A DNA stretch of 55,275 nucleotides from Syntrophobacterales bacterium (GCA_021163105.1 JAGGXJ010000086.1:1-55275); one strand, 5' to 3'; counted from the stretch's first letter, positions 1 through 55,275 are shown. A program made the numbers and translations. The notes: generated by a model not told the origin, from the sequence alone.

Positions 1-155
1 GACTTCCAAGTAACTAGAATTTACAAAATCACCATAACTTATTGATACTTCTTAATATATGCCAAGTAATACACGAATTTAAATAACGCAAGTTACTTGC
101 AATTATAATGTCCCGATTCATCGGGGCATAGCGGAGTTTTTTACGAGTTTGTCAA
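1..155. mobile_element. Right part of a MITE-like repeat (TTGAYGRMYYYGTAAAAARTC-type terminal repeat), cut by the window edge
   Basis: 134-155 GAGTTTTTTACGAGTTTGTCAA resembles the right end GACTTTTTACGAGTTCATCAA of the element at 50198-50346; internal inverted repeat CAAGTAACT/AGTTACTTG and a TCCCGA-N4-TCGGG palindrome at 109-128. Confidence 0.55.
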
Positions 156-159
156 TTTT

Positions 160-1392
160 CTATCGTATCAACTGATTCATCTCAAAAATCGGCAGCAGTA
201 TGGAAATAACAATAAAACCGATCAGCAGACCCATAACCAGGATCATAACAGGTTCAAGCATGGATGTCAGCGTTGTTATATCCGATTCCACCTCGTTTTC
301 GAGACTGTCGGCAATCTTGTAGAGCATTTTCTCCAGCATTCCACTATGCTCACCTGCCGATATCATCTGAGTGGCAATGGGGGGGAAAAATCCGCTTCTT
401 AATAGTGTTGCCGACAGGCTTTGACCTTCCTCAACATCTCTGGATGCTTCGGCAATAGCGTCCGCAATCAGCCTGTTGTTGACGACATTCTTTACTATGG
501 AAAGAGCTGTAAGCATCGGAACACCGCTTTGCAGGAGCGTGCCGAGGGTTCGGCTGAAACGCGCCACGGCCATCTTATGAATCAGGGGTCCAAAGAGCGG
601 TATTTTCAGCTTGATTCTATCCCGGATATACTGCCCCCTGATCGTTTTCGTAAACAGATAATTCAATGTTGCAAAAGTTCCGATAACGATCAGGAGGATT
701 GCTATCCAGAAGGATTTCAGAAAACCGCTTACAGAGATGAGAAAAACAGTTATTCCGGGGAGTGTCTGGTGCATCTCGCTAAATATGCCTGTAATTTTTG
801 GTACGATAAAGGTTGTCAGGAAGAAAAGGACACCGCTGCCGATAAGAAACATGAACAGGGGGTAGGCAAGGGCGGCCTTCACTCTCCCTCGGAGCGCCTG
901 TTGGCTTTCATTGAAATCGGCCAGTCTTTCCAGTACGATATCGAGTGCCCCGGAGGCCTCACCCGCTCTTACCATATTGATGTAGAATTGCGAAAAAATC
1001 TTGGGATAATGTGAAATACTCCGGGCAAGGTCACTGCCTTCATTTATTTCTTCTTTTATCTGTGCCAGGGTTTTCTTCAGCCGGGGGTTGTTTGTCTGAG
1101 AGGTGAGCGCTTCCAGTGAAGAGACCAGAGGAAGACCCGCGCTCAGCAGGGTGGCAAGTTGTCTTGTCATAATGGAGACTTCCCGCAGGCCGACTCTCTT
1201 AAGAAGAAAGGCGCCGGCCGACCTGCCGGCTTGTGTTTTATCTTTTTCTCCCGCCGATGTTTCCCTCAGGTCAAAAGGGAAAAGGCTGGTCTCCCTCAGT
1301 CTCTGTCTTGCCGTGGATATGCTCTCGGCATTGATGATACCCTTTAGATTTTTCCCTCTGATGTCAAGGGCTTTGTATTCATAGACAGGCAT
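160..1392 (-). CDS. gspF: Type II secretion system inner-membrane platform protein GspF (GspF/PilC family)
   Basis: MPVYEYKA start; TRQLATLLSAGLPL, MVRAGEASGALD, ALAYP, GEHSGMLEKML and LEPVMI motifs; two T2SSF repeats, 410 aa. Confidence 0.9.
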   Translation of the reverse strand: MPVYEYKALDIRGKNLKGIINAESISTARQRLRETSLFPFDLRETSAGEKDKTQAGRSAGAFLLKRVGLREVSIMTRQLATLLSAGLPLVSSLEALTSQTNNPRLKKTLAQIKEEINEGSDLARSISHYPKIFSQFYINMVRAGEASGALDIVLERLADFNESQQALRGRVKAALAYPLFMFLIGSGVLFFLTTFIVPKITGIFSEMHQTLPGITVFLISVSGFLKSFWIAILLIVIGTFATLNYLFTKTIRGQYIRDRIKLKIPLFGPLIHKMAVARFSRTLGTLLQSGVPMLTALSIVKNVVNNRLIADAIAEASRDVEEGQSLSATLLRSGFFPPIATQMISAGEHSGMLEKMLYKIADSLENEVESDITTLTSMLEPVMILVMGLLIGFIVISILLPIFEMNQLIR

Positions 1393-1428
1393 GGTTAATG
1401 ATTAGCATATTGAGGGTTCGATTTCAAG

Positions 1429-1458
1429 ATCATACGCTTGCCGTAAATCCGTTGTCAA
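1429..1458 (-). promoter_or_regulatory. Putative sigma70 promoter for gspF
   Basis: TTGACA-N18-TATGAT on the minus strand. Confidence 0.45.
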
Positions 1459-1496
1459 GAAGAGATGCAGTCAGATTCATCGGGACAGTTTCTTGA

Positions 1497-2708
1497 CTAT
1501 CTCGACGGACGCCGGAAGTCGAACTTGGACAGGAATCCCTTATGCCTTCTGTACCAGATATTGGGGAATATCCTGTACAGCAGTTTTGAAAAGGGGCCTA
1601 TGTATTCCTTGTTTCTTTTATCAAACTGGCAGGCCTGTATGACATGTTCCTTTATTTCATCTTTGTTTGTTTCTTCGTGGAATATTTTGTAGGCGCAGTG
1701 GAAGAGGGGACTGTACATATTTTTCTTTTCCAGATACCTGTATACACTCCTTATTGTATTTGGTCCTTCTGGAGTTCCATCTATCCTTTTCAGGGCATTG
1801 ATGCTTGTTTCTATGGAATTGCCATCAAATAATTCGTAGAAATACTTGCCATATCTATAATTTTTGCTGGCTTCCGATGAAACGGTGACATACATGTCAC
1901 CCACGCCGGCCTGGCTGTGGAATGCCTGAAAGCTTCCCCCCAGCAACTTTACCAGAGCCCTTATCTCAACGCCGGATCTCGCGAATATGGTTCCGGGCAG
2001 GGAACTTCCCAGGTTCAGACAATCGGCGGCTCCTTTTATGTTCGCTATGATGTTTTTCAGGGCTCCGCATGCCTCAATGCCTACAACATCAAAATTATAA
2101 TAGGAGTTTAACTCCCTGCGGTTCAGCCTGAGGAAGTTGAGATTAAAAAATTTTGCCACGTGTTTATCACCCGCCACAGTCACGCATACCGGTCTGCCTG
2201 TCGCTATATCTACATCGAAGAACGGTCCGCCGATACAGATAACATCAAATTTGTGTTTAAGGTCGAAGAGATGGCTTTTTATCATCTGAGATGGCGTTAT
2301 AAGTTCACGGGTCTTTTCGTTTGAAGCCAGGCCTTTTATCGGAGATACCAGACATGTCCCGCCCTTCTTTTTCGCTATCAGAGGTTTTATATAATCTAAC
2401 AATTCTCGGAGTCTGTTCATGGTTATCGAAAGTATGATAAAATCGTTTTCCTCAACAACCTTTTCCAAGTCATTTGTTGCCGTGACCCCCGATAATCTGG
2501 GGATGTTTTCCATGCCCCCCGACATCTTCGCGAGATCTTCTGTAAGGTGCCTGGGGTTTAAATGAGTTTGATTGATTTCTCTGCATATTTCGGCGTCGTG
2601 ATAATATATGGTTATATCTTTCCCATCGCGTCCGAACTTGTAGGCAAAAGCGGTTCCAAGTCTTCCGGGTCCAATGATTGCTATCTTGGATGGGTCCAGA
2701 TTTTTCAT
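1497..2708 (-). CDS. gpsA: Divergent NAD(P)H-dependent glycerol-3-phosphate dehydrogenase family protein
   Basis: Rossmann IAIIGPGRLG, SPIKGL, GALKNIIA (catalytic Lys), GVGDMYVT, TPEG; C-terminal extension, 403 aa. Confidence 0.7.
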   Translation of the reverse strand: MKNLDPSKIAIIGPGRLGTAFAYKFGRDGKDITIYYHDAEICREINQTHLNPRHLTEDLAKMSGGMENIPRLSGVTATNDLEKVVEENDFIILSITMNRLRELLDYIKPLIAKKKGGTCLVSPIKGLASNEKTRELITPSQMIKSHLFDLKHKFDVICIGGPFFDVDIATGRPVCVTVAGDKHVAKFFNLNFLRLNRRELNSYYNFDVVGIEACGALKNIIANIKGAADCLNLGSSLPGTIFARSGVEIRALVKLLGGSFQAFHSQAGVGDMYVTVSSEASKNYRYGKYFYELFDGNSIETSINALKRIDGTPEGPNTIRSVYRYLEKKNMYSPLFHCAYKIFHEETNKDEIKEHVIQACQFDKRNKEYIGPFSKLLYRIFPNIWYRRHKGFLSKFDFRRPSR

Positions 2709-2805
2709 TTTCTCAAAAAGCTCTACTTTTTATTTTTTCGTGTCTTTGTGGCAGCCCCGACGAGTCGGGATTTACAAGGCATTTTAATCACAATCACGCT
2801 GTTTC

Positions 2806-2834
2806 AGGATAGTAAGATAACAGTGTTTTGTCAA
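2806..2834 (-). promoter_or_regulatory. Putative sigma70 promoter for the gpsA-like gene
   Basis: TTGACA-N17-TATCCT on the minus strand. Confidence 0.55.
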
Positions 2835-2904
2835 TAGCCAAAACAGACAATTTTTCGTACAGGTGATTCCAATAATCAAAACATGATTCATGAACTTTTC
2901 GCTA

Positions 2905-2933
2905 TTGACAATATGAATTCCGGAAAGTATAAG
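2905..2933 (+). promoter_or_regulatory. Putative sigma70 promoter for the amino-acid ABC operon
   Basis: TTGACA-N17-TATAAG, followed by an AGGAG RBS before ATG 2964. Confidence 0.65.
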
Positions 2934-2963
2934 CTATAAATTACGTGTTAGGAGCATTTTACA

Positions 2964-3692
2964 ATGATTGCATTTAAAAACGTGAATAAGTGGTTCGGAA
3001 AATTTCACGTCCTTAGCGGTATCAATTTTCATGTAGCTGCGGGAGAAGTGGTTGTCGTATGCGGTCCGAGCGGATCGGGGAAAAGTACTCTTATCAGATG
3101 TATAAACAAGCTGGAACCAATACAAGACGGTGAGATTGTTGTTGACAACATACCCATACATGACAACCGTATAAACCTCACCCATCTAAGGGCTGAGATA
3201 GGGTTTGTTTTCCAGCAGTTTAACCTCTATCCCCATATGACTGCCCTCCAGAACATAACACTCGCTCCCATCAATGTCAGAAAAACCAAAGCGGAAGAAG
3301 CCGAGGCGCTTGGTCTTCAGCAACTGGAAAGAGTTGGCATTCGTGAGAAGGCCTATTCATATCCTGCCCAGTTGTCGGGAGGGCAGCAGCAGCGTGTGGC
3401 CATTGCGCGCGGGCTTGCTATGCAACCCAAGATCATGCTCTTTGATGAGCCCACATCGGCGCTGGATCCGGAGATGATAAATGAGGTTCTGGATGTCATG
3501 CGCAGTCTGGCGCGGGAAGGCATGACAATGATAGTTGTTACACATGAAATGGGGTTTGCCCGTGAGGTAGCCGACAGAGTGGTCTTTATGGATGAGGGGC
3601 AGATAATTGAAGAGGCAACACCGGACGATTTTTTTTATCGCCCGCAGAGTGAACGCACAAAGCTCTTTTTGAGTAAGATTTTAAAGCATTAA
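2964..3692 (+). CDS. glnQ: Polar amino-acid ABC transporter ATP-binding protein (GlnQ/GltL type)
   Basis: Walker [22 protein letters not shown], Walker [22 protein letters not shown]. Confidence 0.92.
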
Positions 3693-3773
3693 TGGGTGGG
3701 TGTATCTCCCGTAGCGAGAAGCATCAGTATCGGGGGGTGTTTTGTTAACTACTTTAACAGGGGAGGTTATTCG

Positions 3774-4616
3774 ATGAAGAGAGTATGGAAGTCTGTATTA
3801 GCGCTGGCTGTGGTATTTATGCTTGTACCGTGTATCTGCTTCGCGGGGTCCACTTATGACAAGGTCAAGAAAGCGGGTGTTGTTAAAGCGGGTCTGATGT
3901 ACAATAGCATTCCCGCGGCGTATTTTAACGACAAGAATGAATGGGTTGGATTCGATGTCGATATAGCTTCGGAAGTGATAAAGCGTATCGGTCAATCGAT
4001 GGGCAAAGAACTCAAAATGGAAAAAACCAAGCTGAACAACAAAACCCGTATCTCGTTTCTGACATCGGGACGGGTCGATATGAGCACCGCCAATATGACC
4101 CACAAACGTGAGCGGGATAAGACGATCGATTTCTCCATAACCTATTTCTTCGATGGAGAGAAAATACTGGCCAAAAAGGGCAAATACAAAAGCCACAAGG
4201 ATTTTGTGGGGAAAAAGCTGGCATCCATGCAGGGTACAACCAGTGAGAAAAATGCCGTCAATCTCCTGAAATCGCTGGGTGACAAGAAACCTAAAGTTAT
4301 CAGCTTTCAGGATGAGCCCTCATGTTTCCTGGCGTTGCAGCAGGGCAAGGTAGCTGGCTGGGCGACTGACAGCACGATACTCATCGGCTATGCCGCGAAG
4401 GAACCGGGCAAATATGAACTTGTCGGTGATTTCTTCAGCGATGAACCCTATGGCATCGGACTCCCTGAGAATGACAGTGACTGGCGTGATGCCGTCAACT
4501 TCGCTATCCAGGACATGTGGAAGGACGGTACCTACATGAAGATATATAATAAGTGGTATGGTGCTGATACACCTTATTACTTCCCGATGACTGAAAAGAT
4601 TGAGATGTGGCCATAA
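3774..4616 (+). CDS. Polar amino-acid ABC transporter substrate-binding protein (SBP family 3)
   Basis: GGAGG RBS before ATG 3774, signal peptide, GFDVDIA, DFSITYF, EPYGIG, YNKWYG motifs. Confidence 0.9.
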   Translation: MKRVWKSVLALAVVFMLVPCICFAGSTYDKVKKAGVVKAGLMYNSIPAAYFNDKNEWVGFDVDIASEVIKRIGQSMGKELKMEKTKLNNKTRISFLTSGRVDMSTANMTHKRERDKTIDFSITYFFDGEKILAKKGKYKSHKDFVGKKLASMQGTTSEKNAVNLLKSLGDKKPKVISFQDEPSCFLALQQGKVAGWATDSTILIGYAAKEPGKYELVGDFFSDEPYGIGLPENDSDWRDAVNFAIQDMWKDGTYMKIYNKWYGADTPYYFPMTEKIEMWP

Positions 4617-4643
4617 AAATTAATGTTTGTTTTAAGTGACGGG

Positions 4644-4681
4644 AACTGCGGCCCGGGAGCTGTTCGGGCCGCAGTTTTTTT
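4644..4681 (+). terminator. Intra-operon stem-loop/intrinsic terminator after the SBP gene
   Basis: AACTGCGGCCCG...CGGGCCGCAGTT followed by a T-run. Confidence 0.75.
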
Positions 4682-4708
4682 GTGTTGTCCTCCCCTTAGA
4701 AAGCGAAC

Positions 4709-6514
4709 GTGAGAATGATGGAACCTTGGAAACGCCAGGTTCAACAATTTGTGATAGTGGCCGGGATAGCCCTTGCCATATATCTTTTCTTTACGCACAT
4801 TGATTTCGGATATGATTTTCACTGGGCTGTGCTCTGGGAGATGAATCCCACCTATCAGGAGGTCTTCGGTGTCTGGTTACTGCGCGGTCTCCTGCTTACA
4901 ATAGAAATCTCTTTGATAAGTACTGTTATTTCTCTTTTGTTGGGTACATTCTTCGGTATAGCGCGTCTTTCCACCTTCAAGCCTCTCTACTGGTTCGCTA
5001 CGGCATATGTGGAGTTTTTCCGTAACACACCTCTCCTGGTACAACTCTTTTTCTGGTATTTTGCTTTTCCCCTGGGTTTACCGGATGCGGTGCGCGAATT
5101 CTTATACGACCATAACTATGAATTGATAGCCGCTACCGGTGGTCTTGCTATCTATACCACCGCCTTCATTGCCGAGATAGTACGCGCGGGTATACAGGCC
5201 ATTCCAAAGGGCCACCTGGAAGCTGCATCTTCATCCGGACTCAGCAGAGTTCAGGCGCTACGTTTTGTCATCTTGCCCCAGGCCTTTCGCATAATTATGC
5301 CCCCTCTTGGAAGTGAGCTTCTAAATAACATGAAGAATTCCTCACTTGCTATGACCATAGGAGTAGCTGATCTCTGCTGGCAGGCACAGCAGATTGAGTC
5401 TTTTACCTTTCGGGGGTTTGAAGCCACCACTGCGGCTACGGTCATCTACCTCAGTCTCTCCCTGATTATTAGTGTACTGATGAACAGCGTAAATCACCAT
5501 CTGGAGGTGGGGAAAGAGAAAAAACTGAGTCTCTTGGATAAGGCACTTGGCCTTATGGTAAGGCCTGCTTTGCTTCTGGTGTCGTGTGTCGCCAAAGGTC
5601 TGCGATGGGTTGCCGGATGTTTGAGGCCGGAGAGAGATGAATCACTGGAAGTGGAAACCACTTATATATCCAGCGGGGCTCAGTGGCTGGAACGTTTATT
5701 AGGTGTTCTTTCCATGGCAGGGAAAGCAACATTTCTCCTGCTGTTATTTGCTCTGCTCATTGCTTTGGGATACGGGATCTATGGTTTTAACTGGGACGTC
5801 ATATTCGACAACTTCCGTTCGCTCCTGATATGGACATTCCCGCATGGATTGGGTGGTGAGATCTTTTACGGTCTTGGAGGACTTTCCCTCAGCATAGTTC
5901 TGGCCTTTATTGCGCTTACTGCCAGCTTCGCCATCGGTCTGGCGGTGGGTCTGGGGCGCCTGAGTAAAAGCCCTCTGATAAGCACTCCCAGCGTTCTCTA
6001 TATAGAGCTTATACGTGGAAACCCGCTTATCATGGTGATATTCTGGATATATTTCTTTTCTCCCATTATAACAGGAATGCAGATAGATGTCTTCTGGAGT
6101 GCAACGATAGCGTTCACGATATTTTCGGGTGCATATCTGGCTGAGATTGTTCGTGCCGGTGTAAAGGCTATTCCCCCGGGACAGATGGAAGCGGCAACGG
6201 CATCGGGATTGAACTATTTCAAGGCGATGCGTCGAGTGATCCTTCCGCAGGCGCTCAAGATGATGATTCCCGCCATCGTGGGACAGTTTATCGCTCTTTT
6301 CAAGGATACGTCGCTTGCCTATATAATAGGGGTGTTTGAGCTTACTACGGTAGCTCAGACAATCAATAACCGGGTTATGATCTATCCGTTTGAAATTTAT
6401 ACAACGATTGCCGTACTATATTTCATCTGTTGTTACAGCATGAGTATGATGGCACGCAAGCTCGAACGCAAATACACACCCGCCGCCCACACTGAAATTC
6501 CGGATATGGCGTAG
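4709..6514 (+). CDS. Amino-acid ABC transporter permease with two fused transmembrane domains
   Basis: Two His/Glu/Gln/Arg-type permease units: EFFRNTPLLVQ...AEIVRAGIQAIPKGHLEAA and ELIRGNPLIMV...AEIVRAGVKAIPPGQMEAA. Confidence 0.9.
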   Translation: MRMMEPWKRQVQQFVIVAGIALAIYLFFTHIDFGYDFHWAVLWEMNPTYQEVFGVWLLRGLLLTIEISLISTVISLLLGTFFGIARLSTFKPLYWFATAYVEFFRNTPLLVQLFFWYFAFPLGLPDAVREFLYDHNYELIAATGGLAIYTTAFIAEIVRAGIQAIPKGHLEAASSSGLSRVQALRFVILPQAFRIIMPPLGSELLNNMKNSSLAMTIGVADLCWQAQQIESFTFRGFEATTAATVIYLSLSLIISVLMNSVNHHLEVGKEKKLSLLDKALGLMVRPALLLVSCVAKGLRWVAGCLRPERDESLEVETTYISSGAQWLERLLGVLSMAGKATFLLLLFALLIALGYGIYGFNWDVIFDNFRSLLIWTFPHGLGGEIFYGLGGLSLSIVLAFIALTASFAIGLAVGLGRLSKSPLISTPSVLYIELIRGNPLIMVIFWIYFFSPIITGMQIDVFWSATIAFTIFSGAYLAEIVRAGVKAIPPGQMEAATASGLNYFKAMRRVILPQALKMMIPAIVGQFIALFKDTSLAYIIGVFELTTVAQTINNRVMIYPFEIYTTIAVLYFICCYSMSMMARKLERKYTPAAHTEIPDMA

Positions 6515-6548
6515 GGATAGAGAAGTCTCGCGGTATCTTTTAAAAGTG

Positions 6549-6592
6549 AAAGGGGGGTTAAAGATGATAATCCATCTTTAATCCCCCTTTTT
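6549..6592. terminator. Bidirectional intrinsic terminator between convergent transcription units
   Basis: AAAGGGGGGTTAAAGATG / CATCTTTAATCCCCCTTT inverted repeat with T-runs on both strands. Confidence 0.8.
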
Positions 6593-6614
6593 AATCGTGC
6601 AGAAATGTTTTCTC

Positions 6615-6758
6615 TCAGGCAAATGCCGATGAGGTCGCAATCAGTATTCCCGCTGCAAATACGACCATTCCCAACCCCGCCCCTCCAGCTGTGGCCAGGA
6701 GGGGTGCCATTCCTAACAAAAGAAACCCAAATGCAAATCTTCCTTCTCTTGAATCCAT
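6615..6758 (-). CDS. Small hydrophobic membrane protein, 47 aa (absent from the ORF track)
   Basis: AAGGAG RBS 6 nt before ATG; MDSREGRFAFGFLLLGMAPLLATAGGAGLGMVVFAAGILIATSSAFA*; ends just before the terminator. Confidence 0.65.
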   Translation of the reverse strand: MDSREGRFAFGFLLLGMAPLLATAGGAGLGMVVFAAGILIATSSAFA

Positions 6759-6774
6759 AATGTTCTCCTTAATC

Positions 6775-7011
6775 TTGATGGCTTTGTAAATTCCGATTCA
6801 TCGGGACTGCGTTCCACTGCATTCTTCCCCGGCTTTTGCTGGGGCAGGCTTACTGCGGCGTACCGTATGTACGCCTCATTCCTCATGATTTGCGCGCCTT
6901 GCCCGGGGGTGTCCCGAAGGGATGCAATATAATAGAACTATTCCTTACCGGGAAGTGCTCCACCAAGCGGGCGGCGCGCTTCCATTTGAAGCTTCTTGCT
7001 TTGCCATCTAA
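6775..7011. mobile_element. Composite MITE-like repeat with nested palindromes
   Basis: Ends TTGATGGCTTTGTAAA / TTGCTTTGCCATCTAA; internal hairpins TTCCGATTCATCGGGA, CCCCGGCTTTTGCTGGGG, GGCGTACCGTATGTACGCC, GTCCCGAAGGGAT. Confidence 0.6.
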
Positions 7012-7032
7012 TATTTACTTTCTACAAGTGCA

Positions 7033-7503
7033 TCAGTCTTCAATCCCTTTAACGCTTATAGCTGATATAATGAGTCTGTTTCTTGTCAGCAGATGTTTCA
7101 TTACAATTCCAACTGCCTCAACTCTGTCTCCCACAAATATTTTATTTGAGGGCGCAGTGAACATAATTACGCGTATACCTGCTGTTTCGTCCTTAATATG
7201 AAAGTGAGGTCGGTTCAACCATTTGAAGCTTATCTTCTGAACCTCACCCGATATCCTGACAACATCTCCAATCATCTTCTGATCTATCTTTCCAATCTCG
7301 CAGGCGCGCGCCTTTGAAGCAAACTGTTCATTCGCCTGCAGAAAGCTCCTGCGGCTCATCCACGCAAGAGTCATTGGAATGATAATAAGCATAATCAGGC
7401 CGGGAACAGCATACAACAGAAATCGCGAATCTCCCGTTGAGGTATAGTGCAAGGTTACGGCCACCGCACATATAGCGAATGCTACCCAGGCTAATGCTGA
7501 CAT
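7033..7503 (-). CDS. Membrane-anchored OB-fold protein, function unknown
   Basis: Two N-terminal hydrophobic segments, then VRISGEVQKI...IKDETAGIRV...VGDRVEAVGIV OB-fold pattern. Confidence 0.7.
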   Translation of the reverse strand: MSALAWVAFAICAVAVTLHYTSTGDSRFLLYAVPGLIMLIIIPMTLAWMSRRSFLQANEQFASKARACEIGKIDQKMIGDVVRISGEVQKISFKWLNRPHFHIKDETAGIRVIMFTAPSNKIFVGDRVEAVGIVMKHLLTRNRLIISAISVKGIED

Positions 7504-7518
7504 CTTATCGTATTTCCT

Positions 7519-8400
7519 TTAATCTGCCGGCAGGTCTTTTCTGAACATCAGGAAGTATGCAACCCCGATGAAGAGAAAACCGCCGAATATATTCCCTATC
7601 GTAACAGGAATAAGATTCCAGAGCCATATATCGGACCAGCTAAGGCCTCCGTTGGCAAGCAGGAGCCCGCCCTTCTTTGCTATTACGGCCGGATACCAGT
7701 CACTGAGAAACTTTCCTGCAGGCAGGAAGTACATATTGGCCACGCAATGCTCAAAGCCGGACGCCACGAATGCCATAATCGGGAACCAGATTCCGAAAAA
7801 TTTACCGACCACGTCGTCTGCCGTAATGGCGAGAAGGAGGGCAATATTGACCAGAAAGTTACAACCAATAGCCTTCATGAAACAGGACCACAGGCCCGCG
7901 ATCCCAACGGCCTTGTACCCCAGGATCTTTCCGGCCGCGATGCCGACCGCCGTCATACCAAAGGCATTAACTGCCATGGTGCCATCGGCCTGGCCGCTTA
8001 CAAACGGGCCGACCGCCATAAGATACGCATAAGCAAGTGAACCTACAAGGTTTCCTATGTAGACCCAGACCCAGTTTCTCATGACCGCGCTCCATGTGAT
8101 CTTTTTCATCATCGCGGCCATGGGAACGATCATGCAATCACCGGTAAAGAGTTCCATCCCGGTCAGGACAATAGCGATCAAGCCTACCGGGAATACGGCA
8201 CCGCCGATAAGCTTAGCGATTCCCGGACCAAGATGTGCCGCTACGCCCGTTACGCATACCGTGCAGAGCGCTCCTCCAATGGCGATATAGGCGCCTGCCA
8301 TAAAGCCTCTGAGAAGCAAGTTAAAAACCGAAAGTTTTGCTTTGCCGACTCCCGCATTGCCAACAAGAGCAACCATTTTTGCAGGGGGGTTAAAAGCCAT
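7519..8400 (-). CDS. fdhC: Formate/nitrite transporter (FNT) family formate channel
   Basis: GFMAGAYIAIG, FPVGLI, GMELFTGD, WVYIGNLVGS, AIGCNFLV, GFEHCVANMY, VTIGNIFGG. Confidence 0.92.
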   Translation of the reverse strand: MAFNPPAKMVALVGNAGVGKAKLSVFNLLLRGFMAGAYIAIGGALCTVCVTGVAAHLGPGIAKLIGGAVFPVGLIAIVLTGMELFTGDCMIVPMAAMMKKITWSAVMRNWVWVYIGNLVGSLAYAYLMAVGPFVSGQADGTMAVNAFGMTAVGIAAGKILGYKAVGIAGLWSCFMKAIGCNFLVNIALLLAITADDVVGKFFGIWFPIMAFVASGFEHCVANMYFLPAGKFLSDWYPAVIAKKGGLLLANGGLSWSDIWLWNLIPVTIGNIFGGFLFIGVAYFLMFRKDLPAD

Positions 8401-8468
8401 AAATTAGTACCTCCTTCATTTAAATAATTTTTTTAATGTGGTCCCCTGTGGACCATTTATATTTTCAA

Positions 8469-11162
8469 TCAGGCTGCTTCTATCTTTACCGCGCAGACCT
8501 TGTATTCGGGAATTTTCCCGATGGGGTCGAGCGCCGGATTGGTAAGAAGATTTACGGCTGCTTCACTGAAATGGAAATTCATAAATATGGTGCCCTCAGG
8601 TGGGGTATCAACCACACTGGCTTTTACCTTAAGGCTGCCACGCCGCGATGTAACCGTTATAAAATCGCCTTCTTTAATTTTCAGTTTTTCCGCATCCCTT
8701 GAATTTATCTCTGCCAGGCTCTCAGGATATCGTTCGTTGAGTCCCTCGCTTCTTCTTGTCATAGTTGCCGTATGAAAGTGATAGAGAACACGCCCGGTTG
8801 TAAGAATGAAAGGATATTCATTATCGGGCAGCTCATCCGAAGGTCTATAATCTATTGCGGAAAAGAGTCCCAATCCTCTGGAGAACTTACCCTTATGCAG
8901 ATATCTGGTACCGGGATGGTCCGTGCTGGGGCAAGGCCACTGAATCCCTTCCTCCTCTATGCGTTCGTAGGTAATGCCCGCGTAGCTGGGAGCCAAGCCG
9001 TTTATCTCGTCCATAATCTCTTTAGCGGAAGAGTAGCTCATAGCGTAGTTCATCTTTGTCGCCAGTTCGGAGATTATCTGCCAGTCAGCTTTTGCCTCAC
9101 CAGGTGCATCAACGGCCTTTCTTATACGTTGAACTCTCCTCTCCGTATTGCTGAATGTGCCATTCTTTTCGGCAAAACATGCTGATGGCAGCACCACGTC
9201 GGCAAGTTGTCCCGTTTCGTTCAGAAAGATGTCCTGTACAACAAGGATGTCAAGATTTTTAAGGGATGCCTCAACGTGGGTGAGGTCAGGATCGCTGACC
9301 ATCGGGTTTTCTCCCATGATGTAGAGGCCTTTAAGGTCTCCATCATGTGCCGCGTTCATAATTTCCATGATGGTGAGGCCGGGTTTTGCCGGCAGTGAAA
9401 CGCCCCATGACTTTTCAAATTTGGTCCTGGCATCATCATTTGCTATAGGCTGATATGCCGGGAGAACATTTGGAAGCGCACCCATATCGCAGGCGCCCTG
9501 GACGTTGTTCTGGCCTCTGAGAGGATTGACCCCGCCACCTTCCACTCCGACATTACCGCACAGCATTGACAGATTTGCGCAGGATTTAACGGCGTCCGTT
9601 CCGTGCGAATGCTGTGTAATGCCCATAGCATACAGGATGGACGCACTGTTTGCCTCCGCGTATATGCGAGCGGCAATTCTGAGATCATCGGCTGGTACCC
9701 CTGTAATGTCTTCGACATGGTCGGGGGTATATTTTGCGACGGTCTCTTTCATGGTCTCAAAACCCTCTGTACGATTCGCCACGTATTCCTTCGCGTAAAG
9801 TCTCTCATCAATGATTGAGTTCATCAGACCATTAAGAACGGCCACATTTGTGCCGGGTTTGGGACGCAGCCATATATCGGCATAGTCCACAAGGCCGATC
9901 TTTCTGGGATCGATCACGATCAGTTTGGCACCATGCTGGCGGACAGCCCTCTTTACGCCCGAGCCTATCACCGGGTGATTCTCTGTTGTGTTAGTTCCTA
10001 TCGCGAGAATTGCATCCGTAAATTCTATCTCTTCTATGGAATTGGTCATTGCGCCTGATCCGAATGTGGCAGCCAGACCGGCTACCGTAACGGAGTGTCA
10101 GAGACGGGCGCAGTGATCGATGTTATTTGTACCGATCACCGCTCTCATGAATTTCTGGAAGAGATAGTTTTCCTCGTTGGTACAGCGTGCCGAGGAGAGC
10201 CCCGCAATACTGTCAGGCCCGTCTTTCTCTTTTATAGAGGCAAATTTTTCTGCGATATAGCCGTAGGCCTCTTCCCAGCTTGCCGCTTTCAACTCTCCAT
10301 CCATGCGAATAAGAGGCGTTTTTAGGCGATCGGAATTGTCTATGAAGTTCATTCCAAATCTGCCCTTGGAACAGAGCATTCCATGATTGGGCTTGCCATA
10401 ATCCATATTTGTTGTGACCTTGACAACTTTTCCATCACTGACATTGAGGTCCATCTGGCATCCTACTCCGCAATAGGGGCATGTTGTGCGCACCTTTTTC
10501 ATTTCCCACGGACGCCCTTTAAACCTTGCCTGTTTGAATGTCAGGGCCCCGACGGGGCACGCGTCGACACATGCGCCACAGAACACACATTCGGAATCTA
10601 TGTAATCTGCGTCGAAGGCAGGGCTGACCTTTGTGTGTGATCCGCGCATTGAGAAGTCGAGAACTTCGTGAACCTGTATCTCATTACAGACTCGGATGCA
10701 TCTTCCGCAGAGGATACACTTGTTGAGATCTCTCTGTATCATGGAATTGGTGTCTTCTATCTCATATCCCGGGAGATCGATCTCAAAGCGGGGTTTTTCA
10801 ATGCCCAGTTCGTATATGAGATCCTGAAGTTCACAGTCTCCGTTCTTTTCACATTGAAGGCAGTTGTGATTTCCTGATGACCACAGAAGTTCCGCCACCA
10901 TCCTGCGGGCATTCATAACCTTTTCGGTATTGGTCTGCACAACCATGCCCGGACTTACAGGTGTGCAGCACGAAGCTTCAAGTTTTCCAGCAGTTCCAAT
11001 CTCGACAACACATACGCGGCAGGCACCTGCTGGTTTGGTGTTGGGATAATAGCAAAGGGTTGGAATATGTATCCCATTTTCTTTAGCAATTTCCAGAATG
11101 GTTTGTCCTGAAGATGCCTCTATCTTTTTCCCGTCAATTGTTAATGAAATTTTGTTGCCCAT
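8469..11162 (-). CDS. fdhA: Selenocysteine-containing cytoplasmic formate dehydrogenase alpha subunit (about 897 aa; the two track ORFs joined through UGA=Sec)
   Basis: ORFs 10098-11168 and 8469-10049 are in the same frame and read [27 protein letters not shown]; N-terminal 2Fe-2S and 4Fe-4S motifs, [26 protein letters not shown]; AGGAGG 7 nt before ATG 11162; no Tat signal. Confidence 0.95.
10062..10100 (-). other. Sec UGA codon and bacterial SECIS stem-loop
   Basis: UGA CAC UCC GUU AC-GGUAGCC-GGUCU-GGCUGCC; hairpin about 11 nt after UGA with a GGUCU loop, like the E. coli fdhF SECIS. Confidence 0.85.
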
Positions 11163-11173
11163 CTTCACTCCTC

Positions 11174-12895
11174 CTAACCCCTTTTTACGAGATCTTCAAA
11201 TTCACCCCTAAACTTTGCAACCATTGCTTCTATGGGCATTGCAAATGCATCGCCTGTAGGACACAATGTCAACCCTTTGATCGTGTCGCATGTATCAAGA
11301 ATAGTGTCAATATTTTCGATAGTTCCTTCACCGCTTGTCAGTTTCCCGAGCAAAACTTTGATGGTTTTTGAACCTTCTCTGCCAGGAACGCACTGCCCGC
11401 AGCATTCATGGGCATAAAAATTTATTGTCCGCAGGGCCAGCTCGGGAATAGACATGGTATCATTGATGACCATGATTCCACCGGAGCCAAGCATGGTGCC
11501 TGCTTTAGCACATGAATCGTAGTCCATCTTAAGGTCGCCTATTTCGTCAGCTTTTAAAATCGGCACAGACAGACCTCCGACAATAACAGCTTTCAAGTTT
11601 CCTTTTACCCCACCGGCTGTTTCGAGAATAACCTTAAGGGATGTTCCTAAAGGATACTCGTAAACCCCAGGTTTGTTGACATGACCGCTTACCCCATAGA
11701 GTTTAGGGCCAAAGTTTCCCTCAGTACCGATCTTTTTAAATTCCTGTACCCCTTTCTCCACGATAAAAGGAACACAGGAGAGTGTTTCTACATTGTTAAC
11801 AATGGTAGGAGAGCCATAAAGACCAACATTGGCAGGAAATGGAGGTTTGACTCTCGGGTTCCCTCTTTTGCCCTCTATAGACTCGATTAACGCTGTTTCT
11901 TCCCCGCAAACATATGAGCCGGCGCCCCGGTGAACTACAATATCAACATGATTGAGCTGGCCATCTTTTTTTGCCTGTCTTATGGCATTCTCAAGGATAT
12001 CCGCAATCCATCTAAATTCTCCCCGAATATAAATGAAGGCCTTTTCGGCTCCTATTGCATAAGCTGAAATGGCTATTCCCTCAATCATAAGATGCGGATC
12101 ATACTGCATGATTTGCCTGTCTTTAAAAGTTCCTGGCTCACCCTCATCCGCATTGCATATTAAATAGACAGGTCGAGAATTATCTTTAGGGAGAAACCCC
12201 CACTTCACTCCTGCGGGAAAACCGGCGCCACCACGTCCTCTAATCATCGATCCCTTAACCATGTCAACAATTTCAGATGGTTGCATCTTGAAGGTTTTTT
12301 TAAGTGCTTCATAACCACCACCCTTCTTATAAACGGTGATATCTGTAGCATCTGAAATGCCCCGATTTTTCAAAAGGATATTACACTCTGTCCCGAAGTT
12401 TGAAAACGTGTCAGGTTCAGGCATTTTACCGGACTTCAGCGATTCAACCAGTTCATCCACTTTCTCGATTGTTAAGTTTTCATAATACGTATCATTAACC
12501 TGAACCACAGGACAGGTGCCACAGGAACCAAGGTCTTCAACAGAGGAAAGGGTGAAGAGGCCATCGCCGGTTGTCCCCCCAACCTCGATTCCTAATTTTT
12601 TCTTGAGATGTTCAACAATTTCATATGCACCGGATAGGAAACCCGGTATATTTGTATCGACCTGCAGGTGATATTTACCTACCGGTTTAGTATTATACAT
12701 TGTATAATACGTCGTTACACCAAAAGCTCTGCTGTTAGGTACACCTACAATTTTAGCTACCTCTTTAATGTCTTCATTAGACAAAAAATTGTTGTTTTTA
12801 CGCTGGGCTATTTCTAAAGCAGGCATAAGGGCCGATTTTCTGGAAGGATAGAGATTAGCCAGCTCAGATACTCTTTCTTCTGTTTCTTCGTTCAT
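11174..12895 (-). CDS. Fused NuoE-NuoF-like NADH/FMN-binding subunit of formate dehydrogenase
   Basis: NuoE-like N-terminus (SALMPALEIAQ, TYYTMYN, GKYHLQV), then GRGGAGFPAG, CNADEGEPGTFKDR, GAGSYVCGEETAL, NNVETL, HECCGQC; no C-terminal ferredoxin domain. Confidence 0.88.
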   Translation of the reverse strand: MNEETEERVSELANLYPSRKSALMPALEIAQRKNNNFLSNEDIKEVAKIVGVPNSRAFGVTTYYTMYNTKPVGKYHLQVDTNIPGFLSGAYEIVEHLKKKLGIEVGGTTGDGLFTLSSVEDLGSCGTCPVVQVNDTYYENLTIEKVDELVESLKSGKMPEPDTFSNFGTECNILLKNRGISDATDITVYKKGGGYEALKKTFKMQPSEIVDMVKGSMIRGRGGAGFPAGVKWGFLPKDNSRPVYLICNADEGEPGTFKDRQIMQYDPHLMIEGIAISAYAIGAEKAFIYIRGEFRWIADILENAIRQAKKDGQLNHVDIVVHRGAGSYVCGEETALIESIEGKRGNPRVKPPFPANVGLYGSPTIVNNVETLSCVPFIVEKGVQEFKKIGTEGNFGPKLYGVSGHVNKPGVYEYPLGTSLKVILETAGGVKGNLKAVIVGGLSVPILKADEIGDLKMDYDSCAKAGTMLGSGGIMVINDTMSIPELALRTINFYAHECCGQCVPGREGSKTIKVLLGKLTSGEGTIENIDTILDTCDTIKGLTLCPTGDAFAMPIEAMVAKFRGEFEDLVKRG

Positions 12896-13010
12896 TTTGA
12901 CGCCCCCCCCAATTTTTATATTTTTATTCGTTTACTTGTTTATATAATCGCGCTTCTGCTGAATATGGTATAGAGCATAGTGCTTACCCCCATACCTTTT
13001 AATTGTCTCT

Positions 13011-13715
13011 CTATCCTTCAAAACTCAGATTTCTTTCCTTCTCTTCTTCTTTGTCTGTCTTTCGCTGGTCAACAAAAAATATTAAGCTCTCTAATTCACA
13101 GGCCATATCAACATCGGAGATAAAAACATCATCGTTTGTTCTTAAAGCGACCGGTGCAAAATTCAAAATCCCTTTTATGCCTGCACCCATAAGTTTGTCT
13201 GCTACATCTTGGGCCACATCAGGAAGCGTCGCAATTATTGCGATTTCCATATTGTCTGTTTTAATAACCTCAGCCAGATTTTCCACGCTGTGAATTTTGA
13301 CACCGGAAAAATTTTTACCTATCTTATTGTTGTCAATATCAAAGGCACAGATAATCTTAAGATGAAACTTGGAAAAACCTTCAAATCTTAAAAGAGCGCT
13401 CCCCAAACTTCCCACGCCGACTAAAGCTACTCTCCACTCCTTATCTATACCCAAAATAGATTCTAACTCACTTATTAACCTCTCAATTTCATACCCTACT
13501 CCTCGTTTACCAAATTCTCCAAAATAGGAGAGGTCTCTTCTGAATTGTTCGGGAGAAACATTTGAGCACTTTGATATCTCACCTGATGAGATAATCTTTA
13601 CATTATTTTCCTTGAATCTTCTCAAGTTCCTGAGATAGAGACTCAGCCTTCTGATTGTTTCTGCAGAAAAGCATTTTTTCTTAGTGCAGATTGTATGCTG
13701 TGATAATTTTCTCAC
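13011..13715 (-). CDS. rex: Redox-sensing transcriptional repressor Rex
   Basis: TIRRLSLYLR, QFRRDLSYFGEFGKRGVGY, LVGVGSLGSAL, GILNFAP. Confidence 0.93.
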   Translation of the reverse strand: MRKLSQHTICTKKKCFSAETIRRLSLYLRNLRRFKENNVKIISSGEISKCSNVSPEQFRRDLSYFGEFGKRGVGYEIERLISELESILGIDKEWRVALVGVGSLGSALLRFEGFSKFHLKIICAFDIDNNKIGKNFSGVKIHSVENLAEVIKTDNMEIAIIATLPDVAQDVADKLMGAGIKGILNFAPVALRTNDDVFISDVDMACELESLIFFVDQRKTDKEEEKERNLSFEG

Positions 13716-13734
13716 TTTGTTTATCCTTTCACAA
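13698..13734. promoter_or_regulatory. Candidate tandem Rex operators overlapping the rex RBS and start codon
   Basis: 13717-13734 reads TTGTGAA-AGGA-TAAACAA on the minus strand (consensus TTGTGAA-N4-TTCACAA); weaker CTGTGAT-AATT-TTCTCAC at 13698-13715. Confidence 0.6.
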
Positions 13735-13826
13735 GCTCATAACAAACGAATAAATCCATGTCAAGTAAAAACATTGCATTTCACATTTTTTTCTTGACAA
13801 TTCAAATTATAAGGTTTATTCGGAAG

Positions 13827-13841
13827 ATGACTCATGGTCAT
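13827..13841. promoter_or_regulatory. Candidate TetR operator palindrome
   Basis: ATGAC-TCATG-GTCAT just downstream of a TTGACA (13794-13799) promoter-like element, upstream of the TetR gene. Confidence 0.55.
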
Positions 13842-13922
13842 ACTTTGACCTTTGTTTAGTTATTGGCAACTGGCGGTAAATACAAAATCAGTTAAAACAA
13901 AATTGGAAACGGGAGTATAAAA

Positions 13923-14561
13923 ATGGCGCCTGGGGAACGTAGAAAGAGAGAAAAGGAGCAGAGAAGAAAGACGATTCTCAAGGCTGCCAGGAAACTGTTC
14001 TTTAAGCGAGGGTACAATCCAGTCACTGTTTCAGATATCGCGAAAAAGGTTGAATTGAGCAAAGGGGCGATTTATCTCTATTTCAGCAGTAAAGAGGAGA
14101 TATGTGCCCAAGTGCTGCTGGATGATATTGAAAAATTCCACGGTGAGGTGCTCCCGATATTCGAGGGAGGGGCCGGCGCGTCAGAAATATTTGCTGAGTT
14201 TGCCCATATGTATGTGGATTTTTTCCTGAAGGACAGGGAGCTGTTCAGGATGTTTATGAATTTCATGTTGCATGCCAATAATCTGAATCTGCCGGATGAT
14301 ACAAACAAGAGGATTATCCGGGAAACAAACAAGGCAGTCTCCGTTACTGAGAATATATTTCAATACGGAATTGACAAAGGTGAATTTACTCTCAGAAAAG
14401 AAGATATAAGAACCATGAGGAATACATTCTGGGGGATGCTTAACGGGATAATTTCACTTCACCTTTTCATAGGCAGAGAATCAACCAGAGAAGAGAGGAT
14501 ACGCTCCAATGTTAATAAATGTTTGGGCATTTTTATAGAGGGTCTAAAAAAAACTGAATGA
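13923..14561 (+). CDS. TetR/AcrR family transcriptional regulator
   Basis: ILKAARKLFFKRGY...VSDIAKKVELSKGAIYLYFSSKEEI helix-turn-helix. Confidence 0.92.
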   Translation: MAPGERRKREKEQRRKTILKAARKLFFKRGYNPVTVSDIAKKVELSKGAIYLYFSSKEEICAQVLLDDIEKFHGEVLPIFEGGAGASEIFAEFAHMYVDFFLKDRELFRMFMNFMLHANNLNLPDDTNKRIIRETNKAVSVTENIFQYGIDKGEFTLRKEDIRTMRNTFWGMLNGIISLHLFIGRESTREERIRSNVNKCLGIFIEGLKKTE

Positions 14562-14576
14562 GGAGGGTGCAGGATT

Positions 14577-16442
14577 ATGGGAAATACATTGGTTAACACG
14601 AGGGACCAGAGGTTCATTTTGTTTGAGCAGCTGGGTATCGAGGATCTTTTTACCGCCGGGAAGTATGAGGATTACTCGCAGGAAGTGGTTGACATGATGT
14701 TGACCGAGGCGGAGAAGATGGCTGTGGACGTCATTCTTCCCACCTACGATGTCGGTGACAGGGAAGGTGCTGTTTTCGCGGACGGAAAAGTTACCGTTCC
14801 GGCTTGTATTCATGATGCCCTTAAGAAGTTTAATGAGGGAGGGTGGGGCTGCGCCCCTGCGGATCCGGAAGTTGGAGGACAGAACGTGCCGCTCTGTGTG
14901 TGGAGCGCCTGTACGGAACTGCTTGACTCGGCAAATTTTGCGTTTATGATGTATCCTGGATTGACAATGGGAGCGGCTCATCTGATCTGGCTATACGGCA
15001 CGGAAGAACAAAAAAATACCTACATGTACAAGATGTTTGCCGGTGAATGGGGCGGCACCATGTGCCTGACAGAGCCGGGCGCGGGCAGTGATGTGGGGGC
15101 CACGAGGGCGATCGCAAAGAGACTGCCTGATGGTACCTTCAGTATCGAGGGTACGAAATCCTTTATCTCCTCCGGTGACAATGATCTTTATTCCAATATC
15201 ATCCATCCCGTTCTTGCCAGGATCGAAGGAGATCCTCCGGGGACAGGCGGGATTTCCATCTTTATCGTTCCCAAGTTCAAGGTGAATGAGGACGGGAGCG
15301 TGGGTGAATCCAATGATGTTATCACGGGCGGTATCGAGCACAAGATGGGTATAAAGGCATCAGCCACCGCTACGCTGAACTTCGGTGAAAACGGGAAATG
15401 TGTCGGTTACCTTCTGGGCAAGGAACGTGCCGGCATGAAGATAATGTTCGACATGATGAATAATGCCAGGTTGGAAGTAGGAATGCAGGGTCTCGGACAC
15501 GCGTCCGCATCTATGGAACATGCCGTTCAGTATGCTAAAGAGAGGATTCAGAGCAGGCACATTATGGAGATGACGCTTCCCGATGCGAAGGCAGTACCTA
15601 TTATCCAGCATCCCGATATCAGACGATCTCTCCTCTGGATGAAATCTCATGTCGAGGGCATGAGGGCGATGAACTATTTTGTTGGTTACTGCATCGATAA
15701 GGCAGAGACCACAACTGACGAAGCTGAAAAGAAAAAATGTAAAGGTTTCGTTGAAATCCTGACGCCCATCATCAAGGCCTATTGTTCTGACAAGGCCTGC
15801 GAGATCTGCTCGCTTGGCATCGATGTATATGGCGGTTACGGGTACATCCAGGAATATCCGATGGAACAGTATCTGAGAGACGCTAAAATTTCCTGTCTCT
15901 ATGAGGGGACAAACTATATCCAGGCACTTGATTTTGTTGGAAGAAAGATGGGTCAAAACAGGGGTATGAATCTTATGAACCTGTTTGGGCTGATTGATGC
16001 CGACATTAAGAAGGCCAAGGAGAACGATGAGTTAAAAGAATATGCAGAACATCTTGAGGAAGCCTACAATGCCGCTGTCGGCATTGCGATGCAGTTTGCC
16101 GAATGGGGCAAGAGCTCCAGCGTATTGCTTCCTATCATGAATGCGAGGCCGTACCTTATGGTTATGGGTGATCTTTTTGTCGGATGGCAGCTTATCCAGG
16201 CGGCGGTTATCGCTTCCGAAAAACTTGTTGCCATGTATGCCGAAGCCGGTGCGGAAGGTTCTCTGGCAAAGCAGAGGGCTCTTGCGCGGAAAAATGCGGA
16301 CGCCGCGTTCTATCAGGGAAAGATTGCATCAGCGAAATACTTTGCATGTAACGTCCTTCCGACAATTGAGGGCAGATGCAAATGTATTACACTGGCGGAT
16401 AAGACCCCCATTGAGATGCTGGAGGATTCTTTTGCGGTTTAA
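14577..16442 (+). CDS. Acyl-CoA dehydrogenase (long FadE type)
   Basis: GTMCLTEPGAGSD, GTKSFISSG, IEHKMGIKASAT, GGYGYIQEYPMEQYLRD, YEGTNYIQALD. Confidence 0.93.
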   Translation: MGNTLVNTRDQRFILFEQLGIEDLFTAGKYEDYSQEVVDMMLTEAEKMAVDVILPTYDVGDREGAVFADGKVTVPACIHDALKKFNEGGWGCAPADPEVGGQNVPLCVWSACTELLDSANFAFMMYPGLTMGAAHLIWLYGTEEQKNTYMYKMFAGEWGGTMCLTEPGAGSDVGATRAIAKRLPDGTFSIEGTKSFISSGDNDLYSNIIHPVLARIEGDPPGTGGISIFIVPKFKVNEDGSVGESNDVITGGIEHKMGIKASATATLNFGENGKCVGYLLGKERAGMKIMFDMMNNARLEVGMQGLGHASASMEHAVQYAKERIQSRHIMEMTLPDAKAVPIIQHPDIRRSLLWMKSHVEGMRAMNYFVGYCIDKAETTTDEAEKKKCKGFVEILTPIIKAYCSDKACEICSLGIDVYGGYGYIQEYPMEQYLRDAKISCLYEGTNYIQALDFVGRKMGQNRGMNLMNLFGLIDADIKKAKENDELKEYAEHLEEAYNAAVGIAMQFAEWGKSSSVLLPIMNARPYLMVMGDLFVGWQLIQAAVIASEKLVAMYAEAGAEGSLAKQRALARKNADAAFYQGKIASAKYFACNVLPTIEGRCKCITLADKTPIEMLEDSFAV

Positions 16443-16498
16443 GACATAATGAACGTGAATCAAGGCGCTTGTTTTATGCCTAATAAAGGAGGAATAAC

Positions 16499-18919
16499 AT
16501 GTCGTATAAAATCAAAAAAGCTGCCGTTATAGGGGCAGGAGTCATGGGCGCTACAATAGCGGCTCACCTTGCGAATGCGGGGATTGAGAGTGTGATGCTT
16601 GACATAGTGCCTCCCTTTGATCCGAGCGAGAAGGACTTGGAAAAAGGGCTGATAAAAGAGAGCAAAGCATGGCGGAACAGTTTCGCGGCGAATGGATTGA
16701 ACGGTGCGGTAAAATCCAGACCGGCGAGTTTCTATTCCAAAAAGTTTGCGTCGATGATCACAATCGGTAATCTTGAGGATGATCTTGATCTCTTGAAGGA
16801 TGTTGATTTTCTTCTCGAAGTAGTCGTCGAGAACCTGAAGATCAAGCAAGATCTCTTCGCGAAGGTGTTAAACATCACAAAACCGGACTGTATCATTGCC
16901 ACCAATACCTCCGGTATTCCGATTAAAGAGATCTCATCAAATATGAGTGCAAAGGACAAAGAGCGTTTTCTTGGTGTCCACTTTTTTAATCCACCCCGGT
17001 ACATGAAGCTTGTTGAGGTTATCCCCGGCGAGACAACAAAGAAGGAAATCGTTGATTACATGACGGATTTTCTCGAAAATGTCGTAGGGAAAGGTGTTGT
17101 TATCTGTAAAGACGTTCCCAATTTTATCGCAAATCGTATCGGTGTTTTTGATATATCAAACGCGGTTAAAACCATGCTTGGCAAGGGACTCACGATACCG
17201 GAACTGGATGCCATTATTGCCAAGGTTCTTGGCAGACCCGGTTCAGCGATCTGCGGAACGATCGATCTTGTCGGTATAGATACGGGTTATCATGTCATGA
17301 AGAATCTTGTCGAGGCCGTGCCGGACGATGAGATGATAGACACCTTTAAGCCACCTGAGTTCATGGACAAGATGGTGAAGAATAAATGGCTTGGCAACAA
17401 GACCAAGGGTGGCTTTTACAAAAAGACGAAGGATGAGAAGGGCAAAAGAGTCAAACTGGCGCTCGACTATAATACCATGGAGTATGTTCCATTCAAAAAA
17501 GCCAAATACGAATCAGTCAAGGAAGCGGGCAAGACTGAGGGCGGCTTTGATGACAAACTGAAAGCGCTCTTTTATTCCGAAAAGGATATTGCCGGTGAAG
17601 TCGTAAGGGAATATCTCTGCAAGAACTTCATATATTCGGCCAATCGTATCCCCGAAATATGCGACACAGTTTATCAGGTAGATAATACAATGAAGTGGGG
17701 TTACAACCACCAGAAAGGTCCCTTTGAGACATGGGATGCCGTCGGTGTGAAGGAATCGATAGAGGTGATGAAAAAGCTGAAGCTTAAGGTTCCCAAGAAG
17801 ATCACCGAGATGCTGAAGAAGGGTTGTGAGACGTTCTATGCAAAGAAGGAAGACGGTAAATATTACTACGACTTCGACAAGAAGGACTATGTGAAGATGG
17901 AGGATAATCCCAAGATTATCCTACTGCCGGATCTTAAAGCGGAGAATAAAGTAATCAAGGAAAATGCCGGAGCTTCTCTTGTGGATATAGGTGACGGTGT
18001 GGCATGCCTTGAGTTTCATACCAGAATGAACGCGATCGATGGTGACATTATAAGTATGATGTACGACAGCTGTGATATCGTGGAAAAGGATTTTGCGGGC
18101 ATGGTGGTTGCAAATCATGGCACTAACTTCTCTGTGGGCGCCAACATTTTCCAGGTGCTTATGGCGGTCCAGAATGCTGAATGGGATCTGCTTGACAACC
18201 TGATTCATGAACTTCAGTACGCCAACATGAAAATGAAATACTTGGAAAAACCGGTCGTAACCGCTCCGGCAGGCATGGCTCTGGGTGGCGGCTGCGAGAT
18301 ATCCATGCATGGTCAGAGGTGCCAGCCTGCTGGCGAGACATATATGGGACTCGTTGAAGTAGGAGTTGGTGTAATCCCAGCTGGCGGCGGATGCAAGGAG
18401 CTGATGGTGCGCTGTACAGAAGGTCTCCCGGAAGGCACAGGTGAAGTCTTGAACATGCAGCCCATTTATGAAAAAGTTCTGATGAATATAGGGCAGGCCA
18501 AGGTAGCCACCAGTGCGGTGGAGGCAATGGAGTTGGGTTACATTAGAAAAACGGAAAATGTGAGTCTCAACCGCGATCACCAGATTTGGGATGCCAAGAA
18601 ACTTGTTCTGGCAATGGCAAAAACCCATAAAAAGAAAAAGCCCGACATGATCCCGGTTATGGGTGAGAGTTTGATGGGTCTCGCGCATGCCGTTCTGTAC
18701 AATATGAAACATGGGAATTTCATGTCCGATTATGACGAACATGTCACAATGAAACTCGCATGGATACTTTCCGGTGGTCAGTGTATGGAAGGTACCTTTG
18801 TTACAGAGGATGCGATACTTGATCGAGAGCGAGAAGCTTTCCTCAGCTTGGCCGGTGAGCAGAAAACGCAGGATCGTATCATGCATATGCTCTCAAAGGG
18901 CAAGCCGCTTCGTAACTAA
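16499..18919 (+). CDS. fadN: 3-hydroxyacyl-CoA dehydrogenase / enoyl-CoA hydratase (FadN type)
   Basis: AVIGAGVMG, EVVVENL, TNTSG, HFFNPPRYMKL; C-terminal crotonase ALGGGCE, GLVEVGVG; ends GKPLRN. Confidence 0.92.
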   Translation: MSYKIKKAAVIGAGVMGATIAAHLANAGIESVMLDIVPPFDPSEKDLEKGLIKESKAWRNSFAANGLNGAVKSRPASFYSKKFASMITIGNLEDDLDLLKDVDFLLEVVVENLKIKQDLFAKVLNITKPDCIIATNTSGIPIKEISSNMSAKDKERFLGVHFFNPPRYMKLVEVIPGETTKKEIVDYMTDFLENVVGKGVVICKDVPNFIANRIGVFDISNAVKTMLGKGLTIPELDAIIAKVLGRPGSAICGTIDLVGIDTGYHVMKNLVEAVPDDEMIDTFKPPEFMDKMVKNKWLGNKTKGGFYKKTKDEKGKRVKLALDYNTMEYVPFKKAKYESVKEAGKTEGGFDDKLKALFYSEKDIAGEVVREYLCKNFIYSANRIPEICDTVYQVDNTMKWGYNHQKGPFETWDAVGVKESIEVMKKLKLKVPKKITEMLKKGCETFYAKKEDGKYYYDFDKKDYVKMEDNPKIILLPDLKAENKVIKENAGASLVDIGDGVACLEFHTRMNAIDGDIISMMYDSCDIVEKDFAGMVVANHGTNFSVGANIFQVLMAVQNAEWDLLDNLIHELQYANMKMKYLEKPVVTAPAGMALGGGCEISMHGQRCQPAGETYMGLVEVGVGVIPAGGGCKELMVRCTEGLPEGTGEVLNMQPIYEKVLMNIGQAKVATSAVEAMELGYIRKTENVSLNRDHQIWDAKKLVLAMAKTHKKKKPDMIPVMGESLMGLAHAVLYNMKHGNFMSDYDEHVTMKLAWILSGGQCMEGTFVTEDAILDREREAFLSLAGEQKTQDRIMHMLSKGKPLRN

Positions 18920-18990
18920 TTAACATGTTTAGCCGCGCAGGCTCAGTAGCGGAGAGCACTGTGCGGCATCAGACAATAAGGAGGATTATC

Positions 18991-20178
18991 ATGCGTGAAG
19001 CTGTTATTGTTGAAACAGTAAGAAGCCCGGGAGGGCGTTACAAGAGGGGAGGACTTGCCCAGACCAGAGCAGATGAGATAGGGATTCAGGTTGTGAAGGG
19101 ATTGATGGAGAAGGTTCCGCAGGTCAAACATGAAGAGGTTGATGATATAATCTGCGGTTGCTCGTTTCCCGAAGCCGAACAGGGTATGAATCTCGGCAGG
19201 GTTATAGCGCTGGGCGCCGGATTTCCCGTAACCACCTCGGGGATGACTGTCAATCGCTTTTGTTCTTCCGGTTTGCAGTCGATTGCTGATGCAACGGCTA
19301 AAATCAGAGCAGGATGGTCTGATATAATCATAGCCGGTGGTTGCGAAAGCATGTCCCATATACCGATGGGCGGTTGGATATTCCGTCCTCATCCTGACTG
19401 GGGTGACCTTCCGATGACCTATGTATCGATGGGAGTTACCGCGGAAAACGTGGCTGCTGATTATGGAATTACACGTGAAGATCAGGACAAAATGGGTCTT
19501 GAAAGTAACCGAAGGGCGCATGAAGCAATCCAGAAGGGATTGTGGAAGGAGCAGATAATACCAATTGATGCCTGGAAATACCAGAAAGACAGGGATGGCC
19601 AGTGGGTCCGGACAACGAAGACATTTGATATGGATGATGGTGTAAGATGGCCCTCAACAATGGAGAATATGGCAAAACTGAAACCGCCCTTCAAACAGGG
19701 TGGTTCCGTGACGGCGGCAAATTCGTCGCAAATGACCGATGGTGCCGCGTTCTCGATGATAATGTCGGCGGAGAAGGCGGATGAACTCGGACTGAAACCG
19801 ATTGCGAAACTGACCCACTATGCCGTAGAGGGCAACAAACCGGAAGAAATGGGTGTAGGTCCACGTTACGCTATCCCGAAGGTCCTCAAACTTGCAGGAC
19901 TCAAGATGAAAGATATAGACCTCTTTGAGATCAATGAGGCCTTTGCGTCACAGGCCATCTACTGCTGCAGGGAGCTTGGCATAGAGAAACGTTATTGGAA
20001 GGGTGAGGTCAACCCAAACGGAGGTGCCATTGCCATAGGTCATCCTCTGGGGTGTACTGGAGCGAAGCTGTCATGCCAGTTGATGCACGAGATGAAGAGA
20101 CGTAAAGTCAAGAGGGGAATTGTCTCCATGTGTATCGGTGGCGGTATGGGGGCTGCCGGCATATATGAGATGCTGTAA
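18991..20178 (+). CDS. fadA: Acetyl-CoA C-acyltransferase (thiolase)
   Basis: AGGAGG RBS before ATG 18991; NRFCSSGLQ, EINEAFA, GHPLG, MCIGGGMG. Confidence 0.93.
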   Translation: MREAVIVETVRSPGGRYKRGGLAQTRADEIGIQVVKGLMEKVPQVKHEEVDDIICGCSFPEAEQGMNLGRVIALGAGFPVTTSGMTVNRFCSSGLQSIADATAKIRAGWSDIIIAGGCESMSHIPMGGWIFRPHPDWGDLPMTYVSMGVTAENVAADYGITREDQDKMGLESNRRAHEAIQKGLWKEQIIPIDAWKYQKDRDGQWVRTTKTFDMDDGVRWPSTMENMAKLKPPFKQGGSVTAANSSQMTDGAAFSMIMSAEKADELGLKPIAKLTHYAVEGNKPEEMGVGPRYAIPKVLKLAGLKMKDIDLFEINEAFASQAIYCCRELGIEKRYWKGEVNPNGGAIAIGHPLGCTGAKLSCQLMHEMKRRKVKRGIVSMCIGGGMGAAGIYEML

Positions 20179-20203
20179 ACACAAAGATTATATTTAATCT
20201 GGG

Positions 20204-20235
20204 AAAGCCATGGTCCTTGTGACCATGGCTTTTTT
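20204..20235 (+). terminator. Intrinsic terminator of the beta-oxidation operon
   Basis: AAAGCCATGGTC-CTTGT-GACCATGGCTTT plus T-run. Confidence 0.85.
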
Positions 20236-20241
20236 GCTTTA

Positions 20242-20380
20242 GGTTCTTCTCCAATCTAGTTGGAGAAGAGGGTTCAAAGATTCCAGGGGTCCAGGGTTGT
20301 CTTTCTTCCTTCCACTCGACCCCGTGGACCCTTGATTCCTTGAACCCTTCTGGTAATTGCAACTAATCGGGAGATGAGCC
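20242..20380. mobile_element. MITE-like element with terminal inverted repeats and TTA target duplication
   Basis: Ends GGTTCTTCTCC / GGAGATGAGCC with TTA on both flanks; internal 8-bp periodic GGTTCAAG/CTTGAACC arms; related to 25694-25836 and 36904-37004. Confidence 0.7.
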
Positions 20381-20512
20381 TTATTTTATAATAGTCACCG
20401 CCCAGGTTATTAGTCTGAAGGTTGAAGATTGGGGGAGGGTGTTAGTGTTTGAGCTCGGCAGCACAAATGTGATACGAGAGAAAATGAAAAATATTAGAAC
20501 GGAGTAATAACT

Positions 20513-21322
20513 ATGAAGACTGGTGCGATTCAGTTTGAACCGCTGTTTGGCGAGGTAGACAGAAATCTGGAACTGGCTGGAAATCTGATCATGAAATCTG
20601 ATGCAAACCTCCTGGTCCTTCCGGAACTGTTCAATACCGGATATCTGTTTACATCAAAGGAGGAGGTGGCCTCTCTTTCCGAGGAGATACCTCATGGCAA
20701 GACAACGCGGATGTTGTGCGATGTGGCGAAGGATAAGGGCATTTTTATTGTGGGTGGTATCGCCGAGAAAAGTGGAAACAGGATATTCAACTCGGCTGTG
20801 CTTGTTTCTCCTGAAGGTTATATCGGAAGATACAGAAAGGTACACCTCTTCTTTGAGGAAAAGCTCTGGTTTGACCCCGGGGATGAAGGTTTCATAGTTT
20901 ATGACGCAGGCACGTGCAAATTGGGAATGATGATATGCTTCGACTGGTTTTTCCCGGAATCGATGCGAGCGCTGTCACTTATGGGTGCTGATATAATCTG
21001 TCATCCGGCGAATTTGGTGATGCCCTTCTGTCAGTATGCAATGAAGACGAGATGTCTTGAGAACCATGTTTTTGCAATAACAGCGAATAGAACCGGAACT
21101 GAAAGCAGGGGGAAAAAATCACTCCATTTTACCGGTGGAAGTCAGGTGACCGGACCGGATGGTAGGATTCTCTGCCGTGCCGGTGAAGATTCGGAAGAGA
21201 CAGTAATAGCTCAAATCGATGTGAAGGCGGCTCGTGATAAGAAAATCAACTTCTACAATAATCTCTTTGACGACAGGAAACCTGAATTCTACAGGAGCCT
21301 TGCTGTTGAGAGAAACAAATAA
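20513..21322 (+). CDS. Carbon-nitrogen hydrolase (nitrilase superfamily)
   Basis: Glu-Lys-Cys triad: LPELFNTGY, YRKVHLF, ICFDWFFPE. Confidence 0.9.
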   Translation: MKTGAIQFEPLFGEVDRNLELAGNLIMKSDANLLVLPELFNTGYLFTSKEEVASLSEEIPHGKTTRMLCDVAKDKGIFIVGGIAEKSGNRIFNSAVLVSPEGYIGRYRKVHLFFEEKLWFDPGDEGFIVYDAGTCKLGMMICFDWFFPESMRALSLMGADIICHPANLVMPFCQYAMKTRCLENHVFAITANRTGTESRGKKSLHFTGGSQVTGPDGRILCRAGEDSEETVIAQIDVKAARDKKINFYNNLFDDRKPEFYRSLAVERNK

Positions 21323-21346
21323 GAATTCCAGAGACCTCCATTTTTA

Positions 21347-21375
21347 TTGACATCCAACAGCTTTATCTTTACAAT
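21347..21375 (+). promoter_or_regulatory. Putative sigma70 promoter for the OmpA-domain lipoprotein
   Basis: TTGACA-N17-TACAAT. Confidence 0.7.
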
Positions 21376-21449
21376 CAATTTCCTTAAAAAGGGGAGTATC
21401 ACTTGAAAGAGGGGGTATCAAAAAATTTATTTTTTATGAGGAGGTGTCT

Positions 21450-22490
21450 ATGAAAAGGAACAGATTTAAAACAGTATTTGTTGTATTTGCTGTTCTACTG
21501 TTTGCCGGTTGTGCCGGACAGCAGGTAAGGACGGATATGTCCCAGTTTACACCTGTCTCACTGGAGCAGGAAGGGTATAACTTGAAAGCGGATAGCTTTC
21601 TGGTGATCTTGGATACTTCAGCGTCGATGAATGAACGCTATAACGGTGTCAGCAAATTCGATCTGGAAAAAGAAGTGGTAACCCGTATGAATCAGACAAT
21701 AGCAGGTCTTGATGTAAAAGGGGCTCTGAGAGCGTTTGGACAGGGTCAAGACACTGTTTTGCTCTACGGGCTTACAGATTATACGGCTTCAGGCTTTAAA
21801 GAAGGACTCGACAAAGCTTCCTATGCAGATGGCAACAGTCCGCTTTATGCCGCTATCAATGGTGCAGGGGATGACCTTCAATCGGCATCCGGGACCGTTG
21901 TTTTGATCATTTTCAGTGACGCCAAAAAACTGGATAAAGCTTTCACAATAGCCTCGGCAAAAAAGATAAAGGAAGCCTTCTGGGACAGGATTTGTATTTA
22001 CACCGTGCTGATTGGAGATGATAAGGCCGGCGAAAAAGTTATGAAGGAAATCTCTGAAATAGGCTCATGCGGATTCGCGACCAATGCGGACAGCATTTTG
22101 AGTGCTCAGGATATGGCCGATTTTTCCAGAAAAGTATTTCTTGGCGGCCAGGCAGGTTGGGTTTTGACCGGTGTCGAGTTCGAGTTTGCCAGTTCTTCTA
22201 TTAGTTCTGACTCTTACTCCGTCCTTGACGAATCAGTAAAGATTCTAAGGAACAATTCTTCTGTGAATGTTCGCATTGAAGGGCATACGGATAGTATCGG
22301 CAACGAAACCTACAATCAGAAACTCTCTGAAAACCGGGCAAAGGCTATCATGAATTACTTTATCGAAAATGGAATCAGCGCTGATCGTCTTTCCGCGGTG
22401 GGTTACGGGGAGGCGCAACCTGTTGCCGGCAATGAAACATCTGCCGGCAGGGATAAGAATCGCCGGGTGGAATTAATTACAATTAAGTAA
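21450..22490 (+). CDS. Lipoprotein with vWA domain and C-terminal OmpA-like peptidoglycan-binding domain
   Basis: Lipobox LFAGC, MIDAS-like ILDTSASM, IEGHTDSIG, NQKLSENRA, NRRVE. Confidence 0.85.
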   Translation: MKRNRFKTVFVVFAVLLFAGCAGQQVRTDMSQFTPVSLEQEGYNLKADSFLVILDTSASMNERYNGVSKFDLEKEVVTRMNQTIAGLDVKGALRAFGQGQDTVLLYGLTDYTASGFKEGLDKASYADGNSPLYAAINGAGDDLQSASGTVVLIIFSDAKKLDKAFTIASAKKIKEAFWDRICIYTVLIGDDKAGEKVMKEISEIGSCGFATNADSILSAQDMADFSRKVFLGGQAGWVLTGVEFEFASSSISSDSYSVLDESVKILRNNSSVNVRIEGHTDSIGNETYNQKLSENRAKAIMNYFIENGISADRLSAVGYGEAQPVAGNETSAGRDKNRRVELITIK

Positions 22491-22512
22491 ACAACTTTTA
22501 AACAAACAAGAG

Positions 22513-22551
22513 AGGGCAGGGTGCGGGGAAATGCACTCTGCCCTTTTTTTA
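22513..22551 (+). terminator. Intrinsic terminator
   Basis: AGGGCAGGGTGC...GCACTCTGCCCT plus T-run. Confidence 0.8.
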
Positions 22552-22624
22552 TAATCCTTCGTATAACCTGTGGAATTTTCGGAGATACTTCTCTCTATCA
22601 AGCTTCAGATATAAAATTTGCCGG

Positions 22625-24697
22625 TTAAACGCTGGTCACAATCCTGGAGAAGTCAGCGATTCTGTGAAACAGTTTTGATATTTCTTCCAGGAGAGACAGT
22701 CTGTTAAACCTTATCTTTTCATCCTCTGCCATGACCATGACTTCATCAAAGAAACTGTCGACAGGTTTTCGGAGGGTTGCCATCTCGGACAGGGCGTCGC
22801 TGTATCTGCCTTTGTCTATGCACTCATTCGCTGTTTCCCTTATATCGATAAGTGTGTGATAAAGGTTGTCTTCGGAGCTTGAGTCAAAAACAGACGGATC
22901 GATGGAGCCGCCCTCAAAATCCTTGAGGATATTCACGACTCGTTTAAAGGCAATCGCCAGTGGCTCGAAATCGGGATGTTTCTTAAATGTTTCCATGGAT
23001 TCTATTCGCTTCAGAGACTGAACAATGTCGGATACACCCCCTGAAAGCACGGAATCAACTACATCATATGAATATCCCCGGGATATCAGCTGGTTTTCAA
23101 ATCTTCCCTTCAGAAAATTCATGACGTCCGATTTTGTCTCTTCCGGTGTCCGTTTCAGTCTCCCCGCGAGGATCGAAATGCTTTTATCCGCCAGCTTGTC
23201 AAGTTCGAGGCAATAGTCCCTGTCTATGACGACATTGATGATACCGAGAGCCTGCCGTCTCAATGCGTAAGGATCAGCCGTTCCGGTGGGGATCAGACCC
23301 ACGCCGAAGCAGCCCGTGATAGTGTCCATCTTATCTGCTATGCTGACGATGGAGCCTTCATCTGTTTCCGGGAGATTGCCTCCGGCGGAAACGGGCAGGT
23401 AATGCTCATAGATCGCCTTTGCCACGATGGGTTCTTCGCCCTGTATCAGGGCATATTCTCTTCCCATTATCCCTTGGAGCTCGGCGAATTCACATACCAT
23501 GAGCGTTTCCAGATCGGCCTTGCAGAGTAGGGCAACCCTGTCGACCTGTTGTGCGATTTGAGGTTTAATCTTTTCTGCAATGTATGATGCGAGGTCTTTG
23601 AACCGCATGATCTTTTCGTAGGATGTACCCAGAAGAGTGTGGAATATAACATCCTTCAGGTCTTCCAGCCGGTTCTCGAGAGGGGTTTTCTGGTCCTCTT
23701 CAAAGAAGAACCGGGCGTCGGCTAACCGTGCTCGTATCACCTTTTCATTACCACGTGTCACAACCGAAGGATCTCTGGCCAGCGTATTATTGATAGTAAT
23801 AAAGTATGGAAGCAGATTGCCATGCGTGTCGACAACGGGGAAGTATTTCTGGTGTTTCATCATGGCTGTGGTCAGGACCTCTTTCGGGAGCGCAAGATAT
23901 TCCCTGTCGAAACTCCCAAGTACCACGGAAGGATATTCGACGAGAAAACTAACCTCTTCCAGGAGATCCTCGTTTTCAAGGACAAAACCATTAACATTTC
24001 CGGCGGCATTTTTCAATTCGTCAGATATGATATTTTTCCTTTTGACAGGATCCACCACGACGAAATGTCCCTTTATTTTTTCAAGATAATCTTCAAATCC
24101 GTTGACCTCGAATGGCTCCGGAGCCATAAACCTGTGACCGTGGCTTATGTTCCCGCTGGCTATATTTTCCATATTGAAAGGGACAACTTCATCTCCGAAG
24201 AGCGCCAGTATCCAGTGAACCGGTCTCGCGAAACGCACATCCATATCCATCCAGCGCATCGATTTCCGAAAAGGAATGGCGAGGATAAATCGAGGTAGGA
24301 GATCTGTCAGAATGGTCTTTGTGTCTTCACCAATGATTTTCTTCCGCGAGCAGATCTGTTGTCCCTTTGGAGTTTCTATTTGTTCCAGATCAGAGACATC
24401 TATCCCCTGTCCCCTGGCAAATCCTATTGCCGCCTTCGTGGGTTTGCCACTTTCATCAAATGCCACCTTTGTTGAAGGTCCGATCTTTTCCAGGAGTTGA
24501 TCTTCCTGTCTTTCGTCCACATCCCTTACCGACAGGAGAAGCCTTCTCGGTGTGCCCATTGTTTTTATGCGACCATGGCCGATACGGTTTTCGGAAAACT
24601 CCCTTGTGATGTTTTGCTCCATATCCTTCAGCGCTTTCGGCAGGAAAGCGGCCGGGATTTCTTCTGTTCCTATTTCCAGCAATAATTCTTTGGCCAT
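22625..24697 (-). CDS. glyS: Glycine--tRNA ligase beta subunit
   Basis: LLLEIGTEEIP, TPRRL, SMRW, HQKYFP, RARLADARFF, ELQGIMG, DPYALRR. Confidence 0.96.
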   Translation of the reverse strand: MAKELLLEIGTEEIPAAFLPKALKDMEQNITREFSENRIGHGRIKTMGTPRRLLLSVRDVDERQEDQLLEKIGPSTKVAFDESGKPTKAAIGFARGQGIDVSDLEQIETPKGQQICSRKKIIGEDTKTILTDLLPRFILAIPFRKSMRWMDMDVRFARPVHWILALFGDEVVPFNMENIASGNISHGHRFMAPEPFEVNGFEDYLEKIKGHFVVVDPVKRKNIISDELKNAAGNVNGFVLENEDLLEEVSFLVEYPSVVLGSFDREYLALPKEVLTTAMMKHQKYFPVVDTHGNLLPYFITINNTLARDPSVVTRGNEKVIRARLADARFFFEEDQKTPLENRLEDLKDVIFHTLLGTSYEKIMRFKDLASYIAEKIKPQIAQQVDRVALLCKADLETLMVCEFAELQGIMGREYALIQGEEPIVAKAIYEHYLPVSAGGNLPETDEGSIVSIADKMDTITGCFGVGLIPTGTADPYALRRQALGIINVVIDRDYCLELDKLADKSISILAGRLKRTPEETKSDVMNFLKGRFENQLISRGYSYDVVDSVLSGGVSDIVQSLKRIESMETFKKHPDFEPLAIAFKRVVNILKDFEGGSIDPSVFDSSSEDNLYHTLIDIRETANECIDKGRYSDALSEMATLRKPVDSFFDEVMVMAEDEKIRFNRLSLLEEISKLFHRIADFSRIVTSV

Positions 24698-24705
24698 GAG
24701 AAAAA

Positions 24706-25587
24706 TTAACTCCTGTTGAACTTTCCGGTAAGGGGATATCCCATCGCTTCCCTCTGTTTAGAGTATCCTTCAGCGCTGAGACGCGCAAGATTACGCACCC
24801 TTCCAATATAACTTGTGCGCTCATTCACGCTTATGGCGCCTCGCGCGTCCAGTATATTGAATACGTGCGAGCACTTCAGGCAATAATCGTATGTAGGAAG
24901 AACGAGTTCCTTCTCCGCGGTTTTTATCGATTCCGCCTCGTACATATCGAAGAGCTTTCTCAGCATATCTGTGTCGGCTTCTTCGAACTGGTAGGTAGAG
25001 AATTCAATCTCACTTCTGTGATGGACATCTCCATATTTTATACCGTGCCCCCATTCAAGATCGTATACATTATCGATCTCCTGAAGATACATGGCGATTC
25101 GCTCTATACCGTATGTTATCTCGACAGATATTGGGTGCAGATCTATCCCGCCTACCTGCTGGAAATACGTAAACTGTGTAATCTCCATGCCGTCGAGCCA
25201 TACCTCCCAGCCTAATCCCCATGCACCGAGAGTTGGAGATTCCCAGTCATCCTCCACAAATCTTATATCGTGATCGAGCGGGTCTATGCCGAAACTCTTC
25301 AGGGAATCAAGATAAAGATCCTGAATATTAAGTGGGGATGGTTTCATTATTACCTGATACTGGTAATAATGCTGAAGTCGGTTCGGGTTTTCCCCGTATC
25401 TGCCGTCTGTCGGCCTGCGTGACGGTTCCACATAGGCGACATTCCATGGTTCCGGGCCAAGCGTTCTTAGAAAGGTTGCCGGGTTGAATGTGCCGGCACC
25501 CACCTCTATGTCATAGGGTTGCTGTACAATGCATCCCTGATCGGCCCAGTATTTTTCCAGGGCGAATATCAATTCCTGAAAGGTCAC
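24706..25587 (-). CDS. glyQ: Glycine--tRNA ligase alpha subunit (GTG start)
   Basis: [49 protein letters not shown]. Confidence 0.97.
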
Positions 25588-25693
25588 TTTTACCCCCTTG
25601 GATTTTGTTGCAGTTGTACTTAAATGCGGGGGGAAAACTATCATTAAGGGGGGATGACTGTCAAGAAACAAAGTAGCAAAGGTTATAAAGACA

Positions 25694-25836
25694 GGATTAT
25701 CTCCCGTTATTGGTTGTAGTTACCAAGAGGGTTCAAGGGGTCAAGGATTCGAGGATTCAAGTGAAATGCTAAAAAACGACAAAAGAGGGTTCAAGGAGTT
25801 AAGGGTTTGAGTGAAAGGAAGAAAGACAATCCTGAA
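25694..25836. repeat. Partial copy of the 20242-20380 element (left end and core)
   Basis: GGATTATCTCCC...TTACC...GGGTTCAAGG and GAGTGAAAGGAAGAAAGACAATCCTG match the reverse complement of 20242-20380. Confidence 0.65.
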
Positions 25837-25969
25837 TTATATTAGAAGTTTTATTCACAATCCCGACGAGTCAGGACGTTTTTTGCACAGATGTTGGTAT
25901 AATTTCCAAAGAAGTTTGGAACACGGATTATATGAAAATCATAATAATCTGCGTTTATCTGCGTCCACT

Positions 25970-26737
25970 TTAAATCATTTTTCTGATTTCATCCAGCACC
26001 CGCAGAGATTTTAGTTCTCTTCCGAGAATGTGGCGTATGAAATGTCTGAAGATATACCGGCTTTCTTTAAGGGATCTTTCTGACAATACCAGCCTGTGCA
26101 TCCGGTTTATTTCTGTTTGTTTCCCCATGAGGAGCGTCTTGATAGTCCCGGTGGACACCGGTATACAGCTCTGATCATCCCGGTAGCACAGCGAGCACCT
26201 TATGCCGCCTCTTGTCGCGTCGAAGAATGCGGTGTTTATTTTATCGAGTGGTGTATTACAGATTACACATCTTTCAAACACAGGTTCATATCCTGAAAGC
26301 ATGAGCAGGCGCAGCTCGAAAAATCTTGTTGTCTCTTCCAGGCTGTTTCCCGTTTCCAGAAGTTTCAGAAAGTCGTCCAGAAGTTGAAAAATGCCAGAGC
26401 TTTTTTTGCCTTCCGCGGTAAACTGGTCTATGAGATCGATCATGTATGACGCGGTCATGATTTTCCCCAGATCAGACCTGATCCCCGGGTAATGGTTGAT
26501 TACATCGCAGTTCTCTATGATAGCCAGACCACCTTCACCCCTTCGGGAGAAGAGCAGTATGGAATGAGAGAATGGTTCGATGGCGTTGGAAAATCTTTTT
26601 CTGCTTCGTCTGGCCCCTTTGGCAATCCCCCTGAGTTTGCCGAATTCTCTGGTAAAGAACGTAACAATGCAGTCAGATTCTCCATAGTTGATGAAACGAA
26701 GGACAAAGGCCTGCGTTTTGAAGGACGGCCTTTTCAT
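25970..26737 (-). CDS. recO: DNA repair protein RecO
   Basis: YGESDCIVTFFTREFGKLRGIAKGARRSRKRF, CxxC...CxxC Zn motif; ATGA overlap with the mgtE stop. Confidence 0.93.
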   Translation of the reverse strand: MKRPSFKTQAFVLRFINYGESDCIVTFFTREFGKLRGIAKGARRSRKRFSNAIEPFSHSILLFSRRGEGGLAIIENCDVINHYPGIRSDLGKIMTASYMIDLIDQFTAEGKKSSGIFQLLDDFLKLLETGNSLEETTRFFELRLLMLSGYEPVFERCVICNTPLDKINTAFFDATRGGIRCSLCYRDDQSCIPVSTGTIKTLLMGKQTEINRMHRLVLSERSLKESRYIFRHFIRHILGRELKSLRVLDEIRKMI

Positions 26738-28095
26738 TTCAGCAATTTCAGGAACATGGTTGCGAGACCCAGGAAGCAAAAAAATCCGAACGCGTCCGTG
26801 AAGCCCGTAACAAAGATGTTAGAGCCCAGGGCGGGATCAGCCTTCAACCACTTCAGGCCCAGAGGGATCAATGTTCCTATCAGTGTGCCCACGAACACAT
26901 TGATTATCATGGCGAGACCGAGGACCAGTCCCAGTACAGGCATTCCCTTCCAGAGATATGCAATGGTGCCGATGACTACACCTATCGCTATTCCGTTGAC
27001 AATCCCCACTACAACCTGTTTATAAAGCGCCTTCTTTGAATTTTCGAAGGTGACATCGCCGAGGGCCAACCCCCGTACGATAAGAGCAAGACTCTGAGCG
27101 CCGGCATTTCCTCCAAGGCCGGCAACTACCGGCATGAAAACCGTGAGGGTGACTACCATCTGTATGGTATTCTCAAAGAATCCTATAACCAGCGCAGATG
27201 CGAGCGCCGTCATAAGGTTGAGATAGAGCCAGGGGAGTCTTCGCCTTATGGATTGTACAGGATTATTGAAAAGGCTATCGTCTTCGTGGAGGCCGGCTAT
27301 GCGGTAGATGTCCTCCGATGATTCCTCCTCCATGACGTCGACGATGTCGTCTATCGTAATTCTGCCCAACAAGTGGTCTTCATTATCCACAACGGGGAGG
27401 TCAACAAGGTCGTACTTTTCAAACATCCTTGCGACCTCTTCCTGGTCCACATCGACATTTACACTCGGTATAGCCTTGTCGATGGCTTCTATGACAGGGC
27501 TGGTTCGTCTGGATGTGATCAGCTTCTGGAGTGGAATAGTGCCGACGAGCTTTTCATCTCTGTCCACAACAAATACGTTATATACGTTTTCAATTTCATC
27601 CGATGCCTGCACCACGGCGCTCAGGGCATTGTTGATGGTGGCGTCTGAATTGACAGAGACCAGCTCCGACTGCATAATACCGCCGGCCGTGTCCTCTTCA
27701 TATTTCAAAAGTTCCTTGAAGTCTTCTGATTCTTCAGGCTCTATCTCGTCAAGGACGGCCTTTGCCTGGTCTTCAGACAGTTCGGCGATGACGTCCGCCG
27801 CGTCATCCGATTCCATCTCATCGACAATCTCGGCGAGTTTTTTGTCGGATATACTCTCGAGTATCTGTTCTCTCGAGATGTCACTGAGTTCGGTGATGAC
27901 ATCGGATGCCTTTTCCACATCCAGGAGAGAAAACAGGCGGAGCTTCTCCTGCTCCTTGAGGTTGTCAATGAGGTCGGCAATATCGGCCGGATGTAGTATT
28001 GAGAACAGGTCGATGATGTCAAACTCCCTGTTCAAACGAATCAAATTCTTTAATTGGCTGAGATATTTTATCTCTTCTTCTCTTTGTTTTTTCAT
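26734..28095 (-). CDS. mgtE: Magnesium transporter MgtE
   Basis: LHPADIADL, MESDDAAD, EDTAGGIM, CBS pair, RRRLPWL, GGNAGAQS, ADPAL. Confidence 0.95.
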   Translation of the reverse strand: MKKQREEEIKYLSQLKNLIRLNREFDIIDLFSILHPADIADLIDNLKEQEKLRLFSLLDVEKASDVITELSDISREQILESISDKKLAEIVDEMESDDAADVIAELSEDQAKAVLDEIEPEESEDFKELLKYEEDTAGGIMQSELVSVNSDATINNALSAVVQASDEIENVYNVFVVDRDEKLVGTIPLQKLITSRRTSPVIEAIDKAIPSVNVDVDQEEVARMFEKYDLVDLPVVDNEDHLLGRITIDDIVDVMEEESSEDIYRIAGLHEDDSLFNNPVQSIRRRLPWLYLNLMTALASALVIGFFENTIQMVVTLTVFMPVVAGLGGNAGAQSLALIVRGLALGDVTFENSKKALYKQVVVGIVNGIAIGVVIGTIAYLWKGMPVLGLVLGLAMIINVFVGTLIGTLIPLGLKWLKADPALGSNIFVTGFTDAFGFFCFLGLATMFLKLLK

Positions 28096-28222
28096 AATAG
28101 GCACCAGTCGATAAGCTAAAACAATATTTATTACCACGTCTTAGGGACCAAGGCAAGACCGAAATAAAACCTTGTTCCCCATTGCTGGCAGGCTGGGCGA
28201 AGGAATATGTTTCTGCAAAAAG

Positions 28223-28262
28223 CTCCCTCTCCCTTGGTGGGAGAGGGTTGGGGTGAGGGTGA
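28223..28262. repeat. CCCTCTCCC-N-GGGAGAGGG (boxC-like) palindromic repeat
   Basis: CTCCCTCTCCCTTGGTGGGAGAGGGTTGGGGTGAGGG immediately after the pyrC stop. Confidence 0.65.
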
Positions 28263-28272
28263 TAAATGTGGT

Positions 28273-29571
28273 TTAAAGCTCGGAGTCAGCGTACCTGACG
28301 TCTCCGCCGACTATGGTCATGACAGCTTTTCCCTTGAACTCCCAGTCGTTAAAAGGACAGTTGCGTCCCTTCGAGCGGAACTTATCCGCGTCAACTGTCC
28401 ATATTTTATTCATGTCTATAACCGTGATATCGGCGTCGGAGCCTGTTTTTAGAGAACCTTTTTTTATTTTCAATATGTTCGCGGGATTTACACTCATTTT
28501 TTCAACCAGCTGATTTATGGTGAGAATTCCGTCATGCACCAGTCTTAAAGAAAGAGCCAGTGAGGTCTCCAATCCTATGATGCCATTCGCGGCATACTCA
28601 AATTCTACATCCTTTTCAATGGGTGAATGGGGCGCGTGATCGCTGGCAATCGCGTCTATCGCGCCGTCCCGCAGCCCCTTTTTTATTGCCTCGACATCGT
28701 CTGAGCCTCTCAGGGGCGGATACATCTTGAAGTTTGTGGAGAATTCCTTCAATGCCTCATCTGTAAGCGTAAAGTAGTGGGGGGCGGTCTCAGCCGTTAC
28801 GTTGATTCCCGCGGATTTGGCCTCCCGGACTGCCTGAACGGAACCGGCCGTGCTTACATGGGCGATATGTACACGGGTCTTCGTGAAACCCGCAAGGCTT
28901 ATGTCTCTTATCACCATTATATCTTCCGCAATGCCGGGGATTCCGGGAAGGCCCAGCTGGGTGGATATAATTCCTTCATTCATCAAGCCGCCCGACGACA
29001 GACCCGTATCCTCGCAGTGCGAGATCACCGGCATATCGAAGGAGCAGGCATATTCGAGGGCGTGTCTCATCAATCCACTGTCTGTAACCGGATTTCCATC
29101 GTCGGAAAAGGCCACTGCTCCTGCGTCTTTAAGATCTCCGAATTCAGTAAGTACCTTCCCGTCCTGTCCCTTGCTGACCGCTGCGATGGGATATACATTT
29201 GCCATTGCTGCGAGTCGGGCCTGTTTATGTATGAATTCCGTCACGGAGCGATTATCATTAACCGGGTCGGTATTCGCCATACAGGCGATGGAGGTAAAAC
29301 CTCCGACCACCGCGGCTTCACTGCCCGTCCGGATGGTCTCTTTGTATTCAAAACCCGGTTCGCGCAGGTGGGTGTGCATATCGATAAAGCCTGGCGTGAT
29401 CATTTTATTTTTCAGGTCGAATATCTCTATATTATCTTTGGAATCTGCTTCAGAGATGGAAATATTCTTTTCCATTCTGGATATCTTTCCATCTTCTATC
29501 AGGATATCCATAACCGTATCTATATTCTGTGAGGGATCTATAACCCTGCCACCCTTGAGTATCAGTTTCAT
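28273..29571 (-). CDS. pyrC: Dihydroorotase (type I)
   Basis: [40 protein letters not shown]. Confidence 0.95.
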
Positions 29572-30491
29572 TTTCTGCCTCCTGATAAAAGATATAAAAG
29601 GGCCATTCTTACGGCAACACCATTTGTTACCTGCTCAAGGATAACGGAATGGGGCCCGTCGGCTATCTCCGGAGTGATTTCAACACCTCTGTTTATCGGT
29701 CCCGGGTGCATGACGAGTACATCATCCTTTGCCAGGTTAATATTGTCCCGGTTCAGAGAAAAATGGTTTGCGTATTCGCGGAGAGATGGGAAGAGGTTTC
29801 TTTCCTGTCTCTCAAGCTGCATGCGGAGCATCATAACAACATCCGCGTTTCTTATAGCATCTTCCATCTTGTAATAAACCGAGACGCCCATCTGATCTAT
29901 ATCCCTCGGTATCATCATTGCCGGCCCGCATATTGCCACATCCGCACCCATTTTTGTGAGACCGTATATATTGGAACGTGCCACCCTGCTGTGCGCTATA
30001 TCGCCGACTATGGCAATTTTGAGACCTTCCATGGCGCCCCTCTTCTCCCTTATTGTGAGCATGTCAAGAAGGGCCTGAGTGGGGTGTTCATGTGCGCCGT
30101 CCCCCGCGTTGATGATGGATTGTTCCAGCAGGCCGGATAGGATATGCGCCGCGCCGGCGGCGCTGTGGCGAATTATTATAATATCCGGATTCATCGATTC
30201 CAGATTCTTAGCCGTATCAATGAGAGTTTCTCCTTTTACTACACTGCTTGTGGACGCCGAGATATTTATAGTGTCCGCGCTCAATCTCTTTGCCGCGATC
30301 TCAAAGGATGTTCTTGTCCTGGTGCTTGCCTCGAAGAAGAGAGTGATAACCGTCTTTCCTCTGAGCGTTGGAACCTTTTTGATCTTCCTGGTCGAGATCT
30401 CCTTAAAAGATTCTGCCGTATCGAGTATAAGGTCGATCTCCTCTCTTGAAAGATCTATTATTCCCAGCATGTCTTTTCTTGATAAGTCCAT
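29568..30491 (-). CDS. pyrB: Aspartate carbamoyltransferase catalytic subunit
   Basis: [46 protein letters not shown]. Confidence 0.96.
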
Positions 30492-30553
30492 AATGTTTTG
30501 CAACCTCTCCCGATCTTGATCGGGACACACCAATACAAATGTCTGTGGATTTG

Positions 30554-31090
30554 CTAACTTTCTTCGATCACAACCTCGTCCGTATTCCTGCTGTCTGTAA
30601 GATTAACACTGATATTTTCCCACAGCGAGGAGGGGAGGGATTTACCTATAAAATCAGCCCTGATGGGAAGTTCCCTGTGCCCCCTGTCGATGAGGACGGC
30701 TAACTGTATCAATTCGGGTCTTCCGAAGTCCATAAGCGCGTCCATAGCGGCCCTTATAGTCCTGCCGGTAAAGAGGACATCGTCCACAATAACAACTTTC
30801 TTGTGATCAAGGGGGAAGGGGATATACGTCTTTTCAATCGCCGGTCTCTTGCTCGTCGTCAGTACATCATCCCGGTACAGCGTTATATCAAGTGTTCCGG
30901 ACATGATATCCGTACCTTCGATAGCAGATATTTTTTCGCGGAGCCTCTCCGACAGGAATATCCCACCTTTTCTTATGCCGATGATGGTAAGATTGTCCGT
31001 ACCCTTATTTCTCTCTAATATTTCGTAGGCAATTCGTGTAAGGGACCTTTCGATCTCTCCCGCATCCATAACCACTTTTTTCTCTTTCAT
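30554..31090 (-). CDS. pyrR: Pyrimidine operon attenuation protein / uracil phosphoribosyltransferase PyrR
   Basis: [48 protein letters not shown]. Confidence 0.96.
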
Positions 31091-31105
31091 CTTTATTATT
31101 CCTTA

Positions 31106-31261
31106 GGAATCAAGAATAAATAAGTTATACAGATTGCGCCGTAATTTTGTTTGTTTTCAAGGCGTGTTGAAGCGCGCATAACGAGTTATGTAAGCTTTGA
31201 CGCAACACAGAAAACAAGTAAAAGGCCAAGCAAGGTATATGAGTTATTTATTCTTGCTGAC
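31106..31261. mobile_element. MITE-like element in the pyrR leader
   Basis: Terminal inverted repeats GGAATCAAGAATAAATAA / TTATTTATTCTTGCTGAC (15/18), TTA on both flanks, long imperfect internal palindrome. Confidence 0.7.
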
Positions 31262-31305
31262 TTAATTTGTTATCTGGAGGGAATGCCACTTCCAGAATTT
31301 GTCTC

Positions 31306-31341
31306 AAAAAAAAGCCTCCCCACAAAGTGAGAAGGCTTTTT
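31306..31341 (-). terminator. Terminator hairpin in the pyrR leader (probable attenuator)
   Basis: Minus strand AAGCCTTCTCAC-TTT-GTGGGGAGGCTT plus T-run, downstream of a TTGACA-N17-TATCTA promoter-like sequence (31438-31410). Confidence 0.65.
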
Positions 31342-31579
31342 AATACCATTTTTCAGCGAAGCATTTAAGAAGCATCGGGAATTCCTTTTCGTTGATTTAT
31401 ATATGGTTATAGATACCAGCGTTTATTCTTTGTGTCAAGATGTTAATTAGTGTCTGTCAGAAGCAGCTTCTTTCATAATCTCAGCGTCAATCTATGGGAT
31501 TCCCTGATCTTGCAAATCCCGATATATCGGTACTGAATTGAACTCTTGGTAATGTAATTATTCTATTTCCGGATGGACA

Positions 31580-32194
31580 CTAATGAAGGATACGGCCCAT
31601 CCTGCTCCACCTTACACCTTTGTTGTTCTTATCCCATGACCAGTATATGATGAATGCTTTGCCCAAGACGTCCTTTAGATCTACAAATCCCCAGAATCTG
31701 CTGTCATAGCTCTGATCTCTGTTGTCACCCATAACGAATATATGCCCGGCGGGAACGGTGACTGGTCCGAAATTATCACGTGGCTGTATCGAGGCCGGAA
31801 AGAGTATTCTGTCGGTATAAACCCCGTGACCGTCGTTGTATAAAGAACCGTTCAGATATATCTTTTTGTTTTTTATCTCTATAGTATCACCCGCTATGCC
31901 TACCACCCTCTTTATGAAATCCTTTGATCTATCCATCGGATATATAAAGACAACGATGTCTTCCCTCTTGGGATCATTTACGGATATCAGGGTTTTTCCT
32001 GTAAAAGGTATCTTTACGCCGTAGGTGAACTTATTGACGAGCAGGTGATCTCCTATTTGAAGAGTTGGTTTCATTGATCCGGAGGGTATCTTGAATGCCT
32101 GTACAACAAAAGTCCTGATGAAAAGGGCTATAAGTATAGCTATTATTATTGCCTCTGACCATTCCCTGATCACGGTCTTTCTGTTTTTGCTCAT
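31580..32194 (-). CDS. lepB: Signal peptidase I
   Basis: IPSGSMKPTL, FIKRVVG, FVMGDNRDQSYDSRFWG. Confidence 0.96.
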   Translation of the reverse strand: MSKNRKTVIREWSEAIIIAILIALFIRTFVVQAFKIPSGSMKPTLQIGDHLLVNKFTYGVKIPFTGKTLISVNDPKREDIVVFIYPMDRSKDFIKRVVGIAGDTIEIKNKKIYLNGSLYNDGHGVYTDRILFPASIQPRDNFGPVTVPAGHIFVMGDNRDQSYDSRFWGFVDLKDVLGKAFIIYWSWDKNNKGVRWSRMGRILH

Positions 32195-32269
32195 GATAAT
32201 GTCCCTGACAGTTTTTAAGTTTTTACTTACAGTAAAGGGTTGAGGAGTATAGGACTAAAACTCTATCCC

Positions 32270-32782
32270 TCACGAATATATAGCAGACATTGCTATCACC
32301 ACCATCACAATGGCGAGAGACCCTTTAGCCAATATCCCGGCAATCCTTCCCAGCAGTGAGCCCCATCCCGCTCTAACAGCCGGTTTTAGTTTTTTCTGTT
32401 CCAGATATTCTCCCAGGAACGCCCCGGCAAACCCCCCAAGGAAGACGCCGATTACAGCACCCAATCCGAATAAAATCGGAGTCATCAAAATTGCACCGAT
32501 AATTCCTCCAATGATAGACAATGCCACGCTTTTCTTTGATGAACCATATCTCCTGGTGCCAGCGATTCCCAAAAGAAAATCTATAGTTTCTGCCAGTAGA
32601 GAAATAAAGACAAGCGCGATAATTATCTTAAAACCAATTTTCTCAAAACCTGTTATCCAGGAGTAGATAATAACATCTCCAAGAATCAGAAAAGTTCCCG
32701 GGAGACCGAATATAATGGAGAAGAGCCCAATAAATAATATAATGACGAATATTGTTAACACGGTTGCTTCGAAGAGAGGCAA
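32270..32782 (-). CDS. DUF456 family membrane protein (start codon uncertain, TTG proposed)
   Basis: GLPGTF, RRYGSSK, GAVIGVFLGGFAGAFLGEY glycine-rich TM pattern. Confidence 0.75.
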   Translation of the reverse strand: MPLFEATVLTIFVIILFIGLFSIIFGLPGTFLILGDVIIYSWITGFEKIGFKIIIALVFISLLAETIDFLLGIAGTRRYGSSKKSVALSIIGGIIGAILMTPILFGLGAVIGVFLGGFAGAFLGEYLEQKKLKPAVRAGWGSLLGRIAGILAKGSLAIVMVVIAMSAIYS

Positions 32783-32783
32783 A

Positions 32784-33707
32784 CTATTTTTTCCTCTTTT
32801 CCTTTGAAGGACTGATGGATTCCCAGACCAGAACAGTTGGACTGGCAATAAATATGGAGGAGTAGGTTCCTACCAGTATCCCTACAAGCAGAGCAAAGGC
32901 GAAATCATGAATGACTGCTCCACCGAAAATAAACAGGGCAAGCACAACAAGAAGAGTCGTAACCGATGTAAGTACTGTCCTGCTCAGCACCTGGTTTATA
33001 CTTGAGTTTACGATATCCTTAAGCGATTGCTTTCTTATGCCCTTTATATTCTCCCTTATCCTGTCATATACGACGATGGTGTCATTGAGTGAATAACCTA
33101 TAATTGTCAGCAGCGCCGCGATTATGGGGAGCGTGAATTCCTTGCCCAAGAGGGAGAAAATTCCGACGGTGATGACGACATCATGAATGAGAGCTATAAC
33201 CGCCCCTACAGCATAGCGCAGTTCGAATCTCCAGGTAACATAAATCAATATTCCGATTACCGCGTAAAGCATAGCCAGCATGCCTTTTTCTCTCAGGTCT
33301 TTACCAACCTTCGGTCCTACGACTTCGACTCTTCTTATCTCAAAATCCCCCTTGTTGTAGGAAGAGTTCAAAGCCTCTTCAATCCTGTTCGAAAGTCCCT
33401 TGAGAGCGGAGCTGGACTTCTCTGTCTTGATCAGAAACTCGTTGTTATCATGATATCCAAAACGCTGAATGACGCTGTTCCCGAGATTGATGGTTTTTAG
33501 AGAATCCCTTATCCTGTCCGCGTTTGTTTCCTGAGAGAACTTTATCTGCACCAGCGTTCCTCCGGCAAAATCTATGCCCAGATTGGGTCCGCCGTGCAGC
33601 AACAGGGACAGTATGCTTATGATTATCACAGACAGCGAAACCACAAAAGCAATCTTCATCCTTCCGACAATATCAATATTTATTCCGGGCTTTATAATTT
33701 CCATCAA
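32784..33707 (-). CDS. secF: Protein translocase subunit SecF
   Basis: NLGIDFAGG, VGPKVG, LTIIGYSLNDTIVVYDRIRE, GTYSSIFIA. Confidence 0.96.
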   Translation of the reverse strand: MMEIIKPGINIDIVGRMKIAFVVSLSVIIISILSLLLHGGPNLGIDFAGGTLVQIKFSQETNADRIRDSLKTINLGNSVIQRFGYHDNNEFLIKTEKSSSALKGLSNRIEEALNSSYNKGDFEIRRVEVVGPKVGKDLREKGMLAMLYAVIGILIYVTWRFELRYAVGAVIALIHDVVITVGIFSLLGKEFTLPIIAALLTIIGYSLNDTIVVYDRIRENIKGIRKQSLKDIVNSSINQVLSRTVLTSVTTLLVVLALFIFGGAVIHDFAFALLVGILVGTYSSIFIASPTVLVWESISPSKEKRKK

Positions 33708-33740
33708 CGTCTCCGTTCCAGTATAGATATTTAAATTTTG

Positions 33741-35339
33741 TTATATGCTTACTCTCTTGATATTTTTGTCCCATATGAAATAATCGTAAATGATTCTCGT
33801 CACAAAGATAGCGGTGAACATACTGCATATTATGCCTATGCTGAGCGTGACGGCGAATCCCTTGATGGCCCCTGTCCCGAACTGAAAAAGCACTAGAGCG
33901 GCGATAAGAGTGGTGACATTTGCATCCACGATAGTGAGCAGTGCCTTTGAGTATCCTCCTCCTATAGCAGCCCTTGGGGATTTGCCAAGTCTCAATTCCT
34001 CCCTGATCCTCTCGAATATGAGGACATTCGCATCCACGGCCATGCCTATGGTCAGCACGATACCGGCGATACCGGGAAGGGTGAGAGTTGCCTTGAATGC
34101 GGCAAGTGTTCCCAGAATCAGTACTATGTTCAGGAAGAGTGCGATATCGGCGACGATTCCCGACAGGCTATAGTACAGCACCATAAACAGTATAACCAGA
34201 ATGCTGCCCACGATTATGGACAGTATACCCTTGTTTATGGAATCCTGGCCGAGTGAGGGTCCCACGGTTCTCTGCTCTAATATTCTGACGGGTGCCGGCA
34301 GAGCGCCTGCCCGTAGAACGATGGCCAGATCGTGTGCTTCGTCCGTGGTAAAGCTTCCGGTAATCTGGGCATTGCCGCCCGATATTCTTTCCTGTATCAC
34401 AGGCGCCGAGTGAACCACGCCATCCAGAACAATTGCCAGGTGTTTCTTGACATTTGCTGCCGTTATCCTGTCGAAATCTCTCGCGCCCTGCGAATCAAAT
34501 TTCAGGGAGACATATGCCTCACCAAACCTGTTGCTGATTGATACCCTGGCATCCTCAAGGGATTCTCCTGTAAGGAGAGTCTTTTTTTTGAGCAGGTATG
34601 GTATTTTCGTTCTTCGTCCCGTCTCACTTTCTACCTTGTACCCGTAAGCTACAGCGTCTCCGGCGGGCACATTTCCCCTGAGCGCATCCTCCAGGCTGTG
34701 GCTTTCATCCAGCAGCTTGAATTCCAGAAGAGCTGTTTTCCCGATCAGGTTGATTGCCCTTTGCGGGTCTTTGATTCCCGGTAGTTGTATAAGGATGCGC
34801 TTCTTGCCCTGGGGGATTATTTCAGGTTCAGAAACACCGAATTCATCCACCCTGTTCCGTATTGTCTCAAGGCTCTGTTCGAGGGCAAACTTTTCTATCG
34901 AGGCGATCTGCTTATCCTTTATCTTTAGATAAACTTTTTCTTTTCCCTCTGTTATTTCTGAAGATTTAATGTCAAGGTTGGGGAAGTCGTTTTTCAGTAT
35001 CTTTTCGAACCGCGTGCTTGCCTCCTTATTGGGCAATTCAAGGGTAGTAACAGCTCCGCCTTCCCGATCCAGATGTTTAAACCGCACCCTTTTTTCCATG
35101 AGGGTATCTTTCAACTCATTCGAGATCCTTTCCATGGCACTCTCGACCGCCTTTTCGGTTTCCACCTCCAAAACCAGGTGCATTCCCCCCTGAAGATCCA
35201 GCCCAAGGTGGATCTTTTCCGTGTGGTTACTCCAGACAGAAGGAATTTTCTGTGTTATTGAGGGTATAAGAAAGAATAGCGCGGCTGCGATGATGACAAG
35301 CGTTACAATTCCTCTCACCTTGATATTTTTGTCGGACAT
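33741..35339 (-). CDS. secD: Protein translocase subunit SecD
   Basis: LGLDLQGG, RVDEFGVSEP, TVGPSLG, GMAVDANVLIFERIREE. Confidence 0.96.
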   Translation of the reverse strand: MSDKNIKVRGIVTLVIIAAALFFLIPSITQKIPSVWSNHTEKIHLGLDLQGGMHLVLEVETEKAVESAMERISNELKDTLMEKRVRFKHLDREGGAVTTLELPNKEASTRFEKILKNDFPNLDIKSSEITEGKEKVYLKIKDKQIASIEKFALEQSLETIRNRVDEFGVSEPEIIPQGKKRILIQLPGIKDPQRAINLIGKTALLEFKLLDESHSLEDALRGNVPAGDAVAYGYKVESETGRRTKIPYLLKKKTLLTGESLEDARVSISNRFGEAYVSLKFDSQGARDFDRITAANVKKHLAIVLDGVVHSAPVIQERISGGNAQITGSFTTDEAHDLAIVLRAGALPAPVRILEQRTVGPSLGQDSINKGILSIIVGSILVILFMVLYYSLSGIVADIALFLNIVLILGTLAAFKATLTLPGIAGIVLTIGMAVDANVLIFERIREELRLGKSPRAAIGGGYSKALLTIVDANVTTLIAALVLFQFGTGAIKGFAVTLSIGIICSMFTAIFVTRIIYDYFIWDKNIKRVSI

Positions 35340-35360
35340 TTGAGTTCCTTTCGCTGTTAC

Positions 35361-35681
35361 TTATGAAGTTTCCTTTTGTATGATAGTCGCAATGTGGCCT
35401 CTTGAAACCTTGATTTTTACCTTGTCGGCTACTTCCAGGGTTACAACCTGTTCCGCAACGGCTGTAATCTTTCCGTGCAGTCCGCCCACTGTGATTACCA
35501 TGTCTCCATGGGCGAGATTACCCAGCATTTCCTTGGTTTCTTTTTGTTTCTTCTGTTGTGGTCTTATGAGAAGAAAATAAAAGATGGCGAAGATGGCGAC
35601 CATGACAACAATAAAACTCATGTCTCCTCCGGCTGCCCCACCTGCTCCACCTGCTCCCATCGCGTATGCTATGCCTGTCAT
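35361..35681 (-). CDS. yajC: Preprotein translocase subunit YajC
   Basis: IFYFLLIRPQQKKQK, GDMVITVGGLHG; located between tgt and secD. Confidence 0.95.
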   Translation of the reverse strand: MTGIAYAMGAGGAGGAAGGDMSFIVVMVAIFAIFYFLLIRPQQKKQKETKEMLGNLAHGDMVITVGGLHGKITAVAEQVVTLEVADKVKIKVSRGHIATIIQKETS

Positions 35682-35729
35682 CTTATCTTTTCCCCCTTGA
35701 AATTTTTATTTGCTTTCAGCCCCCGTGTC

Positions 35730-37004
<1,275 letters not shown>

Positions 37005-37005
37005 T

Positions 37006-38034
37006 TTACAATATCAGCATGCAATCGCCATAACTGTAAAACCTGAACTTCTCCTCGATGGCCTTTGCATATGCCCTGCGCATAAGATCTTTTCCGGCGA
37101 AGGCGCAGACAAGGAGAAAGAGTGAAGACGCCGGCAGGTGAAAATTTGTCAGTACCTTGTCCACAGCCTTGAAACGATAACCCGGATATATGAAAAGATT
37201 GGTGTTGCCTTTTCCCGGAGTTATCTTTCCCTCCGGGTCAGATGCCGACTCCAGTGTTCTTATGGAAGTTGTGCCCACAGCCACAACTCTCTCGGCACTA
37301 TTGATCTTTTCAGCCGTCTCTTCACTTACCTCAAAAGTTTCACTCTCCATTTTATGGTCTGTCACGAACTCTGATTCGATAGGAATGAAGGTTCCATATC
37401 CAACATGCAATGTTACTTGCGCAATATCGGTTCCCTTCTCGCGCAGCGTGTCGAGAATTTCTTCAGAGAAATGCAGACCGGCGGTAGGGGCTGCGACAGA
37501 CCCGGGATTTTTCGCGTAAACGGTCTGATATCTCAACAAATCACTCGGATCTTTAATCTGTCCTCTTTTCCTTTTTATATAGGGTGGCAGAGGCGCGCTT
37601 CCAAACTTTTCTAAAAAGGCATCGAATCCGGTCGCCGGGTGAAATCTAATTAGCCACTTCTTGCCGGAAATCCGTTTCGTTATCTCCGCCCATGAGCGGT
37701 CGTCAAAAGATATCTTTGTGCCAATGCTGACTCGCTTTGCCGGTTTCAACAGGACCTCCCATATCATGGGTGAATCTGTTTTTTCGAGCAGGAGCATCTC
37801 AATCGTGGCACCGGTAGATTTTTTTCCGGAAAGCTTCGCTGGAATTACCCTGGAATTGTTGATAACCAGGAGATCGTCTCTCTCCAGGAATTCGGGCAGT
37901 TCATAAAAATGCCTGCATTCGAAGGACCCGCGGCTTCTGTCCACCACCATCATCCTTGAATGATCCCTTGACTCACATGGCTTCTGCGCGATTAATTCTT
38001 TCGGGAGATTATAATAAAATTCTTCAGTTTTCAT
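37006..38034 (-). CDS. queA: S-adenosylmethionine:tRNA ribosyltransferase-isomerase
   Basis: LPKELIAQ, PLPPYI, YQTVYA, GSVAAPTAGLHF, TLHVGYGTF, FYSYGD. Confidence 0.96.
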   Translation of the reverse strand: MKTEEFYYNLPKELIAQKPCESRDHSRMMVVDRSRGSFECRHFYELPEFLERDDLLVINNSRVIPAKLSGKKSTGATIEMLLLEKTDSPMIWEVLLKPAKRVSIGTKISFDDRSWAEITKRISGKKWLIRFHPATGFDAFLEKFGSAPLPPYIKRKRGQIKDPSDLLRYQTVYAKNPGSVAAPTAGLHFSEEILDTLREKGTDIAQVTLHVGYGTFIPIESEFVTDHKMESETFEVSEETAEKINSAERVVAVGTTSIRTLESASDPEGKITPGKGNTNLFIYPGYRFKAVDKVLTNFHLPASSLFLLVCAFAGKDLMRRAYAKAIEEKFRFYSYGDCMLIL

Positions 38035-38164
38035 AGTAAGCTCCGGGAAATAATCAAAAAAGTTCCTCAAAGTCAATAAATAAATACTGTCACTATTTAT
38101 ACGCAGGGCAGGGTGGATCAGGGGAAGCTAATTCGCCGAAACCGGACTTATTATAATTCGGCTA

Positions 38165-38350
38165 TCAGCTTCTTCCCAGATAGACGAGGAACAGACCAAT
38201 TATAACCGATGCGAGTCCCAGTATCCGGAGTGTTCTGCCGGGGGTCTCGTACACCATTATAAGATAAGATTTGATTTTCTCGGGGAAGGCAAAATAAGGG
38301 AGGCCTTCTATTATCAGAACCATTCCTATGACACAGAGGAAAAATTTCAT
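38165..38350 (-). CDS. DUF2065 family small membrane protein
   Basis: IGMVLIIEGLPYFAFP...LRILGL. Confidence 0.8.
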   Translation of the reverse strand: MKFFLCVIGMVLIIEGLPYFAFPEKIKSYLIMVYETPGRTLRILGLASVIIGLFLVYLGRS

Positions 38351-38356
38351 TGATTA

Positions 38357-39157
38357 TCAATTACCTTTCTCTATTTCTTTTGCCTTATTCCACAAATTAT
38401 CCATCTCTTTCAGAGAGGCATCGCGTGGAGACTTTCCTTTCTTTCTCAAACCCTCCTCAATAAATGAAAATCTCTCCGCGAATTTTCTCAACGAAAATTT
38501 GAGGGCATTCTCAGGATCCGTTCCGGTGAATCGGCACAGATTAACAAGTGAGAGAAACATGTCGCCTATCTCGTTTTCTATGCGATCTTTCTTTCCGCCT
38601 GAAACAGCCTCCCTGAGCTCCTTCATCTCTTCGTCAATTTTCTCCATGACGCCGTCTGTGTCTTTCCAGTCAAAACCTTCCCTGGATGCTCTGCCGGTTA
38701 CTTTATGCGCCGCCATAAGAGGGGGCATGGAGCGCGGTATGCCACGGAGAAGAGACTCATCCTTTATTTCTTTTTTCCCCTCGCGGTTTTTTATCTCTTT
38801 CCAGTTGGACAGGATTTCCTCCACATCGCGGACTTTTGTATCTCCGAAAACATGAGGGTGGCGGCGTATCATCTTTTCCGACACAATATCCACTACGTCC
38901 GATATATCAAATTCGCCCTTTTCGTCCGAGAGTGTTGCCAGAAACAATATCTGGAAGAGGACATCTCCGAGTTCCTCCTTCAGGGCATCCGGGGAACCGT
39001 CATCTATCGCGTCGATGACCTCGTATGCCTCCTCCATCAAATATCTTCCGACATCCTCTTTTTTCTGCTGTTGGTCCCACAGGCATCCGTCCGGGGCTCT
39101 TAGTCTGTCTATGATTTTGGTAATTCTGCTGAAGCTATATTTCTGCTGATCTTTCAA
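38357..39157 (-). CDS. mazG: Nucleoside triphosphate pyrophosphohydrolase MazG
   Basis: LRAPDGCLWD, EEAYEV, EELGDVLFQ, KMIRRHPHVF, GFDW, EIGDM. Confidence 0.94.
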   Translation of the reverse strand: MKDQQKYSFSRITKIIDRLRAPDGCLWDQQQKKEDVGRYLMEEAYEVIDAIDDGSPDALKEELGDVLFQILFLATLSDEKGEFDISDVVDIVSEKMIRRHPHVFGDTKVRDVEEILSNWKEIKNREGKKEIKDESLLRGIPRSMPPLMAAHKVTGRASREGFDWKDTDGVMEKIDEEMKELREAVSGGKKDRIENEIGDMFLSLVNLCRFTGTDPENALKFSLRKFAERFSFIEEGLRKKGKSPRDASLKEMDNLWNKAKEIEKGN

Positions 39158-39539
39158 TCGGCCACTCCCCCCTTTCTTTCAGGACATCGCGGTAGATTGC
39201 GAGAGCTTCATTAACTGCGGGCATCCCCGCATAGGTAGCGAGCTGGAAGAAGATCTCTGCCAGCTTTCCGGGATCACAACCGACATTCAGAGCCGCGTTG
39301 ACATGCAGTCGCAGTTCATCTCCGGCACGAAGTGCAGCCAGCATGGCGCACGCGGCCATCTGTCTTTCCGGCAGGGTAAGCACGGTCCTGGAGTACATAT
39401 TGCCTGTTATAAATCTGGAAAAGTCATTGGCGAGATTTCTGTCAAATTCCTTCCACATGAAGTAGGGAGGGTCCATCTGTATGCCGTCGCCAAAGAGTTT
39501 TTTCGCTGTCTCCCGTGTTTTGTCCTCTGTTTTGCCCAT
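39135..39539 (-). CDS. Carboxymuconolactone decarboxylase (CMD/PcaC-like) family protein
   Basis: YSRTVLTLPERQM, ELRLHVNAALNVG, QLATYAGMPA; no AhpD CxxC. Confidence 0.82.
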   Translation of the reverse strand: MGKTEDKTRETAKKLFGDGIQMDPPYFMWKEFDRNLANDFSRFITGNMYSRTVLTLPERQMAACAMLAALRAGDELRLHVNAALNVGCDPGKLAEIFFQLATYAGMPAVNEALAIYRDVLKERGEWPIERSAEI

Positions 39540-39550
39540 AATATTATCCT

Positions 39551-40861
39551 TTATTTTACCAGAAATATATCTCTGTCTCTGTCCTGGAAATACACATAAT
39601 CATATGATCCCCCGGCTGTTGATTCAAAAATTTCTTCTCCCTTTTTTCTGCATGTGGGACAGCTCTGTCCCGGGATCATAACCGCAAAGATTCTGTTGCC
39701 TGTGCTTGCCTGGGAATCGATGGTTATCAGGCCTCCGCATTCGTCGCATATGCGGACAGTCTCTTTCTGCTGTTCGCTTATCCCGTCAGTATCGTAGAAT
39801 ATACTCTTGTCGCGGCGCATGTACTCTCCGCCCTTTGTCACACCGGCCCTTTGAGACCTGCGATTTCTCCACAGGTTGTAAATATGTGAAACCTGCTGTT
39901 CTATATACTGAGTTGTCTGAGGGGGCTGCCTGATGTTTTCGGGATTGTAGTCCGGTTCAGTAACATGGCTGTAGTCCAAGCCGGCCATGGCTAATATTAT
40001 ACCCACATTAACGTAGGGAAGGGCGCTTTCTATGGAGTATCCGCCCTCAAGCACGGCTATATCGGGCGACAGCCTGTCGTTCAAAATGGCATATCCCTGC
40101 GCGGAGAAAGCCATATTGGTGATCGGGTCGCTGTAATGATTGTCCTGTCCGGCCGAGTTGATAATCAGATCCGGCTTGAATTCATCCAGCATGGGAAGTA
40201 TCAGATTGTCCAGCGTGAACAGAAAGCCTTCATCCGAGGTATTGGGAGGAAGAGGTATGTTTATCGTGTAACCCAAGGCGTTCGGCCCTCCGAATTCGTC
40301 GGGAAACCCGGAGCCGGGATATAGCGTTCTACCGTCCTGATGCACCGATATGTACAAGGTATTGGGGTCATGCCAGAATATGTCCTGCGAACCGTCGCCA
40401 TGATGGCAGTCGGTATCAACGATGGCGATTTTCTTTGGGCCGTATTTGTGTCTTATATATTCGACCATGATAGCTTCAATATTTATATTACAGAACCCCC
40501 TGGCGCCGTGGACGATACGCATGGCATGGTGTCCGGGTGGGCGGACAAGCGCGAAGGCATTGTCGACCTCTTTCTGCATCACCTTTTCGGCGGCTGTTAT
40601 GGCTCCTCCCGCGGAGATGAGGTGAGACTGCGTAATAACACTTTCAGCGTCCGGCGCGCAGATATGGATGCGATTTATATCCTGAATAGTGGCAAGCCCT
40701 GGTTTGAACTCCACGATATTATCCAGATCGAGCAGTCCTTCTTCAAATACCTGGTCCTGTGTGTAGAGGAGGCGTTCTTCTCTTTCCGGGTGAGTTGGTG
40801 ATATCGCCCAGTCGAAGGCGGGGAAGAATATCAGTCCGGTTTTTTTCTTATTATCTGACAT
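39551..40861 (-). CDS. Zn-dependent HDAC-family deacylase with a C-terminal Cys4 extension
   Basis: HPEREER, RPPGHHA, GFCNIN, DTDCHHGDG, YPGSG, SAGQDNH, LEGGY; C-terminal CDEC...CPTC. Confidence 0.88.
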   Translation of the reverse strand: MSDNKKKTGLIFFPAFDWAISPTHPEREERLLYTQDQVFEEGLLDLDNIVEFKPGLATIQDINRIHICAPDAESVITQSHLISAGGAITAAEKVMQKEVDNAFALVRPPGHHAMRIVHGARGFCNINIEAIMVEYIRHKYGPKKIAIVDTDCHHGDGSQDIFWHDPNTLYISVHQDGRTLYPGSGFPDEFGGPNALGYTINIPLPPNTSDEGFLFTLDNLILPMLDEFKPDLIINSAGQDNHYSDPITNMAFSAQGYAILNDRLSPDIAVLEGGYSIESALPYVNVGIILAMAGLDYSHVTEPDYNPENIRQPPQTTQYIEQQVSHIYNLWRNRRSQRAGVTKGGEYMRRDKSIFYDTDGISEQQKETVRICDECGGLITIDSQASTGNRIFAVMIPGQSCPTCRKKGEEIFESTAGGSYDYVYFQDRDRDIFLVK

Positions 40862-42533
40862 CCGATTCCTCCTTTTTAAAGCCCGCGACCAGCCCCGGTT
40901 TTACCTGGGCCTTAATCCTTATATTTTTGCCGGCACTATAACCCATTTCACTTACCATATTGAAGACCTGATCCTCTATTATCTCTATATCAAGATCGTC
41001 TTCCCGTGCTCCCATTCGCAGAGCCCTTTCACGCAGTTTGTCCTCGCATATATCGATCGCGTTCTCCCGCGTGAATCCACGTGGTATACTGGCCTGTATG
41101 CCTTCCTCCGCGATGGTCATCTCTCCTTTTTCAGTATCGGCGAGGAGGGTCAATTCGGTGGTTGTCCTTGCCAGGGCAGCCCCTATCGCGTTGGCGACCT
41201 GGGCATGTTCTGGAATAAAGGAGGGGAACCCCAGCATTTTATCTATATAGGACGCCATCGGCCTGGCTGGCCCCCCTACGACATATACCACCTCGGGATT
41301 TATCTTTTTCCCTTCAAAGATTTCGTGGACGGTGTAAACAGGTTTGTTGTTGATTTCGCTGAGCATCTCATTCACAGCAGATATTATTTTCCGGCAGGCA
41401 AGATCAAACATCTCCTTTGCCATCTCCTCGATGGAACAGTTCTTAATCCCGGCTATCTCTTCCACCGCCTTGAGAGCTTTTCCTCTGTCTCCTATATTGG
41501 TAAGGCTGAGGGCTATCATGGCATCTGTCGGAGTGGGGGAGGGACCTCCGAAGGCCGCTGCCGGGCCGTCTCTCTCCGGACCTATTACAAGTTGTCCGTC
41601 TTCATATCTGACACGGCTGTCGCCACCTATCCCTATGGATCTTGTCAGAAGCCCCCTGATAAGTGTTTTGTGTCCTTCTATGGTTACGCCAAGGGGTTCC
41701 AGAAGAGGTGTGCCGCCTGCGAAGATTGCTATATCCGTTGTGGTTCCGCCGATATCCAGAGCGACCGCATCTCTGTTGTCGTTTGTCAGGCTAAGAATGC
41801 CCATGACGCTGGCAGCGGGCCCGGAGAGTATTGATCCAACGGGGTACTCGGCGGACTGGCTGATACCGGAGGTGCCGCCATCCGCCTTCAGTATATAGAT
41901 GGGAGCGGTTGTATTTGTATGCCCCACATATTCCATGATGTTCTTGACGAAGATGTTGTATGTATTCCATATCGCGGCGTTGAGATATGTTGTTGCTATG
42001 CGCCTTGGGAAGTTCAGATTTCCCGACATGCGGTGGCCGAAAGACATGTGCCTGAATCTGCCGTCAATGATGTCTCCTATTTCCGTTTCGAGACGGGGAT
42101 TTCGTGTGGAAAACTTTCCGACGATTCCCACATGATCTATCCCTTCTTTCTCGAAAATATCCCCGATACCGGTGACCTCTTTCCTGTCTGTCCCGGCAAC
42201 TCTGATTCCGCGGTGGTTTACATAACCGGATATAAAGCGGGTATCTTCGTTGATCCTGAGCATTTCAGATGAAAGGCCGGGGCCGGCTGCGAGTATCATC
42301 CCCACCCTGTCTGTTTTGCTCTGGACTATGGCGTTGGTTGATATGGTGGTGCTGAGGACCACCTTTTCCAATTTACCGGGGTCCTCACCCTCGAAGATTT
42401 CTTCTGTGACCTCCATAAGTGACTTTATCAGGTTCTCCCGGTTTGTTATAACTTTTGCCGTTTTCTTTATCTCAAATCTGTCCAGTAAAACCGCATCAGT
42501 GTGTGTTCCCCCGACATCAATCCCTACGATCAT
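40851..42533 (-). CDS. Hydantoinase A / 5-oxoprolinase family protein
   Basis: GIDVGGTHTDAV, LSGPAAS, DIGGTTTDIA, IGIGGDS, PTPTDA, VANAIGAA. Confidence 0.88.
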   Translation of the reverse strand: MIVGIDVGGTHTDAVLLDRFEIKKTAKVITNRENLIKSLMEVTEEIFEGEDPGKLEKVVLSTTISTNAIVQSKTDRVGMILAAGPGLSSEMLRINEDTRFISGYVNHRGIRVAGTDRKEVTGIGDIFEKEGIDHVGIVGKFSTRNPRLETEIGDIIDGRFRHMSFGHRMSGNLNFPRRIATTYLNAAIWNTYNIFVKNIMEYVGHTNTTAPIYILKADGGTSGISQSAEYPVGSILSGPAASVMGILSLTNDNRDAVALDIGGTTTDIAIFAGGTPLLEPLGVTIEGHKTLIRGLLTRSIGIGGDSRVRYEDGQLVIGPERDGPAAAFGGPSPTPTDAMIALSLTNIGDRGKALKAVEEIAGIKNCSIEEMAKEMFDLACRKIISAVNEMLSEINNKPVYTVHEIFEGKKINPEVVYVVGGPARPMASYIDKMLGFPSFIPEHAQVANAIGAALARTTTELTLLADTEKGEMTIAEEGIQASIPRGFTRENAIDICEDKLRERALRMGAREDDLDIEIIEDQVFNMVSEMGYSAGKNIRIKAQVKPGLVAGFKKEESDVR

Positions 42534-42547
42534 GATTTTCTCCTCAA

Positions 42548-44725
42548 TTACCTGTTCAGAAATCGGTAATATTCGTACATTTTGGACAGGGCCTTTACCG
42601 CCCTTTCCGGATTCGGGTAGAATACACTTTTGAAGGCACAGTTTTCAACATTATATACAGTATGATGCTTTTCATCCTCAAGGAGGCTTACACCCAGTAT
42701 GGGTTTCCCATATTTTTTCATCATGTGTGCCACACGAACGATATACTCTTCTTCGAGGCTATCTAGAAATTTTGCCCCGTCATTCAGGAACTCGTCGGAA
42801 TAGCTGGAGTCCGCTTGACGAACTGATTCGAACAGATGCTTCGTGAATATTCTTAATCCCAGTATACCAAGATTTATAATAGCATCGCAGCCATCCCACT
42901 TCAAAAATTCCTCCATCAATGCCAACGGTATGGTATTATCGCTTTCACCCACAATATCTGCCGGATTGGACCTGCTCCAGTAGGGTGGAAGGATTTTGTC
43001 CATGCGCTCCAGTATGTCATCCGGCAGGTCCGGCACATTAAGTCCTTCCCGGGCGCACATATCGGCGGTTATGACTCCCCACCCGCCTCCGAGAGTAACA
43101 ATGGCTATGCGGTTTCCCTTCGGCAGAGGCAGGGAAGAAAACGCGGCGGCAAGATCAAGAAGCTCCATTGATCGTTCCACCTTTATTATGCCCGCCTGTT
43201 TACATATGGCATCAAATACACGAGAGTCGGAGGATAATGCCCCTGTATGACTGGACGCGGCGCGATTCCCAGCCCTGCTTTGTCCCCCCTTTAGCAGTAC
43301 AATAGGTTTCTTTTTTCCTGTTTTTCTGGCACCTTCGAAAAACCGTCGGCCGTTTTTAACGCTTTCGACATAGAGGATAATAATCTTTGTGAGGGAATCG
43401 ATTCCAAGACCCTCAATAAAGTCTTCGACCGTAACTATTGCTTCGTTTCCAGAGCCACAGAACCCTCTGATTCCGATGCCCTGTTCTTCCGCAAAGGCAA
43501 GGAGCTGGACACCCAGATTTCCGGACTGGGAAACGATGGCCGTTGAACCCGCCATGGGTTTTGTGGTGGCACTGACGCAGTTAAGATTTCTGTGCGGGTT
43601 GCAAATACCCATGGTATTGGGACCAAGGATAACTATGCCCGCTTTTCTTCCCTCCATGACAAGCGCCTGTTCCAGGGCCTTTCCTTCCGTTCCTGTCTCG
43701 CTAAATCCGGAGGTGATGAGAAGCATATTTCTGATGCCTTTTTCTTTGAACTGAGGAATCAGATCCAGCACCATCTTCGCTGGTATTGTAACGACTCCCA
43801 GATCAACATCACCCGGGATTTCGGTAACCGATTTATAGACATGACGATCAGCTATAGTTCCCCCCTTCGGATTAACCAGGTATATTTTACCCTTGTAGCC
43901 GCCGCTTATTGTATTTACGACAAGCATATGCCCCCATTTTCCTATGGCCCCTGACGCGCCGACAAAGGCAATGGACTTCGGATAGAATAATGCGCGTATA
44001 GCAGTGGGGGCTACGGCCGGACGAGATTTTTCTTCGGCTTGTTTTCCCCCCGGTACAACCAGTGCGTCGACGGCTACGACATCACCGCCAGATGTAACTA
44101 CGAGGGGATTGATATCTATTTCCGATATTTCGGGAATCTCCATACCTATCCGCGACAGTCCCATCAATGTCTCTGTCAGTTTATCCCGATCAGCGGCCTT
44201 CTCTCCCCTGAATTCTCCAAGGAGTGATTTCGCCCTGATTTCATCGAACATTTCCGCCGCGTCGGTTTCAGTAAGCGGGGCAACCCGAAAGGTGACGTCG
44301 GAGAGTGCCTCGGTAAAGACACCGCCGATACCAAACATAATTACCGGCCCGAACTGTTCATCCCGGAACAGACCGGTGACAAACTCTCTCTTCCCCTGAA
44401 CCTGCGGCTGTACCAGCAACCCTTCAAGTTCATTACCTGCTTCCTGGGCGATCAGGGAGGCTGCGTTCCTGACAGCCTCATCATCGGTGAGATTAAGATG
44501 CACAAGCCCCCTCTCGGTTTTGTGCAGCAGCGTGGCACCGAGTCCCTTAAGTACCACAGGAAATCCCGTCTTTCGCGCGGCCTTCACGGCCTCATCTTCA
44601 CTGAGGGCAATTGTTTCACTGATAACAGGCACGCCATATGCTTTAAGTACCTGTTTTGATTCATTTTCTGTCAGGGCTTTGTTCTCCGACGTTCTGACTT
44701 TATCTAACAATTCCTCTATATTCAC
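42548..44725 (-). CDS. ADP-forming acyl/acetate--CoA ligase, fused beta-alpha (ATP-grasp first)
   Basis: ESKQVLKAYGVP, HKTERG, DINPL; CoA-binding SIAFVGAS, GPNTMG, SQSG, ASSHTGAL (phospho-His); no GNAT domain. Confidence 0.88.
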   Translation of the reverse strand: MNIEELLDKVRTSENKALTENESKQVLKAYGVPVISETIALSEDEAVKAARKTGFPVVLKGLGATLLHKTERGLVHLNLTDDEAVRNAASLIAQEAGNELEGLLVQPQVQGKREFVTGLFRDEQFGPVIMFGIGGVFTEALSDVTFRVAPLTETDAAEMFDEIRAKSLLGEFRGEKAADRDKLTETLMGLSRIGMEIPEISEIDINPLVVTSGGDVVAVDALVVPGGKQAEEKSRPAVAPTAIRALFYPKSIAFVGASGAIGKWGHMLVVNTISGGYKGKIYLVNPKGGTIADRHVYKSVTEIPGDVDLGVVTIPAKMVLDLIPQFKEKGIRNMLLITSGFSETGTEGKALEQALVMEGRKAGIVILGPNTMGICNPHRNLNCVSATTKPMAGSTAIVSQSGNLGVQLLAFAEEQGIGIRGFCGSGNEAIVTVEDFIEGLGIDSLTKIIILYVESVKNGRRFFEGARKTGKKKPIVLLKGGQSRAGNRAASSHTGALSSDSRVFDAICKQAGIIKVERSMELLDLAAAFSSLPLPKGNRIAIVTLGGGWGVITADMCAREGLNVPDLPDDILERMDKILPPYWSRSNPADIVGESDNTIPLALMEEFLKWDGCDAIINLGILGLRIFTKHLFESVRQADSSYSDEFLNDGAKFLDSLEEEYIVRVAHMMKKYGKPILGVSLLEDEKHHTVYNVENCAFKSVFYPNPERAVKALSKMYEYYRFLNR

Positions 44726-44870
44726 ACCGGACTCCTTTTTATGGATAAACTTTTATGTGCATTCCGTAAATATGTTCTGTTGTCTATATCATTAAGCTGT
44801 GAAAGTGAAGAAAATTTATGATTCTGTACAATTTAGAAACACAAATTTTCCATTGCTGACAGACCTTTCA

Positions 44871-44899
44871 TTGACAATCTGTCTTCCCTTGTTTATAAG
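44871..44899 (+). promoter_or_regulatory. Putative sigma70 promoter for the YajD-like gene
   Basis: TTGACA-N17-TATAAG. Confidence 0.6.
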
Positions 44900-44958
44900 A
44901 AAAACATTATATACAAACCTTCACGTTTCGGCGGACTGAAAAGAGAGGATTACGGGTA

Positions 44959-45417
44959 TTGGCTAAGGTTTCTTTTGACGGCAGAACAGGGCGTGTAAGA
45001 TCAAGCGTCAGAAACGACGTACCGAAGACACAGAAGTCTGTCGGGGACGTTGTGCGGGAAATAAAAGAGGGCATGAAAAAGCCGGAGGGTGAAAACTACA
45101 GGGAACGCTCGCTCGCTATTCATGGTCTGGTGTGCGCGCGGTGCGGCAGGGAATTTAATCATACCAACAGACATCTTCTGACAGTTCATCACAGGGACGG
45201 CAACCATCACAATAATCCTCCGGACGGCAGCAATTGGGAAAACCTGTGCGCCTACTGCCACGAAGATGTGCACAGCCGGGAAGTTTTGGGTGAATATTTC
45301 GATGGCACCCGGGGTGGCAGAGACGATGTAGTGGTCTATGGTGATGATGACACAAACAGCGGGCCGGGGTCCCTGGGGGCTAAACTTCAGGAAGCCATGA
45401 AAAATAAAAAGAAGTAG
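44959..45417 (+). CDS. yajD: YajD-like HNH nuclease family protein
   Basis: YRERSL, CARCGREF, LTVHHRDGNHHNNPPDGSNWENLCAYCHEDVH. Confidence 0.8.
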   Translation: MAKVSFDGRTGRVRSSVRNDVPKTQKSVGDVVREIKEGMKKPEGENYRERSLAIHGLVCARCGREFNHTNRHLLTVHHRDGNHHNNPPDGSNWENLCAYCHEDVHSREVLGEYFDGTRGGRDDVVVYGDDDTNSGPGSLGAKLQEAMKNKKK

Positions 45418-45544
45418 GAATTAACGGCTCTGACACACTCTTTTATGCCAAATTCTCTAACCAGCTTATTGATATGATAGGAAAAGAATTGCCCACAAAC
45501 ACATCAGAACAGTAAGAAAATACCACATTAAAATATCCGGTTAA

Positions 45545-46765
45545 ATGAATCTAACAAAGAAAATATCCAGACATAATTATTATGCACTTTTGTGGCATGC
45601 CTTGTTTCTCGCATTGGCTAAAAATTTCATGGATGTTGATACGATTATCCCCGCCATGATGATTGATGCCGGGGGTACTTCTGTGCATATTGGCCTGTTA
45701 ACGGCTATAATGCTTGGAGGTTCTCGTCTCAGCCAGTTGTTTTTTGCTCCATTCATTAATAATCGACCGATGAAGAAAGGTTCTCTTTTATTAGGAATAA
45801 ACACAAGAATATTTGCTTTGGTATGCCTGGTATTTCTTTTCTTTTTGTCTTCAAGGATAACGGGCAGCTTCTTAATCATACTGATTTTTTTGTTCATCTC
45901 TGTGTTCTCGATAAGCGGCGGATTTGCTAATATCAGTTATACAGATATATTAGGGAAATCAGTTTTGCCGGAGAGTAGAAAACCCTTCCTTTCAATCAAG
46001 CAGGTAATAGTAAGCGCCGGTCTGTTTGCTTCAGCTTATTTTGCCAGCAGAGCCCTGACACTAATTCCATATCCAGATAATTACGCGTATCTGTTTATTA
46101 TTGCAACCGTGATGCTTACAATTGCCTCTGCGGGTTTCTGGCGACTGAAAGAAGTTAAGATATCGAAACAAGAGACATATGAATATAAAAAATTTATCCG
46201 TATTATTTTGCAGGAAATTCGAGCGAATAAAAAATTAATGTATTATCTTCTGGTTACCAACACACAAGGTGTCTCTTTGGCTTTGATGCCTTTTTTAATA
46301 TTTTACGCAAAGGATGTTTTAAATGCCACCGGCAGTGATATTGGTAGTTATCTGATCTTTAAAGTAATTGGAGGAATTCTTGTTGGCGCGCTGCTTTTTT
46401 ATCATTCCAGGAAAATAAAATATCAGCACCTGTTGTATCTTACTTCAATATTAGCCCTCATTATCCCCTTGTTTGTGTTGATATTGCCGGGGCATTTTTT
46501 TCTTAGCCTTTCATTTTTAGCCGGTGGTATTGTTTTTACACTTCATACTATAACCACGAGCGGAGTTCTGCTTGAAGTATCGACTAATGAAAACAGAGCA
46601 TTATACACAGGAATAGTCGGAGCAGGGAGTGTGCTCCCGGTTGTTTTCCCTCTTGCCGGCAGCTGGATTATAAATCAGTTCGGGTTTTCAATGTTTTTCA
46701 TTACATTCATGTTCATAATCAGCTTTTCGTTTTATTTCATCTTTAAACTGGATTGTCGGGCATGA
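45545..46765 (+). CDS. MFS-type transporter
   Basis: About 12 hydrophobic segments in 406 aa; AT-rich coding sequence. Confidence 0.75.
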   Translation: MNLTKKISRHNYYALLWHALFLALAKNFMDVDTIIPAMMIDAGGTSVHIGLLTAIMLGGSRLSQLFFAPFINNRPMKKGSLLLGINTRIFALVCLVFLFFLSSRITGSFLIILIFLFISVFSISGGFANISYTDILGKSVLPESRKPFLSIKQVIVSAGLFASAYFASRALTLIPYPDNYAYLFIIATVMLTIASAGFWRLKEVKISKQETYEYKKFIRIILQEIRANKKLMYYLLVTNTQGVSLALMPFLIFYAKDVLNATGSDIGSYLIFKVIGGILVGALLFYHSRKIKYQHLLYLTSILALIIPLFVLILPGHFFLSLSFLAGGIVFTLHTITTSGVLLEVSTNENRALYTGIVGAGSVLPVVFPLAGSWIINQFGFSMFFITFMFIISFSFYFIFKLDCRA

Positions 46766-47688
46766 CCGTTCACGGTTGAATCGGTGGAAAAGGCAGCACG
46801 GTTTCTGCTCATAAGATTGGTGATGAAGACGGCGGCAAGCACCAGCGCTCCGCCCGCCAACTGGAGCGGGGTCAGGCGCTCACCCAGAATAATCCAGGCG
46901 CCAAGTGCCGTTACCACGGGGATACCGTTGATAAATATAGACGCCCGCGAGGCCGGTATTCTGGTGAGGGCGTAGTTGTAAAAGAAGAAGGCGGTCACCG
47001 TGGCAAAAACCGATAGGTATAACAGCGCTACAAGAGAGCGATGGTTGATCGCCGCCCAGGAGAGCGTTGGAATATCGAGGAATAGGGCGGGCGCGAAGAA
47101 AAGAGCCCCGTAGAAGCACTGCATACTGGTAATCGCCCGTGAGGAATACCGCCTGCCGAGGTTTCGGGCACTTACAATATAACAAGTTGCCGAGAGCACG
47201 GCCCCGAAGACGATGAGATCCCCCTTCAGTGATCCCTCCAGACCCCAGTTAAAATCGGGGTCGCCGATGACCAGGATAGCGATTCCCGCAAGAGAGAGAA
47301 AGATGCCGACGATACCAAGGCGATTTGTTTTCTCTTTCAGTATGATTGCCGAAAGGATCATTACTGTTATGGGAATGGTGGCAATAATAAGCGATACTTT
47401 AGCTGCTGAGGTGTATAGAAGCCCCTGGGTCTCGCAGAGAAAGTAGAGCCCCGGCTCGAAGATGGTCATAAGAAAAAGCTTCAAGTGATCTCTTGGCGTG
47501 AAGGATGGTACGCCGTGACGGATCATTATGGCGGCAAAAAAAAGGAATGCCAACATAAACCGGGCAAATATGAGCGTGAAAGCAGGAATACTTTCAAGAG
47601 CCACCTTGGTGGCCACAAAAGAAAGTCCCCAGAAGACAGTCGTTGCCACCAATGCTCCGTATGTTTTCAACTGTTCCTGTTCCGGCAT
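46732..47688 (-). CDS. DMT/EamA family transporter
   Basis: VFWGLSFVATK, ILKEK, YNYALTRIPAS, ILGERLTPLQLAGG; two EamA repeats. Confidence 0.9.
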   Translation of the reverse strand: MPEQEQLKTYGALVATTVFWGLSFVATKVALESIPAFTLIFARFMLAFLFFAAIMIRHGVPSFTPRDHLKLFLMTIFEPGLYFLCETQGLLYTSAAKVSLIIATIPITVMILSAIILKEKTNRLGIVGIFLSLAGIAILVIGDPDFNWGLEGSLKGDLIVFGAVLSATCYIVSARNLGRRYSSRAITSMQCFYGALFFAPALFLDIPTLSWAAINHRSLVALLYLSVFATVTAFFFYNYALTRIPASRASIFINGIPVVTALGAWIILGERLTPLQLAGGALVLAAVFITNLMSRNRAAFSTDSTVNGHARQSSLKMK

Positions 47689-47979
47689 AAATCCATTCCA
47701 TTCGTTTAAAAAAGAAAAGAATTCGTATCATATCGGCGTTTATTTGTATATGAGATGTTTGGCAAAACCTGCTGGAAAGATCTATTTCAGTCAGAGTTAA
47801 CCCGATTGATGATTCTATTACTGATAGCGGTAGGTTACCTATGTCGTGACACTTATCAGTCGTTTGTTAAAAACCACTTAGCATCCTGATTGTTGGCATT
47901 ATCATAATCGTACATCTACGATGAACGATTATGCGAAGTGAGAGCAATGAAATATTCAGACAAAAAGATCAAAGGTATA

Positions 47980-48023
47980 GTCAGAAAAGAATACGCCGGT
48001 ATTGCGGTTTCGTCTTTTCTGAC
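47980..48023. terminator. Stem-loop after the aminotransferase gene
   Basis: GTCAGAAAAGA...TCTTTTCTGAC inverted repeat. Confidence 0.5.
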
Positions 48024-48036
48024 AGACCCTGAAGCC

Positions 48037-49200
48037 TTATCTTAACAGAACAGTCTGCGCGGCGGCGAGACCCACCCCATGGTCAAATTTATATCCCGCC
48101 TTTGCAAATCCTGACTCTATCGCGCCCACGGTGGAGAGGATATCAGAAGCGCTCACAACACCCATGTGTCCTACTCGGAAGTACTTAGCCTTGATTTTGG
48201 CGAGGAGACCTCCCGCAAGTATGACACCGGTCTCACCGACCAGCGGGAGGACGCTGCCGTCTACCCCTGCGGGGAAATAGGGGGCGGTCAGGGTGTTGGC
48301 CGCCTTGTCGGCGCTCACCGGGATCTGTTTCATGCCCAGAGCGGTCATGGCAGCCTTGAAGGCATCGCTCATGAGGCAGTGGCGGGCAAAGCGTTTGTCC
48401 ATCCCCTCGGCCAGGATCTGTTCGAGACTGACATCAAGAGCCCACACGAGGTTGACAGCCTGCGTTCCGAAGTAGGCGGCCTTACGATCCTCGTACGACT
48501 CCATGATAGGGAGCCAGTTGGCCCAGTCGGAATAGTAGCTCCCGACGGGTGTCCGGCGGTTTTTGAATGTCTCTATCGCTTTGGGGCTGGCAACAAGAAG
48601 TGCCAGTCCGGGGGGAACACCGATGGCCTTCTGACAGGCGGTGAGGACAATATCCACACCCCATTCTCCCTGACGCAGTTCTTCGCCGGCGACGGAACAG
48701 ACACCGTCCACGATGCACAAGATGCCGTACTTCCGGCACAACCCCGCCAAGCCTTTGACATCGGCGAGAACGGCGGTTGAGGTGTCAACATGTGTTACCG
48801 TCAACACCTTATACTTGGTCTTCTTGATCTCGGTCTCAACCTTGTCCAGAGAGGGGGCGTCTCCGATGGCCGCCTTCACGTGTGTGACTTGTGCCCCGTA
48901 GCGTTCCAGAATTGTTCCGAAACGGTCGCTGAAATAACCCGTATTCACCACCAGCGCATTGTCTCCCGGTTCGATGACGTTGCATGCGGCCATATCCATC
49001 GCCATCGATCCTGAACCGGCAACGATAAAGGGTTGTCCGTCAGGGGAGAGAAACACCTCGCGCATCCGTTCGAGCGCCTGCCCCATGCAGTCAACAAAGG
49101 CGGGAGCCACATGGCTCGTTGTGGGCATACCCATTGCCCGCATTACCTCGGGAGTAAACTCGATCGGTCCGGGGATCATAAGAAGTTTTCTGTGTTTCAT
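48037..49200 (-). CDS. Alanine--glyoxylate / serine--pyruvate aminotransferase family (class V PLP)
   Basis: GGAGG RBS; LMIPGP, GSGSMAM, HVDTST, VDGVCS, ACQKAIGVPPG, FRVGHMG. Confidence 0.9.
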   Translation of the reverse strand: MKHRKLLMIPGPIEFTPEVMRAMGMPTTSHVAPAFVDCMGQALERMREVFLSPDGQPFIVAGSGSMAMDMAACNVIEPGDNALVVNTGYFSDRFGTILERYGAQVTHVKAAIGDAPSLDKVETEIKKTKYKVLTVTHVDTSTAVLADVKGLAGLCRKYGILCIVDGVCSVAGEELRQGEWGVDIVLTACQKAIGVPPGLALLVASPKAIETFKNRRTPVGSYYSDWANWLPIMESYEDRKAAYFGTQAVNLVWALDVSLEQILAEGMDKRFARHCLMSDAFKAAMTALGMKQIPVSADKAANTLTAPYFPAGVDGSVLPLVGETGVILAGGLLAKIKAKYFRVGHMGVVSASDILSTVGAIESGFAKAGYKFDHGVGLAAAQTVLLR

Positions 49201-49420
49201 GGTTGTTACCTCCATTTTTAGTTAATGACACTCGCTGAAAACGAATGAAATGATGTTTCTCATCTGCGACTACTCCGCATCGGTATCATGTTTTGCCAGC
49301 TGAGGGAAGCTCCGGCGGCGTTTTTTTGTGCCGGCATTTATCCCTGCCTGAAATCCGCAATTTTCTCTTGCCGCGGGGTCTGAACTTTATTATAGGGGAT
49401 AATATAAGGAGGGAAACGAT

Positions 49421-50158
49421 ATGAAAGTCATATGTCACGAAGATTTTAAAGAGTCTTATTGTTCCGACCCCGCCGCAGCCGATGGACGGATCGAAGCCGT
49501 TATCGAAGTTATAGAAGGCAGGGTTGAATTTATTGACGCGATTCCCGCCGATGAAGAAGATATTCTTGCCTGCCATACGGATAATCATGTGGCCCATGTG
49601 AGAAGACAAGGTCTTTACGATATAGCTGCCCTTGCGGCCGGGGGTGCCATCCAGGCAGCCTTCAACGGTCTTGTCAAACCCTGCTTTGCCCTTATAAGAC
49701 CCCCGGGACATCATGCGTCTGCGAACAGCTCATGGGGTTTTTGTTTCTTTAGTAATATGGCCATTGCCATATCAAAACTGAAGAAAGAAAACAGAATAAA
49801 AAAGGCATTTATCCTGGATTTTGATCTCCATTTCGGTGATGGCACCGTAAACATACTGGGAAACTCTGATTATGTAACCATATACAATCCCCCGGAGTCA
49901 GATCCAGACAAATATCTCAAACATGTAGAGGAGATGCTTCCTGACGATGCGGATATCATTGGTATCTCAGCCGGTTTCGATAATCACAAGGAAGATTGGG
50001 GCGGCGTCCTCTCCACAGACAATTATCGGGAGATGGGGCGGATGGTTCGTAACGCGAGCCGGGAAAGCGGCGGAGGTTGCTTCGCCATACTGGAGGGAGG
50101 TTACAACCACAGAGTACTGGGGCAGAATGTCATGGCCTTGATAGAGGGGCTGGCCTGA
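49421..50158 (+). CDS. Short HDAC-family deacetylase (245 aa)
   Basis: RPPGHHA, GFCFFSN, DFDLHFGDGT, SAGFD, LEGGY. Confidence 0.87.
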   Translation: MKVICHEDFKESYCSDPAAADGRIEAVIEVIEGRVEFIDAIPADEEDILACHTDNHVAHVRRQGLYDIAALAAGGAIQAAFNGLVKPCFALIRPPGHHASANSSWGFCFFSNMAIAISKLKKENRIKKAFILDFDLHFGDGTVNILGNSDYVTIYNPPESDPDKYLKHVEEMLPDDADIIGISAGFDNHKEDWGGVLSTDNYREMGRMVRNASRESGGGCFAILEGGYNHRVLGQNVMALIEGLA

Positions 50159-50197
50159 CTGGCGGCTATCTGAATTTGATTCAATAGGGAATCATTA

Positions 50198-50346
50198 TTG
50201 ACGACCCCGTAAAAAATCTCCTCAAGTTGTCATCCCGACGGGTCGGGACGAAAAATTTTTACGGCGTAACACCTTGTAAATATAAGATTTCTCCCTGCAG
50301 TCGAAATTACAGATTCGCTGATCTTGACTTTTTACGAGTTCATCAA
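50198..50346. mobile_element. MITE-like element with about 21-bp terminal inverted repeats
   Basis: TTGACGACCCCGTAAAAAATC ... GACTTTTTACGAGTTCATCAA; internal GTCATCCCGACGGGTCGGGACG and GATTTCTCCCTGCAGTCGAAATTAC. Confidence 0.7.
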
Positions 50347-50560
50347 CTATGGAATAGTTCGGTATGATGTACGGATCGGCCAGCGAGTATTTCCCCTTAT
50401 CTGTGTAAATGCATTTTGTGCATTTTGGGGTGGGTCCTTCAAATTTTCTTCCCAAGAGTATTCCCGGGCGCATTTACCTTGATAATTATCGGGTACATCC
50501 GCTACTATTGATGCCGCTGAGTTAACAACTCTTAATTCGTTACCGGGAAAGGAAGGTTTT

Positions 50561-50863
50561 ATGAGTACACTGATTAATTTTTCCATATTTCCCCTTGATA
50601 AGGGTGAAAGTGTAAGTGTGTATGTGGCCAGAGCGCTGAAAATTGTCGGAGAGAGTGGACTGGATTATAAGCTCAATCCTATGGGGACCACTATCGAAGG
50701 TGAATGGGACGAAGTTATGGGTGTTGTCAGCCGCTGCTTCGAGGAGATTAACAAAGATTGTGACCGTGTCTATGCCACGGTTAGTGCCGATTACCGGAAG
50801 GGTAAATCTGGACGCATTGAGAGTAAGGTAAAATCCGTAGAGGCAAAGTTGACATCTTCTTGA
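50561..50863 (+). CDS. MTH1187/YkoF-like thiamine-binding family protein (UPF0045)
   Basis: FSIFPL, SVSVYVARA, SGLDYKLNPMGTTIEGEWDEV, KVKSV. Confidence 0.85.
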   Translation: MSTLINFSIFPLDKGESVSVYVARALKIVGESGLDYKLNPMGTTIEGEWDEVMGVVSRCFEEINKDCDRVYATVSADYRKGKSGRIESKVKSVEAKLTSS

Positions 50864-50904
50864 GCTTTTTGCGAGTGCATCAAGCGTGATGTTGCTCCAT
50901 TGTT

Positions 50905-51105
50905 TTACAATGTTACTATCCTGGAACTGTCTCCGTTCGAGACGGTTTTATCGCCGATTGATGTCCCGCAGTAAACGCACGTATAATCATATCTGTCCTC
51001 GCTGGTCAGGACGAGGAGCAATCTTTTTCTTACCGGTACTGACCTTTTGCATTTGGGGCAGTACAGTTCTGTAGCGTCAAAATCGTTATAAGATTTTCCT
51101 GTCAT
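50905..51105 (-). CDS. Small Zn-ribbon protein
   Basis: CPKC...CVYC in 66 aa; starts 5 nt after the nadE stop. Confidence 0.7.
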   Translation of the reverse strand: MTGKSYNDFDATELYCPKCKRSVPVRKRLLLVLTSEDRYDYTCVYCGTSIGDKTVSNGDSSRIVTL

Positions 51106-51110
51106 CTCTT

Positions 51111-53165
51111 TTAATCATCCTTATCCGGTATTTTTTCAGCGTTTTCAAGCCATACGGTGGCTTCGCTGTCGCTGGGTGCCCTGTAATCCCCCCTTGGAGA
51201 GAGTGATCCTCCCGATCCGACCTTCGGGCTGTTGGGCACGCAGGATCGTTTGAACTGGCTGGTTTTGAAAAAGCGGTAGAGGTAAATCTGCAGCCAGTGT
51301 TTAATCTCACCTATTGTATATTGCGTTTTTTTGTGTTCCGGAACATCGGGCCATAGGCCCTTTTCCCTGTCTCTCCACGCGCAGTATTCCATAAAGGCAA
51401 TCTTTGTGGGGGCATATCCGAATCGCGTAGTGTAGAAGTTGTTAAAATCCTGCAGATCGTAAGGCCCTGTGGTCTCCTCTGTTACCTGCGCGGGCTGGCC
51501 TCCATTTTGTCCGGGAATCAGTTCAGGGCTTATCTCAGTCTCAAGGATGTCGATGAGGATATCCGATGTTTCATCGTCGAATTGACCCGATCGGGCCACC
51601 CAGCGGATCAGGTACTGTATCAGTGTTTTGGGGACGCTCGCGTTGACATTATAGTGGGACATGTGATCGCCCACCCCGTATGTACACCAGCCCAGGGCCA
51701 GTTCGCTAAGGTCTCCCGTTCCGACGACCAGAGCATTTCTCAGGTTGGCGATGCGGAACAGATGGGACGTGCGTTCTCCGGCCTGTACGTTTTCAAATGT
51801 TATGTCGTAGATTTTCTCTTCCTGCGCGAAGGGATGTCCGATATCTTTGAACATCTGCAGGCAGCTTGGCCGTATGTCAATCTCGTTGGCCTCTACACCC
51901 AGGGATTTCATCAGGGCGGTGGCACTGGCATAGGTTTTGTCTGACGTGGCGAAACCGGGCATTGTGTAGGCCTTGATGTTTGTCCGGGGAAGATCCAAAA
52001 GGTCCATGGTGCGCGCGGCCACTATCAGGGCGTGTGTCGAATCGAGACCTCCGGATACGCCTATGACGAGATTCTGTATGCCCGACGCCTTCAGCCTTTT
52101 GGCAAGGCCGTTTACCTGTATGTTGCAGGCCTCGTAGCATCTCTGGTCTCTTTTGGTCTGATCTGCCGGGATATAGGGATATCGGGGGTATTCTCTATTC
52201 AGGTACAGTTTTTTTTTTGGAATATCGATGTGAACGGGTACAGCGCGGAACCGGGAGACGATGTCTCTGTGGGTTCGCGCGTTCTGTCCGAAACCTGTCA
52301 TCCGCATCCTGTCCTGAACGAGGCGGTCCAGATCGATATCGGCGTAGATTATCTGAGATTTTTGCGAAAATCTTTCCGATTCAGCAAGAAGGTTTCCATT
52401 CTCACATATCATGGCGTGACCGTCCCAGGCCAGGTCGGTGGTGGATTCCCCGGGGCCTGACGCGGCGTACAGATAGGCGGCCAGTGAGCGGGCTGACTGG
52501 TTCATAACGAGACTGTTTCTGTATTCGGATTTTCCCACTGTAACATTGGAGGCGGAAAGATTGCCTATAACAGTGGCTCCCGCTAAGGCCGCGAAACTTG
52601 ACGGAGGTATGGAAACCCACACATCTTCGCATATCTCAATAAACAGTTTAAAATGTTTTATATTATCCACTTCAAAAATCAGGTCGGCGCCGAAGGGGAT
52701 ATCGCGCTGGCCGCATATATTGACCGTTTCTAATATGGCTTCTTCGGCTGGACTGAACTGTCGCCCCTCGTAGAATTCACGGTAGTTGGGGAGATAGGAT
52801 TTTACAGCGGCCCCCAGAATTTTCCCCTTGTATAGTATCAGCCCGCAGTTGAACAGAAGCGAATCGACCCGCAGGGGCACACCGATTGCCATGATCATGT
52901 TGAGGTCTCTTGTGGCATCGAGGATGATTTGCACCGCCGCGAGGGTGCCTTCCAGAAGGGCATCCTGATGGAAGAGGTCTTCGTTGGAGTAGGCCGATAT
53001 GCCCAATTCAGGGAATAATGAAAAAATGGCGTCATTTTTAGCGGCCTTCTGCGCGAGTTCTATGGTGCGCGCGGCATTGAAAGTGGGGTCTGCCACCCGT
53101 ACTTCCGGTACACATACGGCGGTTCTTATGAAACCCTGGTTGTAGAGATTGAAAAATTGTTCCAT
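51111..53165 (-). CDS. nadE: Glutamine-dependent NAD+ synthetase
   Basis: N-terminal nitrilase domain ([21 protein letters not shown]); [30 protein letters not shown]. Confidence 0.95.
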
Positions 53166-53291
53166 ATCTTTTTGCCATTGCGTATCAGTGTCGCTAAGAA
53201 CATATCAATAATATCAGTCGCCGTTCACGATTGTCGGGCCACAGTTTCTCAGCCGATCCCTGTGCAATATTTATAAACCTTCTATTTTTTC

Positions 53292-53326
53292 AACCGTAAA
53301 CCGATAACTGTAAACCATAAACGATT
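53292..53326. repeat. Imperfect 7-bp tandem repeat
   Basis: AACCGTA AACCGAT AACTGTA AACCATA AACGATT. Confidence 0.55.
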
Positions 53327-53349
53327 ACTAATATGTAAGTAAACTTTTG

Positions 53350-53940
53350 TCAACGCCGTTTATTGTTGAGACATTCTTCGTACATGCGGACAGCAAGCTC
53401 CCCGGCGGATTCCATATCCGTGCCCAGGGCTATAAAGCCGTGGTTTCTCATGACGATGAAAAGATTATCATCTAATATTTCCAGAACACGTTGAACAAGG
53501 GCGGCTGACCCGAATGGCTCTTCTCTGTGCGTGACCGGGATATGCATATCTTCCGCCCGTTCCAGGATAGCGCCGCAGTGGCCGTGGAAGATCGCGTTGA
53601 TCCCGTTTCTCTTCCTGTATATCTCAAAGTGGAACATGCTTTCGGAGGAAGGTTCCCGCGTACCGCTCGCGTGAACGATTGCCCTGTCCGAATCACACGA
53701 GTGCACTTTTACGAACGCGTCTTCAGATAGATTATTTTTCAATTTCAGTTGAGAGGCGGTTATTATGAAGGCATTTTCATTCTTTTCCGGACGGAAGCTC
53801 AGATTGCCGAGGGAACTTCCCTCATAGACAGGTGTCAGACCCAGGTTGTGGAATCTAACGCACCAGCGTTTCAGATCTTCAATTGCCGGGTCCACTGGAG
53901 GGCGTTGGTCTGTAAAACTGGTTTTAAAACTGACTCTCAT
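53350..53940 (-). CDS. Class II aldolase/adducin family protein
   Basis: GNLSFR, FIITAS, PSSESMFH, AIFHGH, MRNHG. Confidence 0.85.
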   Translation of the reverse strand: MRVSFKTSFTDQRPPVDPAIEDLKRWCVRFHNLGLTPVYEGSSLGNLSFRPEKNENAFIITASQLKLKNNLSEDAFVKVHSCDSDRAIVHASGTREPSSESMFHFEIYRKRNGINAIFHGHCGAILERAEDMHIPVTHREEPFGSAALVQRVLEILDDNLFIVMRNHGFIALGTDMESAGELAVRMYEECLNNKRR

Positions 53941-54419
53941 ATTCCCACCCTTACCAGTCCGGGTTCAAGAATTCTTACAAGCTCCGCTGGTTGCATCTCG
54001 ATGAGAAGACCTCTGCGTCCGGCGTTTATGAATATACTTGAGAAATTCACAATGCTTTCTTCCATATATATCGGAATATCCCTCCTTATTCCAAAGGGAG
54101 AAGTTCCGCCAACCAGATACCCCGTGTGTTTCTGAGCCGTTTTGAGATCGCAGGGAACTACCGATTTTGTTCCGATTGCCCTGGCCAGTTCCTTTGTTGA
54201 TACCTGCATATCTCCGTGCATAAGTATGATGAAAGGTTTTTTGTGCTCATCTTCCATGACGAGCGTCTTGACCATCTGATGCTCGTCACATTTCAGTTCT
54301 CTGGTGGCCACCTTTGTGCTTCCTCGATCTTCATACCTGTAAGGACGGGGCGTGAAATCGACTCCGTTTTTTCTCAGAACGCGAATGGCCGGGGTTGAAG
54401 GGATTTTTTCTTTTATCAT
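53937..54419 (-). CDS. ybaK: Cys-tRNA(Pro) deacylase YbaK/EbsC
   Basis: TPAIRVL, VKTLV, AQKHTGYLVGGTSPFG, INAGRRG. Confidence 0.9.
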   Translation of the reverse strand: MIKEKIPSTPAIRVLRKNGVDFTPRPYRYEDRGSTKVATRELKCDEHQMVKTLVMEDEHKKPFIILMHGDMQVSTKELARAIGTKSVVPCDLKTAQKHTGYLVGGTSPFGIRRDIPIYMEESIVNFSSIFINAGRRGLLIEMQPAELVRILEPGLVRVGI

Positions 54420-54463
54420 TATTTTCGTTTTTGTTGAGACAGAGGACAAAGAAATGGAGGGGG

Positions 54464-54889
54464 TCATCTCTTGAATGCTTTTGACAACTTCAAAAGTAGC
54501 TTTTGGACGTGGCGGTTGTTCCAGAGGCCTCTGGATCTGATTACAGTTTTGCAGATCTGTAATTTTGCCGGATCTTTCATCAACTCTTCCAGAAAGGATT
54601 TCTGGCTCTTGACAAAGCTGTCAAACTTCAGCTGGACTGACTGCTCTTCGGAGAAGGGCATATTACTGAGTTTTTCCACCTCTTCGGGAGACAGTCCGAC
54701 CCCGCCCAGCATCTTGAGGAAATACTCACCGGTTATATTTCTGCTCTTCTGTGAGAACTCACTGAACCTCTGGGGAGAGAGCCCGGAGTCCATCATGAAC
54801 TTGCCCTTGCTTATCTTCTTCGACCGGGCGTGTCCCCACAGAAAATCAAAATACTCATTAAAATCTGTCTCTTTTTTTCTTGCTGCCAT
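54464..54889 (-). CDS. Hypothetical protein with a possible XRE-like helix-turn-helix
   Basis: ARSKKISKGKFMMDSGLSPQRFSEF...RNITGEYFLKMLGGVGLSPEEV pattern; 141 aa with an upstream promoter. Confidence 0.55.
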   Translation of the reverse strand: MAARKKETDFNEYFDFLWGHARSKKISKGKFMMDSGLSPQRFSEFSQKSRNITGEYFLKMLGGVGLSPEEVEKLSNMPFSEEQSVQLKFDSFVKSQKSFLEELMKDPAKLQICKTVIRSRGLWNNRHVQKLLLKLSKAFKR

Positions 54890-54896
54890 GGTTGAA

Positions 54897-54924
54897 AATA
54901 TACCATTATTTTTGTTTTTGTCAA
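54897..54924 (-). promoter_or_regulatory. Putative sigma70 promoter producing a leaderless transcript
   Basis: TTGACA-N16-TATATT with a TG extension; ATG 54889 lies 7 nt past the -10 box; no SD. Confidence 0.5.
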
Positions 54925-54974
54925 ATTGAATCTTGGTTCATCCGGTTGACGTGTAAGAAGAACAGTGGCTTTCA

Positions 54975-55275
54975 TTACGGCGTTGGCACAAAAAGATCAA
55001 TTTCCGGAATATTAGTGGAATCGTTTGCACTTGCCCCAACAAACGAGTTAACCCAGTGAAAAATGTCATTTTTAGAAATAGCTCTTCTCAGCTTTTTCAT
55101 TCTTTTTCGTTTCTCATCTAATTCCATTGAAAATGCCTGATAAATTGACTGAGAAACATGTTCTATGTGGTAGGGATTGACCAGGAGCGCGACATTATGA
55201 AGCTCTGCAGCAGCCCCGGCAAATTCGCTTAGGGTCAAGACACCATTTCCATCAATGTTGCTTGCACAGTATTCC
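54975..55275 (-). CDS. otsA: Trehalose-6-phosphate synthase, C-terminal part (runs off the window)
   Basis: EYCASNIDGNGVLTLSEFAGAAAELHNVALLVNPY...RMKKLRRAISKNDIFHW matches the GT20/OtsA C-terminus. Confidence 0.82.
   Translation of the reverse strand, partial: EYCASNIDGNGVLTLSEFAGAAAELHNVALLVNPYHIEHVSQSIYQAFSMELDEKRKRMKKLRRAISKNDIFHWVNSFVGASANDSTNIPEIDLFVPTP

Follow-up and report, generated by a model that had tools for sequence, protein, structure and literature searches.

Here, we analyzed a locus at which a fatty-acid breakdown operon stands back to back with genes for the conversion of NADH to formate and for formate export. It lies in a 55,275-nt stretch of DNA (the window) from a Syntrophobacterales bacterium. 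The two operons are divergent: rex, a fused nuoEF, a selenocysteine (Sec)-containing fdhA, fdhC, and genes for two small membrane proteins, OB156 and sORF47, run leftward, whereas tetR, ACAD, fadN and a thiolase gene run rightward. All genes named in the initial annotation were recovered at or near their annotated positions by ORF calling and by Pfam and NCBIfam matches, and the spacer of about 200 bp that it placed between the arms measures 207 bp. The nuoEF that it listed is a single 573-aa gene in which a NuoE and a NuoF domain are fused. The features are as follows.

6549..6590, minus strand: terminator-like hairpin of the left arm (-27 kcal/mol, z -5.08, 0/200 shuffles fold equally well)
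6615..6758, minus strand: sORF47, 47-aa hydrophobic, glycine-rich membrane peptide; conserved gene (tblastn)
6777..7034, no strand: inserted short repeat element between OB156 and sORF47 (homology to relatives ends at 6776 and restarts at 7035)
7033..7503, minus strand: OB156, two N-terminal TM helices and a C-terminal OB-fold barrel (AlphaFold2 pLDDT 88.9)
7519..8400, minus strand: fdhC, FNT-family formate channel (Pfam PF01226 Form_Nir_trans, 253 bits versus 34.6)
8469..11162, minus strand: fdhA, Sec formate dehydrogenase/CO2 reductase alpha subunit with a NuoG-like N-terminal Fe-S domain
10054..10102, minus strand: SECIS-like hairpin starting at the UGA (-21.2 kcal/mol, z -2.1, 4/200 shuffles fold equally well)
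11174..12895, minus strand: nuoEF, fused NuoE (2Fe-2S) and NuoF (FMN, NADH, 4Fe-4S) diaphorase (Pfam)
12896..13010, minus strand: rex-nuoEF spacer, of which the rex-proximal ~70 nt are common to the closest relative, G010 (alignment A5)
13011..13715, minus strand: rex, redox-sensing (NADH/NAD+) repressor (NCBIfam Rex, 254 bits versus cut-off 126)
13716..13922: spacer between the arms, 207 bp
13717..13734, no strand: candidate Rex operator, TTGTTTATCCTTTCACAA, the window's best match, with 2 mismatches; overlaps the rex ribosome-binding site
13828..13850, no strand: candidate TetR/FadR-like operator, TGACTCATGGTCATACTTTGACC, half-sites TGAC/GGTCA/TGACC
13923..14561, plus strand: tetR, TetR-family regulator, FadR-like candidate acyl-CoA sensor (Pfam TetR_N)
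14577..16442, plus strand: ACAD, long FadE-like acyl-CoA dehydrogenase, 621 aa, with an Acyl-CoA_dh_C domain (Pfam, NCBIfam)
16499..18919, plus strand: fadN, 806 aa, N-terminal NAD-binding 3-hydroxyacyl-CoA dehydrogenase fused to enoyl-CoA hydratase
18925..20178, plus strand: thiolase (acetyl-CoA C-acyltransferase; Pfam Thiolase_N and Thiolase_C; TIGR01930, 433 bits versus 240.55)
20200..20236, plus strand: intrinsic terminator of the right arm (16-pair stem with 6 G-C pairs, then a T run)

The annotated strong terminator at the end of each arm was found as well. The left hairpin, which continues into the U-rich tail UUUCACUUUU, lies slightly beyond 6615, the position at which the locus had been taken to start, and is convergent with an ABC permease gene (4709-6514); it does not appear in the list of a consensus terminator scan over 6000-21000. 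That scan detected no overall enrichment of either promoter-like (23 versus 22.0 expected) or terminator-like sites (18 versus 15.4 expected).

Formate dehydrogenase and the channel triad

The initial ORF call for fdhA spanned 8469-11168, but translation most likely begins with an ATG at 11162; the GGAGGAG ribosome-binding site that precedes it shares bases with the stop codon of nuoEF. The protein combines Fer2_4, NADH-G_4Fe-4S_3, Fer4_Nqo3, Molybdop_Fe4S4, Molybdopterin and Molydop_binding domains, that is, the NuoG-like Fe-S domain and the Mo/W-bisPGD domain of FdsABG/FdsGBA-type alpha subunits, scores 907 bits against TIGR01591 (cut-off 666), and aligns over residues 4-898 with Rhodobacter capsulatus FdsA (6tg9_A; E 2e-227). 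An in-frame TGA at 10098-10100 falls in the context CARL-U-HS, which we take to be the active-site motif of formate dehydrogenases, with the catalytic Sec next to a His. The SECIS-like hairpin has an apical stem GGUAGCC/GGCUGCC and a loop GGUCU, and the decoding machinery is encoded elsewhere in the genome (tRNA-Sec on contig C61; SelB on C75, 350 bits versus cut-off 242). Both modules required of an NAD-linked formate dehydrogenase, NuoE-like and NuoF-like, reside in the single nuoEF polypeptide. These features support the prediction of a complete NADH-type CO2 reductase in the cytoplasm, encoded in the left arm together with a formate channel.

The channel protein, FdhC, aligns with Vibrio cholerae FocA (3kly) over residues 6-289 and retains the ELFTG and GFEHC motifs; its T86 and H218, presumably the conserved pore Thr and His of FNT channels, are invariant (alignment A4). 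Its scores stay below the equivalog cut-offs for FocA (TIGR04060, 164 versus 290 bits; TIGR00790, 212 versus 232), and it is accordingly classed within the FNT family as FdhC-like and not as FocA.

The two proteins that had been annotated as of unknown function proved to be conserved, uncharacterized small membrane proteins. OB156 has a single, weak Pfam match, to the OB-fold (E 8.8e-4). Searches with Pfam, NCBIfam and Foldseek linked it to no protein with a known membrane function; Foldseek, queried with the structural model, returned generic OB folds only. By the positive-inside rule, the modeled barrel would be cytoplasmic. An NfeD-like identity was rejected, given that neither an NfeD match in Pfam or NCBIfam nor pairing with an SPFH/stomatin gene was found. 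OB156 has 37 invariant alignment columns (alignment A1) and occurs in 42/201 genomes of the order and 17/19 of the family; all loci examined place it next to fdhC and sORF47, with fdhC directly upstream in all 60 metagenome loci that leave room for it. We propose that OB156 assists the formate channel as an accessory protein. The triad is completed by sORF47, which is a genuine, conserved gene: tblastn recovered the complete fdhC-OB156-sORF47 triad in 22/22 genome loci, with sORF47 copies 45-89% identical to that of the window (alignment A2), and sORF47 in 69 of the 76 metagenome loci with room for it. It matches no Pfam family, and its sole NCBIfam match, to NapE (E 0.0099), is insignificant. 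The gap between OB156 and sORF47 is 275 nt here versus ~14-45 nt in relatives because of the inserted repeat element, partial copies of which (78-92% identity) lie on contigs C136, C52, C58, C78 and C56, and which at 6852-6901 reaches a word depth of more than 100, with many loose ends. This element may disturb the end of the operon.

A foreign diaphorase cassette

In the 573-aa nuoEF product, the NuoE domain occupies residues 11-154 and the NuoF domain residues 213-568; the final Pfam domain, NADH_4Fe-4S, ends at residue 568, leaving 5 residues and no additional Fe-S domain. Criteria that distinguish non-bifurcating NADH-dependent beta subunits have been laid out for a related enzyme (Losey et al. 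2020, PMC7311640, section 17). The nuoEF motif EGEPGTFKDR has T and K at the two positions that hold Thr/Ser and Lys/Ser/Ala in non-bifurcating enzymes but Ala/Glu and Met in bifurcating ones, the motif having been placed by alignment with bifurcating HydB chains, so that its correspondence to residues 232/234 of Thermotoga maritima HydB is by motif and not by numbering. Near the FMN site (HydB 367), GAGSYVCGEE has Tyr instead of Phe, and the SLBB region reads VGGLSVP and lacks GGPSG. By contrast, the NuoF::GltD protein of relatives carries EGDPGAFMDR, a motif also seen in solved bifurcating HydBs, together with GAGAFVCGEE and GGPSG, and its best solved matches are the bifurcating HydB chains 7t2r_B, 7q4v_B and 8a6t_B. 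With every signature present, nuoEF is assigned on sequence grounds to the non-bifurcating, NADH-only type. The initial description of an unusual diaphorase thus holds for the family but not for the kind of protein, because Syntrophus aciditrophicus HydB is described as the same gamma-beta fusion (PMC7311640) and because fused relatives were retrieved in 80 loci from many phyla.

The gene appears to have arrived recently. About 1.8 kb containing the fused nuoEF precisely replaces the 6.8 kb found between rex and fdhA in G010: blastn aligns 13008-20241 to that relative at 94.5% identity and 10065-11172 at 85%, and the segment between the two blocks is unique to this genome, standing in place of positions 9669-16452 of locus L088. 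The left junction coincides with the fdhA ribosome-binding site, and the right one lies at ~12940, about 70 nt behind rex. GC3 is 0.39 in nuoEF and 0.36 in rex versus 0.51-0.59 in fdhA, fdhC and the beta-oxidation genes. Orthologues of the fused gene were found in 0/19 genomes of the family and 5/200 of the order. FdhA is 85-88% identical to its genus relatives, against only 47-56% for the FdhAs found alongside foreign nuoEF genes; from these identities we judge FdhA to be native to the genus, and nuoEF a foreign cassette recently swapped in for a bifurcating-type module. The predicted complex would require the foreign NuoEF to dock on the native FdhA.

A mosaic of this kind could also be an artefact of assembly or binning that joined the DNA of two strains or species, and the 154-contig metagenome assembly, the deviating composition of nuoEF and rex, and a separate 3-kb contig (C132) with NuoE/NuoF genes are all compatible with such an error. 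We consider it highly improbable. Logan contigs, assembled independently from runs X1 and X2, cross the two cassette junctions and the spacer with 0 differences; since the source sample itself may have yielded these runs, the agreement attests to consistency rather than lending independent support to the assembly. Within the 8-G run in the nuoEF ribosome-binding region (12903-12910), one additional base is present in the X2 contig. Both junctions coincide with functional boundaries, one at the fdhA ribosome-binding site and the other in the spacer behind rex. Furthermore, the truncated NuoE/NuoF genes of C132 share only 45-51% identity with the ancestral module and hence represent a paralogue, not the displaced allele.

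Regulators and their candidate operators

Rex shows the winged-helix and Rossmann NAD(H) architecture of its family (Put_DNA-bind_N and CoA_binding in Pfam) and is encoded by a single-copy gene. Copies at least 86% identical were found in only three (G007, G009 and G010) of 40 relatives, a distribution that suggests a recent gain of rex within one sub-clade of the genus. Its candidate operator, scored against TTGTGAA-N4-TTCACAA, which we take to be the Rex consensus, lies just downstream of minus-strand promoter elements recognized by eye (TTGACA, 13764-13759; TATGAG, 13741-13736) and is conserved in G010 and G007. Rex boxes are not enriched in the window (4 at up to 3 mismatches versus 3.08 expected), and the genome contains 17 sites at up to 2 mismatches. 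The rex-nuoEF spacer contains no Rex box, so that Rex control of nuoEF-fdhA rests on assumed co-transcription.

The best NCBIfam match of the TetR protein is the Bacillus-type FadR, at 66 bits and under the 200-bit cut-off. Its candidate operator lies downstream of a plus-strand -35 box (TTGACA, 13794-13799) and is invariant in G000, G010 and G007; the underlying pattern, GGTCA-N5-TGACC, occurs upstream of tetR in 14/18 loci at up to 3 mismatches, mostly in the spacer and irrespective of whether rex is on the opposite side. The promoter scan called neither spacer promoter, and the plus-strand -10 element is weak. The two sensors had been envisaged as sharing a control region. The spacer is indeed common to both, but ~95 bp lie between their candidate operators, and each operator has a -35 box of its own in front of it, an arrangement that suggests that control is separate, not joint.

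The beta-oxidation arm

ACAD is 99% identical to its G010 counterpart. FadN, with 3HCDH_N, 3HCDH, ECH_1 and ECH_2 domains, is the predicted source of NADH. Membership in the Bacillus-type FadR/FadE/FadN/FadA set was not reached at the equivalog level (FadR 66/200, FadE 147/600, Staph FadB 595/999 bits); the domain architectures of the right arm match that system nevertheless, and the arm probably works alike.

Conservation and history of the pairing

By coordinates, a beta-oxidation operon faces an NADH flavoprotein module in 18/24 relatives from the family and 2/16 from other families, or, as a less selected count, in 20/40 relatives. With tblastn, tetR-ACAD was seen facing the module that extends from DRTGG to NuoF::GltD in 16 of 19 fetched loci, which had been chosen mainly because both matches were on one contig. 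In relatives, this module is of the bifurcating type and comprises nuoE, a 2Fe-2S ferredoxin gene, nuoF::gltD and five sensor genes. Uniqueness of the adjacency to this genome, which would have counted against the initial proposal, does not apply as far as the type of module is concerned, but the exact rex-fused nuoEF-fdhA arrangement beside tetR was found only here.

What faces the beta-oxidation operon varies within the genus. Four genomes (G006, G012, G013 and G008) have only the sensor genes and NuoE-Fdx-NuoF::GltD; G010 additionally has rex, with fdhA downstream, and G007 and G009 match it as far as their contigs reach, from rex through HATPase-2, ending before nuoE; the closed genome G011 has fdhC-OB156-sORF47 only; and in G004, [FeFe]-hydrogenase genes are inserted. 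Most genus members carry fdhA-fdhC-OB156-sORF47 on a different contig, beside housekeeping genes such as rpsF and dnaB, whereas in other families of the order the bifurcating-type module is contiguous with these four genes. We propose a history in which the bifurcating-type module was the ancestral partner of the beta-oxidation operon in the family, a sub-clade of the genus then gained rex, and the bifurcating module, 6.8 kb in G010, was replaced in this genome by the 1.8-kb foreign nuoEF cassette.

The same variability within one genus, the separate location of fdhA-fdhC-OB156-sORF47 in most of its members, and the separate candidate operators could mean that the adjacency is meaningless, the interval from the ABC permease gene to tetR being a recombination-prone slot that collects redox modules, with the arms regulated and used independently and the formate dehydrogenase serving, for example, general NADH balance or C1 metabolism. 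We regard this as unlikely. The slot is always filled with genes handling NADH, formate or H2, always facing the same beta-oxidation operon; the pattern spans at least three families (f1, f4 and f6), and its persistence over 50-99% protein identity would be unexpected for a neutral neighbor.

A proposed NADH branch of syntrophic fatty-acid oxidation

As had been noted for the window, ETF genes are lacking on this contig; all six ETF-domain matches lie elsewhere (contigs C118, C148, C131 and C30). The proposal of a self-contained module fails on this point, because the electrons of ACAD require ETF, ETF-oxidizing Fe-S proteins (C148 and C30) and a membrane formate dehydrogenase (C93), all of which, like the Sec machinery, are encoded on other contigs. 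The enzyme on C93 is the one FdnG-type periplasmic formate dehydrogenase of the genome; fdhA is the only Fdh-alpha gene above the family cut-off, and fdhC is the only FNT gene. Large subunits of [FeFe] and [NiFe] hydrogenases number 0 and 0 in this 97.5%-complete assembly, and the genome is accordingly predicted to be formate-only; the absence of hydrogenases and of the NuoF::GltD module is judged on 154 metagenomic contigs, among which the 3-kb C132 carries its truncated NuoE/NuoF paralogue without the partner gene in view. Within the genus, 1/13 genomes encodes an [FeFe]-hydrogenase large subunit, the closed genome G011 not among them.

The observed gene content, domain signatures, synteny, junctions and distributions lead us to propose, with a probability of about 0.6, that the divergent operons, each with its own sensor, together serve as the NADH branch of syntrophic fatty-acid oxidation in an anaerobe that relies on formate alone. 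In this scheme, the FadR-like TetR would bind GGTCA-N5-TGACC, be released by acyl-CoA, its putative inducer, and control ACAD, FadN and thiolase; each turn of beta-oxidation would yield acetyl-CoA, one NADH (from FadN) and one reduced ETF. Rex would occupy the box at 13717-13734, leave it as NADH/NAD+ rises, and control rex-nuoEF-fdhA-fdhC-OB156-sORF47. NuoEF and the Sec FdhA would form a two-polypeptide, non-bifurcating NADH:CO2 reductase, and formate would exit through an FdhC pentamer, with OB156 and the 47-aa peptide as putative accessory membrane partners. Reduction of CO2 with NADH is feasible only when formate is kept micromolar by a partner that consumes it.

Because NAD-type formate dehydrogenases are reversible, the direction of catalysis cannot be read off the sequence, and the enzyme might act mainly in oxidation, with formate imported via FdhC and converted to NADH, for use as a donor or in intracellular cycling, instead of being exported to a partner. 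This seems rather improbable to us. The adjoining operon makes NADH, for which no alternative sink was found (no hydrogenase large subunit), and Rex derepresses NADH-consuming enzymes at high NADH, a control typical of such enzymes that fits the CO2-reducing direction; the swap of a bifurcating for an NADH-only diaphorase would also be easiest to understand if NADH is disposed of directly at low formate. Oxidation is suggested, in turn, by the bidirectionality of both NAD-type formate dehydrogenases and FNT channels, by the presence of the periplasmic FdnG-type enzyme in this genome, and by the description of both formate cycling to a periplasmic formate dehydrogenase and import through the channel (PMC8805022). 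We infer CO2 reduction. The flow from NADH to formate to a partner put forward initially is supported in part, as regards the complete enzyme set, the channel and the conserved facing pairing, but not as regards a self-contained locus.

Relation to known systems

In the Bacillus-type fatty-acid regulon, a TetR-family FadR accompanies fadN-fadA-fadE. The right arm resembles it in the TetR regulator, the long FadE-type dehydrogenase, the FadN-type fusion with the dehydrogenase N-terminal, and the thiolase, and its best NCBIfam matches point there, but gene order and the divergent redox partner differ. The left arm resembles R. capsulatus FdsGBA(D) (PDB 6tg9/6tga), with an alpha subunit that aligns end to end and both NuoE-like and NuoF-like modules (nuoEF versus 6tg9_B, E 5.8e-75). 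Unlike in that system, the gamma and beta subunits are fused here, the catalytic residue is selenocysteine, and the operon lacks an FdsC- or FdsD-like gene but co-encodes the channel and two small membrane proteins.

The fusion of an N-terminal NuoE-like to a C-terminal NuoF-like part is the same as that described for HydAB, the non-bifurcating NADH-dependent [FeFe]-hydrogenase of S. aciditrophicus (585 aa there, 573 here), but its catalytic partner here is a Sec formate dehydrogenase, not a hydrogenase (Losey et al. 2020, PMC7311640). A nuoEF-fdhC-fdh operon of 'Ca. Syntrophopropionicum ammoniitolerans', from another phylum (Pelotomaculaceae), likewise combines these genes with an unannotated two-TM OB-fold gene, the likeness of the latter to OB156 being by description; the OB domain is assumed there to be periplasmic, whereas the charge distribution of OB156 suggests a cytoplasmic location, and the account of that locus mentions neither a 47-aa partner nor a beta-oxidation neighbor (PMC11201294).

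The closest functional precedent is S. aciditrophicus, in which, as described, NADH from 3-hydroxyacyl-CoA dehydrogenase passes to a non-bifurcating soluble formate dehydrogenase and formate leaves through a FocA-like channel (Agne et al. 2022, PMC8805022). The same flow is proposed here; both organisms have a NuoF-like subunit without the C-terminal [4Fe-4S] domain, and both have a separate membrane formate dehydrogenase and an ETF-oxidizing enzyme for the electrons of acyl-CoA dehydrogenase. That account names the channel locus apart from the formate dehydrogenases, and any likeness to its FdhB-2 or FdhB-4 is by description. Here, by contrast, formate dehydrogenase, channel and rex form one operon, back to back with the beta-oxidation operon, and the diaphorase is a recent foreign replacement. 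The mechanism itself having been published in that study, the novelty lies in the anatomy and history of the locus.

Organization of the divergent locus

The window, with its two arms, is contig C107 of an assembly of 2.01 Mb (154 contigs, 97.5% complete). ORF, domain and hairpin analyses bore out the initial annotation as to gene content, the division into two arms, the spacer between them and the hairpins.

Features of the locus (window coordinates)
6549-6590, left-arm terminal hairpin (-27 kcal/mol, z -5.1)
6615-6758, minus strand, sORF47, a 47-aa peptide
7033-7503, minus strand, OB156, an OB-fold membrane protein
7519-8400, minus strand, fdhC, FNT family (253 bits)
8469-11168, minus strand, fdhA, likely start at the ATG at 11162
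11174-12895, minus strand, fused nuoE-nuoF (nuoEF), a single gene, 573 aa
13011-13715, minus strand, rex (254 bits against a cut-off of 126)
TATGAG, minus strand, leftward -10-like element, followed by a candidate Rex-like box at 13717-13734
13828-13850, rightward, candidate TetR operator TGACTCATGGTCATACTTTGACC, after a weak -10
13923-14561, plus strand, tetR
14577-16442, plus strand, acyl-CoA dehydrogenase (ACAD), 621 aa
16499-18919, plus strand, fadN
18925-20178, plus strand, thiolase
20200-20236, right-arm terminator, a 16-pair hairpin with a T run

The arms are separated by a 207-bp spacer, the elements of which were read by eye, with conservation assessed by comparison with relatives. 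Two outward-facing TTGACA boxes, at 13764-13759 (minus) and 13794-13799 (plus), are 29 bp apart; the candidate Rex-like box overlaps the rex ribosome-binding site, and 14 of 18 loci have a GGTCA-N5-TGACC core upstream of tetR, irrespective of what adjoins on the left. From the positions of these two sites, the regulators thus share the spacer, with operators that, judged from sequence, appear to be separate. A promoter and terminator scan yielded no enrichment over shuffled sequences, and both proposed promoters are by-eye readings; the 17 Rex-like sites found genome-wide at up to 2 mismatches were not counted as support.

FdhA aligns end to end (residues 4-898) with the alpha subunit of the R. 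capsulatus NAD-dependent formate dehydrogenase (FDH; 6tg9_A) and scores 907 bits with the Fdh-alpha model, above its cut-off of 666. The in-frame TGA at 10098-10100 is read as selenocysteine on the strength of its CARL-U-HS context, the hairpin that begins at the UGA, and the tRNA-Sec and SelB genes present in the genome. The GGAGGAG ribosome-binding site of fdhA overlaps the nuoEF stop codon.

The remaining genes of the window are housekeeping genes (glyQS, recO, mgtE, pyrBC, secDF, tgt, queA, and others). At 42548-44725, a 725-aa ATP-grasp/succinyl-CoA-ligase-like/CoA-binding protein with the architecture of an ADP-forming acetyl-CoA synthetase is a candidate for making ATP from the acetyl-CoA of the right arm. 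An Rfam scan of the whole window returned zero families at gathering score, ruling out a known riboswitch or sRNA in the gap between OB156 and sORF47. This gap is a repeat element of about 258 bp, inserted at 6777-7034, with partial copies (78-92% identity) on contigs C136, C52, C58, C78 and C56. The contigs assembled per sequencing run show very high word depth and numerous loose ends there, and the element is possibly a miniature mobile one.

A beta-oxidation operon facing a variable NADH module

By coordinates, an ACAD orthologue lies on the same contig as NuoE/NuoF, a few kb apart, in 19 of 40 relatives, and one more pairing was seen in the locus of genome G007; with G007 included, the pairing occurs in 18 of 24 relatives inside the family and 2 of 16 outside. 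Nineteen loci were fetched, mostly for having both matches on one contig, plus those of G011, G026, G009 and G007. In 16 of the 19, tetR-ACAD-fadN-thiolase is divergent from DRTGG-HATPase-DRTGG-PHP-HATPase-nuoE-(2Fe-2S ferredoxin)-nuoF::gltD. G026 has neither the NADH module nor the fdhC-OB156-sORF47 triad opposite tetR; the first contig of G009 ends too early, and a second one carries the pairing, with rex. The arrangement is conserved in type, not in detail, and could serve as a simple marker when the genomes of uncultured lineages are searched for this physiology.

The NuoF::GltD proteins display bifurcating signatures (EGDPGAFMDR, GAGAFVCGEE and GGPSG), their best matches are solved bifurcating HydB chains, and the GltD half matches 9bov_A, 8oh5_C and NfnA (9n5u_A). 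In genomes of three other families (G025, G071 and G169), the module, from the sensor genes through nuoF::gltD, is contiguous with fdhA, which makes it the diaphorase that usually accompanies this FdhA in the order. The triad follows fdhA on the same strand in G071 and G169 and is convergent, just downstream of fdhA, in G025.

The run from the sensor genes to a Sec-fdhA, with a 1018-aa nuoF::gltD product, was seen in loci L119 (G025), L126 and L233 (G071), L127 and L234 (G169) and L088 (G010); the triad comes next in L126 and L127 and lies in convergent orientation in L119, and the L088 sequence stops short of it. This cluster has the appearance of an active FDH joined to a flavoprotein module of the transhydrogenase type, and may be an NAD(P)/ferredoxin-linked formate dehydrogenase of a separate kind.

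Other contents of the stretch opposite tetR, hereafter the slot, were also observed. G004 carries [FeFe]-hydrogenase large-subunit genes as an insertion among the sensor genes beside tetR (G004:C14:15798-18375, in L092). The closed genome G011 retains the triad without an adjacent fdhA: tetR faces fdhC-OB156-sORF47 directly, across about 1 kb (L090, 9283-11811), and the site lacks rex, diaphorase and fdhA. In G002, what looks like a short remnant of fdhA (76% identity across residues 86-135) just downstream of nuoF::gltD (L096, ~2547-2700) suggests that fdhA once followed the module and was then lost; an intact fdhA-fdhC-OB156-sORF47 set is on another contig (L109).

A change of diaphorase between close relatives

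The fused NuoEF of the window most closely resembles Nqo1/NuoF (2fug_1, E 2e-112). It carries EGEPGTFKDR and GAGSYVCGEE, without GGPSG and without the extra Fe-S domain, and is accordingly predicted, on the criteria set out by Losey et al. 2020 (PMC7311640), to be of the non-bifurcating, NADH-only kind. The characterised HydB of S. aciditrophicus described in that paper is a gamma-beta fusion like NuoEF.

The nearest relative, G010, with an ACAD 99% identical, shows nucleotide homology to the window over 13008-20241 (94.5%) and 10065-11172 (85%). The intervening 1.8 kb, comprising nuoEF and its leader, corresponds to 6.8 kb in G010 that hold the sensor genes and nuoE-fdx-nuoF::gltD. The left junction falls at the fdhA ribosome-binding site and the right one about 70 nt behind rex. 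G007 and G009 agree with G010 as far as their contigs reach (rex through the second HATPase gene), and close rex copies (86-88%) were found only in these three among the 40 relatives. Contigs assembled per run span both junctions; the runs are labelled 'hydrothermal vent metagenome' and may include the source sample. No orthologues of DRTGG, PHP or NuoF::GltD were found in the assembly.

The distribution of nuoEF is sparse: a fused orthologue is present in 1 of 40 relatives. A wider sample gave 5 positive genomes out of 200 in the order, the best match being 81% identical and from another family, and none among the 19 genomes of the family itself. Most of the 80 fused nuoEF loci retrieved across phyla pair the gene with an fdhA, but these fdhAs are only 47-56% identical to that of the window, against 85-88% for genus relatives. 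Beta-oxidation genes adjoin nuoEF in none of the 80, with the partial exception of L079, where weak thiolase (36%) and fadN (31%) matches lie nearby. GC3 is 0.39 for nuoEF and 0.36 for rex; for fdhA, fdhC and the beta-oxidation genes it is 0.51-0.59. OB156 and fused nuoEF are both present in three MAG records (L031, L036 and L051).

The redox heads seen in the slot thus far are the bifurcating NuoE-Fdx-NuoF::GltD module, the non-bifurcating NuoEF, and a hydrogenase. We propose, with a probability of roughly one in five, that the slot is a place where these syntrophs exchange such heads, retuning NADH disposal; that a recent switch took place here, from ferredoxin/NADP-coupled to NADH-only formate production; and that FdhC, OB156 and sORF47 form a three-part formate export gate. 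It has long been asked by which route syntrophic fatty-acid oxidisers regenerate NAD+ from NADH at the thermodynamic limit: whether ferredoxin-coupled confurcation takes part, and whether the electrons leave as H2 or as formate. The window and G010 offer a natural experiment: two very close relatives, with 99% identical ACAD and the same FdhA, channel, Rex and beta-oxidation operon, differ in whether a bifurcating-type or an NADH-only flavoprotein feeds the FDH, and the two versions could show directly the effect of diaphorase type on formate thresholds.

An 8-G run on the minus strand (12903-12910) forms part of the nuoEF ribosome-binding region, 8 nt upstream of the start codon, and counts 9 G in a contig from run X2. 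Sequencing noise would explain the difference; otherwise the tract varies in length and could tune nuoEF translation.

Proposed partners of the formate channel

FdhC retains the pore Thr and His motifs of FocA. The model of OB156 (pLDDT 88.9) comprises two transmembrane helices and an OB barrel, the latter probably cytoplasmic by the positive-inside rule, and a Foldseek search against the PDB retrieved only generic OB folds (aaRS anticodon domains, RPA, MCM). An NfeD-like identity was rejected, there being no NfeD match in Pfam or NCBIfam. sORF47 is a hydrophobic, glycine-rich peptide matching no protein family in the same two databases.

The triad is complete in 22 of 22 genome loci of the order. 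Among metagenome loci found with OB156, fdhC is directly upstream in all 60 with room for it and sORF47 downstream in 69 of 76; the seven misses may simply reflect divergence beyond the reach of a query of 47 aa. Of 201 genomes of the order, 42 carry OB156, as do 17 of the 19 from the family; it is essentially absent from the phylum sample outside the order, which gave only 2 weak partial OB matches. The triad points to unrecognised parts of formate export that are conserved across the order. In the export-gate reading proposed above, the cytoplasmic OB domain of OB156 would dock or gate the soluble CO2 reductase at the FdhC channel; a complex prediction for FdhC and OB156 with alignments A4 and A1 scored 0.00, which speaks neither for nor against binding.

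The ESM Atlas contains unnamed clusters of OB156 look-alikes (152-157 aa, scores 0.96-0.98), the members of known taxon being largely Methanobacteriota (archaea) and Bacillota; these are a lead to relatives in other phyla.

Electron sinks in the genome and genus

No [FeFe] or [NiFe] hydrogenase large subunits were found in the assembly, which has a single FNT gene and a single Fdh-alpha above cut-off, the fdhA of the window. On this evidence, the organism seems to export electrons solely as formate. A single FdnG-type FDH lies at the end of contig C93. In the genus, only 1 of 13 genomes (G004) has an [FeFe] large-subunit gene, and none was found in the closed G011. The left arm is the only visible cytoplasmic NADH sink of the genome. 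The main gap in this argument is a NuoE/NuoF paralogue cut at both ends of contig C132 (L107, 3048 bp). With only 45-51% identity to the module of the family, it was rejected as a displaced allele of the ancestral module.

No ETF gene was found in the window, as the initial annotation had stated. That annotation had also called the locus a candidate self-contained module, which it is not, because the ETF branch is encoded on other contigs: the genome has three ETF pairs, two of them adjoining CCG-domain Fe-S proteins. At C148:13247-17293 and C30:630-1989, the ETF loci stand beside proteins of 640-660 aa with two CCG domains, likely ETF-oxidising membrane Fe-S oxidoreductases that take ACAD electrons; both ETF subunits are present on C148, and one ETF-domain match was seen on C30.

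In G095, a closed genome of the same order, fused nuoEF (66% identity) is followed by Sec-fdhA (50%), with an FdnG/FdnH/cytochrome b-like membrane FDH cluster and an FdhE-like gene immediately beside them (L238, 7858-18061). The soluble and membrane FDHs are thus neighbours in this genome.

Comparison with known systems

In a limited literature search, the pairing of beta-oxidation with a diaphorase, the diaphorase swap and the control of such an FDH by Rex were not found described, which is not proof of absence, and the only mention of an FdhC-associated OB-fold protein among the papers listed was in PMC11201294. That paper reports, for an unrelated syntroph of the Pelotomaculaceae, a nuoEF-fdhC-fdh operon containing a two-pass OB-fold membrane gene that lacks annotation and ranks with the most strongly expressed genes of the organism; the gene is a look-alike of OB156. 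Under the export-gate reading, the gate would be common to distant syntrophs and possibly to formate-using methanogens.

The electron flow proposed for the window is that of S. aciditrophicus, where, according to PMC8805022, NADH is oxidised by a non-bifurcating soluble FDH with a FocA-like channel, alongside a separate branch of ETF and membrane FDH. The NADH-to-formate biochemistry originally suggested is probably right, but was in principle known from that organism. The value of the locus lies instead in the conserved pairing, in a datable bifurcating-to-non-bifurcating diaphorase replacement, and in the uncharacterised partners of the channel.
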